Of a stretch of DNA of 64,000 nucleotides, positions 1-64,000 are shown piece after piece (within the stretch, counting starts at the first letter, position 1; the number at the start of each line of letters is the position of its first letter). The notes under the pieces were generated by a model that was given only the letters and a program-made list of their open reading frames with translations, searched no databases and was not told where the DNA came from. Made by a program: the position numbers and the translations under genes. Origin of the DNA: Pseudogymnoascus verrucosus (Eukaryota); assembly GCA_001662655.1 (NCBI GenBank), contig KV460218.1; one strand, 5' to 3'.

Positions 1-61
1 GGGCAACGGCGCAAGCCAGTCCCGAAGGGATGATGTGCGGTAGAAGTGGTGGAGGACATAC

Positions 62-82
62 GTTAACACCGGTGGAAGCCAT
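62..82 (-). CDS. Probable first coding exon (MASTGVN) of a gene running off the left edge
   Basis: Minus-strand ATG GCT TCC ACC GGT GTT AAC followed directly by a canonical GTATGT donor; divergent from the dynein IC gene. Product cannot be determined. Confidence 0.4.
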
Positions 83-583
83 TGGGAATGTCGACGTGTA
101 GTTTCGTTCGTTGGCGCAGGGACTGTGATAATATGCCAATTGGCTTCGGACCGCTTGTCAAAGTGGATATGGCGACGTGATCGCAATTGAACGGACAGCG
201 AGAGAGTGTTGCGCGGGATGGATAGCCTCTTGAAATAATTCGGGTGATGTTGCGAATTCGAATAAAGCTTGCTCCCGAGGATCCCTGACAGTTTTCACGT
301 GACTTTATTTTGGGACAAGCGGGTGCCCCATAGAGTAGAGCATCAACATGTTTCGCGGTCAACAAGGAAATATTCAGGGTCTTTAGTTCGGTCAAGTACA
401 TAACTTCAAACGCTCTTCCTACTTTATTTGTGAAGGGTTTATATGGGCGAATATTTTGACTGGAGTGCCTGAGTTTGTTTGTTTACTGCTCATATCGTGG
501 TCCAAATCTACGAAAAATACCAGGGGGTGTCTGCCAAAGGCCTCAAACGCGACTGAAGACGATGTTTGTCTGGCACCGACATC

Positions 584-2753
584 ATGCAACAACGAAGAGA
601 TGAAATTCTCGCGAAGAAGGCGAAGCTTGAAGAGCTGAAGAGACAGAGAGCCCTCAGGGCAAGAGAGGTCTCAGCAACGAGGCAGAGCATAGGGAGCCCT
701 GTAGATGTACGAACCCCTCGCTTTACACCATGTACATTTCTAACCTGCGCAGTTGATATCTCCGACGCCAGGGAGATCAGACAATCGCCGGGAACTCGAC
801 AACCTTATATCCAGCTTAGTTGGCGACAGCAGGCCAGGCTCAACAGGTCCAGGAGGTGCAGGGTCTCCGGCGCACAGAGGGAGCAGGCCGAACAGCGTCC
901 TGAGCGCAGGGGCATTAAGCAATGAGAATTCCGACATTGTGAGCCCGGCGGATGGTCCAGCAGCGCCACAGTCCCAAACACATACAATATCTACCCAGAC
1001 CCTCTCGACAGTCTCATTATCCACAGTCTACGAGTGTCCGCCATCGCCAGTCAAGGAAGTCTTCTCATACAGTAAAGGGGTCCAAACATCAGGGGACTGG
1101 GCGACAAGGGCAGACCAGGCGCGTCCATTCGCAGAGTCGGATAACGAGGATGGGCCATTACCCTCCACCCCCAACACCAAGAGACTGAGTAGGAGGGACA
1201 GGGATAGAGAGGAGGAGTTACGTCAAAATTTAAGGAAGGAGATTGAAGAGGAGCTCAAGGCTGCTAGAGATAGCATCTCGGATGGGCCACTGAAACCAGC
1301 GTCTCAAACTGGAGCCGCTGCGAACTTCCCGCTTCGAGAATTGTCAGATGAGGAGCTAGCCGCTATCAAAGAGTCGGACGACCTCCAAGACTTCCTCGAG
1401 AGATCGTGCAAGGTCATCGAGCGAGCCTTGGACCAAGAATATGATGTCCTGGCAGACTACGCACACAATAACAGCCTTGGCATGGATGATGAAGACGACG
1501 AGAATGACAATGTCGCTGGCAAAGGTCGGCGCAAGGTGAAGCAGGTAGCCCAGTTTTACGATGAGAGGTGGTCGAAGAAGAGGATGATTAGCTCTATCAA
1601 CTTCTCCCCCAAATTTCCAGAGCTTGTACTAGCTTCATATACGAAAAACCCTTCGGCGCCTCACGACCCAGACGGACTTGTTCAAGTATGGAATACCCAT
1701 CTCCACGACCGACCCGAGTTTGTGTTCCACGCGCAGTCAGATGTTCTCACAGCAAAATTCTCGCCATTCCACCCCAATCTTATCATTGGTGGTGCATATA
1801 GTGGGCAAGTCTTGCTATGGGATACACGAGCGAAATCTGCGCCTGTCCAAAAGACGCCCCTGACCGGTTCGGGCCATACCCATCCAGTATACTCAGTCGA
1901 CATTGTCGGCACCCAAAACGCCAACAACATCCTCTCCTGCTCCACCGACGGCGTAGTCTGCGGATGGTCCGTCGACATGTTCACGCAACCGCAAGAACTC
2001 CTGACCCTCACCACCCCACCACCCGCCAAGACCGAAGACCTAAGCCCAACCTGCATGGCATTCCCCCAAACGGACCCGACCTACTTCCTCGTCGGCTCCG
2101 AAGAAGGCACCATCTACCCCTGTCACCGCTACGACCGCGCCGGCTCCAAAGCCGGCGTCGACCAGCGCGTCAGCTACCGCGGCCACGCCGCCCCGGTCAT
2201 GTCCCTCAGCTTCCACCCCGCCCGTGGACCTATCGATCTGGGCGACCTCGTGCTCTCGAGCTCCCTCGACTGGAGCGTCAAGCTATGGCGCATGCGTGCC
2301 CCCGCCACGGCCACAACAGGTATCACAGGTGAGGCGCAGGTCGTGGCGCCGCTACTGGATATTGTGCGCGAAGACGTCGTCTACGACGCTGCATGGTCGC
2401 CGAGCAAGCCTGGTGTCTTCTCTCTCGTCGATGGCGCCGGCTTCGTGGAGGTATGGGATCTTAACGTCGATACTGAGGTGCCATGTGCGCGACTGCAGAC
2501 GAAGCCGCGGCTGGGTGCGAGGAGCCAGTTCAGCCGCAGTCTGAATCGCGTGGCGTGGGAGGAGACGGAGGGGAAGAGGCTTGCGACGGGTGGTATTGAT
2601 GGCGAGCTGACGGTGTTTGAGGTTGGGCCGGACTTGGGAGGGAAGGAGAGCTCGCGCAGTGAGGAGTGGACGAGTATGAAGAAATTGGTGGCGAAGCTGG
2701 AGGCGGCTGGGTTGGGGGGACAGGGGATGGGGATGGGTGGTGCGTTGTTGTGA
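584..2753 (+). CDS. nudI: Cytoplasmic dynein intermediate chain (WD40); join(584..706,753..2753)
   Basis: N-terminal MQQRRDEILAKKAKLEELKRQR coiled coil; intron GTACGA..CTAAC..CAG at 707-752; YSKGVQT light-chain motif; WD40 repeats (FSPKFPELVLASY, GHTHPVYS, SSSLDWSVKLW). Confidence 0.92.
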
Positions 2754-3523
2754 GGGGTTGTGTACGTGTACGTTTAGTTTGGCGTCGTATATACCCTCTA
2801 TATAATCCTACGTTGCTGAACCGAGATAACAGACACTGAATGTATGATGTTATAATACAGCAGTAACTGAGAAGACACGTTGTGTCGCCAGTAATTACCA
2901 TGATGGAAATGAGTTCATGTGACCGAAGTGTGGAATATAGGGGGTGGTGATGTTTGAGTTGATTGACGGAATTGGATAAAGAAAAGACATTTAAGCCAAT
3001 CATGTGGGGGGTAATAGATAGCTTTTAATGTTGTAAGCAAGGATTTGGCGGTGCAAGAGTGAATTTGTGAATTTGTGAATTTGTGTGACTGTGGTACGGT
3101 CGTACCTTCCTTCTCACATCTCAACATCGCTCTTTCCGTCAACCCCTTAAGATCGCAACTTCCCATTCCAGCAGTAACCACCCACGCTCTTTTGTCAACA
3201 AACAACTCTGCTCCTGCTTCTTCTTCTTGTTGATTCTTCTTCAACATCTTCTTTTCCAGGCATCTTACGTTTTTATTCGCAACTTTTGGGAGGACGGATA
3301 CAATTTATATTCTCAGTAAGTAAATTTCACTTCCACGCGATTTATATTGATCAGAATTCACCTCAACTCTCCTCTCCTCTCCAAACCTCACCTCACCTCA
3401 CTTCTTCGTTCTTTAACTCTCCTCTCCTACCCTCAATCAATCTGCCAGAACAGATCAAAACGCTCTCTACATTGCAGCAGCTAACCAACACAGCAAAACT
3501 CCAAAAACACTTTGATTATCAAG

Positions 3524-4340
3524 ATGTATTTCTCGCAGATCCTCGTTCTGGGCGCTGCCTTTGCCATGGCCAATGCCAAGGTCATGATCACCAATTCCGA
3601 CTACAGCGGAATTACCTTTGACCACCCATTCACGGTCACCTGGCAGGGTGCGACTGGCATGGTCAGCTTGCTTCTCAAGAATGGCGTGCCATCCAACCAA
3701 CTCTTGGTCGACACCATTGCTGGTAAGTTTCCTTTCTGAGCCCTTCATGGCCACAGAGTCCAACCCCACGAGTTAAAAGAATAGAAACTATGGAAATAGT
3801 TCAAGCTGACCTGCAACCAGATGGACTTTCCGGCAATTCATTCACCTGGTATCCCGAGGGAAATCTCGAAGAGGGAATCTATAACCTGGAGATCAAGGAT
3901 TCCAGCGGTGGCGTCAACTACAGCCCACAGTTCCGCATTGACCATGGCATCGACTACGATGATGGTGAGGGTGACGATGCCCAGCACCACAGTGTGGCCC
4001 CAGGACATTTCCTCCACAATGCCACTGAGTCTGTTGCCACCGCGACCACCGAGAATGTTAGCGCGGCCACTGAGCATGCTGGCGCGTCGTCCACCTTGGT
4101 TCCGGTGCACAATGCCACGGTGACCTCTTCCATCGGCGTGAACAACCACACCGGCGGCACACCGACCAACACAAGTATGTTCCCTAACAACGGTAATGAC
4201 GATCTCATACTGATTATGCTGCAGGCATCTCTCCACCAACGTCGAGCGTTCTCACGGCCAAGGCAGCCCGCCATGTGTCGCCGTTCAATGGGCTCGTGTT
4301 CAGCCTTCTCGGTGCACTTGCACTGGGCATTGCCAACTGA
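3524..4340 (+). CDS. Secreted GPI-anchored Ser/Thr-rich cell-wall protein, Kre9/KNH-like N-terminal domain; join(3524..3722,3821..4174,4225..4340)
   Basis: Signal peptide MYFSQILVLGAAFAMANA; FTVTW..SFTWYP..YNLEI..NYSPQF pattern; two canonical introns restore the frame; hydrophobic C-terminus GLVFSLLGALALGIAN. Confidence 0.8.
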
Positions 4341-6279
4341 TAGGACCATCTGCTCTCATCACTCTGCATCGTCGTCTCTTATTTCAGGCGTGGGCGCGGA
4401 CGTTTTCACGGATGGAGATTGTATAGGATCAGGTTTGGCGGAGGCTTATATTTGTATAGTTTCCGTTGCTGGTGTCATACTATGAGGTGATGAAGGTGGA
4501 AGGGGTTATTGTTTTTATTGTCTGTGAAGGTTTTAGCCCTTTACATTATTCTTTGTTTTTACTGTACCAGCAGAGATATGGGCGAGGGGGGATGATTAAT
4601 CGGAGAGGAATAGGGATAGGGAGTGAGGAATGAGAGCTGGATGTACAACTACTGGTTGGACTTCAGTATTTGGTTTTGTGACACTGGTGACTATGGTGAC
4701 TCTGACAGCCGTATGAACCCTCTGACAGCCCCACGAACTCTCTGGCAGCCACCGTATGACCTTTGGCATTTGTGACCGCGTAGTGATATCTGTGGTAACT
4801 CTGACACCGTATGAGGCTGATGATGACTGAAGAAGTAGAAGGACGAGGTTGTTTCTATCCCACCACGTCATGCGGCGTAGCAATGCAATGGGATGCGGCG
4901 TAGCACATGTATTATACGGCATCCGACGCATTGACGGCAGCCTGAATCCAAGGATGGTCTGGATGCCTCGACTGGACTCGATGCCGTCCCGTCCATATAC
5001 GATGGTTGGCTTGCATTATATTACGCCACCAGCACCGGGATTCGCGGCATTTCCCTGCTTTTTGCCTCGTTTACGCCATTTTGTGCATATTTCCGTACAT
5101 TTGTGCATTCAGCTGTGGCTGTGGCTGAGTTCTTTATATTGGATTTATATTGATTTCTTTCGAGTATAATTAGCCCCGCCACCATTTCTAGTTTTTTGTG
5201 TGTTCTCGTCCAATCCTGTTGCAGTATACCTGACAGCTTCGTCCCTGGATCCCTGGAATTGGTGGATTAGTCAGCAGGAATTCGATCAGCACGCACATCA
5301 CAACCTGACAACTTGGCACCCGCCCGCAGCAGTCACTGTCATGTCACTTTACCGCTCACTGGAACTCACTGTCGCTCATCGACGGCGACGAAGAATGAAG
5401 CCATACGAATGAACAGATCAAAGCAGATACCCAAATACTCAAATACTCAAATCATACTCAACAGGTAACGCGACAATCCCTCACGCGACACAACTACTGA
5501 CTAACGACGCGTAGAATGTCTATGGAAGAGAGACAAACCGTTTGAACTGCATGTGTGAGACCTACAGTAGTAGGCGGGAAGGTGGTACTGAAGATGTACA
5601 GCTAGTAGATCTAGAACCACCACAAGCACAGTACAGTTCCTGCCTTAGCAGCGTTCTTTCTACCCTCGGCGCGTCGGCGGACGATGGACTACGGATCCTC
5701 CGCCGCCGCCCTTTCCTTTCTGCGCCCGTTCCTCTTCTTGAGCGTCGCTATTGGGTCAATTGAGGCAATCGCGGCCATGGCGGCGTTGGAAATCCTTTAC
5801 ATGCAGTTAGACTCGGTTGGTTCCTGCACTGTCCCCTCCACAATCCCTCCACTAATCACTCCACTATTCCCCCACCCGTCATCTCAATCCATCACAGCCT
5901 AATTTCCCAATATACCCCAATCCAGAACATCGCCGCCACAACTTCCCATGGGCGCCGTAGAAAATGGGCGGAAATGGGGGACTATGGGACTATCGGACCA
6001 TGGGGCGGCATAATTCCCCATAAGACACGCACACCCCCTCTCCCTCTCCCCCCCCAAGCTGTCAAGCGTTGAAAGGAGATTGTCTTGAAGAGAGATTTGC
6101 AGCTTGTATCGTGCGCTTAACTGGATTCATTCGCTGTTGTTGTTATATTGCTTCTTTTACCCTTTATAATACTTACATCTTCTCACTGTCGCTCCATCCG
6201 TCAAAGCATTTACCAAAGAAACTACTCGCTCAAGCTCTTTCATCACCAACACAAAACCACAACACAAACACAAGTCACC

Positions 6280-7064
6280 ATGCGCTTCATCTCCGCTCTC
6301 CTGGCCGGCGCCCTCGCCGTCGTGGCCGCAGCCCAGACGACTGGCTCCCAGCCAAACCCCTTCACCAACACTGACTTCTCGGGTATTACTGCTGGAAGCC
6401 CAATCACCATCACCTGGACGCCAACCACTGAGGGCACCGTGACACTGGAGCTCGTCCACAGCGACACCGGCAACAGCGATGATCTGAAGCCTGTTGCTAC
6501 CATTCAAGGTGCGTTTAGTTTCCTTCTTCCCTCTCTCTATTTCCACCCTGCCGCGTCCACTTGCAGTTGCTTGCAGTCAAAGGATAATCACTATCGCGCT
6601 CAACTAACACCCACCCAGCCAGCATCTCCAACTCCGGCTCTTACACCTGGACCCCTGACTCCTCCATCGTCAACGGCAGCGGCTACGCACTCAAGATTGT
6701 CGACGACGCCAACCCAGACGAATATAACTACACCCTCCAATTCCCTATCAAGACCGACACCGAGTCCGCCGCCCCAACCTCCGCCTCCTCCACTGCGGCA
6801 CCAACCTCCACCGAGGAGTCATCCACCTCTACCACTGAGGAGTCCACCACCACTGAGGAGTCCACCTCCACCGAGACCACCTCCACCGACGCGAGCTCAA
6901 CCACCGACGCGAGCTCTACCGCCGACTCCACCACCACCTCGGCCCCAACCACCACCTCGCACACCGCTGCGACCTCCACCAGCCAGGGTGCTGCCGCGAC
7001 TGGCGGCGCCAAGGTCGGCGCTGGCCTCATGGGCTTCGTCGGTGCTGCTATGCTTCTGTTGTAG
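6280..7064 (+). CDS. Secreted GPI-anchored Ser/Thr-rich cell-wall protein, Kre9/KNH-like; join(6280..6508,6619..7064)
   Basis: Signal peptide MRFISALLAGALAVVAAA; ITITWTP..NSGSYTWTP..YALKI..YNYTLQF; S/T/E-rich stalk; GPI-like tail GAAATGGAKVGAGLMGFVGAAMLLL. Confidence 0.85.
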
Positions 7065-7632
7065 AGCGTGGATGCGTGATAGCCTTGATACCAAAAGTTC
7101 GGTAGAAGGGGGGGAGAGGAAGAGGAGGTTGTTTGTTGTATTTCATGGCGGCGGGTGGAGGAGGATTTAATGGGATGTGATGTGAGAAGGGGGTTTTATT
7201 TCGTGGATATAGTTTTGTGTGTCGCTATGCATGGCGGTGTATGTAGGCTTTGATTTATTCACAGCGGGAGTGGGAGCTTTAATTCGGGGGGAGGGAATAC
7301 AAAGATTTCACGTAATATGTTCCGCGTCTGTGTCTCGATTGTTGGTTGGCGGTGAGTCCCCAGTGTGTTGTCTGTCAATGTGAGCCATCCAATCTTTTGT
7401 CTGTCTGTCTGTTCAGTGTCTATCCTATTATATATATAATAGAGATTTTTGACGAGTGTCGTGTCGTTCGATGCGGGGTTCGTCTGATGTTTATGCGTGG
7501 GGAACCCAAGGCGACCTTATCGCGGTCCGAGCCGATCTCGTATTCGACGCACAGGCAGGTACGGTTTGTGATATGCATTGTCGATCTCGTATAAGTAAGT
7601 AAATAGAGTTTTCTTTTGCCTTCGTATTCCTT

Positions 7633-8644
7633 TCAACTACCGGGTTCGACAGCGATGGATGGGGTGGAAGGAGTAGTGCAGGCGGGGCAGGTGCAGGTGA
7701 AGTAGTAGTGCTCTTGGAGGAATGCTTGTCGGGCGGCGCGGGGCTGGGTGGTGTCTATGTGGGTTGTTAGTTTTGGTTTCACAGAGAATGGGAGTCTTGT
7801 CTGGGTGGAGGAAGTTGGGAGATGCGGGAGACTGGACTGACCAATATACGAGATGGTGACCTCCTCGCCCTCCTCGATATGCTTTAGTGCCGTGAGAACC
7901 GCACATCGCCCGTCGAACTCGAGAGACGCATTTGGCGCACAACTGTGGTTTGCCATCCCGAGCAGCGGATCAAAGCCGATCCCGATTTCGTCGCCGCCAG
8001 CATCCGTGATGCGGAAAGAATTCACATTCATCTGTTTTGCCGTCAGCCACCCACTCCTCACCACTTCTACCACCGCAACCGGTCAAACCCACCACGCAAA
8101 GTAGCTCCAGCGCATCCTCCAGCCTGCCCCTACTCATCTCCATGCCCGAATAATGCACCACAGCCTTCGCCTGCAGCTCAACCCCTTTCCCACCCCCCAA
8201 CTGTTTATCCCTCCACCCCACCATCCCCCTCACCCGGTCCCTCACCCCCTCCTCTCCAAACCGTGCCAACACATGCGCTGCCCCCCTCACAGGTGTAGGG
8301 AGTCTCTCCCCCTCTCCCCGCTCCTGAGTCACCCTCATAAATGTAGCACACTCCGCGTCATGCCTTCCCGCCATCCCCCGCCGCCGCGACACAATGTGCC
8401 CCTCCTTGCACCCCTCGCAGAAATGCGCTGCCTCGCAGAGACGGCATGGGAGGAGCAGCGGGGCGGGGAGGAGACAGTTCGAACAGTGTGTTTCGAGAGC
8501 TGAGTTCTGGAGGAGGGCCAGGAGGGGCTGTGAGAGCCTGAGTATCGGAGTTTGCGGAGAGAGGGGGACCGAGGCAAAGAGGCCGTTTTGGGTGGAGTTT
8601 GGGAGGGTGCGAGTGCGGGTTTTGTTGAGGTCTGGAGGAGGCAT
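7633..8644 (-). CDS. SET and MYND domain (SMYD-like) lysine methyltransferase, 2 introns
   Basis: NGLFA, CSNC..CRLC..FC..C..H..EC (MYND), ANHSCAPNA, GEEVTISYI, post-SET YYFTCTCPAC; introns at ~8032-8093 and ~7757-7842. Confidence 0.85.
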
Positions 8645-9442
8645 TGGGTGAATTAGGGTGTTGATAGTTGAATTTGCAAGTTATGGCTTCATATTTGTGT
8701 TTTCCGTCGTTTCAGCGTCTATATTCGTGTATCCGTGGTGCTGGTGTCTAGTTTGAGAGCTTGAAAGCTTGAATAGCGGGAGGGCGCATGAGGCGAGGCT
8801 GAAGCTATCGTGCGCCACATGCCGAGCTTGGGCCGCCTCCCCCAGACTTGATTGAACCGTCCACATATTGGGACCGTATCGTAAACAGCTATCAAGCCTA
8901 TTTTCGCCGCCTAAAAGCTCCGAAGAGAGGCTTTTCACAGCTGGAGATTTATACCTATAGTAAGAACTGCTAGAAATTATCCCTTTGGCTTAATTTTTTC
9001 GGTAGCTAGCTAACTGAATGTCTGAAAATAGGCCGAGTCAATTGGGGACAGTTCACTCCTGTCCCTCCCTCCCTTTCCCCTTATCGCTAGGGTCTCTTAG
9101 TGGTCTCAGCACCCGTATTTCGTATTCCTTACTTTACAGAAAAGAGAGATCGAGTACCACCGCAAATATCCCCCTGCGTGGCACGCTGCCAATTGAGATT
9201 TGGATCTTCATCTTCCTCTTTCCGAGGCACATATTCCCCTTACACAGGACACGGTTTTGTTCATTCTTTGCGGAGAGCAACTGCAAGCGTCCGCAAGGCT
9301 GCATAAGTTGGGGATCGCGCCACAATCTCTCAGGGTTCAACTAACTAATCCGGCGATTCTTCTGACGTACGAAACGAACCACCAGCCGCGGAACTAGACT
9401 GAACACTGCTGCCATTGCAAGACCAGTGAGACGCCATGCGCA

Positions 9443-12020
9443 ATGGCGCCCGACATCACCGGCTCCACGCAAGCCCGCCCGACTACATCTTCTGGGCGAT
9501 TCCCCTTCTCGAGGCGCAAAGTGAAGGCTGTGCCGCATGAAGAGACAGCACAGGATAGACCACCAACCGCAGCAACGACTACGGCGCCAGATGCAATTGT
9601 GAGCCCAGGAAACGATACCAGGGGTTTGCGGCTCCAACAGACCATATCCAGCAGCGGGACCGTGAGCAGGCCGGGGACAAACAGCGAAGGGAGTGGTTTG
9701 AGACTGACGGCACAACCGCAGGGGGAAGGGAATGCGCCGAGAGCACCAAGCATAGCACCAAGCGACGTCTCGTCAATAACAACAGGGAGCCGCTGGAGGA
9801 TACGAAGCAGGAACGGGGACAAAGGCAGCGAGAACATACCAAGGACACCCAGCTCGAGCGATGATGTGCCAACACTAAGCTCAAGCCCCGAGAGAGAATT
9901 TACACCGCTCACGACGAGCTTGCCGGACACACAACTGGATTTTATAAACCAAGTCAGCTTTTCGACCCGGGGCAGCGTGCTTCTTGGAGGGAGGAAAGCG
10001 GTTAATGCGAAGCCCATTTCCAAGCCGGCCTCAGAAAGAGTGCCCGCTGCGGTTGAGCCACGGAAGGCCGCACCAGAACTATCGAATACTGTGGTTGAGC
10101 AACCTAAGACTGCACCACAGCCACTGAGAACAGCGCCAGAACTACCAAAGGCTGTGCCCGAGCCATCGAATACGGTGATCGATCCACCGAATACCGCACC
10201 GGAGACATCTAATACTGTAATTGAGCCATCTAATACTATGGTTGAGCGACAAAAGTCTGTGCTGCAGCCACCAAACCCTGCGCCGGAGCCACCAAGGACC
10301 GCGCCAGAACCACTGCAGACAGCGCCAAACCTATCGAAGGTTTCACTGGAACCACCGAGGACTGCGCCGGAGCCATCACTACTTCCGGTGCTGCCAGAGG
10401 AGATCGCGAAAGAGAGTTTAAAGGTCAGGTCTATGTACGAGGAGGATGTGATAACGGATTGGAGAGATGGCAATCCGATAAACCCTCCCCTGCCGCTGGC
10501 CGAAGAAAACGAGGGGCCGAGCAATGATACTTTCAACGTGCAGCTACGGCCTAGACCACAGACTGCGGCGGCACCCAGTGCAAAGAGATACAGTGTTCTG
10601 AGGCGTGAACATGAGCTTGCTGGTGGCATTGAGGACTGGGAAGATATCAGCGGCGAGGACGTTGATCGATATGGATTCATCGTCAAGACCACGGAGACAC
10701 CAAATAGAAGCGGAACCCCCGAACCTCGAGCACCACAACGTGTATCGACATCCCTCCAGCTTGCCTCTCAAGCGCCTAGGAAGCAGCGAAGCTTCAGACT
10801 GCAATCTCCAGCCAAGAATACCGCGGCCAAGTCTCTTAGGACGCAAAACACCAGCGCATCTCAACGAAGCGTGTCACATCCCTTGAGGACCCTTACCAAC
10901 CGCCTGCCTGGCAATCAGGACAGACGCTGGATGGATGAAGCAGGCGATATGCTAACACTCCCCCACGGCCTCGCCGACATCACTGAAGTCGACGAAAGAA
11001 CCACAGCAGCTGAAGTAACCAAGAAGCGCGAATGGGCGCGCTCGGAGAAGTGGCGCCGGATGGCCAAACTTATCAACTCAGGCCCGGACGGCGAAGGCAT
11101 GGAATTCGAGTTTGACGTCGCCCATCCGAAGCTCATCGACCGGACATGGAAGGGAATCCCGGACGTGTGGCGCGCGACAGCCTGGCGCTGTTTCCTCAAC
11201 GCCAGCGCGAAGAAGGTGGAAGGTAGCCCGACCGAAGCGTCTCTAGTCGAAGCGTTTCAGCGGCTCGTGGGCGAGGGCAGCGCCGACGATGTGCAGATAG
11301 ACATGGATGTCCCGCGCACGATCAACAGTCATATCATGTTTCGGAAACGGTATCGTGGCGGGCAGCGTTTACTATTTCGCGTACTGCACTGCCTCGCGCT
11401 ATATTTTCCCGACACCGGATATGTGCAGGGAATGGCGAGTCTGGCGGCCACACTACTGTGCTATTATGACGAAGAAAAGACGTTTATCATGTGTGTCAGG
11501 TTGTGGACGTTGAGGGGACTTGACAAGCTGTATGCGCATGGATTTGCTGGGCTGATGTCTGCATTGGATGAGTTCCAGGTGGATTGGATGAGGGGACATG
11601 ACGTATCCCGTCAACTTGTAAGTTACCACCCCATCTTTCTGAGAAAGAAAATACTGATTTCGCTAGGACGAACTGGATATCGGCCCCACGGCGTACGGGA
11701 CACGCTGGTACCTCACGCTGTTCAACTACTCCATCCCCTTCGCATCACAGCTGCGCGTCTGGGACGTTTTCATGCTGCTCGGCGACTTGGATCCCTCAGT
11801 GCCAGCAACGCCCGAGCGGCCATTCCAGCATGGTCTGGATGTGCTGCATGCGTGTAGCTGTGCGTTGATCGATGGAACGCGGGAGATCCTGCTTGATTCG
11901 GACTTCGATAATGCAATGAAGGTGCTCACGAGCTGGGTGCCGATTAAGGATGAAGCGCTGTTCATGAAGGTCGCCAGGGCCGAGTGGAAGATACACCAAA
12001 GGAGGAGGAGAGCCCGATGA
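9443..12020 (+). CDS. Rab-GAP TBC-domain protein; join(9443..11617,11667..12020)
   Basis: KGIPDVWRATAW, IDMDVPRT (arginine finger), GYVQGM (glutamine finger); splicing gives TRWYLTLFNYSIPF..LRVWDVFML. Confidence 0.9.
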
Positions 12021-13688
12021 GCATCTGTCGAGATGTATGGAACTGTCAGTCTCTCGACGTGAAGCAAACTGGTGCCTGGCACCCTACTCTGTGGACTATA
12101 CCAACCCTCAATACCTACATTCCACGCCCTACAACAACTCTAACCCACCAAAATCTTCATAATCCATATCTCACCACAACCACCGCAATTACTGAGCTAC
12201 GACTACACAACATAATATCTCTCACCAAGCTTCCGATTGACGACAACTCTAATATCAGAGACACACAAAGATCTAATTTATACCCAAATCATACTAATCC
12301 ATCTAGATCTTTTTTCTTTTTTCTTTTTTCTTTGCTATTTGTATACCTGGACTATTAGGAGCGGGCTTGAATCCTGCAAGCGGGATGATGAAGCTATTGT
12401 GAGAGGAAGGGAGGATGCGCAGACAAAGGCGGCGGGATGGATGTAAAAATATCCAGATATCCTAGAGGCACCGCGGAAGGCGCGACCTATATGGTGGAGG
12501 CGCCAGTATGGAGCTTGTGGAGGAAAGGGCGACTCGCTGCTGTGGCCTCGAGGGGGAAGGAGCGAGTCACTAGCATGAAGTAATGGAAAGGAGGAAGGAG
12601 CGAATCAAGTAGGTAGTGTGGCTTCATAGGGAAGTTGCAATCAAATAAAAAAGTCTGCAGTACCAATGGATGAGATATAACCTCCCTGGCCATTGCCGCC
12701 GATGCCGCGTGTATATCCCGTGAACAGCGTCATCAGTCCCAAAAAATCGTGTTAGGAGTATTACGAAGTCAGTCACAAACAGAGTAGAAAGCCCGAGAAT
12801 CGAGTGTGAATTAGATGGTATTGATGCATATAAATCCAGGCATCCCAGCCCACCTATCTGTTCTCTTGTTTTTATGGAGCAGATGGATGCGTATCTAAGC
12901 CCCCGTCTTTGTTGTCTCGTTGTTCGAGACACACGCACCCAGTTTCTCGGTCTATAGTACATATGCCGCTCCTCCGAGCTCAAGGGCCCTATCCGTCGCG
13001 CAATGGCCGATGGAAACGGTGCGGACAATGTTGCTGCACCGTGCTTCGCAATAGCAAGCTATCCAAACTTCCCTCCTTCATCTCTCATGTGGCAGTGTCG
13101 CCCATCCTGGAACCGGTCCTATGAATTACAACACAAACGCACACGAAATAGAAAGGCCGAGGAAGAAAACGGGCGAGTTTCGATGCCGCCCTGCCTAATC
13201 TATTCGTTTCTGAATTTCCGAATAGAAGATGATGTGAAAATCGGAGCTGAGCTCAAGAAATGCGCAAGTGGCGGCGGCGGAGCAGTAAAAAGTGTGTGAT
13301 GATGAAGAAGAAAATGCCCCCTAAAGATGCGTTCCGTTTGAATGAAGTTGAAAAAAAAAAAGAATCGAAGTAAAAGTATGGTTGGCAGAAGAAGGGTTGG
13401 TATAATTCCATGACCCCTGGCTGAATGTCTCAGAACTGAACCCGGATATATCACACGGCCCGCAGTCTGAGACATCACAACTGTCGCGGTGCCAGCCGCA
13501 TTGTGGCAAAAGTTGCACCAGGATCAATTGATCGGCTGGTGTTCGAAGTAGTAAAAATGGTGGGTGTGTCATCCCCAATCTCTCCTCTGTCAGTCCCCCC
13601 AGTCGTCGAGCAGGGTTCATTTCCCTATCAACAGGACTAGGTCCTCTGTATTTTGCGCATTTTCATCGCGTCCAAGTAGGTACACCGC

Positions 13689-15160
13689 TCATTCTCTTCC
13701 CTCTCTCCTCCGGATTTCCTGCTCAGGTGTTCGCTCTTCATACCGCCACTCCGCGCCCCTCTGCTGTTGCTGCTGCTGCTGAGGCATAGGCAACGGGTGC
13801 CTGCCCTCAGAGTGAAGTGTGTTCCTCCTCCCGCTCTGCGCTGCCTCGGCATATCCATAACCCTCCGGCGATCGCGGCGCTGATTCGCTATCCTGGAAAC
13901 GTCCGCGCCGCGCCTGGTCCATCGAGCCGCTGCGGTGGGAGTGTGCGCGGCGACGAGCAGGTCCCTGGGAGTAGGGTGGCGAGTGGTGGGGATGCGTCGC
14001 CGGTGGAGGACCTTGGGCCTTTCGCTTCTTCGGAGGAGATGAAGGGCGAGGCGCTTCTGCTGGGAGTTAGCGTGGTGATCAGAGGGAAAACTGCTGGGGG
14101 GTTATTCACCTGATGGCGTAGGTGGCTGAGTGCTCGGCGGCGGTGGCGCCTGAGAGGTTGGTGGCTGCCAGTGGTGAAAGTAGATCCCTGGACTCTGCTG
14201 CGGGGAGGGTTCTGAAGGCTGCGTCTGCGACTGAGACTGGGATTGCGGAACGGACTGCAGGATCTGGACATCGCCTGTGTTTAGGCGCGGGAGGCCTACG
14301 GACTGCGGGGTGCGCGCGAGTGCTGAGGGACCGGGGAGTTGGGTCCGTGAGCGTGGTGGTGAAGCTGGGTAACCCTGCCCTTGACTTTGTGCAAAGGGGG
14401 TTTGTTGCGTGAGAGAAGCGACGGGTGTTGACGGGACTGGAGCGGGAGCTGGGTGTGAGTGTCCATACGGGTGGGAGATTTGTCTATCCTCCCTCCTTAA
14501 CATGGGCGAGGCAGGCTGCGCTGTAGCGAGAGGATTGGTGAGTTGCTGTTGCGGCGGCGGCGGCAACTGCTGGAGCTGCGGCTGTTCCTGCGCCACGTAG
14601 CGCTGCGCCCATTCTAGACCTGCGCTAGGTAGGCTGCCACCGCCCATGCCGGCGAAGACCAATGGAATGAGGTGAGGTGGAATGCCGCCGCTCAGTGAAG
14701 TGCGGAGGATATCGTGCTCGATACGGCGCTGCTCGAGGCGTAGAGACTCCTGGGCCGTTCTCTCCTCCTCCTGGCGCCGTTTGTCCTCCTCCGACTTCGC
14801 CTGTAGCCAGGTTCGCATGGATTCCTCGGCACCATGCCATTGTTGCGGCGGCGAGGGTAGTTGACCAAGCGGCTGCTGTTGCGTCATGGGCTGTGAGGGA
14901 GCTGGCGGCTGTTGGGCCGGCTGGGACTGGGAGGCCTGCGAGGACTGGGAGGGAGGCAGGGCGAGAGCGGCGGGAGGGGGAAGGCCACGGTGCGGTGTAG
15001 ACATCGAGGGAGGAGTGGTGATCCTAGGCGGCGGAGGGTAGGCGGGCCCGGAGGTTATGAGTGCTGGTGAGAAGCGCGACGTGGATGGCGGTGTGGGGGG
15101 GGAGTAGTCATGGAAGGGTTTGAAGGCGTGGTTCGAGGGCGGTTGCAGGGTGAGTAACAT
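13689..15160 (-). CDS. Uncharacterised Pro/Gln-rich protein with coiled coil and NLS; intron 14060..14109
   Basis: 352-aa ORF with WLQAKSEEDKRRQEEERT..LRLEQRRIE coiled coil; GTGAAT..GCTAAC..CAG intron joins it to an exon encoding PKKRKA and ending at the 13689 stop. Confidence 0.72.
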
Positions 15161-18100
15161 GGCGATGGCGCTCTAACGGGACCGGTGTGGTGGGACCATG
15201 GATGTGGAAATGGGAAAAGTTGGATTATAATGATAAATAACTACAGGTGTCTCTCGAAGATGTTTGTGAAGAAGCAGAAGAGGCCGAACAAGCAGCCTTG
15301 GTGGGGGGGGGGAATCAAGTGAAACAGAAAAGAGGGTAGAAGAGAAGTGAAAGAGGTCGAAGGTAAAGTGAGTATAAGGAAGAAGAAAACCTCGGAGTGA
15401 GAAAGGAAGTAGGAGAGAGTGAGAGAGCTAGAAGCTCTGTTGGGGGAAGGAGGGGATTTTATGTAAGCCACAAGGGAAAGGCTGACTGCGGGGCATGTGG
15501 TTGGTGGAGAGGGAGGCCATGTAGGTGCAGTAGTGGGAAAGATAGAAGTGGGAAGTGCCACTCGTGCTCTAAGCAGCTCAGACCAGGACGAAAGTTCCCA
15601 CAGTGGAACAGTAGAGTTACACTGGCACTATGATTACCGTCGTATGCAGAATTTACTTCGGTACAGAGTGTGTGGTAAGCGGAGCAGAAGGAATAAGTTA
15701 AGTTGACGTTAGCAGCCATGGGGGGAGGATGCCGTAACGGGCAGTCATTTCGTGCAGGGCCGGGCCTGAAACGGGAGCTGTAATGAAGGAGGGGTTATGC
15801 GGTGGAAGACATGTGGAGCGCACGTTCAGTATCGAGAATGGAAAATTGAGAATTGAGAACTGACTGAGAATTGAGAACAGGTGGCCCCTGAGACGAACAC
15901 GAGGAACATCAGATTCTGAGAAGACGAGGTGCGACATACGGAGTCTACTCCCGTTGATCACGATCACGATCACTGTGTTCTGGAAGTTTGCAGTGCAATA
16001 TCCCCAGTGCTATATCCCGATGGTCATATTACCTGACACTATATTTCGCATCTGGACGCCGGCGACGTGGACAGGGGGCGATGGATGCGGGCCGGGGAGT
16101 TGAGTACCATGGAGCTTGGACAGCCAGAGATAGAGCGATGCACGGCACGTCCTGGCCTGGAAGAGAGCTATGGAGCAAAAACATGGAGCAAGGGGCAAGC
16201 TATGGAGCTCAAAGGGAAGACAGGAGCGCACCATCCCCTCAAGCTCTCCACCGGAGACGAGATAGGCAAGATGTACACTGCACATTATGCGCCATCTCGA
16301 ACTGTTTATGGACAATTTGGACAATTTGGACAAAGTGTATGAACACCCTGTATGGACTCCATCACAAAGTGGTCCGAGTAGTCCAGCCCTCACTCTAAAA
16401 GGAACACGCGGGAACAGGGCACCCCCACTGTGTGCCGTCCACTGATGAGGTCGCTCCACTCGCCGGGGTCGCGGTCCTTAATCAACGAACCGACAACACA
16501 ACGACAACCCGCCCGATCCCCAGCGCCGATCCTCGGTTTCGTGACGCAGGCGAGCAGCTTGACGCTTGTTCCGTTGTGGATTCTGCCGATCGGGGAGCAC
16601 GAGGATCCGCTGGTGTTTCTGTACGTACAGTGCGCCGAGTAGAGTACAGTAAGAGCTCACCCTCTCATCTTCATGCGCGAGCGAAAGAGTGACCATGTTC
16701 TGGCATGTGTGTGGTGAGGGTTCATGTACCACTGCTCTACGCTACACAGTAACTTTGCAACGTGGGCGGTGGCGACGGTGATTGTGGATGGTCCACGGCT
16801 GTCGGCTGCGCTATTACGGCGCCGTTCCTGTCCTAACTCTCGAAACGAGAGCAAGTATTGAAGCTAAATTTCTGGGCTTGGGTCGTCATCTTCCAGGCCC
16901 TGTCGTTGTTCGTAGTTTCCACAAGTGTCTGGCGGAGGATTGTTGGGCTTGCCCAGTCTCCCAGTCGTGACTTCCACGCCACAAATAGCGAAGTTGGCAG
17001 CATCACTGCAGTAGCCTCAAGTAGCCCCAGTTTGCTGCACGAGCGTAGTCGGGAAGAGGCAGGAGTAGGAGCGGGAGCAGCAACAGCAGCATGGACGACG
17101 CGAGGCGTAGCTGCACCTCGTCACATCAGGAATGCATCGTCGTCGTGGGAGCGAGTGTGGCTTGGGATAGTGCTGAAGCCACGCGGTTAGCATTGCTTGA
17201 AGTGAACTGCTATCAAGACAAATGTTCCACACAATATCCACACAATATCCACGCTGATATCCACTGCAGCTACGGACTCTGACGGGTCACAGGGTTTCTG
17301 AGTTTCTGAGTTTCTGGTCCACTCTATGCCACTGCCCATCACCCATCAACCCACTCCATCTCTCAAGTCTAGACCTCAGTCTCAGCCCAGTTCACATCCC
17401 CAGTCCAGTATAATTCCCATCTAGAAACGTCGCGTCTGTCCGATCTCCTCCTCACCCCACCCCCCACTGCTGATCTCAGCGTCTTGTTCCGAAAGAGATG
17501 AAAGGATGGCACCGGGATGGCAGACATCCCCAGCAAGCCGTGGCACAGACACCCGCACCGCGCACAGGTCATATCCAATCCATCAACAGCAATCAATCCC
17601 AAGCACAGCTCGTCCGATCTGCCGGGATAGAACGACACAGATTGTGACCATGTACTTGAATGTGGCGGTGGGTGAAATTGCAGGGGAACAAGTGCATATC
17701 GCGAATCATTCCCTCGGCCATTCAGCCATTTCTTAGCCCTGCATTTTGGCTAGGAAGGGCCATGGCAAAAATTGCCCAAATTGCTCAAAGCCCTGTGCAA
17801 GAGAACGCCCTAGGGATGCTGGTGTTGCTGTTGTTGTTGTCTAATTTGGGGGGCATCCTGGTACGGGGCCTCGATGGGTCCGGGTGGCTTGTTTCGCATG
17901 GCTGCAGGGGGCTTGAGTCGTCCGTTTGTGGGAATCGTGGTACTGGGGTTCGGTTTTTTGGTGGATCACCCCTCAAAAACTGTAGACAGGCGACTGTTCC
18001 TGTCAACGTTCTCGTCTGAGGCTGGGTAGGATGGTTTGGTATATGAAGCTTATGATGGAATTGTATCCTCTATTTGTGCAGTATAGGAAGTTGACAGCTT

Positions 18101-20224
18101 GTTAATGGCAGCTAGCATCGCTAGGACCAGGCCAAAGCTTCGGCCTAGAGCTCCATCTCTGAGTAACTGGCCGGTTGATTGTAAACCTAAGTGATTGAAC
18201 GGCTTTCCTTGAACAATAGATACTGTAGACGTTGCTGCCCCTCAGAGTTCTGTCTGGAAGCTCGCCGATCTGTACATACTGAGTATAGCTCCTTCGACTT
18301 CCAGCTGTGTGCCGCCTTTCATCCCAACTTGCAAGCGTGCTCCTACCAAAATCCGCCGGCACGCGCCGTCATCTGAGACATCTGGCATTTCTCAAAAGGA
18401 CCACCTTGGTATAATCCTATAGTTCTGCAATCCTGCTAGTTATACATATTCCCTCATTCGTCCTCCCTGAGCACGCATCACATTCCCAATCCTAGCGCCA
18501 CGAGTGCCGCAGCTCGCTGTGTACCGTAACACCGTAGTACTGTTGCCGCCCACGAGCGAGAGTCCCCGATGGTGTACATGGGCGTCTCGAGGCAACCTCT
18601 CGGGATCTTCGCCAGGGCTCAAGTCTGGTAGTGATCGGGGAGCGACCGAGGCGATCAGATCATCCAGCTTCATATCACATCACAAAGCGGCAATCACAGC
18701 AATCACATCACAGGCGGGGCGTGTCTAGGGGCCAAGAGCCGATCTCCATCAAGTACCTGCCCACGGGTTCGGAATCGCTCTTGGCAAGACGAGGGCGAAG
18801 ACACGTCCTTTTTCGAGCTTTATGCATGACCCTCGACACAAATTCGACATCTCGGATAGAGCGGTTTCCACCCTGGTCCCTCCCGATGGATAGAATATGG
18901 CTTGTCTCCCGCGTTTCAGCATGCCGAAAACAAAATGAGAGCACCGCCCAGCGCTCTTTTTTCGGCCGCGTCATGTCTCACGAGAGCGGCCTTGCGTGAA
19001 ATCCATAATTCACGGCATTAAGCTCTCCTTATCGGGGTTTCCTGATGCTAGACTGGTCAGAGCGTGTCAAGGCCCAGAACGGATGGTACGGGCACTTTGC
19101 TTGGTATGGAGTCTGCTCTGGACGAACGGGGTTAGAATCATCGCGGACGAATACCGCGATGACATGCGATGCTGGTATCCGTGGTCGGCGACGGTGATGT
19201 GCGAGAGTAATCTTTCCTCCTCAGCCCACGAAGATCTAGATCTAGAGGTTCCAGTACTAGGATAGTATGTGTGCTGAGCAGCGTCCAGAAGAACACGCTG
19301 CTCTCACTACCAACATCGAGCATCACCGAGATCTCCTGAACTGGCCACCGGTTCCTTCTCGACACATCCAATCGGAACAGATAAACACCATGCCTTACGG
19401 CCGTGTACTTCTCCTGGACTCCAAATCCACTCCCTTGTCCCACTGCCCTACGGACCCCCAAAGGCTACAACATGCTTCTGTCCCCCACATCCATCCCGAA
19501 ACGCCACCCCTCCACATCCCCACACGCGAGCTCCGTTTCACATACATCAGTCACGCCCAACGGATCGAAACCCCTCTCCAGTGTCACACCTGAACTTCTT
19601 CCCCTCCCCGAGGCGAGCGCGAGATGAAGGGCTAGCGCGTTCGCACGGAGCTTGCGGCTGATATGGCGCGACGCCGCGGGACATCCGGTATGTGGCGCGT
19701 GGCCGAATCAAGGAATGCTTGAGAGATTGACGGGGGTAAGATAAACGGTTTGGCACGGTTGGGGTGGTGTCCAGTTTGAGTTTGGATACAAGGGTTCACG
19801 TGATGTGAGATGTTGCATCGCAGATGTGTGTGATTATGCGCCGTGTTCCTGCAGTAGTGTAGAATCTAGTTAACGCGCAGCGGCCATGGGGACAATATCA
19901 TACATAAAGAGAGCGCAATTTGGCAACCGTGACTCCGCATATTCAGGTGCTTGGGTGAGTCTGAAACGAGAAGATGTCTCTGGCGAATCTTAAATAGCGG
20001 ACTATCAATCTTCCGAGATATTGTGTCTTAAAGAGAGCTCCAGACGACACAGAGGACGGGATTTGATATCGTTGGGAGGTGTTGAGGCGTGTTGAGAACC
20101 TCTTGAGAAGGAGATGGGGTGGACATGCCGGGCCTGGATTGTAAGACATATGATTGTGCAGGCAAGATGCCGTAGGAACCTGACCCTGATATGGGGATTT
20201 GCAACATCTCGTTCGATCCTTACT

Positions 20225-20660
20225 CCTGTGAGTGCTTTCCACGATATCCATCAATTTCCGTATGCTCGACTCCTTCTGTGGATGTTGGCGATGTCCCAAG
20301 GGGTAGACACTATAGGAATCCAGGTCTGATTTTGAGGGTTTAGACCTCTCGTTGAACCTTGATCTTTGTAAGTGCTTTCTACAATATTTTCGATTTCTGT
20401 CTCCTTGATCCCTTTTGCAGAAGCTGTCGATGTCCTAAAGGGGTGGGAGACCTCAGGGATTTAGTTCTGATTCTGAGGGTTTAGACCTCCCGTTTGACCT
20501 TTGGTCTTGTGGATATGAAAGCACTGTAGACCTTTTGGGTGTTTTCGCCAATATTTTTCGGTTTTTATATCTTTGACCCGTTTTGCAGGAGCTGTCGGTG
20601 CCATAAGGGGGTGGGAAACCTCGGGCATCCAATTCTGATCCTGAGGGTTTAGACCTGGTG
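20225..20660. repeat. Three degenerate ~140-170 bp direct repeats in an intergenic region
   Basis: CTGAT(T/C)(T/C)TGAGGGTTTAGACCT at ~20326, ~20468 and ~20635, each preceded by a similar GATGTCC..AGGGGT block. Confidence 0.75.
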
Positions 20661-21137
20661 GAGGATGGAGATGGACATTGTTGTCTGCGAGTTGGTCAAA
20701 GGGTGCCAGGTCGATGGGAAGTACGGAATAGGTACTGTATCATTCTGTTACCACTGGGAAGTGAGATATAGAGCTTCACACATTCTATAAATTCATTTCT
20801 CTTGACTATTTCTCTGGTCTTTTATCTTCCTTCTTTTGTTCACCTCTGTCGACTGGACTTGACGTGACTGGAGGTGAATTTGTGAGGCAAAATAACACTG
20901 CTCTATCTAGACACGTTCTTTCCAAACTGGGCAACTGAACCATTGACCACACAACCACAAATCAACAACTCTATCTTGCCTGGTAAGTTAAAGCATCTGC
21001 ATCCTCAACCTCATCGTTCATCTCACGAACTGCACTTTCCAATCCTACTACAACCTATAAAATGTTACAAATGTTACATTTGTTCACTTTGATCCAATTT
21101 CTGCACCGCTCTCAGTGTTGGCCATCTAAGGCAAACA

Positions 21138-23803
21138 ATGCACCCTTTCCTGAGCGACGACACTAGTGTCAAGAGAATTAACGGGAAGCTTTGTCTAGTT
21201 CGCCCCAGCCGTCGCAAAGCGAGAAGCAGTTCATCCTACGACTTGGGACATGTGCTTAGTATCGGCTACGATCTTCTCAGCGAGGTCTTCGACGGCGCCG
21301 CTTTCAGAATGGACAAGGACAAAGCAGATGCTGAGGCCGTCAAGACTTCTGTGCTTCATCATGTACACGAACCAAATCCGATGGCACCTGCGATGCCCCC
21401 TCCCCGGCCAGGAATATACCAGCAAGGTAATCGCCAGCTTGTCTTGCTCCCCAAAGTTCCCACAGGACATGGACCGCCGCCGATGATGCACCAAGGCCAC
21501 TTCGGATACCCACAGCAGCCGTTCATGTATGGCGGCCAGCCACAGATGGTGTCCATGATGGGGAATATGGGATTTGGCGGCTTCAATTCACAGTATGATA
21601 AATCTGCTCCCGCTGCTGCGCCTGTGACTACGCCAACGTCGATCACTGTTACGCGGCACTTGTGCGCAAATTGCGGGAACTTGAGATCGAGAAAGTATCA
21701 AGCCGCACACCCGCTCCAGGCAGGCGATACAGCGCCTGTGTCGTTCTGCAGGAAGTGCGAAAAGGAGTTTAGATCGACTGATTCTGAGGTCGAGGTTGAA
21801 CTTCCACTGAAGAAGAGTAAGAGGCACTATAGAAAGGCGCAGAGGGAGAAGCATATCAAAAAGGTGGTTTATGAGAAGGATCTATTCCCGGCGACCCATA
21901 TTTGCGCCCAGTGCGGCAATCCCAGATCAAGAAAGTACCAAGCGACGCATCCGATCAATGCTGGAGAAACCCCGCCTGTGTCGTATTGTGGAAAGTGCCA
22001 GAAGGAGGTGACATCGAGCGAGGACAGTGCTGGAAGTGAAGGAGAGACGGTGAAATATGTGACCAGGGGGAGAAATACGCATGAGACAGACCGAAAATAT
22101 TACCAAGACCGAAGGATGAAGGTATGTATGAAACCACGAGCTCCGTTACTGTGAGGGCATATTATAGGTTATTCACTAATGCTCTTAAGAATATCTCAAA
22201 GAGCACCAATCAACGCCACTACCGCGATCTAGATGGTGAATCTGGCAGCACTGCATCCAAGGTAACGCCAACCAAGCCACCCTTCTCCAGACTCCTGCGG
22301 GAGCTAATTTCCGGTCAGAAGGTTCGCGCAAGAACCCCCGTGGAGGAATATATTGTCGTCACCGAGAAGTCAAGCGACCAAGTACAGAAGGGGCGCCAAA
22401 GTCAGCGTTATTTCAAAGGAGATGGCGACGAACCGCAACAATCCCCCCTAGTGGCTATTAGGGAACCAATCAGGCGTAGGTCCAGCGAGTTGTTGCCAGC
22501 AGCTGTGCGGAGAACTAGAAGTTCTTCTCGGCGGAGGAGGAGTCGCGGTAAAGCTCAACCACTCTCGGAAAACTATGAATACGATAGTCAGGAATCTTCG
22601 GATCCGGAGGGACTTGCCGAGAAAGCATATATGGATTATCTCAGCGACGGCGCACCTCTTCATGAGAGAGATCGCCCACCAGGGCGCTCGAGACATAGAT
22701 CGCCAAAGGCACAGGTCCACAGAAGAAGAGTATCAACGCAGGCTTTGGAGGATTACATTTCCGAGGATTCCGTGGCCAGATTCCGTGAAGCCGCCTCAAC
22801 CAGACGGAAGGAGCGTGCAAGTTTGCCACCACAAAATGTTCGCAGTGCCCATCCTGGGATTCAAGAAGAGTTGAAGAACCTCAAAGACGACGAGATGCTT
22901 GTTGTCACCGAGCGCTACGACTACCGCCCACAGAAATCCTCATCAGCCGTTGGTGAGCTGAGATATGAACAGGCGGATCGAGGCAGAAAGCCACATCGAG
23001 CTTCACAGAGGCTCATCAGCCAGAATGATGCTGCGGAGTATTTCCCCGAGGAATGGAGTCGGACTAGAAGCCGTACCAGTCGGCACACTAACTATCAGCG
23101 AATTCGACCGCGCGACCTGGACGGTGCAGCTCTACCGAGCGGGCCAGGAAGCTCCGAAGCAAGCGTCGACCAGCAAAGTTATCATGAAGGTTTGCATCAA
23201 GTTATTGAGCACACGTAGACAAACGCTGATATGAAACTAGGCACAGATATTCGACCACTCCTCCCACCAGCACCTACACCTCCGAGCGTCTCGACGGCAA
23301 CCAGTGGAAGCGTGGATACATACAGTTACTCCTCACGCGACACGACCGAGTACCCTCCCTCCAACGAGCCACGTGTTTATCGCCCTTCTCGTCTCCCAGG
23401 CGAGTACCAGCCCAGTTCTGACTCCGGTTCCTCGCTGCAAGCTGCGTCGCCTCCTGTTGCCTCGCCACGGACTTCAAGACAACAACGCTCGCCTATCCGC
23501 ACGAGACGTGGATCCCGCACATACCGCGCGCCGTACGTGCGGGATGCAAATAGTGGAGGAAGTGAAGGGGCGAGAGTCTCGTCGCGTAGCCGGTCGAGAG
23601 AGAGGGTGGTGTTTTACTCTGAGGGAGAGGAGGAGCCGAGCGATTTGACGGCGAATGATCGGATTGACAAGCGACGAGTAGCGTTTGGGCCAAACCAAGT
23701 GAGGACGATTAGTAGAGATTCATTGGCGGCGGAGGGGAGGCGAGAGAGAGAGAGGGAGCGGGAAAGGGAGTTTGGGGTTTCTGGGATGAGATATGGGCAC
23801 TGA
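21138..23803 (+). CDS. Uncharacterised protein with two copies of a CxxC..HP..CxxC motif and an R/S-rich C-terminus; ~3 introns
   Basis: Three consecutive ORFs joined by canonical introns (22122-22189, 22262-22318, ~23190-23240); probable 5'UTR intron 20983-21115. Confidence 0.72.
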
Positions 23804-24237
23804 GAGAGGAAGGGGAATACATGGAGTGAAGAGGTGAATGTCTGACAGATGAAAGATGTGGTAGAATGACAATTGTAACTCTTTAATGCTCCGGGTTTCT
23901 ACGTTGGCAGTTTCCACCATGCAGAAAGAATGACTTCAGCTCGCATGAATAGTAGTTCCCTCGGGCTGGAGATGTCGTTCCTATATTATGACATGAATAA
24001 TCTCTCTTATGTGTGGGCAAGACGCACCCACGAAGACTCTTAAGCCTGTACAAGTATGACCGAACTATGTTACACATTCTTAACTGTTAGTATTTTGTAG
24101 GTTGACCTTACGATGTGGTCTACTGTACAGTCACACTTTTTTTCAAAGGCTAGACTCGAGTCAACGATATAATTTGGTATCAAATTGCAAAACAAGTCTA
24201 AACTCCCATACCCACGCTATGCAAAAACCATTCCCAC

Positions 24238-25362
24238 TCAAGCCTTGCTCTTAATCTCTAATGGCGCCTCTCTGCTGGCCAAGAACTCATTGCTGAAGGG
24301 ATAATCAGTGTACCCCTCTTCTTGCATGGCGTTGTAGAACGTCTTGCGGTTGTACGGCGTCAGCGCTAGTCCCTCGCGGATCCTGAACACTAAATCTGGG
24401 TTCGCGATAAAGTGGCGCCCGAAGACAACGACAAGCTTGAAACCCTCATACTCCTTCACGAGCTCCTTTGCGCTCTCGCCATCGAATCCACCAGCAATCA
24501 ACAATGGCTTCTCCTTACCCCATACCTCGGCCAGGAAGCGGACAGAGTCCCTCTCCTCCTTGGTCCCATCGAATCGGCCCTCGACAAGATGCAGGTAAGC
24601 GAGATCGAACTTCTTAAGCTCATTCACGAAGTACGTGAACTGCTCGGTCGGATCAACAGCGTTCATTCCGTACCCCTTGAAGTAAGGGCTCAATCTGATA
24701 CCGACCCTCTCGGCACCAACAGCCTCAACAACAGCCTTGACGACCGCGATTCCGAAGCGTGAGCGCTTCTCGACGCTCCCTCCCCAGTGGTCGGTGCGCT
24801 GGTTGCTCACTTCCTCCAGGAACTCGTGGGGAAGGTATCCATTCGCGTTGTGGACCTCCACGCCGTCGAAACCGGCCTCGATGGCGTTGCGCGCTGCCTG
24901 CGCATAGTCGCGGATGTACTGCTGGATCTCCTCCTCCGTGAGAGCCTCTGGAAGCGCACCACCGGGCGCCGCGATGGCGCTAGGTGCCTTGACAGTCTGT
25001 CCCTCACTCTCGGCGCCTTCCTTGTCCGCAGTGCGCCCAAGAGCCCACAGTTGGCTGAAGATGATACCCCCACGGGCGTGCACGGCTTCGGTGACAGGCT
25101 TCCAGGCGGCAATCTGGGCGGCGTTGTAGATTCCCGGGGCATGCTTGTAGCCAACAGCGGCAGGAGAGACATACGTCGCTTCGGTGATGAGGAAGGTGCC
25201 GGGAGTAGAGGCGCGCTGGGCATAGTAGGTTGCTGCCATGGGGAGGGGAACATGGGCATCGGTCGCGCGGAAACGGGTGAGGGGCGCGAGGGCGAGGCGG
25301 TGTTGGAGAGTGTGGTTGCCGAGGGAAAGGGGGGCGAAGAGGTTGCTTTGAGTGACTGTCAT
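24238..25362 (-). CDS. Old yellow enzyme family NADH:flavin oxidoreductase
   Basis: LAPLTRFRA, YYAQRAS, ITEAT, AGFDGVEVHNANGYL, GIRLSPY, FGRHFIANPDL, GYTDYP; single intact exon. Confidence 0.93.
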   Translation of the reverse strand: MTVTQSNLFAPLSLGNHTLQHRLALAPLTRFRATDAHVPLPMAATYYAQRASTPGTFLITEATYVSPAAVGYKHAPGIYNAAQIAAWKPVTEAVHARGGIIFSQLWALGRTADKEGAESEGQTVKAPSAIAAPGGALPEALTEEEIQQYIRDYAQAARNAIEAGFDGVEVHNANGYLPHEFLEEVSNQRTDHWGGSVEKRSRFGIAVVKAVVEAVGAERVGIRLSPYFKGYGMNAVDPTEQFTYFVNELKKFDLAYLHLVEGRFDGTKEERDSVRFLAEVWGKEKPLLIAGGFDGESAKELVKEYEGFKLVVVFGRHFIANPDLVFRIREGLALTPYNRKTFYNAMQEEGYTDYPFSNEFLASREAPLEIKSKA

Positions 25363-26448
25363 TGTGGCGGTTTGTAGGGAGTGGATGGGAGAGTCGTTCT
25401 TGGGCGAGTGATGAGCAGGTCAAGGCAAGTTCTTGTTATCTTGTTTTATTTTCTCTATCTTTATTGCCGGCCCAGAGGGGTTCTTATAACCGCCCCTCTC
25501 CCCTCCTCCACTACCCCCCACTAACCCTTCATCGGAGACAACGGTATGTCCGATGGCCATCTTTCCTGATGCTTAATCAGCTTTCTTCACCATTGACTTA
25601 CCAATCCAGGACGGCATTTGCGCCAGAAACCCACCGAAACAGCGATCGAACACGGCTCGTAGGGTGCACGCAATTTCTGGATGTCGCCAATGAAATTTCT
25701 GCATTTCTCGCCCACACCTCGGCTCGTTCCTGGATCGCAGTTTTGTACTTCGCGGCTAGTCGATCTTTAGTGTGCATCTACGTCTTTTTGTTCGGGCCGT
25801 TGCACCCGAAAGGGTTAGGTGTATACGCGCTTATCAATCAGCCTTTTTTCGTAATATCAATCTGGGATTGAGACGAGAGTTTTACCTGATTACTGATTCT
25901 AATATTCTAATACGAATAACAATAGGCAGCAGTTGGTGATGCCGATGGATGACGACTTTTTCGTCTAGGATCCTTGGGGAACAGAGTGGTAAGCTCTTCA
26001 TGCATAATACTAGCCTTACCTAACGTTGGGAGAGAACTCATCCTGATACCCCCATCGCAGCCGGCGACCTGACCGAAGGTCACCCTCTCGACATCCCAAA
26101 CCTGAGAATCTAGTCCCCTTATATTATCTTCAGCATCACGAGAACCGTGATCAAGTGTTCGGCGAACAATGCGGCGACAACAGACACCATATTTAATAAT
26201 ATGTGGATGAGTGATTGTAGGGTCCATAATATGCTTCGATTTTCTTAGAAGTAATCTGGCCTCCATGAGACTCTGGCTCGTCGCATGCAACGAATAGTGG
26301 CCTCAAAGAACAATATATGGCCTGAACTAAATTTGGGTACTACCCTGCATATATATCACGAAACTCAAACGCACGCTCACAAGATACTCACTGTCCACAT
26401 GGGCCACTCTCATGCCACCACACCCTCGCGAGCACTATCCTCAACCTC

Positions 26449-27273
26449 CTAACTCGCCCCTACCCCTCCCCCAAATCGAAACTTTCCGGGCCTGACCCTT
26501 GCCGCCACCCCAACTGCAACCAAGGCCGCCGCACCCCCCAAGAAACCCAATTTCAATCCCAACACGTCCCCTCCAGTCTCCGTCAGTGCCGCCGCTGCCA
26601 CCGTAATCAACATCAGCAGCAGCAGTACATACCCGCTCGCACGATGCCATCTATACACCCTCTTTGCCTTCTCCACGCCACCGTAAAGCCCTGGGACAAA
26701 GAACTGTGTCACGCCGACTAGGGCCTGGAGCAGGATCAAGATGTAAGTCGTGAGCCCGAGACGGCCATGCGCAGAGGTGAAGTGATTAACGCCGTGATCG
26801 AACTTGTTGTATTCTATGACCGAAAAGGCCGCTACAAAGGCCAAACTTGCCGCGCCGAGGAGGGCAGCATGGACGTGAGTCCCTGATATCTTTTGGGAGG
26901 CTGTGTGGGTCGGCTGGAGGATAATGACGGCTTGGGTGACGAGGGCGACGGCGGAAATGTTGAGGAGTGGATGGTAAGAGAAGAGGGAAAATGGGTAGTT
27001 GAAGATGGCATAGACGATGAGGACGATGAGGGCGATGATCCCGGCTTGGGATATGAGGGCTGTCCCTGGGAAGGTTTTAGTGGATGCAGGATCGGAAAGC
27101 AAGGAAGACATACCGAGAATCAGATTCCACCCCAATGGCCTCCCTTCCCGCTGAGATGCAGCTCCCCGACGGCCAAGGAGCGGTTCATCCTCCGCGAGTC
27201 CCTCGGTGGGAACCGGATCGCGGCGCGCGATCTCGTCCGGTGTAAGTTGTGGAATGCCAGTCGCCGACGCCAT
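26449..27273 (-). CDS. Cytochrome b561-domain membrane protein; in-frame intron 27066..27113
   Basis: FSYHPLL, H..LLG, HFTSAHGRLGL, YRWHRASGY heme-ligand His pattern with multiple TM helices. Confidence 0.85.
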   Translation of the reverse strand: MASATGIPQLTPDEIARRDPVPTEGLAEDEPLLGRRGAASQREGRPLGWNLILGMSSLLSDPASTKTFPGTALISQAGIIALIVLIVYAIFNYPFSLFSYHPLLNISAVALVTQAVIILQPTHTASQKISGTHVHAALLGAASLAFVAAFSVIEYNKFDHGVNHFTSAHGRLGLTTYILILLQALVGVTQFFVPGLYGGVEKAKRVYRWHRASGYVLLLLMLITVAAAALTETGGDVLGLKLGFLGGAAALVAVGVAARVRPGKFRFGGGVGAS

Positions 27274-27894
27274 GATTCCGATAGCTGTGACAGTGACTCT
27301 TCGTTCACAGTTGGCGAGAGGATGGATGATCGGGAGGGGGATAGAGGGTGAGGGTGAGGGTGAGGGCGAGAGGGGGGGGAAGTGCAGAAGTTGGCAGTAA
27401 TATGTAGGTCGGATGACTTGTCTGACTTAGATTCGTAATGAGTATCACCACCATCGATGACGACTTTTGAATCCTAGCCAGTAGCGGGAAGTGGGGTTAG
27501 TGCCCCGGTAAGCGGGAGACCAGCTCATCGGGGCACTAAATCGCGACTGCCGGGTTACAAACCTTACTAAATACTGTGGGGTAAGCTGCTCCTGTCCATT
27601 CACAAGACTCGTATATATAAGCTCCTACTTAAGATAATCGTGTTGGTTAAAAGTTTAAAAGGGACTTGATATAGGTTAGAAATTAAATATTATTTCAATA
27701 TGACACTGTGTAAAGAGCTGGTTTTAATAGCGCAAGGAATATTAATAGTGTTTGTTAAACTTTTATAGCGACGATACATAACTGGCACAGATTATAAGAA
27801 CCATAGTTATTAATAAGGCAACTTTACCTGCTTATCTCAAACATACATAATATTACCATCGAGAGATGGACAGACATAGAACCCAAACGTTAGT

Positions 27895-28970
27895 TTAAGC
27901 AGACATCAGCTGCAACGGGGGCGCACCCCTCCTCGCTCGTAACTTGTTGGAGTGCTCTACAACGCCCCGATCCAAAGCCCACCACCAATTCTGGAACACG
28001 ACCTGGCCAATCTCCCAGTTCTTGCCGTCGTAACAGTCTTCATTTAAAATCCTCACTCCTTCCGCCGAGTCTTCGAGGTCGTATTGCAACTTGATTAGCG
28101 CCATCGGATCCCGCGCCGCCTTCGGCCTCATTTCTACCGGCTGCGAAAATATGTAAATAAATTTGTTCCGCACTGATGGCCACGGTAGTATATCAAGTAG
28201 AGGATGATGAGGGATTGTCCCCTGGACTTCAGTCGGTTGTAGGTCTGGTGGAAGTGTTATGGAAAGAGTGGTTGATGTGAAGAGGCGAGTGGCTGTTGGG
28301 TCCCAGAGTGCATCTCCGCAGTTAAGAAGCATAGCCATCTCAAGACCTGCTTTGATAACCTTGAGCTCGGGCACCTGGAGATTCGCATCGTCCGGAAATG
28401 TGAACTGCGATGACTCGAGGGCCTGTAGCTCGGAATCGAAATCGCTCAAGTTGTAGAGCGGCGGCGTTAGGTCTTATTCAGGCCTACAGTTAGCATGTGT
28501 TCTGTGCACACGGCGTGAGACCTACTGAAGAAAACTTGATCTAGGCCATTTATATCATTGAGATAATTATCTGGGCTGCTGCCCGCACTGGTAGACAGTG
28601 AGTTCCAGGTGTTATCCGAACTTGGAGTTGATCCATCTGATACAAGACAGAAGTTATCTCCAGCCTGCACCATGTAGTTCTCCATGCATTGCTGATTTCG
28701 GTCACCGGCTCTACTGTTGACAAGGAATATCTCATTCGTGGAAAGAGCCTTGGTAGCAGCAGATCTACGTTCTAATGCATGCACTTTCTCCTGCCTTCGC
28801 TGACCTGTCCTGGCAGTTAGTATATTATATACTCCGTTGAGCGATCTTATAGCCTTGTAACCCTATGGACACTCACGATAGCGACGCTGAGCCAAGACGT
28901 TCAGAACACGCTTCCTGTCGGGATCGCCCCGTTTTGGTACTTCGAGCGATTGCGCTTCAGTTTCCGGCAT
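27895..28970 (-). CDS. bZIP-like transcription factor with C-terminal DUF3425-like domain, 2 introns
   Basis: MPETE..DRKRVLNVLAQRRY|RQRRQEKVHALE basic region split by an intron; C-terminal LQPT..Q..IPHHPLLDILPWPSVR..WEIG..F..WWW. Confidence 0.8.
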
Positions 28971-29319
28971 TATGCTTTATGATTCCTGTCATGAACTACC
29001 CAGGTGTTTTGAATTATTTACGATGCGGGGGAAGGAGAGGCGCAGCTGAAGGCCAACATGACAATGAAGGCCAAGCTATTTGCGGTTAGAACATAACGTT
29101 ATGCTTCACTCTTGGCATTTTTCGTCATGGAACATCATAACCCCATCTTGTCCATTATGCCCATAATGATCACAATAATGTTGAATAATGCTTCCGGGTA
29201 ATACAGCAGGATGTGAACTAAATTATATAAATATGGGCTTGGTCCATTTGAACCTGTATCACTCTCATATTTTCCCATCAACAGAATAATATTTCGCAAG
29301 CTATTAAGAACTCTCAAAA

Positions 29320-29868
29320 ATGGAATCAGACTCAGCATCGCAGTTCGTTCCTCAGGAACCACAGCCAACCTTCATGACCAAGGCATTTATCACAGCCCTT
29401 GCCGATGTTCGACTCCTCGTTGGAGCCACCGCAATTATCCTGCCTCTCCCATCCGCGTCCATGTTCGGGCTTCCTATCGCCTCTGCCTCTAGAAGTATCG
29501 GACAATTCTACGGAGCGCGTGAGCTAGGTATACTACGGTCCATGACTCTTCACTGAATGAATGCTAATAGCCATTTGAAAGCTATCGGCGGACTTCTGTT
29601 TGCTTCTTACAGCAGCTACATGAAATCATCCAAAGAAGATGGGATTCCACTTAAGGCAACACGCGACGCTACCAACGCCACGATAGTAGAACGGAAAGAA
29701 GCCTTGAAAAATGTCTTATGGGCATGTCTGCTTATTGATACCATCGACTTGGGAAGCATTGCTGTCAACGCGTTCAGAGGGGAGATTGGATTGCGAGCGA
29801 TGTGGATGGGTGGTGGCGCTGGGGTGGCTGGTGTGGTTTTTGCGGCCTCTGCATTGAGGGCATTGTAA
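29320..29868 (+). CDS. Small membrane protein (DUF4267-like); intron 29528..29581; alternative start 29374
   Basis: Hydrophobic segments; FYGAREL|AIGGLL motif restored by splicing; D..D..S in a later helix. Confidence 0.65.
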
Positions 29869-30156
29869 GGAGGTTTTGTTTGAGCAATGTTGTGAGATTA
29901 TTTAGATTGGCGCAGAACTGAATGGGTTATAAATATACGCATGGGATTTAGTGGTTATGTTTGTTCGAGCTGCCCGCTGGTGCTGAGTCGATGGTCTCTG
30001 TGGCCAGCGCCTAGTTCATATTTCATCCCAAAGAAGCTCATTTCGCGTCTTGCCATATGCCAAGGTTTGCTGTACTTTTTACTTGTTTTGAGGCACCGAC
30101 TAAGGTGGCATCTATATACAGTACTCTCCCATTGTAACCCCCATTTACATCCCCGC

Positions 30157-32748
30157 CTACACAGGTTCATCTGCCCAATCCGCCTCCGCATAACTCCCAC
30201 CCTCCGCCCTACCTCTCGCATCCAGCTTCGCTAAAAACTCCGGAGGCACCGTCGGGATATACTTTCTCTCCCTCTCTCTATTCACCCCTCCAAACCCAGC
30301 CCCGAAACTAACTAGCATATCCGTGCTCGTCGGCAGCGAAAATGGAAGCATGAGTGCGGGATCTAGTAATAAATTCTCGGGCGCATCCTCCTCCTCCTCT
30401 TCCTCTTCGCGCTGTATCGAGTCAGGCGTCGGGGGTACGCTGCTGTTGCCATTGTTCTGCCCAGGTTTTACAGGCGTTGAAGGCGCCGAGTCGCCTGGTC
30501 TCGGTGATGAGGCAGCAGCACGCTGGCGATCTTTCCGTGCTTGCGTTTCTCGTTGGAGATTGATGATGTATTTCATGGCGCTCTTCGGTAGACCCTTCTC
30601 GCCGACTTCGGGACGGTAGTGTTTCACGGAATGGATGAGTTGTTGTGGCGTTAGTTTCGTAAGTTGCTGGAGAGTCCCGACAAGACTCTCAAAGTCGTCC
30701 GGGGCAAGGGATGAAAAACACTGCAACCACTGAAGGAGCTGTATGACAGGAGCGAGATGGCGGCGCGCCGCTTCGACTGTGGTCTCACCTGACGCGGACA
30801 TGGATCCGTTTTCGTAATGCTCCGGCTTGCGATTGTTCGCGCGAGCCCAGTCCTCGAGGATGGAGATGTTCATGCGGATCTGCATCGCCTTGGTGCGGGC
30901 TAGATAACGCCGATTGGACATGACGCGGTTGAAGAGCTCGGCAGCGATCCAGTAGAAGAGCTGAGCGAGGATCTGTGCCGAGATGACGGTGTGAATGTCA
31001 TATAGGTCGAGGACGAAGAGGGTTGAGGAGAGGAGGGACGTCACGTTGCGCGGGGCTGGCTTCGCGCGCTGTTTCGGGGACGGTGGTCGGAAGCGCTTTT
31101 CTGCAGGCTGCTCCTTGACAGTCGTTTTTCGCTTGAAGATCTTCCATTCGTCCTGGAAGGCAATGTCTTCGAATCCGGGGATTGTTTCGTGGTCGAGCAT
31201 TGCGGGGTCGAGGACCTTGTCTATCCTGCGTTCTGCGTCTCTGATGATAAGGATGAATATCTCATTGATGAGCTCCGCTAACTGCAGCTGAAATTCTCCC
31301 GTAGATTCCGAGAGTCCCCCATCCTTCTTCAAGTAATGTAGTAGGAGTGTGGCGTTCGACATCCAAAACGCCAAGATTGTCATATCCCACTGATATGCCT
31401 CGACGACATCGTTGATTTTGTCCATGGCCATGATGAGTAGCTTGCCGAGGAGCTCTTGACTGGAGTGGTAGTGTGCGTAGCGCGCGCTGAGGAAAATCAT
31501 GTTTGCTGGCACCGGTTTTTGTGAGGTTGATCTTTGGGGCGTCATGTTGGTGATGACAATATCCAAGATGCGGTTCAGCTCACTTTCTTGGAAGACGAAC
31601 ATTTGATCGTGCAGGCAGCGCGCCCAGTCGAATTCCTGCATTTCCTCTTCCAATTCTTCGGGGGTCTACAAAGTCAGCACAGTCCCCGGTAGGGAAGTTT
31701 GATCTCACCTCTGGCTGGTCATCCATCCCAACATTTCCCAGATCGACCTCCAGATCCCTTGCGCTCTCCATCATCATGCGCCGCCTCAATTCGTTTTCGG
31801 CCATCTCCTCTTCGAAGCGATCTTGCTCAAAGCCAGCATTGTAAAAGTCGTCTGCCACACCGGCATTCCCAATGTGATACCCACTATCATGAAGATAATC
31901 CGAGAGCTCGCTGTCGGGTGCAACAAAGTCGAAGGCGGTGCGGCCAGAAGATGATTTTGCGTCCGGGGAGGCGCCTGCGTCGAGGAGGGTTTTGGCGATT
32001 CCTTTGTGTCGGTTGGTCATGGCCCACATGAGCGCACTCCATTGGTTTCGGTCTTGCTTGTCGACGTTGGCCCCAGCTTCAAGGAGGGCGACTACCACTG
32101 GTTCATGGCCCTACATTTGTTAGATGGGACTTATAGCTTGGGGAGGGGGACGTACAAAGCAGCTGGCATAAATTAGTGGTGCCGTGCCCTCCTCATCTGG
32201 CAGATCCAGATCGACGAACTTCCTCGCATCCCCTCCCAGAATCCGTTGTATGCGCTCTACATCTCCATTACTGGCCGCCATATTCAGCGCCCGTTGCAAC
32301 GTTGTCCTCTTTTCCGCATCGTCCAATTTCTCGTCCGCTGCGATTGCGTCTTCGTCTCCGTCTGGTGCCGACCCGTCACGGTGTGCGGCCTGAGCAGCGA
32401 GCATCTCCATCAGCCTGTTGTCGCTGTCCTCGACTCGTTGGGAGACATCGCCAAAATCGTCCGAGAGGGAAAGATTGTTGAACTGTAAGGGTCTGGCGAG
32501 CACTGGCGCAGTGAGGAACTGTGATTGTCCTATGTTATATTAGCGGGGTCCTTCACCGCATGAGGAGACGCACCCTGCCACGCATCATACATCTCCGTCT
32601 CTGCTGTATACTCGGGAATGGCGCGGCGATCGTTGAGGGATTTGGGGAGGTCGGCGGGGAGCTCTTTCGGTTTCGGCCTGGTGGGGGACAGCTCATCGTC
32701 GCTGTAGGTGGCAGCAGGGACCCCGCCATCGGGGTCCTCAGTGTTCAT
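30157..32748 (-). CDS. Ankyrin-repeat and DIL (dilute) domain protein, 3 introns
   Basis: Ankyrin motifs (ALNMAASNGD, PLIYASCF, WSALMWAMTNRH); DIL domain (QLFYWIAAELFNRVM..AMQIRMNISILEDW..LTPQQL). Confidence 0.88.
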
Positions 32749-33043
32749 TGTGGCCTGTCGGGCGTTGTATTCATGCGTGGTGGTGAGGGCGAGATGCGTA
32801 GGTTAGATGCTTGGTAACATGGCGAGAGAAGGTATTATCTCGTGCTTTATATCTTTGTCGTAGTCGTTTTGGAAATTCCAAAATATGGTGGTGGTGGTTG
32901 GCCGATGCCTTGAGGGGCGCGTCATTGGTTAGTGGCTTGTTTGATGTCCTGGGCGGTGAATGAAACGAGTGATTCTGCCGGATTGTCCTCGGGAGCTTCA
33001 AAATATATAGCAACGATGCCTCTCGGCGCCTCCAACAGTAACG

Positions 33044-34519
33044 ATGCCTCCACGCATACGACCTCTCCTTCGCCGGCCGCAATGGCGCTCTTACCATCCA
33101 TCGCCTCGACTCCGGGCCGAACCTTCTCGACCTTCTATTGCTCAGAAACCGACCATTGACATCAAGCACATCCGCCAAAATCCGGACCTTTACACACAAA
33201 ACGCGATTGAGCGAAACTACGGAGCTCAGAGTTCGAATCCGCAGCGTATCACCGAGCTGTTTGCGCAATGGCAGGGACACCAGCGGGATGGTCGATCTAT
33301 GCGCGAACAGAGCAATGTTCTGCAGGCTGCGCTCGCGAACCCGAAATCGGCCAAACACCAAGACGCCGCGCGAGCGATTGGATTCGACGACTTGAGCAGA
33401 GATGGGATTATTGCCGCCAGCCGCAGCCTGAAGAGTAAACTGGCGAGCATTGAAACGGAAGAGGCGGAATTGACTCGGTCGATCGAAGGGCTGGCCCTCG
33501 AGTTGCCGAATTTCACAAGCCCTGACACCCCGCGCGGACACGAAGCAAGGGTGGTGAGCTACATCAATGAGCATCCGTCTGGGGAGTCGGAAAAGTCTCA
33601 CGTCGATATTGGAACCTCTCTTGGGATACTCGACTTTGCGAGCGCAGGCTCAACGTCTGGGTGGGGATGGTACTACCTTATGGGTGCTGCGGCACAGCTC
33701 GAGCAGGCGCTGGTGCAGTTTGCGCTTTCGAAGGCGACGGCACGCGGATGGACGCTTGTGGCGCCGCCGAGTATTGTGTACTCCCACGTCGCGGCAGCGT
33801 GCGGATTCATGCCCAGAGACCAGAGCGGCGAGACGCAAATATACACGATTGCGCAGGGGGAGGCGGATGTGGCTCGCGGACGTCCAGAACTGTGTCTGGC
33901 GGGGACGGCAGAGATTCCACTCGCGGGGATGGGTGCAGGTGCGGTGTTGGATTCTGCGGTGCTTCCGAGGAAGTATGTCGCTTCCAGCCGCTGTTATCGA
34001 GCAGAGGCAGGCGCGAGGGGGGTAGATACGAAGGGGCTGTACCGAGTGCACGAGTTTACAAAGGTTGAGCTGTTCTCATGGACCACGCCAGAGCTCGAGG
34101 CCGCGACGGAGGTGTTTGACGAGATTGTAGAGATGCAAGTGGAGGTTTTGCGCGAGCTGGGACTACACTGCCGCGTGCTCGAGATGCCGAGCACTGATCT
34201 TGGTGCGAGCGCTTTCCGGAAGAAGGATATCGAGGCGTTCTTTCCGTCGCGGAGGGGGAGGGATGGGGGGTATGGTGAGGTCACGTCGGCGAGCGTGTGT
34301 ACAGATTTTCAAGCGCGACGACTCGGCACGAAGATGAGTCGAGCAGGGAAGAAGGAGTGGGTGTATACGGTTAATGGGACGGGCATGGCAGTGCCGAGAG
34401 TGCTCGCGGCGGTGTTGGAGAATGGGTGGGATGAGGGGAGGGGGGAGGCGAGGGTTCCCGAGTGTCTATGGCCGTGGATGGGGGGGATGGAGGTTATAAA
34501 GGGGAAGAATGTAGTATAG
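33044..34519 (+). CDS. DIA4: Mitochondrial seryl-tRNA synthetase
   Basis: Arg-rich presequence; LAGTAEIPL, CYRAEAG, GLYRVHEFTKVELF, EVTSAS.CTDFQARRL, TVNGT..AVPR class II SerRS motifs. Confidence 0.93.
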   Translation: MPPRIRPLLRRPQWRSYHPSPRLRAEPSRPSIAQKPTIDIKHIRQNPDLYTQNAIERNYGAQSSNPQRITELFAQWQGHQRDGRSMREQSNVLQAALANPKSAKHQDAARAIGFDDLSRDGIIAASRSLKSKLASIETEEAELTRSIEGLALELPNFTSPDTPRGHEARVVSYINEHPSGESEKSHVDIGTSLGILDFASAGSTSGWGWYYLMGAAAQLEQALVQFALSKATARGWTLVAPPSIVYSHVAAACGFMPRDQSGETQIYTIAQGEADVARGRPELCLAGTAEIPLAGMGAGAVLDSAVLPRKYVASSRCYRAEAGARGVDTKGLYRVHEFTKVELFSWTTPELEAATEVFDEIVEMQVEVLRELGLHCRVLEMPSTDLGASAFRKKDIEAFFPSRRGRDGGYGEVTSASVCTDFQARRLGTKMSRAGKKEWVYTVNGTGMAVPRVLAAVLENGWDEGRGEARVPECLWPWMGGMEVIKGKNVV

Positions 34520-34889
34520 ATAGTAATGAGAGTTTTGTAGTTTATAGTCGCGCTCCCTATTGCATGCAACTATAGTTGCTCTTGCTCTTTTCTACTATGC
34601 CCGTCACTATCGTTCGTTCCAACTGTTGCCGTTACCCTTGCTCCTTTCTGCTATGCCCGTCGCCATCGTTCGTTCCTACTGCCTCTGTTACTCTTACGCG
34701 TTACTATTCCGCCTATTACTTTATGTGTTTATACTATTCTACGCGCAATTAACTATGTTGACGACGAGGAGGAGGAACATAAGGAGGAGGATTAGGTTAT
34801 AGAGCCTATACTTAGAAATAAAATAGGATTCTTCTATTATATTACACGAATTATCACTCACGATTCTATAAAAGTCTTAAACTAGATCT

Positions 34890-36123
34890 CTGTTCACTTT
34901 CGAAAGCCGGAGTGATGGAGACACAAAAGCATCAGAAAATATAATGTTGCTCCAACCACTAAAACATCCCTGCTAATATTTCCGGAGTAACGGATCAACT
35001 GCAAAGTTCGGCCTAAAGACCGCCGACTTAACAGAAGAATCACCCTTTCCTCTATGTTCAGCCCATTATTGTTAGATAGATGTGCACTTTTCGCTTCGGG
35101 ACACATTCGCCCGGCGAAGTAGTGACTGTATATACAACCTAATTTCATAATGGACCCAACTACGACTCCATGTTTTGATTTCTTACGTCCTTTTATATGC
35201 TTGGTCTGTGCAGGGGTTCGAGTCCACTGAATGGTCCGGACATCAACATATTTAAGGCAAGGGAGTTCTTGCCAGCACATCCGGTGAGTTCGGCCATGGT
35301 ATCATAAATATTCTGCGCCTCTGGTGCGTTATACCTGTACGTCTTCGGCTAAAACGGCGACGAAGCATGCGCTTTTGAGAATAGAGGCGGGTTCGCCTTG
35401 CCTCCATTCGCAATGACCTGCGCTACTACACTTCCACCACCGGCTGACTGGCCCTAGATGGTAACGTTTTTCGGGTCTCCACCGAATTGTTTAATATACT
35501 TATGCGTCCATATCAACGACTCCTGCTAGTCGAGAAGTCCCAGGTTGAAATCCGACTTCCTATCCGCAGCGATCTTAGCACCAGGAAGGAAGCCAAAAGC
35601 GTTGACTCTGTAATTCGGGTACACGAAGATAAAGTTGTTGGCTTCTGACACATTGAGGATTGGGTATCCGGCTGGTGGGAGCGTGAAGGAACCGCCGCCT
35701 TGGATAAAGGCGCCACCATAGTACACGACGACTACGGGTCGGAGCGGTTGCGAGGCATCCCAGGGTCGGGAGTAGAGCCCGAGGTATAAACAGTCCTCTG
35801 TGCCGCTTACCTGTACTTATTATCAGTCGAGTATTGTTAGGGGATGAGGGGGCTCACGGTTCGCTGATGGCAGTAATCATATCTCTAGTCCGAGTCGTAG
35901 GTGCCGTTAGTTATCGGAAGCGGAGGCTGTGGGGCTCGAAATCTGTTTTCCCCAGTTGGTGGAGCAGCGAAGGGTATTTTTCTCTAGTAGCTTATATTAT
36001 ACTCTGGTGAGTATGAGCCCTGAAACGTTCCATAGTCTAGGGCAGCAGTTAGTTCTACCGCTTAAGCCGACGCTGTGAGGAATGAGAGGACGAAGAAATC
36101 GCAGATGCAAAGAGTCGCGCCAT
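34890..36123 (-). pseudogene. Type-B carboxylesterase/lipase pseudogene
   Basis: IPFAAPPTGENRFRAPQPP, EDCLYL, YYGGAF, NYRVNAFGFL, FGGDPKNVTI*GQSAGG. In-frame TAG stops at 35984-86, 35526-28, 35454-56 and 35349-51; 3' end truncated. Confidence 0.88.
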
Positions 36124-36679
36124 GGCTTCAATGTCAAATTGTCCAATTTTCTAAAGCTATCGCAGGTCGCTGGAACAAACAGTAATAACCGTAAGGTGGG
36201 GGTTCTTACCGTTGACGGTTTACCCCACCATGCCCTGCCATGATAAAGGTTATTTTCTGGTATCGCGGGGTATGGGGTAAATAAAGAATTGACCAGTGGG
36301 AATAACTCCACGAATAGCTCTATGAGCTATACGACCTGCCTGCCGATCGTTATCGGCACTGGTTGAGTCGGCATTTAATACCCCGAACTCTATACGATGC
36401 TTATGGGGATTAATAAATAATCCCCGCTCGGCCGAATGCATTTTTGCATGCCGTGGTAACATCAAGAAACGCATGAATGCAAGCTTCGCTGGCAATTATC
36501 ACTTTGAATGTCCATGGAGCGTACTGGATGGAGCAGACGCGGCGGGGTATAATAAAGTGGAGCATAATACAGCTCAATTGTTCCAAATGTAATCATAACG
36601 ATTCTATTGAAGATGAGGAATAACTCAACCATACGTGTCAACATCTAGATTATATCTATAGACGGTTTATCTACTAAAA

Positions 36680-37668
36680 TTAGCACTGATACTCGATATG
36701 GCTTGCATTAGCATTGAGGTATGGCGCCAGCTGTGACTGTCTGAATAGAGATCGCTTTTCACATTTAACAGCCGTAACAAATGCTTCTGTATTGACTATA
36801 TGATTGTAAGCCACCAGTTACGTTAATGTATATTATAAGACTTACTTTCGGCCCCCGGCCAACTGGTGTGCGTAAAATCATCGAGTGGATAGTATGGCGC
36901 TGTAGCGTTGACAGATCTAAATGCCTGCCATCTGTTCACGGCATATTTCGTGTGATCAATATACTCAACATGCTCTTGCTCAGCCACCTTATTGCCTTCA
37001 AGTTAGAATCTACTCGCTCGTGGTGCAGTTCGAACATAGACTTACCTCTCGCTCATAATCGGCAAATGCCCAGTCCGTCTCCAAAACACCCCCATTCCAA
37101 GACATAATAGGCACCATGCCACTCAGGATCGGCACCCCACCCGCATGCTTCACATCGGAGATCATTTTTCTCAAATAATGCCCAAACGTGTACACTCGCT
37201 CAGTCGTGCCTCCTGTGGCATTACTCGCGACAACCACACTCTCATGCCCAATTCCTGGAAGAGTGGCACGGAACTTGGTATCAGTCGTAGGATCACCATT
37301 GTCATTATGTCCCATCTCGATCAGCACGATTGTTCCCTCGCCAGGAACAATACTCGCTACGAGAGAGCCCCATAGACCTTCGTTGATGAAAGAGCGTGTG
37401 CTACGCCCACCACGAGCGAGGTTCGTGATGTTGAGGTTGAAGAAATTATGCATGTAGAAGCCCCATCTGGAACTAGTTAATTTGGTTCGAATATATATTT
37501 CAAAGTAATTTACCCTTGGATTAAACTCGTTTTACCATAGGGCATGGTAGTGCTGTCAGAACATATGAGAAGCTGGCGTTGGGGGACAGGCTTGGTTGGG
37601 AATGCATCCGTAGAGGAGAGAATGGCAGTAATGGCAAGGCCGACCTGGGACGTGATACTAAGCTTCAT
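36680..37668 (-). CDS. Secreted SGNH esterase, CE12 rhamnogalacturonan acetylesterase-like, 3 introns
   Basis: Signal peptide; ICSDSTT (block I), QG|WG, NLARGGRSTRSF (block II), IEMGHND (block III), DFTHTS (block V); spliced frame appears intact. Confidence 0.85.
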
Positions 37669-38413
37669 GATGAATTATTTCCGAGATACTAATAAATACT
37701 ATGAGTGAGATTTGTAAACCAGACTCCCAAGAAAGCATAATGGGAGATATTAACGCTACTTATAACACTCACGAAAAGGATTTGATGATCGCTAATTTAA
37801 GCTATACTAAGGTTTCAATTTCCAATACTATAATGTACGATCTGCTATAATCTAGATTATTGCGGCTAGGAAATAAATTATTTCGTGGAATATGATTATA
37901 TGCATCGGAATAATAAAATCCGGGTCAGATCTGCATTCGCTTGATACAAGCTTTTTAGCGGGGAAACCCCTCACTTTTCTTACTACTCGGAGTTTGATGC
38001 ACCGGTTACTTCTGAAAATGATGTTTTTGTTCCTTTTCTCCGAGGGAACTATTATAAGAGTCTATTTTAAGTGCATGTGGAGCCATCTTTGTGGCACTCG
38101 GTCTAGTATTAGGTACGGTAAAATAAAATATGTCAAACAGCTTTCGAAAAGCATAAATGCATTTTCTCATTCAACTCAGGCTTTCAATACCTGCTTCTAA
38201 AGGAGGTCTAATACGTAAACCAGCGCCGGGGTGCTTTATGTAGAAGCATTTATTATAAAGCAGCTATTCTATATCTACGGACACAGAGAAAGACGCTAAG
38301 CCAGCTTGCATATTCGCAGCTCATAAAGACTAAACGGTTACAGATATCTTGAAATGATGCTTTAAACGGATAAATAGAACTTTTATTATAGCTTGTAGAT
38401 CCCATAAATGGCT

Positions 38414-38965
38414 CTAAAATGCTACAGCGGCAACGAGAGCATCTAGTGCGGAACTCTGTGTCGATGCGTTGGCTGGATTAATAAATGGCACCGACCACAC
38501 CAGGCTCAGCTGATTCCGGTCATTCCGATCTTGATTCCAAGGGCTGTCAGCATTCGCTGTAATAAAGCCCAAGTAGTCATCCGACTGCGATGCTGCCTGC
38601 AAGATTTGCAAGTTGCGCATAAAAATGCCCTTAAACCATGGGGCATCAGCTCCACAGTTTGGCTCACACGGATCATGCAGAATCCCATCTGAGTCCGTCA
38701 AACCTAATATGGCTGCTTTGGCAATGCTATGGGCTGTATCGATATAGTAATCATAGCCAGATGCGGCATCCAGCTCAACCAGTGCACCCAGGGTTTGGCC
38801 CTGGTTGTATGACCACTCAGTCCCGCCATTGTTCGCGCAATCGCCCGTAAGGCTGTCATTAATCAGGTTTCGCTCGTTGATCATACCGGATTGACAAAAC
38901 CAATCCCATTGTGCGAGAGCCTCGTTGAAGTAAGTCTCTTTTTGTCCGCTGACACGATTTAGCAA
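38414..38965 (-). pseudogene. 5'-truncated GH76 alpha-1,6-mannanase-like fragment
   Basis: QWDWFCQSGMIN..LIND, WSYNQG, FKGIFMRNL, STQSSALDALVAA; the N-terminal half with signal peptide and YDD catalytic motif is absent. Confidence 0.78.
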
Positions 38966-38974
38966 CATATCAAG

Positions 38975-39631
38975 TTGATATGTCTTTTGAAGAACCAAAC
39001 TCCAGATAATCTCCGCGCTAGATTAGGCGATGGTCGGTGGGAGCTCAAGCCAAACGACGTCTCTACGGTTTATGAAAATGTACCATCTCGCTCAGTTATC
39101 CGTCAGCTATGCTCTGTGAGCCTGGCCTTAGCGGTTCAAGACCACCTAGACATTATATAGAATTCTAGGAGTTCGAGTTCGATCAGACAACACCCTGACC
39201 CCTTTAAATGGAAAAAAGTCTTTAAAAAGCATACCGAACTTGGCTGGGACTATTTCCGAGAAGTCCAGACTGCCCAAACGCAGTCCGCAATTAGCTGTGG
39301 TGGGCCATGTCGCTTCTACGACCATAGAGATATGCACCATGCTAGAATTCTAAGTATGGGTACGTGCCCATACCTGTATCTCACCACTGATCCAAAGCGT
39401 CACAATGATTGGGAAAGTCTACTTAGGGAAGAGGAGCTGGTGGAAGTGGCCCAGCCTACGGAAGATGAGCCCGTGGAAGAGGAGCCCGTGGAAGAAGTGC
39501 CTGTGGAAGAAGTGCCTGCGGAAGAGGCACTCGGTCAGGTCGGCGTATTGGTCTCTGACAGCAACTCAGATGGCAAGATACTCGTCTTTGTTGGAATATT
39601 AGAGGCCGATGGCGGGTTGGCAGGTATATAG
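38975..39631 (+). pseudogene. 5'-truncated gene fragment resembling the C-terminus of fungal BTB-domain proteins
   Basis: One frame with TAG at 39158-60: VSTVYENVPSRSVIRQLC..WKKVF..ELGWDYF..GGPCRFYDH then acidic EEPVEE repeats. The family call is by recalled motif resemblance. Confidence 0.5.
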
Positions 39632-40677
39632 AAGTGCGTTTTGGAGTTGTCGAGGATGGCAATGCTGGAGCGGATTAGATGTCAGATCCATCTGCAGAGG
39701 GGTTTGTTGGTGCTGCAACAACTGTCGTCTTCAGCACCAGTTGCGTTCTCGTCACGACCAGTCCCTGTATCCAAGCTTCACTCAACTGCGTGGCTATCCC
39801 TTGTAGCTCCTGTATCATTGCCTTGCCTAACAGCATCACTGGGTCTGTCACAACCCCGTAACCAGCAACTCAATCCTCGTCTGTGGATTCGTAATAGAGT
39901 GCTGGCCTAGCGGTGTCGAGTATGCACTCCACAGTGCATTATCAAAGAACGCAAAAATTTACAACCATCAGTGTAACCAAGGTCAAAATCATATCTGCCA
40001 ATGCACTCTGGCGATCGGCCACCTTACTTTCGTCATGTTGTGTGTCTCTTGATGATTTAAGAGGGATGACCCCCCGGCTTTGTCTTCCTCATTCTTCTCT
40101 TCGGGTATTTATAATAAAGGCAGGGATAAAAAGTGAGACAACGTAAAATGAGATCAATGATGCGAGAAGAACCACATGATATCGTCGCCCTATCTGGCCC
40201 TCCTGCAAGCTTCCGTGGACGTCGACTTGTGGTTTATCAAATCTCCTTAGTGCACGGCTCCTCCCCTCGTCGTCCTAACTCCATTCTTCAGGCTAAAAAG
40301 CAGGGTTGCTATAATGTGCGGTATTATAATGACTATTTTAAACATGCTTGTCTGGAAGATCTGCCCCAATGGATCGTTTCAATCACTGTTGTACTCGTAC
40401 TTTGAGTGCCGAAACTAGTTGCCTAAACAAGACCAAAGAACTTCAAAGGGCTCCATTTGAAGATTGCAACTGCGTTGTAGTCGTGATGGTGCGCTATGAA
40501 TTGATATTATTGTTATTGTTATTATATTTATTTATTATTTCGTCCATCGGGTGGCAAGTGACCCTGAGACCTCCCGAGGGGAACCCTTGCTAAGTCGTAA
40601 CGTACTCATATCGTAAAGATTTTTCATCATATAACTGTACACAAGCTAATAGCTTAGAGGTGCTTTTACTAGCTGTA

Positions 40678-41907
40678 TTAATGGCTAGAGAAGACAATGC
40701 TGTGTCTAATCTCGACACTTCTTCCGGGGCAGTGTTCGCCCTCGTGAACTCTGAATGCACTTCTCAACCTATCCGCTAATCGTCTTCTCTGTCTCGCTTC
40801 TCCAGCTATACCGACTGAATTAGAAGCAGTATGCTCTTGACCTGCTTCCGCAGCGAGCTGCCCCAAAGTTGCTACTCGCTCATGGACAGGTGCGTGGTGC
40901 ACAGCTAAGATGCTCTGGACACGGGAGTGGTGGGCATAACCACCCTCAATTACGGCTGAAGCAGGCGGCGGAGTATCTGTATCAGTAGGAGATGTGACGT
41001 CGGTGTCAGTACAAACAGGTCTAAGATTATCACGGCTAAACAGGGTCGGAATCAAATCCGAGGGAATTGAGCCACTGTGTACTTTGTCCATTGTGAAGTC
41101 CTCTGTATATATAGAGTATCCCAGGTTGCATTCCTGAACTTTAGCTTCTAACTGTGGCGGTGAGTGAAAAGGGTTAGAAGGAGAAGTATTGTTTGTGCTA
41201 ATAGCTTCAACAGGCGCTGTATATGACTAGCTTCAATCTCCCATTGGCTCTCTGTTGTAATATGCACATTAGATAGGTGTGGGTCATTTATTCTTGTTGC
41301 TTTAAGTTCAAGATCGAGACCTCCTAGATTTGTTGGGAGAGGATCTCTAAATTTCACAATTGGTAGTTTTCAGCATGACTCTGGCGAGTCCTTTGGCCCG
41401 GCTCTGCCTTAGACGACCAGGAAAGCCGGTTTAAGGTCTATATCTTTCCGGGTTTCCATGAGTTTTCCAGGCATCTGTAGCAATAATAACAAGGAAGAGG
41501 ACCGTAAAGATGCCAGTGAGAGCATATAGTACGCCCATAGAAGCAGCAGGTGGAGTATTTCTAGATGTTTGCGATGAACCACTATCTACAGACGTGTTGT
41601 TTAAGGGTACGGCCGCTAATGAAACTTGTCCATCCATCCGAAAAGTAACTAATGTGTCTATCGTTCCTCTCGTTGTATTCGTGATAGTGAAATACGTTGC
41701 ATACATATGGTCTAATATCCGAAATAGCGCAATGGGCAGAGGTAAGACTACACAGGACGACGACTCATGGTTCCTAGGGAATGATGTATTCAATGACTCC
41801 TTTAGGGGGTATATTTGATAATATAGAGATCGGGCTTCTACAGGGCCTAATATATCATATCCCCTACTATAAGTTCCCATTATAGTACTTAAGGTAGAGA
41901 CTATCAT
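40678..41907 (-). pseudogene. Degenerate transmembrane RING-H2 ubiquitin-ligase gene
   Basis: MGVLYALTGIFTVLFLVIIAT..PERY..RQSRAKGLARVML, then LGYSIYTEDF (from CSICTEDF); stops, frameshifts and a deleted RING core. Confidence 0.7.
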
Positions 41908-42106
41908 ATGCTTTCAGGGCTTTTTCTACAACTTATTAACTATAATAACTGTCTCTCTATATAGAAAAAAAGGGGTTATTCCTCCACGTCTTTATTATGT
42001 AACCTTTTGCGATATTTCTACGCAAACTCTGTAGCTGCATGTTACTCTAGCAACAAGTTTATTGTTCTATCTATAGTTCTCTAGGAACCTCCTTTCCCTT
42101 TAGTTA

Positions 42107-42307
42107 TGTAAGGGTTGTAAACCTACAGGTCTCATAGGAGTCTAGGGAACTAGGCTAAGAGGCAGGAATGGGTATTGTATTCGTAGGGACAATAGGTCTA
42201 CGTAAATACAACAACTATTGACTGGAGGCCTTCGTCTTAGGCCTCCAGCCCCTTTTTTAGGCAGCTCCACAGCAGGGCACCCTATAGGGTGGACTGGCTA
42301 CGTGACA
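42107..42307. mobile_element. Probable solo LTR (~200 bp)
   Basis: TGTAAG....CGTGACA termini, TpA-rich interior, internal 10-bp perfect inverted repeat; no clean TSD. Confidence 0.5.
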
Positions 42308-43664
42308 AGCCCTTACGTGCCGGCCTTATAAGTTAGCATTGTTTGCAAAGTAGAAGTTATGTCGTGTCCTACCTTCTCAGCATCGTCCAGGATGTTTCCT
42401 TTCCCACTATTAAGCCGATCCTCATCTTGTCGAGCAGTATATGTAGCCAAGGGGTGGTCTGGTGAAGAAAACCATTTCTCGACTCGAGTTTGGCACATCT
42501 TATTCTTCTCATCGGTGGTCATGTTGCTATTGGTAATATAAACTTCAATAGTTGTCGTGTTTTGATATGGTCGAGTACTAACCACGTAGATGTTAGTTGG
42601 TTGCTGTGAATTCAATACCAGAGGAGATTCAACAAAGTGTGATCGTAGGACAATTGGAAGGTGAGGAGAAACGAGCAGAGCTAGGGATTACCTAACGAAA
42701 CAGGGCTCAGAGCCCTTCACGACTTCAGTCGAAGACATTGTATCTAGTCAAAGGTTGTCGGTGCGTCTAAGACTTCTGCTGAATGGTGCTTATGCTGATA
42801 GAATCCATTGCCAGAAATCGGGAGGGAGAGACTGCCTTTATACCCCCCCGCGCTCTGTTGGAAATACTCCCTCTACTTCGTCTCAGCATAGCAACCCACA
42901 TCGCCGGGCATACATACACCGCCCACCAGTTCGAAGCGTGGACCAATTACAAAAAGGATATTGATGTCTATAATGTAGTTGATAACAAGCAGGTCTCGCC
43001 GTAAATTCACACCACAGCTCGAGAGTTGCCAGAGGCATGCTTTTACGCCACCTATAACCCATGCTCCATCCCCTGTTCTTGGCGGTCTCACGCCTTGCAT
43101 GCCTCCCTCCGCATCCGCGGAAGACAGGGATTGAGGGCTTATGTAGCCTCTGTAGGAACTATGTTCTTTGTCCATTATAACGCCGACACCGAAGCAACTC
43201 TAACAATACGCGCGGCTCTGTAAAGGCTGCACATGTTATATTGATAACTATACTATGATGCGCATTGCTGAGCTGAATTTTGGAACTAAACTATGTAGCT
43301 CGATTGTACACTGGGAAACACACATGTTGGGGTCTTATTACAGAATCTGGAGTTGTGGGCAGGTGAAATGATGTCAACGTCGAGGCTTCCTAGCCCCACT
43401 CTCGTTAGCGCAAAACCGCCCAGAACCATCCTGCCCCTTTACTCCAGTATCTAGTACGTTGACCCGGGTACCCTATCAACCTGGACACAGCGTACATGGG
43501 TCAGCGTGAAAGGCGAGAGGCTTCAGACCAGAGGCTTCAGACTAACAACAACTGCCAAGCGTTCAGTGAGGCGCATAGTAGCTTACACTGGTTGTGTTAG
43601 GGCCATCCCGTGTCCCCGTGTCTACATCTGGCTAGGATGGTTATACCGCCATTACCACAACTGT

Positions 43665-43790
43665 GCAAGGCGTATGCCGTCAAAGGTGCATGCTATACAA
43701 GATGCATATTGTCCAAGGTGCATGCCGTTCAAGGTCCAAGGTGCATACCGTCCAAGGTCCAAGGTGCATGCCGTCCAAGGTGCATGCTAC
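43665..43790. repeat. Minisatellite, ~16-bp unit CCGTCCAAGGTGCATG
   Basis: About 6 imperfect tandem copies read directly. Confidence 0.85.
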
Positions 43791-43907
43791 TTGTTATCAT
43801 GTCACTGCGCTGTTCAGTAGGCATATAAAATCCGGTCTATTATTGGACCTCGCTGCTACAAGGGTATTGAGAGTTGACGCAAAAGGCCACTAAATCATAC
43901 TAGTAAG

Positions 43908-44115
43908 TATGTCCAGAATCACCGCGAAAAGCCACAAAAGACTAACAAGGATGCAAAATCGCCGCGAAAAGCCACCAAAAGCATTCTAGCAAGGATGCTC
44001 AGAATCAGCGAGAAAAGCCACAAAAGAATAGCAAGGATGCAAAATCGCCGCGAAAAGCCACCAAAGGCATTCTAGCAAGGATGCTCAGAATCAGCGAGAA
44101 AAGCCACAAAAACAT
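43908..44115. repeat. Minisatellite, ~42-bp unit (AAGGATGC..AATC..CG(C/A)GAAAAGCCAC) with higher-order dimer
   Basis: Five GAAAAGCCAC cores; alternating subtypes. Confidence 0.85.
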
Positions 44116-44369
44116 ACTGACAGAGATCCCTACCATCTGAAGCGTACACCCGGCCCCCTCTTGCGGATCCGCAGCAACCGGTCTGCAAGTACCGCCTAGC
44201 CTTAGAGAATAGACTAGTGGAGTATTATTGGCCCTGCATCTAGAATCTTTTACAGGGGTTCAGAATCCGCTGAATAGACACAAAAAAGAGAGGCTAGGTA
44301 ATAGAGATATTCTCTTATCATTATTCTAGTAGTAATAGGGGTTAAAATAACCCTACATGTTTAATAAAT

Positions 44370-44705
44370 TGTTTTGGGTCGAGGAAGACAAATTAGTCAG
44401 GGAGAGAAAGTGGTCGGGAAGAGAAATTAGTCGGGACGAGAAAGTGGTCGGGAAGAGAAATTGTTTCAGTCGAGGAGGATAACTTGTTTGGGTCGAGGAG
44501 GATAAATTGTTTGGGTCGAGGAGGATAACTTGTTTGAGTCGAAAAGAATAAATCGTTTAGGTTGAGGAGGATAAATCGTTTGCGTCGAGGAAAATAAATC
44601 GTTTGGGTCGAGGAGGATAAATCGTTTGGGTCGAGGAGGATAACTTGTTTGGGTCAAGGAAAATAAATTGTTTGGGTCGAGGAGGATAAATCGTTTGGGT
44701 CGGTA
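44370..44705. repeat. Minisatellite, 22-23-bp unit TTTGGGTCGAGGAGGATAA(A/C)T(T/C)G
   Basis: More than 10 tandem copies plus related AGAAAGTGGTCGGGAAGAGAAATT units. Confidence 0.9.
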
Positions 44706-44886
44706 GGTAAGAGGGCGCTGTTACTGTAACAGGGTAGCACGGGTTAAAACCCCACCTTTGTCCTACAATAGGTAGCTAGGATTAAAATCCCCCTGTCACC
44801 TACTCTTCAACGTAGGGATCAATTCCTCCTAAGTCACCTACAATAGGTACTAGGGATTAAAATCTCCCCTGCTTACACTAGCAAAG

Positions 44887-45020
44887 ATCCGACCATGTTC
44901 GCTCGCAAGTTCCGACCATGTTCGCTCGCAAGTTCCGACCATGTTCGCTCGCAAGTTCCGTTCATGTTCGCTCGCAAGTTCCGTTCATGTTCGCTCGCAA
45001 AGTTTTGCCCATGTTCAGTC
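44887..45020. repeat. Minisatellite, 23-bp unit TCCG(AC/TT)CATGTTCGCTCGCAAGT
   Basis: CATGTTCGCTCGCAA at 44894, 44917, 44940, 44963 and 44986. Confidence 0.92.
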
Positions 45021-45477
45021 GCATACTTACGTACGTTCAGTCACCCAGGTCACCTAGCTTACCCTCACTTACCCCTTGCCTCACCCTTCAGGCACCAGAC
45101 GGCCCTAGATATATGTAATGTCTACTCGCACGACTAAAACTAGCCTTTGCATCTAATCGCCTGCTTTGCTTTGTTAACTTTTTACTAAGCGAACCCCTAT
45201 AGATCTTATAAAGATCTTTCGACCATTTCCAACTAGGATATATCGACCTTCGAATTCCTTGGACGAGGGGGGTTTTAGCGGCGGTAAGGCAAGAATACGG
45301 ACCGGAGCCCCACTTGAACCCCTCCTAAGTTCCACCTGTCATAAACTTAATCTTACCCCTCTTTCTCCCCTTTACATACTTTACATACTTAAATCACAAC
45401 CTAACTTCTCTCTAATAGATACTATCGCACAACACCTGTTGGTCATCGCGACGGTACGGAGTACCAAGATAATCACC

Positions 45478-47079
45478 ATGGCGTCCCAACAGATTCGAGC
45501 CACGCCGCCCTCTAAAGACGCTATGCTCAATTCCTTCCTCGAAATCGTCCGTAATTACAATGCGCGCCCACCGCCCGGACGCAACAAGATCGTCTTTCCC
45601 GCGTGTCAACTCGTCGTGGAAATGCCCCTGCTTTTGAACCGGCCTAGCGAGCCCCTCCCATGCAGGGAGTCGCCGGCCGTGTTCGAGGCCATCAACGCCC
45701 ACTTCTCAGCCCAAGTGCACGCGTTTTTCAACGCACTGCATGACCTCGAGGATATGGCAGACAAACCGTCCTCGGACGACCTGGAACTCCTCCACCAGGA
45801 TGAATGGCTTCGGCCCGTCATCCAGATCACCAACCAGTCTTTCGACAACCCCGAAGGCAACGATGACTGCGTGCACCGCTGCTACCACACTCGCCGCCTC
45901 ACTGTCCAAAACCCGGAGAGCCTACCTCTCCTCAACCGCGTCATACAACTGCGCATCTTCCACGACAACGCTTACAGCCCAGATCCGGCCAACATGCGGC
46001 CCGTCTCCATGCGCACGCCCCTCGAACTCGCTACCCGCCTCCCTCACCTTCGCGAGCTACACTGCCCCTGGCTATGGGAGGAATTTCCCATTGCCTTCAC
46101 ATCTCAGGCGATGCGGAGAATTGCTCGCGTCTGGGAAGGCCCTTGGCGTGATGCCCGCGTTGAGTTCGGGCGGGGTGTGCGTCATGTCATGCCCTTGTTG
46201 CCGTCCTCCCTCACCAAGGTCAGTCTCTGGTTCTGGAGGACCAACGCCTATGGGCGTGAGGACCAAGCGGTGCAGATGCCTGACCTTGTCGGCGCATCCT
46301 TGTCGTCGCCATCGACCAATGAGTTTGAAGGCATGGACCCTGTGTCTCTTGGGTTGCGAGACCTGGGGAGTCGCCTGGAGGAACTAGACGTCATCGCGCT
46401 CATCACCCCTGATCTTTTCCATTCTAGCGGCGACGGTTTGTTATGGCCACGAATGGTGCACCTCAAAGTAGAATTCCACCCGTGCGCGCCTAACGGCACC
46501 TGGTACTTTTCCGGCCCGAGAGGCGAGAATCCCCACTCGACAGGATTCGCCATCACGAGAGAGGAGCACTACCCGTCCGAAGGCCTGGAATACGACGACG
46601 AGACGCACGCCTTATGGGATGATGAGGAGGAAGAGTACTGGGGTGATGAGGGCATATACGAACACTACACGCCCGATATGTTCCGTACGCGCCCCATCGT
46701 GGAGCGCATCAACCCTTTGCTCTTAGAGTTCGCCTCATCTCTACAACGGCAAAAGATGCCCTCCCTTCAAGACGCTGAGCTATTTACGTGGCTTACGTGG
46801 CGGCCCTCGAAGGACCGAGTTCAAGAGTATGAAGGGAGTGATGAGGTGCCTCCTACTACAGATGTGGAGCAGACCGTTATGTTCCGATGGGGGGTGAGAT
46901 ACGATGCGCCTAAAGGAGATGGGAAAGGAAAAGTGACGTGGCAGGTCGGTGACTGGAGGCCGGAGGACAAAGTCATTGCGGCGTTTAAGGATCTTGTGGG
47001 CGGGGAGGGGGAGAACATAGAGTGGAAAGCGTTTGAGTATATAGAAGAGAGGGAGCAAGATGTAGAAGCCTTTATCTGA
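45478..47079 (+). CDS. Uncharacterised 533-aa cytoplasmic protein with degenerate LRR-like segments
   Basis: Intact single exon from ACCATGG at 45478; no signal peptide; LPHLRELHC, LTKVSLWF, LEELDV, WPRMVHLKVEFHPCAPNGTWYFSGP; acidic stretch. Confidence 0.82.
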   Translation: MASQQIRATPPSKDAMLNSFLEIVRNYNARPPPGRNKIVFPACQLVVEMPLLLNRPSEPLPCRESPAVFEAINAHFSAQVHAFFNALHDLEDMADKPSSDDLELLHQDEWLRPVIQITNQSFDNPEGNDDCVHRCYHTRRLTVQNPESLPLLNRVIQLRIFHDNAYSPDPANMRPVSMRTPLELATRLPHLRELHCPWLWEEFPIAFTSQAMRRIARVWEGPWRDARVEFGRGVRHVMPLLPSSLTKVSLWFWRTNAYGREDQAVQMPDLVGASLSSPSTNEFEGMDPVSLGLRDLGSRLEELDVIALITPDLFHSSGDGLLWPRMVHLKVEFHPCAPNGTWYFSGPRGENPHSTGFAITREEHYPSEGLEYDDETHALWDDEEEEYWGDEGIYEHYTPDMFRTRPIVERINPLLLEFASSLQRQKMPSLQDAELFTWLTWRPSKDRVQEYEGSDEVPPTTDVEQTVMFRWGVRYDAPKGDGKGKVTWQVGDWRPEDKVIAAFKDLVGGEGENIEWKAFEYIEEREQDVEAFI

Positions 47080-47335
47080 TGAGACCTACCTAGGTAGGTA
47101 ACTATTACAGAATTAACAGGACAGGCTGGTAGAACAGACTCACTCCTTTTCAACATTCTAACGGAAGGCCGACAGTTGCGCTCACAGCTACTGGCAAGCA
47201 CGAGAGAAAACATTCCTTTCCTTCAATCGATCCTTATCTATATATGTACCTACTCCCTATATGGTTAAACTATCTATAAAGGAAACTACCAAAGATGTCA
47301 CTAGCACAGCAGCATTATTCGCCCCCCTAGTCCTA

Positions 47336-49966
47336 CTAAGCACTAACGCCGACACAATACGCCTCCCCTAACCAATAATTCGTCACACAATCGCTACTCA
47401 CAGCCGGATTCCACGCCAAAAACTGTGCCAATGTAAGGCCCGCCTGGCTCGCCATATCCGTGCAGGATAGACCGTCAGTCACAACAGCCCACTTATTGCA
47501 GTTGTCTGGCGAGCCGGTCATGGTCGGTGCAGGAGGCGTTGGCTTAGAAGTAGTCGTAGGTGCAGTCGTCGTCGGGGTAGAGGCGCCAGCGACACCAACA
47601 CAGTACGCCTCGCCCAGCCAGTAGTTGGTGCTACAGTCGGAACTGACAGCCGGGTTCCATGCTAAGAATTGGGCGAGGGAAATGCCAGCCTGGGTGGCCA
47701 TGTCTGTGCAGGAGAGGCCATCAGTGACGAGGGACCACTTGTTGCAGTCGGCAGGCGAGCCGGTCATGGTTGGGCCAGGCGGTGTTGGTTTTGTGGTCGT
47801 GAGACCACCGGTACTTGTGGGAGCTGCGGTGGTTGTTGGACTGCTGTCGTCACCCGAGATACCAACGCAGTAGGCCTCGCCTAGCCAGTAGTTGGTGGAA
47901 CAGTCGGAACTTACAGCCGGGTTCCACGCTAGGAATTGTGCGAGGGAAATGCCAGCCTGGGTGGCCATGTCTGTGCAGGAGAGGCCATCGGTGACGAGGG
48001 ACCACTTGTTGCAGTCGGCAGGCGAGCCAGTCATAGTTGGGCCAGGCGGCGTTGGTTTTGTGGTTGTGGGACCGCCGGTGCTTGTAGGGGATCCGGTGGT
48101 TGTTGAACTGCCGTCGTCGCCCGAGATACCGACGCAGTAGGCTTCGTCAACCCAGTAGTTGATCGAGCAGTCTGATGAAACGGCCGGGTTCCATGCTAGG
48201 AATTGCCCGAGGGTGATGCCGGCTTCAGAGACCAGGTCCGCGCAGGACAACCCGTCCGTGACGAGGACCCACTCGTTACAGTCTGCGGGCGAGCCTGACA
48301 TGGTCGGTCCTGGTGGTGTCGCGGAAGTTGGGGTAGCTGTACTGTCCTGTTCGATATACCATGAGCCGCAGTAGCGAACGCCCTTTTCAAATGCGCACGC
48401 CGGATCCGAGGCGTTGCCGAGGCCGGGATTCCACAAGCCAAATTCCTCAAGGTCGACGTTGTAGGTGTCCGCGGCGAGTTGGCAGTTGCTGCCGAAGGTG
48501 GAGCCGGTGAGGTTGAACTGGAAGTCGTCTCCGGCGAAGTAGTGCACGCAGTCGTCGCGCGTGCCCGTGGCTTCGGGGAGGGGCGTGTATAGTCGGGGGT
48601 AGGGGTTCTCGGTGGCGTCGGGGCGCTCGGTGTAGGGGATTCCGGTGAAGGGCGCAGAGGGGTCCAGGGTGACACTGGCGTAACCAGGGCGGCCCGTATA
48701 AGTGTTGATATCGCCCACTGCGGCGACGCAGTAAGACTCCAATGCAAAGAGGTTGGTGCAGTTGGTATTGACGGCCGGGTTCAGGAAGAAGAAGTCGGGG
48801 AGGGTAATGCCGAATTTGATGGCAACGAGATTGCAATAGTCGCCTTGTTGGACCGAGTACCACCGCCCGCAAGGCTTGTCGGCACCGCCGGAGCCGTCTG
48901 CTGCGTCAGTGGGCTTGGGAGCCGCAGTGGTGGGGGTAAGAGGGGGCAAGGCGGAGGTGTCGCTGGGGATCACGAACTTGCGGCCAGGAGCATCGACGCA
49001 GATTTCGGAGCCGTTCATCTTGGGAAGGTTTGCGCACCCGTAGCTAATGGAAGGGTTCCAGGCAATGAGTTGCGTCTCGGTGATGTTGGCTGCTGCAGCC
49101 ACGGCCTCGCACGTCGCATTATTGGGGACGGTGACAGTGGTGCACTGGTTGGTAATGCAGAGAGAGGTGCCAACGGCGGGAAAGTTAGTGCAGAAGGCCT
49201 CTAGGTCGTTGTCGGCTAGCAGCCAGTTGGTGCCAACGCCCTGGCTCTTGGATATGGTGTAGCAGTCTTCTGAGGCTTTAATGGTGTAGGTTGACCCCTC
49301 ACACACCTTGGCCGTTGGAGCAGGGGCCGCCGTGAAGTAGTCGATGGTCGTTGTTGCGACGGGGCGCCCCGTAATGCTGCAACTCGCCGTCATGCTCTCG
49401 TACAGCGACATGCTGGCTGCAATAGGCCCGTCACCGTACGGTGACCCCTCGCGCAGCCGCAGACGCTCGACCAGGCACTTGTCGCAGTCATCGGGTCGCA
49501 CCTGGTCCGTGGTGTTGCTAATGTAGTTGAAAGGGCTAATACCGGGATCCGAGAAGGCCGCTGCCAGGGCTGCAACTGGTCCGCAGAAACGCCCCTCGTC
49601 GTCCTTGAGGCAGGCATTCTGAAAGTAGAACTGCAGCGCTCCAGGAATATAGACCGCCGCGGCCTCGACCTCAAGGTCGACCGTGATGGTCTGGTTCAAG
49701 CACCCGGACTGTACTGATGACCGCCATGTATCAAGAGCGGATGAGCAACCGGTGGTGCAGATGCGCGTCAGTGACGCGGGCGGGTAGAAGACGTCTGGGC
49801 GGAGGTCCCTCACCAGCGGATCGCAGGCCGTGACATCGACGGTCAGGGCATTGGTGCACTCTACGGTAAGTGTCGAGGGAAGACTATCTGGGTAGAGCAG
49901 CACCGTGGCAGATGCTGTTGATGCAATCCCGAGAGAGAGAAGCAGGTTGACGACGAAGGTCTGCAT
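47336..49966 (-). CDS. Secreted multi-LysM (CBM50) chitin-binding protein, ~8 LysM domains
   Basis: Signal peptide MQTFVVNLLLSLGIASTASA; fungal LysM motifs (YTIKASEDC, ITETQLIAWNP, YSVQQGDYC..FLNP, WNPGL, 4x C.KW..V..G.SC...GI.L.QFLAWNPAV..DC..YCV). Confidence 0.95.
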   Translation of the reverse strand: MQTFVVNLLLSLGIASTASATVLLYPDSLPSTLTVECTNALTVDVTACDPLVRDLRPDVFYPPASLTRICTTGCSSALDTWRSSVQSGCLNQTITVDLEVEAAAVYIPGALQFYFQNACLKDDEGRFCGPVAALAAAFSDPGISPFNYISNTTDQVRPDDCDKCLVERLRLREGSPYGDGPIAASMSLYESMTASCSITGRPVATTTIDYFTAAPAPTAKVCEGSTYTIKASEDCYTISKSQGVGTNWLLADNDLEAFCTNFPAVGTSLCITNQCTTVTVPNNATCEAVAAAANITETQLIAWNPSISYGCANLPKMNGSEICVDAPGRKFVIPSDTSALPPLTPTTAAPKPTDAADGSGGADKPCGRWYSVQQGDYCNLVAIKFGITLPDFFFLNPAVNTNCTNLFALESYCVAAVGDINTYTGRPGYASVTLDPSAPFTGIPYTERPDATENPYPRLYTPLPEATGTRDDCVHYFAGDDFQFNLTGSTFGSNCQLAADTYNVDLEEFGLWNPGLGNASDPACAFEKGVRYCGSWYIEQDSTATPTSATPPGPTMSGSPADCNEWVLVTDGLSCADLVSEAGITLGQFLAWNPAVSSDCSINYWVDEAYCVGISGDDGSSTTTGSPTSTGGPTTTKPTPPGPTMTGSPADCNKWSLVTDGLSCTDMATQAGISLAQFLAWNPAVSSDCSTNYWLGEAYCVGISGDDSSPTTTAAPTSTGGLTTTKPTPPGPTMTGSPADCNKWSLVTDGLSCTDMATQAGISLAQFLAWNPAVSSDCSTNYWLGEAYCVGVAGASTPTTTAPTTTSKPTPPAPTMTGSPDNCNKWAVVTDGLSCTDMASQAGLTLAQFLAWNPAVSSDCVTNYWLGEAYCVGVSA

Positions 49967-51000
49967 TATGAAGGTTGTCCAGGCCCAATCCCTCGATTGC
50001 GGCTTACCTTGGGACCTTTAATGAGACAAGTCAGCGGGGATAACTGCTTTCTGTGGGAGGAAGAGAGGGGGCTCTTCGTGTGGCTGACGGCGGCATCGCA
50101 TCGGAAGAAGGACATTTTTCTTAGGCAGGTTGCTGAGCATCTTTTAGACTCTTAGATGGAAACAGCATACAAGAATACGTAATTCGGCTTACAGCTCTAG
50201 GTTCCCCCCCTGTCCTTTGGCAGATATGGCTCATGGGTGGATGCTACCCTTATTCCACCTGTTACTAAAATAAGTGAGGGCAGTGAAACCGCCCGCTGTC
50301 ACAGGCCATCAAACTTAAATTGCGGGCCGCTACGGCTTGCCATCTTCGGCCAATTATCCTATTTCTTATTCGCGTAGGCAATATTATGCAGGTACAGTAC
50401 GCTTAAATGTAAGTCTAAGTCCCAATCTGGCCAAGCGATGCACGTTCAACGCCAAGACGGAAGACTGAAGAGATAACATAGCTCCGGGTATCAAGGACGG
50501 GATTGCATTTTCGCACTATCTTACTATCTTAATTAATATTGCAACGCCTAGAATCCTATAGGATTGTGAACCCTGACGGGACCTGCTTTTCTAGTGGTAG
50601 CTTGCATCTTGGGGGCTGCTTATTCATGTGTTAGTTGAGATCTAGACTCAGTGACTCGGGCATCACTTTGGCACTTCCGCCTTTTCCGAAGCAAGAAAAG
50701 GTCCGCATAATTACCGCAGAGATGCTCGAATGCAATGATACCCAAAAAGGTCCCCATTTACGCTTCTACCTGCCTAATAGGATGTCGATAGTGGCGAGAT
50801 CGGACCTTGATATTACCCTCGGCTGCGCGAAGGCGGAGTGAACTGTCATCGATGCCGAGTGCAAGGCCTGACCAGGGTAAGTGGAGTAGAAATGAATCCC
50901 ACCTACTCAAGATATCATCTTATACAAGATGCAGCGGCAGCTTGCTGCCCTCCAGGTCATAGACATTCCCGAGCAGGTACAACACCCGTGACGGACGGCC

Positions 51001-54000
51001 ATGCGGTATCCTATTGTCCTTGCTCTTCTATGGGGGCAGAGGCTCGCCGAAGGCTTGCCCTGGCACCAGGCAGCAGATCGTGCTGCTGTTGCTGATTTGC
51101 CAGCAACGTGTCGGAATCCCGTGTCGTGAGTGTCTTGTTGCCCCCTTTGAGCTGTCTTACTAGACGTGGTCTAATTCGTGATTGCCGCAGACCGTTTGAC
51201 TACTCAGCCAAGCTCAGACGCGAATATGAGCTGCCACTGTGTCGGGACGGCGACGAAACTCTTGGGGTGACTCCCTTCCTCGGCGCCATGGACACGCCGT
51301 CTTTACTGAGCGGCCGAGCAACAGACGACGACTACACGTGCGGGCCGGACCGGCCTTGCGCCAACAAGGCTTGCTGCCCCAAGGCCACGCTGTCGTGCAA
51401 CTACGGCGAGGAGGCGTGCGGCACATCGGGCATCTCGCCCAACGAAGTCTGCTGGTCCAACTGCGATGCCAAGTCTGAGTGCGGCAAGGACGCCAAAGTG
51501 CCCGGCCAGGAATGCCCCCTCAACGTCTGCTGCGGCAAATGGGGCTTCTGCGGCATGACCGAGGATTACTGCGACAAGAAAGATCATGGTACCACCGGCG
51601 GCTGCCAGTCCAACTGCGACCAGCCTGGCCCTAAGAACAAGGCCAACTCGCAGACCCGCATCATCGGCTACTACGAGGGCTGGCGAGCTAACAGCGCCTG
51701 TCAGGGCATGGGGCTCAAGGACATCCCCGTAAACTCCCTGACGCACCTGTACTTTTCCTTTGCGTCCATCACCCCGGACACGTACAGCATCGCGCCTATG
51801 GACGGCATCGCCGGGTCTCTGTTCTCCGAGTTCACCAACCTCAAGAAGAAGAACCCCGCCCTCAAGACCGTCATCGCCATTGGTGGATGGACCTTCAACG
51901 ACCCGGGCCCAACCCAGAAGGTCTTCAGCGATATGGTGGGCTCGGCACAGACCCGTAAGACCTTCATCGACAACCTGTTGAGCTTCCTGCGCGAGTACGC
52001 CTTCGACGGCGTCGACTTTGACTGGGAGTACCCCGGAGCTGATGACCGCGGCGGCGTCGACGCCGATGGCAAGAACTTTGTCACATTCCTCAAGGAGCTC
52101 GACGACGCCAACAAGAAGCAACCCGTCAAGTACGTCGTTTCCTTCACGTTGCCTACCTCATACTGGTACATGCGTCACTTCGACCTCAAGGCCGTCGACC
52201 ACGTCGACTTTGTCAACGTCATGTCCTACGACCTGCACGGCGTCTGGGACGGCAAGAACCCAATCGGCCAGAAGATCTACGGGCACACGAACATCACTGA
52301 GATGGAGCAGGCCTTTGACCTTTTCTGGCGCAACGACGTTCCCGCGAACAAGCTCAACATGGGCCTCGGATTCTATGGCCGCGCCTTCCAGCTGCAGGAC
52401 CCCTCGTGCAGCAAGCCGGGGTGCGGCTTCAAAGGCGGCGCTACCAAAGGAGGCTGCAGCGGCGAGTCGGGCATTTTGAGCTACCGTGAGATCATGGCCG
52501 TTATTGATGCCAAAAAGATCAAGCCCGTACATGACAAGAAGGCAGGCGTTAAGTATATTACGTGGAACAACGACCGTACGTTAATATTCTTTGTTCTCCC
52601 CCATTTAGGGTGTCATCGAGGGTCGTTTTACTCTCGGACCGCCCCCGAACTACCCCTGAAACACCCAAAACAAGAATAATACAGCTAACAATGTTGGGTA
52701 GAGTGGGTGTCGTACGATGACGCCGACACCTTCTCCCAGAAAAAGGACCTAGCTAAGGACCTAGGGCTGGGTGGCTACCTCATCTGGGCCATCGATCAGG
52801 ATGACGAGCACTTGACGGCACTGCAGGCCGTCATCTCGCCTAAGAAGCTAGGTGACTTGGGCGCGGCCGGCGACAAGGACGACTGGCAATCATCTAACAA
52901 GCATTGCTACATCACATCCTGCGATGGCAAATGCGACACCGGCGACATCAAAATTACCGACCAACCCTGCGGCGACGACGACAAGCGCAGCAAGCTCTGC
53001 TGCCCGCTGTCTGGGGCCCCGAACCCCAAAGAGTGCGCATGGCGCGGCAACCCCCCCTTGTGCAACGGCCACTGCCATGACGACGAGGTCATGATGGAGA
53101 TGAACAAGTGGGGCGACGGTGGTGGGTGCAATGATGGCAACAAGGCCTACTGCTGCAAGAGCCCGCTGGCCGAGGAAAACAGCTGCTACTGGAGTGGTGT
53201 TGGCGGCTCCTGCAAAGGCGATGACTTGCCGCTGACATTTTCGGGCACCGTTCTAACCATCTTAGAAGACGTGGCCAAGGTCATCCTTCGCGTCGTCGGG
53301 CGCGCCTATCCTCTCACCGCCCTAGCAGGAGAAGCGCTCCTCTTGGTGCTCGACGAACTCGATCTCGACACAGACAAGTACTACTGCTGCCCTAAAGAAG
53401 ACATCCCCAAATGGAAGAACTGCGAGTGGTTCGGCAAGCCCGGCAGCTGTTTCGACGGACACTGCCCAGACATGACATATGCCCAGCTGACCGACAGCTA
53501 CTTCGGCGGTGGCGAGACTTGCGGCTGGCAAGCTTCTCGAGTACGCACCTTTTGCTGCGAGCCGTCCGAGGACCCCTTGTTTCTGCCCGTACCCCTAGGG
53601 AATCTTTTCCAGAACCCGCCAGATAGTGATAGTGTCGACACCGACTTCTCCCTCGAAACGGACAAGGACTCAGACACGGAGCAGAACCCCAACGATGCAG
53701 CCTTCCAGTTCGTCGTGCTCGCTTCGCCCGAGGAGCTGCAGGTCTCCATCGACAAGCGCGACGGCTCCCACTGGGACGTATTCTCAGGCTGCGACTCGGC
53801 CATCGGCGATGAAGGCCCCCACACGGTGCAGATGGTATGCACAGACTTCTCCGAGGGTAGCAACTGCCACAAGATCGGTCTCGGCCATGGTGTCCCTGGC
53901 ACCATCTTGGAGATGCCCGCCGGGTGCGGCCCCGGAAAATACGCCATTGCAAAAGACATGGTCCCAGCCTCTGAAAAGGTCCGTCTTCCCCGTCACCTCG

Positions 54001-56582
54001 AACACCTTTCAGCCGCCCACACCCCCATCGTCTACGATTTGACCTTCGACTACGACTTTACCCGCGTACCCCGCGACCTTGGCGACACCCAGATGCGCAT
54101 TGACTTCAGCAACCAGGACGACTATTGGAACACAGTCGTCTCGGCGGCCGGAAACACTAAGAAAAAAATCAAGCGCTCCCTCGCCGAGGCTGGGGGCAAC
54201 CACGCCCGCTGGTTGGAGGAAGAATACCGCGACGACTACCATTTTGGGGGACTCTCGCGTCGTGACCTCGAGGAGCGCTGGTTCGGCTCAGGTGTCCTCG
54301 ACTGGCTTGCCCGCATTGTCCGCCCGGAAATCAAGCGCGAGTTTACTTATGATTACCAGGACACCCTGACAGCCAAACTCATTGACGAGACCTGGCAATG
54401 TACCCGCAACGACATCAACTACGAGGGCCACATCCTCGCCCAGGCCCTCCTTAAAGTGAACATAGCGACAAGCTTCGGGTTTACCCTAATCGTCACAAAG
54501 CTGACCCCTCCCCTCGACATGTCCCAAAGCTACCTAACCTTCTATAACAAGGGCGAGATCACGGGAGTTCTAACCCTCGAAGCCGTTGCTAAGTTTTCCT
54601 ACCACAAGGGGGACGTCATCGTGAACATCCCTTTCCCAGGCGCCTCCTTCAAAATCCCAGGAATCGCAACTATCGGCCCGCAGCTGACGGTCGAGGGCAG
54701 CATCGACGCCTCGCTGACCCTGTCGGGCAAGGTGGAAACTCGTCTCGAGTTCGCCAACTGGGAGGTTCGCCAAGTCCTTCCCGACAACGGCGACAGTAAC
54801 TACACGCCCAAAGAGATCGGTGACGGCGACCCGGACCTCAAGCGCACCGGCGACAACGAGGACCTGGACGAGCCGACCTTCTATGCCGGCGCCCAGGCCA
54901 TCGGCGACGCGACGGCCAAGATCTCAGCGGCGGCTGAGTTCGGCATCCGCTTCGACAAGCGCTGGGACGTCGAACCGGCCGCCGCGGCTGTTGTGGCCGA
55001 GGCCAGCGTCATGGTCAAGATGGGCGTCGGCATCTCCACCAAGGACACCTGCCCCTTTACATTTGGGGTCGATGTCGGCGCACGTCTGTTTGCGCGCGCA
55101 ACAGCACCCGGCTTCAAGTGGCCAGGAGCCGAGGTGGCCATCACGCCTGCTTATAAAAAGCCCATCATCGAGGGCGGCACATGTCCGGGCCTAGGACCCC
55201 TCCCGACCAAGCGTGATCTTAACTCCATCCTCACCATTGATGGCAACGATACCCGTAGCCATAGCCATGGCCATGGCCACACCCATACCCACAATAGCCT
55301 AAGCCACGGCCATGGCCACATCCACAATAGCCGCGCCCTGGTCAAACGAGCAGCGGTCTGGGGTCCAGTACTCAGCGTGCCCGTGGGAAGCTACTTCTGC
55401 CCACCCGAAACCGATGACAGCGCTGGCCCGGGTACCATCTGCTCTAAGATCGGGTACGCCTGGGATGAGGACAATGTTATCGAGGACGCACTTCTAAGGC
55501 GGGCCCTCGAAAAAAGGAACTCAAAGCCGGCCGAAATCTGCGGCCAAAGAATCACCTTCGAATACCCGTCACCCTCGGAGGCCAAAGCTCTGAAGAACCC
55601 GACCTATGGCTTCGAAAGCACCGACTGCAAGGACTACAAGTTTGGCGCTCTCCCGGCCGATGTCCCCGGTGTCGACTACGAAGCCGAGCACGTTCTCGAA
55701 GCTCAACTCATCAAACAGTTCTTCGAGTATGTCGCTAAGAATGTTGGCCCCTTCCCTCACCCCGACCCTGAAAAGGCTAAGTTGGGCACGACACTCCAGT
55801 TCTGCCCGCTCGTCAAACTGCTCTGGAACGTTCCGGTTGAAATCCCGAACCTCGATACCGCCTCGGGGATTGGCGCCCTCCTTACTCCCTATAAACATGT
55901 CATCAACCAGTTTCCCACCAAAACATGGAAGAACAAAGAGTACGTCCTCCTCGACACTAACATCAACTCCCCGCCTAAGGCGGGAGCTTGGGCCGGATTC
56001 AGTAGCAAGGGCAAAAATATCCAAATCGTTTCTCTCAAGAAATGGCTCGGCACCGAACCCGACAACAACCCCCAAAGTCCCTCCGGCCAAACCCCCCCCA
56101 AATACCCCAGCACTAGCAAAATCGCCACCATCGGCGGTGCCGAGGAGATCATGAAGTCGATGCGCGCCATCCTCGGCTCGCGCCTGTACCACAACACCCC
56201 CGCCGTCTCGACCATTCTCAAAGCCCAAAAGGAGCGGGTAGGCGAGGTGCTCCGGCGGCTCGACACCGAGGTCCTGCCCGCCAATCCCAAGAAAGAAGGC
56301 TGGGCGCCCTGGGCGCCACTAGGGCTGAAGGGAATGTGGGACACGTTCATGACGGGCAAGATGGCGCTGGTTGTTACCAAGTCGAACATGGTAACTAACG
56401 ATATCTTGCCGCGCATGCAGGCCTTGTGGGCGGACCAGGCCGCGAGGGACGCGGCTAAGATTGACGATAAGGATAAGGCAGATGTAGTGGAATTGAAGGA
56501 GAGGAAACAGAGGCTGATTGATACTATTGATGCGTTCGCTGCTATTTTGCAGACGACGCCGGCGTGGCTGTTAGCATTTTAG
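51001..56582 (+). CDS. Subgroup C (killer-toxin-like) GH18 chitinase with hevein/CBM18 domain and long C-terminal extension; join(51001..51125,51191..52575,52702..56582), ~1796 aa
   Basis: Signal MRYPIVLALLWGQRLAEG; canonical introns 51126-51190 and 52576-52701 give a continuous frame; CPLNVCCGKWGFCG (CBM18); AIGGW, FDGVDFDWEYP (intact DxxDxDxE), MSYDLHG, WAIDQD. Confidence 0.93.
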
Positions 56583-56619
56583 AGGGGTCATTTTCTGTTA
56601 CGATATGTTAGGGGGTTAT

Positions 56620-58998
56620 CACTAGTATATAATTAAGCTTGTTAGCTTACGTTTCATTATAGACTAAACTAATTTAAGTTAAAACTTGCATAGAAATGCT
56701 CTTATAATCTATGCTATAACACTATAACACTTTCTTCCTACCTTAATATAAGACCTGTTTTCATTCTTCCCCTTTATTTAATTCTATGCTTAAATAGCCA
56801 TTTCTACACTAAAGATAGACCCTTCCCTATTTTCCCTAAAGTACTAAGCCCTATCTCTCTAATCTATATCCTATTATCTAACTACTAATACTAAGCTAGC
56901 ATCTCTTATTTAAATAGCATAGTTAGATAAAATTAACCTTAACATTACTATCTAGTAGTTAGTAGGTATCCTAGGTAAATAGGAAGCTTAGGACATTATA
57001 ATAGAGTTATATAGGTATTCTACCTTAATAGTTACTATTATATAATAACGTATTTCCTAGGCAAGCTAGTTACTTAGGCAAGCTAGTTACTTAGGCAAGC
57101 TAGTTACTAAAACACTAAAATTAACTATTACTACCTACTACTATACTACTACCCTATATAATAACCCTTATTTAATTGTAATTAATTCCTAGCACCTCTT
57201 ATATAAGGACATAGGGAACTATATTATAAGAAGTTATATATAGGAATATAAGTTAGATATAAGTTAGTATAATCCTATAGGTCTCCTATAAAGGATATAA
57301 AAAAGATAAAGGGGGAACCCTCTATTCTTATTTTCCTTCTATACCTAAAACCCCTCTAACTTAACTAACCCCCTATTTACCTAAGGCTTCCTTATACTAT
57401 ATACCTAAGGCTTATAGTTATAATTAAACTATAACTACCCTAAGTCTTAAGGGCAGCATATAACAACTATAACTAACCTAAGTAAGGAGGCATCCTTATA
57501 CTACCCCCTACCTTTAAAGGGTGCTTTATCCTTAAAGTATATATATAGAACTCTATATTTAGTTTATTATATAAGTTATAGGTATTATAGCCTAAGTTGT
57601 TGCTAAGGAGGGTAGAGGAGTAAGTGTTTCTTTATTTAAGGTAGTAAGTTATATATAAGGGTCTAAGTTAGTATCGAATTAAGTCTAATTAGGGCTATAG
57701 ACTCTAGATTGTTTGTGTAAGGAGAGATAGATCGCGCTAAACCTAATTTAGACAGCTTTGTTATAAGCTAGAATATGAAATCGAGGTTCGCCTAATTCCT
57801 GTTGTTTTCTTTATAACAACAACGCTAAACCCCCCCTCTAAGACTAGTAAGTAGCCCCTCTTAAACGTATAGAAGGATACTAATTGATTGTTTTTAGATA
57901 CAAAACCAATTCGAACGATTCGGTAGGTTGAGGAACTGTACTAGCATAGTAGTGATAACTTAGGCTAGGCTAACGGGAATTGCAGATTTCTAATTTAAAG
58001 ATGCTAGTTCCTATGCCCTCTAGGGCTTTTGCAGATTCCTTCTACGTCCTGTACGTCTGCTGCCTTTAGGCAATTTCCTATAGGGCTGTAGCCTATACTT
58101 ATGTCTAGTCCTCAACTAGCTTAAAGTGCCATTACTACACTTCGTAGCATTCTATGTGTGTTCTAGTAGGTTTCCTATTGCTTTTTAGTTTTGCTTTTAG
58201 CTTGTTCTTAGGTTTGTTTAGTGTTGACTTAGTAGGAATAGCTGCCCTAGTTCCTAGGGACTAAGTTCGCTGCTATCGTCGCTACTAAAGCAGCTACCCC
58301 CCTTGTCCCTACTAACGTCGTTAACGCTGCCCTTAAGGCTAAGTGTGTCCTATTGCTTGCTACTGCCTCTGTCCCTAAGTTCTAGGACAAGGCGACTTAG
58401 GACCTCTATAAGGAGGCCTATACAACTTACGCAGCCCTTAAGTCTCTTAATTTAAGACTTAAGGTAAGTGAATCTCCTTTCCTAGTAGGGTATTAGTGCT
58501 GACCTAGGTTAGGCTGTTCGTTTATCGCTACGCTATCTTTAGACGGAGTAGGTAGAGGTTCCTAGCCTCTTAAAGGAGGTAGTAAACGCAGTAGAGGTAG
58601 GTGCTGTAGCTGTCGTTGCCGTTGCTACAAAGTTAGTCCTAGCACCTACCCCCTATAGGAAAGAGAAGGAGAAGGAGAAGGAGGTAGAGAATAGGGTTAG
58701 GGCCTCCTATAGAGAGTAGGGGGTAGGCCTTATGTTAGAGGGAACTTAGGTGTAGTCTTTTATGTAGGGTCACTTTAACCCTTTGTCTCTTATAGTAGTA
58801 GCCGCTTGTTACGACGCTAGTAAGATGTTTAGGAAGGGTGGCTTCTATAAGGGCTATAGCTCTAAGGGTGCCCTAGCTTAGAGGGTGTTTAGTTTAGTGT
58901 TGTAGGTAGCAACAACGCTGTTTTTCCCTACTTTGCTGTGCCTCTTATAATTGTAGCTTAGCTTGCCTATCTCCTATTCTATAATCTAACTAGGTAGG
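56620..58998. mobile_element. Heavily RIP-mutated AT-rich repeat relic
   Basis: No ORFs >=60 aa in 2.4 kb, strong TpA excess and CpA/TpG depletion; 3x GGCAAGCTAGTTACT(T)A at ~57060-57110. Confidence 0.7.
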
Positions 58999-59481
58999 TG
59001 TAACGCTGGGTCTTAAACTATAAGACTCACAGAGGTTTCGTTGCGTTGGTTTACTTAACAGAGGAGGCAGGGGATTAGACACAAAGGCTTTCGTAAAACA
59101 CGTTACAGTATATAACAAATACTATATTGAGTTGAGCACGAAGCTCCTATCTAAGAACTAACTATCTACTTATATAGTGGCGTCGTGCCAAAGGGGATAG
59201 TTAGGATAGTTAGATAGCCCTAACTATCCCAACTATCCAACTATCTATCACGTGAGCTATTCTCTTTCCGGTACCTGTGATTCTTCCAGTACCTGTCCAT
59301 CCGGTACCTCCTAATCCTCAGGTGCCTAACTGTCTTCCGGTACCTGTAAACCCAGGTACCGGACACCCATCAGGTGCCTGATAACTGACCCTGCCTTAAA
59401 GGTGGTCAAATCGCTAACATTCTCATTACTACTATAACCGGTGTGTCGGCGAAACTGTAGCCGTAAACGCTAGCCGTAACA
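58999..59481 (-). repeat. 3' LTR (483 bp) of the Gypsy element
   Basis: TGTAACG...CGTAACA termini; polypurine tract GGAGGGGGA on the minus strand at ~59487-59495 next to it. Confidence 0.85.
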
Positions 59482-59595
59482 CTAGGTCCCCCTCCGAGAG
59501 GCCTAGTCCCTAGGTCTTGCTGACTAAGGAAATGTGCTAACTACTTAAGTGGGGTGATGCCCACCACTATCCATGGGGCAGGTCAGGCTGCAACC

Positions 59596-60150
59596 ATGTC
59601 TTCTTCCAAACATACCAAAATCAAAGAACGTCAACTGCTTGCTCAACGTATCGAAAAGGACGGAATCCCAATGTCCCCTTGTTCTAACTGTGTATGCAGC
59701 GAACGTACTTGTATCGTTGCTCCAGGTTACCGTCGTTGTAGTGAATGTGCTCGCCGCAATTCCAAATGCGACGCTTGCGCTCCAAGCGCTGCGGAGTGGG
59801 AGAAACTCCGTAAAGAAGAGGAACGTTTAGAGGCGGAGGAAGAGGCTGCCGCTGCCTAAGAGCAAGAGGCCTACGCTCGTCGCATGCGCCTTCGTAAACA
59901 GCAGAAAGCTCTGAAGACTCGTGGTGCGGAGATGCTGCGGCGCGGTCTTCAAAACCTAGACGAGCTGGATGAGGCCGAGGAGAAAGAGCGCAAGGAGGCC
60001 GAAGCTAAGGAATCCTTCCCGCACAGCCCTCCTACTACTGACCTCGGGGGTGCCGTTTCCGAGCACGACTACTTGTCGGCCCTTTCTCCTGGTTTCTTCG
60101 AACGTTGGGGTGTCGACGGTGGAACTCCGCCAGCAACTCTAGGCAGCTGA
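59596..60150 (+). pseudogene. Antisense extra ORF of the retrotransposon: Zn(II)2Cys6-like motif + coiled coil, one premature stop
   Basis: CSNC-x5-C-x8-CSEC-x6-C, then an E/K/R-rich helix; single TAA at 59857-59859 with the frame continuing to TGA at 60150. Confidence 0.75.
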
Positions 60151-63100
60151 GGTTCCCCCTCAACTCCCACGAGTTATCCGTAGGTTCGTAATCTTTCTAT
60201 TTGATTAAAAACTCTTCTCGGCGTCCTACTAACCTTCTGTCTAGGATCGCCTCGACCTCATATTCGATAATTTCATTCTCGGGTTGGAGTTCGGTGTCTG
60301 TTGCAATTAGGGCGTCGCCTCTTGCTGGTTCTAATAATGAGACATGAAACACTAGGTGGAGTCTGGAGTTCTTAGGTAGCTGCAGCTTGTAATTAACTGA
60401 GCTGACTTTTCCTAATATCTTGAATGGTCCCAATTTCTTGAAGTCCAACTTCATGCTTGGTCGTTTCGTTTTGATGTGTTTCTAGAGTAGGTATACTTTA
60501 TCCCCCTCCTTAAAGGCAGGTTCCATACTGCGCTTCTTGTTTGCGTATGCGGCGGATTGTTCATTTAAGAACTAGATGTCCGTCGCAAGTTGTTTCTGGA
60601 AGGAAAGTATCTTCGATACTTCTAACGTTCCTTCCTTAGAGCGAAATTTATCTAGTCTCGGCGTTTTGTACGCTTCTAGTTGCCATCCGTTATTAGCAAA
60701 GAAGGGTGAGACTTTTGTCACCTCTGATGGTGCTAAGTTATATGCGAATTCTGCTAAATGTAGGTACTGAACCCAGTTGTCCTGTTCAGTATTAACATAG
60801 CTTCGCAAGTATGCTTCTAACGTCTGATTAGTTCGTTCTGTTTGTCTATCCGTTTGTAGATGAAAAGCTGTGGACAGCTTGTGGTTTGTTCCGAGCTGCG
60901 CCATGACTGTCTGCTAGAATTTGGATGTGAAGAGCTTATCTCTATCCGAAATTATCTCGTCTAGTAGCCCATGCGCTACAACAATGACTTTTAGAAAGAT
61001 ATATGCTAACGCCTTCACGTCTGACGCTTCTTTAAACGGCGTGAAGTGTGCTTCTTTTATAAGCCTGTAGTTAGAGACCATAATGGAGTCTATAACAAAT
61101 CCTGTCATTGGCTCTTTCGATGCTAGCAACTTGACAATGAAGTCAATTGCTATCGAGGACCATGCTCGTTTTGGTGTTGGTGGGGACTTCAAAAGTCCAT
61201 ATGGTGCGTGTCTATTTGCTTTTGACTTCTGGCAAATGTCGCATCCTAACACAATTGTTTCTACCTGCTTCCTTAGACCTAGGAAGTAGTAGTGTCGTGC
61301 AATTCGTTCGAAGGTTCGTGTTACTCCCTAATGACCGTGTGCTGGCAACGAGTGTTGTTCTTGCACTAGCGGGCGTCTCATTTGACTTGGGACATACACT
61401 AATCCTTTGAATCGGATCAGCCCTTGTTCGTTGATGGAGAAGTTTCCTTCGACTTTGTTTAGGGTTCGCTTCGCTATTTCGTCTGTTGCGTAAGCGTTCT
61501 TGAGTCTCTGCTCAAGTTCCGTGTCTTCCACGATGGCGATCGTGGCTAGCAGTTCGTTGTATTGCATTCCTGCGTCTGTCTTCTTTAGTATTGCTCTAGG
61601 CCTTTCCTCCTTCGGGCCGATGTAGTCGGTCCTTCTGCTGAGAGCATCTGCTCTTGCATTCTCGGAGCCTTTGCGATAGGTTATCGTGAAGTTGTAGGCT
61701 GCGAGGGTTTCTGCCTAGCGGACTTGTCTGCGGTTCAAAACCTTAGTCGTGGTGAAGTATATGAGGTTCTTGTGATCTGTCTACACTTGCATAGTGTGGG
61801 TGGATCCCTTAAGATATACGCGCCACTGCTCAAAGGCAACGACAATAGCTAGTAGCTCCTTGTTGTGGATGTCATAGTTGAGCTCCGCGGGTGACAGTTT
61901 CCTAGAGTAGTACGCGATTGGTTTGAACTTACCGTTCTCGCCTGGCTGATTTAGACATGCTCCAATCGCGAAGTCAGAAGCGTCCGTCTTAAGGACGATC
62001 TTCTTTGCAGGGTTAAATGTCGCAAGGATGGGTGCCTCCGTGAACTTCGTCTTAAGTTCCTAGAAGGCAGCCTCCGCTTTGTCTGTCCATTTGAACACGA
62101 GATCCTTCCTAGTGAGCTCTGTGAGTGGTTGAGCTACCTTGGAATATCCCGCAATGAACCGACGGTAGAAGTTGGCGAAGCCTAAGAAGGCTTGTACTTC
62201 CTTGACCGTGGTTGGTGTTGGCCATTCTAACACTGCCGTGACCTTTGCTTGGTCCATCTTGATGCCGTGCGTTCCGATAATGTAGCCTAAGAATTCGACT
62301 TGGTTTTTATGGAACTCACATTTCTCTAGCTTCAACAGTAGGTTGTATTCCTTCAGCTTCTAGAGGACGAGCTTGACATGCCTAGCATGTTCGTCCTTGT
62401 TTGCTAAGTATACTAGTATATCATCTAAGTAAACGATCGTGAATATGTCTAGATATTCGTGCAAAGCGTCATTCATTAAGCGTTGCATGGATGCGGGGGC
62501 GTTGGTTAGCCCGAAGGGCATGACTTGATATTCGAATAGGCCATAGCGGGTGCGGAATGCTGTTTTCCACTCCTTGCCGTCGGCTATCCGGATTAGGTTG
62601 TACGCGCCGCGTAGATCTAGCTTGGTGAAGATCTTGGCTCCCTGGAATCTATCGTGTAACTCATTAATTAGCGGTAAAGCGTACCGGTCCTTTATCGTTA
62701 TGTTGTTCAATGCTCGATAGTCCACGCATGGTCGTTTGCTTCCATCCTTCTTGGGAACCTATAACATCAGGCTTCCCGCAGGAGATTTAGACGGTCTGAT
62801 AAATCCTTTCTTAAGGTTATCGTCGATATATTCTTTCAGTAGTTTCAACTCATCTGCTGACATCTGGTATATTGGTCCGAACGGTAGACTCTTTCCTTCT
62901 TCCAAGGGTATCACATGATCCTATGGTTGGTGCTTAGGAAGCGCCTCGTTCTTGGGGCCTTCCTAGAATAGCTGCTCGTATTCCTCATACTCCACCGGTA
63001 TACTCGTTAGTAAGGGTGCCTAGGCTAGGTCACTGGGCTCTGTGGAGGTCGCACACACCTCGCGTCAGCCCTAGGAGGTCTTCTCCCGTTATGGCGTGTC

Positions 63101-63480
63101 CGTTCGTTGTTCACACGCGCACTGGCTCATTACAACTTTCTCGTTCTACCAGTCGATCTGGGGGTTGTGTTTCTTAAGCCACAGCACACCAAGGATACAT
63201 GCATGATTGTCTATGTGTACGATGTCGAATTAGATCGTTTCCTGGTGTCTGCGTAGCATGACCATTTCTAATGGGACCGTCTCGTAGGTCACCATCCCCT
63301 TGTTGGTCGAGATGGGCTCTCCATCTACTACCATTAACGGGTAAGGATCGGTTTTCAATTGCGTCTTGAAACCTTGAGTGTCTGCTACTTTCTTTGTCAT
63401 AAAGTTGCCCGTTGCTCCTAAGTCAATCATGGCTCGGAGGTGTCGCTGTTGTATCTTAGCGACTACATATAGCTGCATGC
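60035..63480 (-). pseudogene. Retrotransposon pol (PR-RT-RH-IN-chromo) with RIP stops
   Basis: Collinear ORF fragments in the track separated by TAG/TAA codons at W/Q positions. Confidence 0.9.
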
Positions 63481-64000
63481 TGCCTCCCGTGGCGCACAGC
63501 TGCTTCGTACTAGGCCTCTCTTTGTCACTCGCCGGTGGCCTACCGTTGAGGACTCCTAGTTTTTTGACTCGTCCGAGGAGTAATAGTGGTGTTCATCATC
63601 CTCTATGGGCGGTCCTTGGGAAGATTGTCCTCCCTATCCTTCTGCTTCATCTAGCAGGTGCGGGTATCTCTCGTATACCTGTTGTTGTTTCTTTAACGGT
63701 AGTTCTCCTTTAGACTGACTTCGTCTAAGGGCATGAATTTGGTCTATATCCGTAAAGTAGACCTAAGGTGCGATTTTTGGAAATAGTCGATACTGGGTCT
63801 TTTTCCGTAGGTGACTCTCGTAGTCATTGTACTTGCAGTGTTCCTAGAATATATATGGGTGCTAGGGGTGATCAATCCTTGATGCATCCAACTTTGTCAA
63901 TTCCTGTTCCTCCTTTGTCTTGCCCGTGAGCTCGGATTTCTCCATGGTTACACGTAACCTTTCTACGTCTCCATCGGTGGGTTTGTAGTCCATAGCAGCT

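Follow-up and report, generated by a model that had tools for sequence, protein, structure and literature searches.

Do the three adjacent genes of this locus, which encode a large chitinase, a LysM protein and a protein of no known family, belong together, and for what purpose? The label killer-toxin-like has been attached to subgroup C chitinases since 2005. According to the accessible text of Heneghan, Salzberg & Wolfe 2024 (10.1101/2024.10.25.620242), a link to real toxins, which have genes of their own, was recently made for the C-II branch alone, and no toxin proposed for the C-I branch was found in the available portions of the literature searched. The trio described here may be a weapon and its antidote. 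The window is a 64,000-nucleotide stretch of Pseudogymnoascus verrucosus DNA (contig KV460218.1), of which the locus occupies 45478..56582. A reading made from the sequence alone had placed three packed, intact genes here, and the coordinates and frames of all three were borne out, as follows.

45478..47079, + strand: gene A, 533 aa, single open frame, predicted cytoplasmic, leucine-rich-repeat (LRR) solenoid model, without Pfam family
47336..49966, - strand: LysM gene, 876 aa, multi-LysM, without catalytic domain, TAL6-like, signal-peptide-like N-terminus
49967..51000, no strand: divergent spacer, 1034 bp between the LysM and chitinase start codons
51001..56582, + strand: chitinase gene, 1796 aa; exons 51001-51125, 51191-52575, 52702-56582
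51477..51617, + strand: CBM18 (Chitin_bind_1) module, Pfam, 41 bits
51657..52802, + strand: GH18 catalytic domain, Pfam 200.8 bits plus a tail in exon 3; interrupted by intron 2
52869..53741, + strand: Cys-rich region, residues 560-850, 22 Cys, identity 0.56-0.76, no Pfam family
53742..55226, + strand: beta-rich middle region, residues 851-1345, weak DUF7223 match, long beta hairpins in the model
55227..55349, + strand: His-rich variable linker ending at K1385-R1386, identity 0.15, 34% gaps, model pLDDT <50
55350..55517, + strand: segment between two dibasic sites, the LEKR site being 55506-55517
55518..56579, + strand: C-terminal domain (CTD), ~355 aa, candidate released effector, alpha/beta part plus helical bundle, pLDDT ~86-97
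55686..55706, + strand: E1499-H1500-x-x-E1503-x-Q1505 motif; E, H and E invariant in alignments
55965..55979, + strand: N1592 and K1596 in E-[FY]-V-x-L-x4-N-x3-K; N invariant in alignments

Contigs of runs X1 and X2 span all three genes. The divergent interval between the LysM and chitinase genes, given earlier as ~1 kb, measures 1034 bp. Gene A and the LysM gene are convergent, with a stop-to-stop gap of 256 bp; the LysM gene lies between gene A and the chitinase, and the CTD-encoding end of the chitinase and gene A are therefore not neighbours.

The two chitinase introns (GTGAGT..CAG, 65 nt; GTACGT..TAG, 126 nt) are both removed in a relative, since contigs of its runs X2 and X6 join 52575 to 52702 (GT..AG) and 51119 to 51191. 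The GH18 motif DxxDxDxE is intact (FDGVDFDWE at residue 314), and no LysM module was found by Pfam in either part of the protein. In the accessible text of 10.1101/2024.10.25.620242, C-I chitinases are told from C-II by the presence of CBM18 in a chitinase without a LysM module; with a Chitin_bind_1 match of 41 bits and no LysM match, the enzyme looks, by its domain content, like the C-I type of GH18 subgroup C. It had been described as a 1796-aa CBM18-GH18 protein with ~1200 extra residues, which agrees with the ~1250 residues found after GH18; across 41 chitinases the extension (~1290 residues) aligns end to end. The chitinase tree was built from search matches alone, and "secreted", for the chitinase and the LysM protein, refers to N-terminal hydrophobic segments judged by inspection. 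Within the extension, no Pfam family was found for the Cys-rich region. The DUF7223 (PF23865) match in the middle region (E 7.3e-4, 19.3 bits) is below the 27-bit curated cut-off, and P0402, a relative that has the CTD and no GH18, scores 273 bits against this family. Foldseek returned weak rows for the middle region to leukocidin and haemolysin chains (E 0.02-0.6).

The LysM protein scores 59.5 bits for LysM over its whole length (cut-off 20.9) and matches no other family. When its eight segments were searched singly, three were recognised, each below 20.9 bits, and five were not. The 267-nt tandem repeats at 47340-48386 correspond to four C-terminal LysM-like units, one of which matches LysM unit 3 with 38% identity (E 2e-12). 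The count of eight LysM units proposed earlier is upheld only in part. The protein is TAL6-like in being predicted to be secreted, multi-LysM, free of a catalytic domain and adjacent to a subgroup C chitinase.

Up to residue 1350 the chitinase shares 0.9-1.0 identity with its orthologues; from ~1351 this falls abruptly to 0.5-0.75, a drop seen in five of six comparisons, the sixth being a near-identical strain. The conserved N-terminus that the sequence-only reading had foreseen in the chitinase alignment is thereby confirmed. The swapping of C-termini foreseen with it is contradicted: the CTD is alignable in all 41 chitinases, and its tree agrees with the N-terminal tree except for one long-branch row. 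Of the proposed cleavable C-terminal toxin there stands a distinct module behind conserved dibasic sites, diverging about three times as fast as GH18, without domain swapping. K1385 is present in 37 of the 41 chitinases and R1386 in 39; in the LEKR site, the commonest upstream dibasic site (15/45), K1441 is present in 25 of 33 CTD family members and R1442 in 30. A dibasic site conserved at the domain boundary of a predicted secreted protein is characteristic of Kex2-type processing. The homology of P0402 to the chitinase begins exactly at IEKR/LEKR. The CTD family comprises at least 169 relatives at E <= 1e-3, counted as cluster representatives. The CTD ends many other proteins with unrelated N-terminal parts, in the order N-terminal part, linker, xEKR and CTD, and several CTD-bearing proteins begin with signal-peptide-like segments (CTD family alignment A4). 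An exact start at a conserved Kex2-type site, together with recurrence after other, unrelated N-terminal parts of secreted type, suits a released functional unit better than an appendage; the CTD is probably released from the chitinase.

Polar residues of the CTD are invariant among family members that are 25-40% identical. E, H and E of the E-H-x-x-E-x-Q motif are present in 41/41 chitinases and 33/33 family members, and Q in 41/41 and 28/33; N1592 is present in 41/41 and 33/33, and K1596 in 41/41 and 25/33. No known toxin family matching the CTD was found, and Pfam contains no match even at E <= 10. An hhalign comparison with GmrSD_C/DUF1524 gave a probability of 4.7% and P 0.0085 (controls 0.35 and 0.7), with the invariant EH not aligned. 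Atlas scores of 0.75-0.79 are at lead level only, and all named nearest Atlas clusters are His-Me-finger-type nucleases. By eye, the E-H-[VI]-[LM] and hydrophobic-L-L-x4-N motifs follow the same order in GmrSD_C/DUF1524 and in the CTD, whereas their spacing in the CTD is about twice as long. These comparisons give a weak lead that may link the CTD to His-Me-finger nucleases. For the CTD as an antagonistic effector, we regard the chances as evenly balanced.

Gene A had been taken for a non-secreted protein of no known family converging on the LysM gene, and this description is upheld: it lacks hydrophobic segments, and none of the Pfam families, LRR ones included, was matched at E <= 0.01. The VIA matches of its AlphaFold2 model (pTM 0.86) span residues 6-522 and include NOD2, NLRP3, RanGAP, TIR1 and TLR chains, with Z from 10.6 (rmsd 4.1, 232 aligned) down to 7.1, a range in which repeats match easily. 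The rows that were recognised are LRR proteins, and gene A models as a leucine-rich-repeat solenoid. It has 192 homologues. No match at E <= 10 was found in the PDB sequence set, which includes a killer-toxin immunity structure. Three Seiridium gene models fuse gene A with C-terminal chitinase pieces, and one of them has the entire CTD. That gene A is an inhibitor of the CTD is conceivable, though we think it rather unlikely.

In six genomes, drawn from three fungal classes, locus tags put gene A at most three genes away from the chitinase (CHGG_08589/08587, N0V93_005960/61/63, DV738_g1687/88/89, RB595_008035/08033, V494_00724/00722 and V492_02826/02828). All three proteins are found on equal-sized contigs in Xylaria nigripes, Hypoxylon CI-4A and Nemania FL0916, gene A and the chitinase on equal-sized contigs in Nemania FL0031 and Truncatella, and gene A and LysM on an 11.5-kb contig in Colletotrichum sojae. 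Syntenic species stand in the same order in the gene A and chitinase trees, and in both Pseudogymnoascus is closest to Chaetomium/Neurospora-type Sordariomycetes, the chitinase being nested among Sordariomycetes (100*). Of 25 metagenome loci containing a relative of gene A, 19 have a usable downstream flank, and in 4 of these LysM is adjacent (~4/13 once near-identical loci are merged); a chitinase or CTD is near in none of the 25; the neighbours at the remaining loci are NACHT/ankyrin, TPR, HET and AflR genes. Close gene A copies occur in Talaromyces rugulosus, Aspergillus fischeri and Apiosordaria, from which no close chitinase was found among the 120 matches listed. The linkage of the third gene to the pair, which the sequence-only reading had wanted to see in other genomes, thus holds in part: gene A is syntenic in several genomes and shares the chitinase phylogeny, but most of its relatives have no LysM gene or chitinase beside them. 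Gene A shows cross-class transfer, and the three genes are very likely a co-inherited and mobile unit.

Over 45 pairs, mean p-distances are 0.15 for GH18, 0.22 for the middle region, 0.48 for the CTD and 0.44 for gene A; the CTD diverges ~3x as much as GH18, and gene A about as fast as the CTD. For gene A, dN/dS is 0.40-0.54, and the LysM gene of the same locus pair gives 0.25; all values are <1. Distances correlate across every domain (r 0.93-0.96) through shared ancestry, and relaxed constraint could account for how fast the CTD and gene A diverge.

These data can also be read without any toxin, and we give this a substantial chance, if clearly below one half. The locus would then be an ordinary subgroup C chitinase and LysM pair serving chitin nutrition, wall remodelling or mycoparasitism, the tail with its CTD a non-toxic appendage for structure, anchoring or regulation, and gene A a fast-evolving bystander in the same mobile stretch. 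Chitinase-LysM pairs co-regulated on chitin are on record in the accessible texts for tac6/tal6 of Trichoderma atroviride (PMC4392113) and chiC1/lysm2 of Clonostachys rosea (PMC7176902), where subgroup C chitinases are put at 150-250 kDa; most gene A relatives lack an adjacent LysM gene or chitinase, the CTD matches no known toxin family, and dN/dS is <1. A mere appendage, however, accords poorly with a CTD whose start coincides with a conserved Kex2-type site and which is found again after unrelated N-terminal parts of secreted type, or with polar residues kept invariant across members 25-40% identical. A bystander accords poorly with the position of gene A, kept across three classes, with the tree it shares with the chitinase, and with the Seiridium models that join it to the CTD portion.

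Gene A might instead be tied to the unit in another capacity than immunity, as an LRR adaptor or sensor that, during production of the chitinase, regulates expression, secretion stress or wall-damage signalling. LRR solenoids serve generally as scaffolds for binding proteins, the synteny and shared phylogeny of gene A and the chitinase would be accounted for, and unlinked gene A copies lie among NLR/HET-type genes; Pfam finds no signalling or F-box domain in gene A, however, and a rate near that of the CTD is not expected of a regulator, which makes this improbable.

In the accessible text of Heneghan, Salzberg & Wolfe 2024 (10.1101/2024.10.25.620242), zymocin-like clusters of Pezizomycotina combine a C-II chitinase that carries LysM modules, a small gamma-toxin that is encoded separately and joined by a disulphide to a terminal Cys, and Imm homologues; none is reported in Leotiomycetes or with C-I chitinases. 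That this is such a C-II cluster, with the chitinase as carrier only, a separate small secreted anticodon nuclease and gene A as the Imm homologue, is very improbable despite a zymocin-like GH18 and chitin-binding carrier architecture and the LysM-only genes of those clusters, because the chitinase lacks a LysM module and a terminal Cys (the last, C1538, is 258 residues before the end at 1796), the PDB sequence set yields nothing for gene A at E <= 10, the clusters are unreported in this class and with this chitinase type, and a crude single-exon scan of 41000-45477, 49967-51000 and 56583-60000 found no small secreted gene, that is, no ATG-started ORF of at least 60 aa with a signal-like start.

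The reading we tentatively prefer, with somewhat less than even confidence, is a horizontally mobile three-gene unit built on a C-I-like "killer-toxin-like" chitinase that is a modular secreted pro-protein. The CBM18 and GH18 head would bind and open chitin walls; the beta-rich middle part might, as a guess only, serve translocation. A Kex2-type protease would cut off the CTD at the KR and LEKR sites, and the freed CTD would act as an effector on another cell, a His-Me-finger-like nuclease being one possibility. The divergent LysM protein would bind chitin and shield or modulate the producer's own wall, as is known for relatives, and the cytoplasmic LRR product of gene A would bind and neutralise CTD reaching the producer cytosol, as an LRR ribonuclease inhibitor does secreted RNases. 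The toxin-immunity reading of the locus as a whole is partly supported, and we place it between unlikely and tentative. A bolder and unlikely extension is that C-I chitinases are self-contained colicin-like toxins with a chitin head, a beta-rich translocator and a Kex2-released nuclease-like CTD, the last belonging to a large undescribed secreted fungal effector family on interchangeable N-terminal targeting parts; gene A would be cytosolic immunity, and its unlinked, horizontally moving copies orphan immunity against neighbours' toxins. Were the CTD a released effector, C-I chitinases would have their weapon built into the one polypeptide, and a function could be assigned to a family comprising at least 169 cluster representatives. 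Self-protection by an LRR immunity protein would be novel in fungal antagonism, and cross-class transfers would show weapons spreading as units.

The pairing of such a chitinase with a divergent multi-LysM gene is already in print; the sequence-only reading had noted that subgroup C chitinases often cluster with LysM genes. As here, a large secreted CBM18-GH18 protein adjoins a secreted multi-LysM protein in tac6/tal6 and chiC1/lysm2, and TAL6 has internally duplicated LysM units (accessible text of PMC7176902), comparable to the four 267-nt tandem repeats; the available portions of these accounts mention no third gene, CTD family or Kex2 boundary. New here are the unswapped extension, the CTD with its LEKR start in other proteins, and the linkage, tree and rate of gene A.

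With zymocin and zymocin-like clusters the locus shares a chitinase as putative wall-directed carrier, a precursor with predicted protease processing, LysM-only genes, patchy distribution and horizontal transfer, and by analogy it would work like zymocin if the CTD were a toxin. It differs in having the candidate effector within the chitinase polypeptide, no Cys at the terminus and an LRR protein as candidate protector. The resemblance to zymocin claimed earlier survives for the GH18 and chitin-binding carrier architecture; otherwise it belongs to C-II chitinases with a separate toxin gene.

Bacterial polymorphic toxins (CdiA-CT/CdiI, Rhs) have a conserved delivery part, a boundary motif, a variable C-terminus and a linked immunity gene. 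The locus is like them in the sharp drop of conservation at a short boundary motif and in its fast-evolving small linked gene, and unlinked gene A copies can be read as orphan immunity genes. It differs in that the C-termini are homologous and it is the N-terminal carrier that varies across the CTD family, that the candidate immunity gene does not sit immediately downstream, and that the host is a eukaryote with ER secretion. What is left of the parallel first drawn is the variable C-terminal domain; C-termini are not exchanged, and gene A stands beyond the LysM gene.

Ribonuclease inhibitor is a cytosolic LRR protein that inhibits secreted RNases. No sequence relation between it and gene A was found, and the repeats of gene A are irregular, with long insertions; like it, however, the predicted product of gene A is a cytosolic LRR solenoid, which could clamp a secreted enzyme entering the cytosol.

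The three adjacent genes that the sequence-only reading had described are all present in the window at the positions given there, and they are intact. The features of the cluster and its flanks are as follows:

43663-44998, densely packed minisatellites directly upstream of gene A (23-nt unit x11 and x5, 86-nt unit x3, also 17-nt and 33-nt units)
45478..47079, + strand, gene A (the third gene), a single 533-codon frame
49966..47336, - strand, LysM gene, 876 residues with a hydrophobic N-terminus
exons 51001-51125, 51191-52575 and 52702-56582, + strand, chitinase gene, 1796 residues, introns with canonical GT..AG
55244-55324, His-Gly/His-Thr repeat linker, the least conserved stretch of the chitinase (identity 0.15, 34% gaps among 40 relatives)
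60197-63592, - strand, downstream broken Ty3/Gypsy-type retroelement, whose reverse transcriptase, integrase zinc-binding and chromodomain-like remnants are scattered across eight or more short frames

Pfam assigns CBM18 and GH18 to the chitinase, in which the catalytic DxxDxDxE motif is intact, and LysM to the partner protein; gene A matches no Pfam family. The best matches are Pseudogymnoascus proteins, at 96% for gene A, 84-90% for the chitinase tail, and up to 91% over a partial gene model for the LysM protein. Contigs of sequencing runs X2 and X6, which derive from a relative 90-99% alike and whose "RNA" label is a guess, connect 52575 to 52702 (GT..AG) and 51119 to 51191 (six letters differing); therefore, both predicted chitinase introns are spliced out in that relative. 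Parts of all three genes are covered by contigs of runs X1 and X2, and parts of the LysM and chitinase genes are covered by X6 contigs among the pieces listed, while the spacer 50213-51014 is nearly without cover in X1, X2, and X6, which carries no evidential weight. Upstream of the cluster are ordinary genes (WD40, RabGAP-TBC, old yellow enzyme, seryl-tRNA synthetase, and GH76), followed by a gene-poor stretch. The G+C content is 0.55-0.60 in the cluster versus 0.39-0.49 in the surroundings, and the cluster is marked as an island by the retroelement and the low-G+C flanks. Elsewhere in the window, the 2-kb bin at 14001-16000 has a G over C skew of 0.348, and a minus-strand frame there has a weak DUF2722 match.

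The C-termini of the chitinase had been expected to be swapped among homologues; instead, the tail aligns end to end in 41 chitinases. With exon 3 (1292 residues) as the query, 204 proteins were found at E <= 1e-3 among 8000 candidates scored, and many of the 120 matches listed span approximately 100% of the query, with identities down to 37%. In 40-residue blocks of the 41-chitinase alignment, identity to the window is 0.56-0.82 before the His-rich linker, 0.15 within it, and 0.25-0.49 beyond it. Single orthologues match the window at an identity of 0.9-1.0 through residue 1350, then at 0.5-0.75 from residue 1351 on; this abrupt drop was observed against two other Pseudogymnoascus strains, Chaetomium globosum, Neurospora tetraspora, and Truncatella, the sixth comparison being with a near-identical strain. 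Over 45 pairs from ten syntenic genomes, the mean p-distance is 0.15 for GH18, 0.22 for the β-rich middle region (residues 851-1345), and 0.48 for the C-terminal domain (CTD; the last ~355 residues, after LEKR). Exchange of the CTD by recombination was rejected, since the CTD tree follows the N-terminal tree except for one long-branch row, and the CTD branches are approximately 4-8 times longer than the N-terminal ones in the close clade. As read from these alignments and trees, the pattern of the tail is one of rate acceleration and not of domain exchange.

When the last 410 residues were used as the query, 169 proteins were found at E <= 1e-3 among 1.84 billion cluster representatives; the motif counts that follow rest on 147 of these relatives, many of which are fragments. 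E-H-[VILT]-[LMI]-E is present in 79 of the 147, and 74 of the 79 begin with M. Among these 74, 45 have a dibasic site 40-120 residues upstream (most commonly LEKR, in 15, with IEKR in 4), and 19 have a signal-like start. In an alignment of 33 CTD family members, several longer proteins have a signal-peptide-like start, and their layout is an N-terminal part, a low-complexity linker, xEKR, and the CTD. The N-terminal parts cannot be aligned with each other or with the chitinase, so that variation in the family lies at the N-terminal (carrier) end, which is the reverse of the C-terminal variation that had been anticipated. Pfam gave no family for 41 of 44 relatives, and the others are one protein with DUF7029 and DUF7223, one with a sub-threshold lectin match, and one with a low-complexity match. 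The first of these three lacks GH18 and has the CTD behind DUF7029 and DUF7223, and its similarity to the window begins exactly at IEKR/LEKR (27%, 298 columns, E 5e-19). In LEKR, K1441 is conserved in 25 of the 33 family members and R1442 in 30 of 33; at the other dibasic site ahead of the CTD, K1385 is conserved in 37 and R1386 in 39 of the 41 chitinases. E1499, H1500, E1503, and N1592 occur in every sequence of both alignments (41 chitinases and 33 family members), and C1479, C1538, K1596, R1682, and W1716 are invariant among the 41 chitinases. The predicted structure of the CTD is confident (pLDDT about 86-97). The C-terminal module is distinct and fast-evolving, and it is probably cleavable.

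The CTD matches nothing in Pfam at E <= 10, and its profile gave three irrelevant matches only against PDB sequences (E 0.31-1.7). In the search of PDB sequences with exon 3, only the GH18 tail was matched; neither Foldseek with the chitinase tail (at E <= 1e-3) nor a viral library search yielded a match. In a protein-language-model atlas, the CTD is nearest to unnamed ascomycete clusters (0.90-0.93), and the nearest named clusters are only His-Me-finger nucleases (GmrSD_C/DUF1524, HNH_4, GH-E, AHH, and Endonuclease_1; 0.75-0.79, lead level). Ten DUF1524 domains from bacterial genomes have the motifs E-H-[VI]-[LM]-P-Q and G-N-L-x-L-L-x4-N, and the CTD counterparts are E-H-V-L-E-x-Q and E-[FY]-V-x-L-x4-N. 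Alignment of the CTD with DUF1524 by hhalign (probability 4.7%, P 0.0085; two controls, P 0.7 and 0.35) paired the second motifs but matched the His of DUF1524 to a CTD His that is not conserved. On this evidence, the CTD may plausibly be a nuclease, but this is no more than a guess and is less likely than not to be right. The middle region is modelled with moderate confidence as long β-hairpins, and weak Foldseek rows to leukocidin/haemolysin pore formers (E 0.02-0.6, probability <= 0.08, rmsd over 20 Å) offer a lead only for a possible likeness of this model. In the VIA wide search with a 963-residue model, the matches were filled by helical bundles at residues 562-963 (best Z 7.0), so that the search bears on the helical part rather than on the α/β part.

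The partner protein had been described as carrying eight LysM units; three were detected singly, each under the cut-off, and the remaining five were not detected singly. Four 267-nt tandem repeats at 47340-48386 of the LysM gene encode the four C-terminal LysM-like units, and one of these is 38% identical to LysM unit 3 (E 2e-12). In a contig of sequencing run X9, 405 nt are skipped between 47177 and 47583, a hint that strains may differ structurally. A Penicillium roqueforti protein (P0344, 820 aa), in which Pfam calls no LysM, shares 85% identity with one third of the LysM protein, and this species also has a gene A homologue.

Gene A has 192 homologues at E <= 1e-3; of the 120 listed, every named one is a Pezizomycotina protein annotated as "hypothetical" or "uncharacterized". 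The protein has no hydrophobic segment, 0 matches to PDB sequences at E <= 10, and no Foldseek match to the PDB at E <= 1e-3. Its AlphaFold2 model is confident (pTM 0.86). In VIA-align, the top rows over residues 6-522 have a best Z of 10.6 (rmsd 4.1, 232 aligned), a level common for repeats, and the Z values for NOD2, NLRP3, RanGAP, and TIR1 are 9.7, 9.5, 8.6, and 8.5, respectively. The entries ranked first are leucine-rich repeat (LRR) proteins. On the basis of the model, gene A most likely encodes a cytosolic, irregular LRR solenoid.

The main rival reading takes the cluster for an ordinary pair of chitinase and LysM genes accompanied by a bystander; we hold this to be a serious prospect at appreciably less than an even chance. 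Against a bystander, the linkage of gene A to the pair is upheld by several syntenic genomes and by like-ordered trees. Locus tags place gene A at most three genes from the chitinase in C. globosum, Gnomoniopsis smithogilvyi, a Chaetothyriales species, Gaeumannomyces hyphopodioides, and two more Pseudogymnoascus strains; in further species, the proteins were found on equal-length contigs. The syntenic species have the same order in the gene A tree and in the chitinase tree (the latter by FastTree). The mean p-distance of gene A is 0.44 versus 0.48 for the CTD, approximately 3 times that of GH18 (45 pairs, ten syntenic genomes); because the domain and gene A distances are intercorrelated through shared descent (r 0.93-0.96), this rate match is suggestive and is not a test. 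The dN/dS of gene A (Nei-Gojobori, custom script) is 0.40-0.54 versus four metagenome relatives, and that of the LysM gene is 0.25 in the same locus pair. In three Seiridium proteins among the 120 homologues listed (P0122, P0118, and P0098), a near-complete gene A is joined in frame to C-terminal chitinase pieces, which include the whole CTD in P0122; these may be merged neighbouring gene models or real fusions.

In favour of a bystander, a strict link is not borne out. Of 25 metagenome loci with a gene A relative, 19 have a usable downstream flank, and 4 of these show a convergent LysM gene next to gene A, or about 4 of 13 once near-identical loci are merged. A chitinase or CTD was found in 0 of the 25, only a few of which extend far enough to show one. 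A distant CTD gene hidden in the gene-A-only loci was rejected within their flanks, where a six-frame hmmsearch recovered no CTD other than that of the window (E 2e-102). One locus (L001:2246-8270) has gene A and the convergent LysM gene, 87% identical in the best segment, with no chitinase in the 4 kb past the LysM gene and an otubain-like ORF instead. At other loci, the neighbours of gene A are NACHT/ankyrin, TPR, HET, and AflR genes. An ORF of ~590 aa is upstream of gene A in two loci (L002:3-1769 and L009:3516-5279, both on the minus strand; 37% identity); no Pfam family matches it, and it was rejected as a paralogue of gene A (hhalign probability 0.1%).

In the gene A tree, Talaromyces rugulosus (P0012) groups within Pseudogymnoascus (100/100), the proteins of Aspergillus fischeri (P0021) and Apiosordaria backusii (P0019) are almost identical (branches 0.015 and 0.012), and the four rows from Eurotiomycetes require four changes in every bootstrap tree. 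No close chitinase from T. rugulosus, A. fischeri, or Apiosordaria is among the 120 listed. On this tree, the gene A copies of T. rugulosus and of A. fischeri/A. backusii look like recent cross-class transfers; contamination of single assemblies may also lie behind the apparent transfers. The Pseudogymnoascus clade of the chitinase tree is nested in Sordariomycetes beside N. tetraspora and C. globosum (100*), and other rows from Leotiomycetes, among them a Pseudogymnoascus paralogue of 37% identity, are placed far off. The GH18 of the window is 95% identical to that of C. globosum. From tree discordance alone, we infer horizontal transfer.

The proposal of a delivery chitinase with a cleavable C-terminal toxin, a LysM helper, and an immunity gene thus retains a distinct C-terminal module and a co-inherited third gene and loses the exchange of C-termini and the strict link of the third gene. 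Our preferred account, to which as a whole we give a chance somewhat short of even, is that the cluster may be a mobile antagonism unit. In this account, the putative effector would be encoded in cis within the chitinase and released by Kex2, and the LRR protein of gene A would be a candidate inhibitor of this effector. A literature search found no description of the CTD family, DUF7223/DUF7029, or the third gene, and a search by six locus tags found no paper; an earlier account in papers on subgroup C chitinases is possible.

Two papers describe subgroup C ("killer-toxin-like") chitinases as proteins of 150-250 kDa similar to the α/β precursor of zymocin, the Kluyveromyces lactis killer toxin (PMC4392113, PMC7176902). 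LysM-only genes adjoin the genes of such chitinases and share their regulation, as in tac6/tal6 (PMC4392113) and chiC1/lysm2 (PMC7176902). According to Heneghan, Salzberg & Wolfe (10.1101/2024.10.25.620242), chitinases of the C-II branch are clustered with a small secreted γ-toxin and sometimes an Imm gene, and they contain LysM modules and, in most, a near-terminal cysteine; the authors state that C-I chitinases are without LysM, and their survey found no such cluster in Leotiomycetes. By domain content only, the present chitinase is C-I-like because CBM18 is present and LysM is absent. Its last cysteine is 258 residues before the C-terminal end, and a crude scan of the cluster flanks found no small signal-bearing ORF; a zymocin-type cluster is therefore very unlikely. 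The zymocin-like C-II clusters have a separate small γ-toxin gene, for which the crude flank scan found no counterpart here, whereas the putative effector of the present cluster would be part of the chitinase itself.
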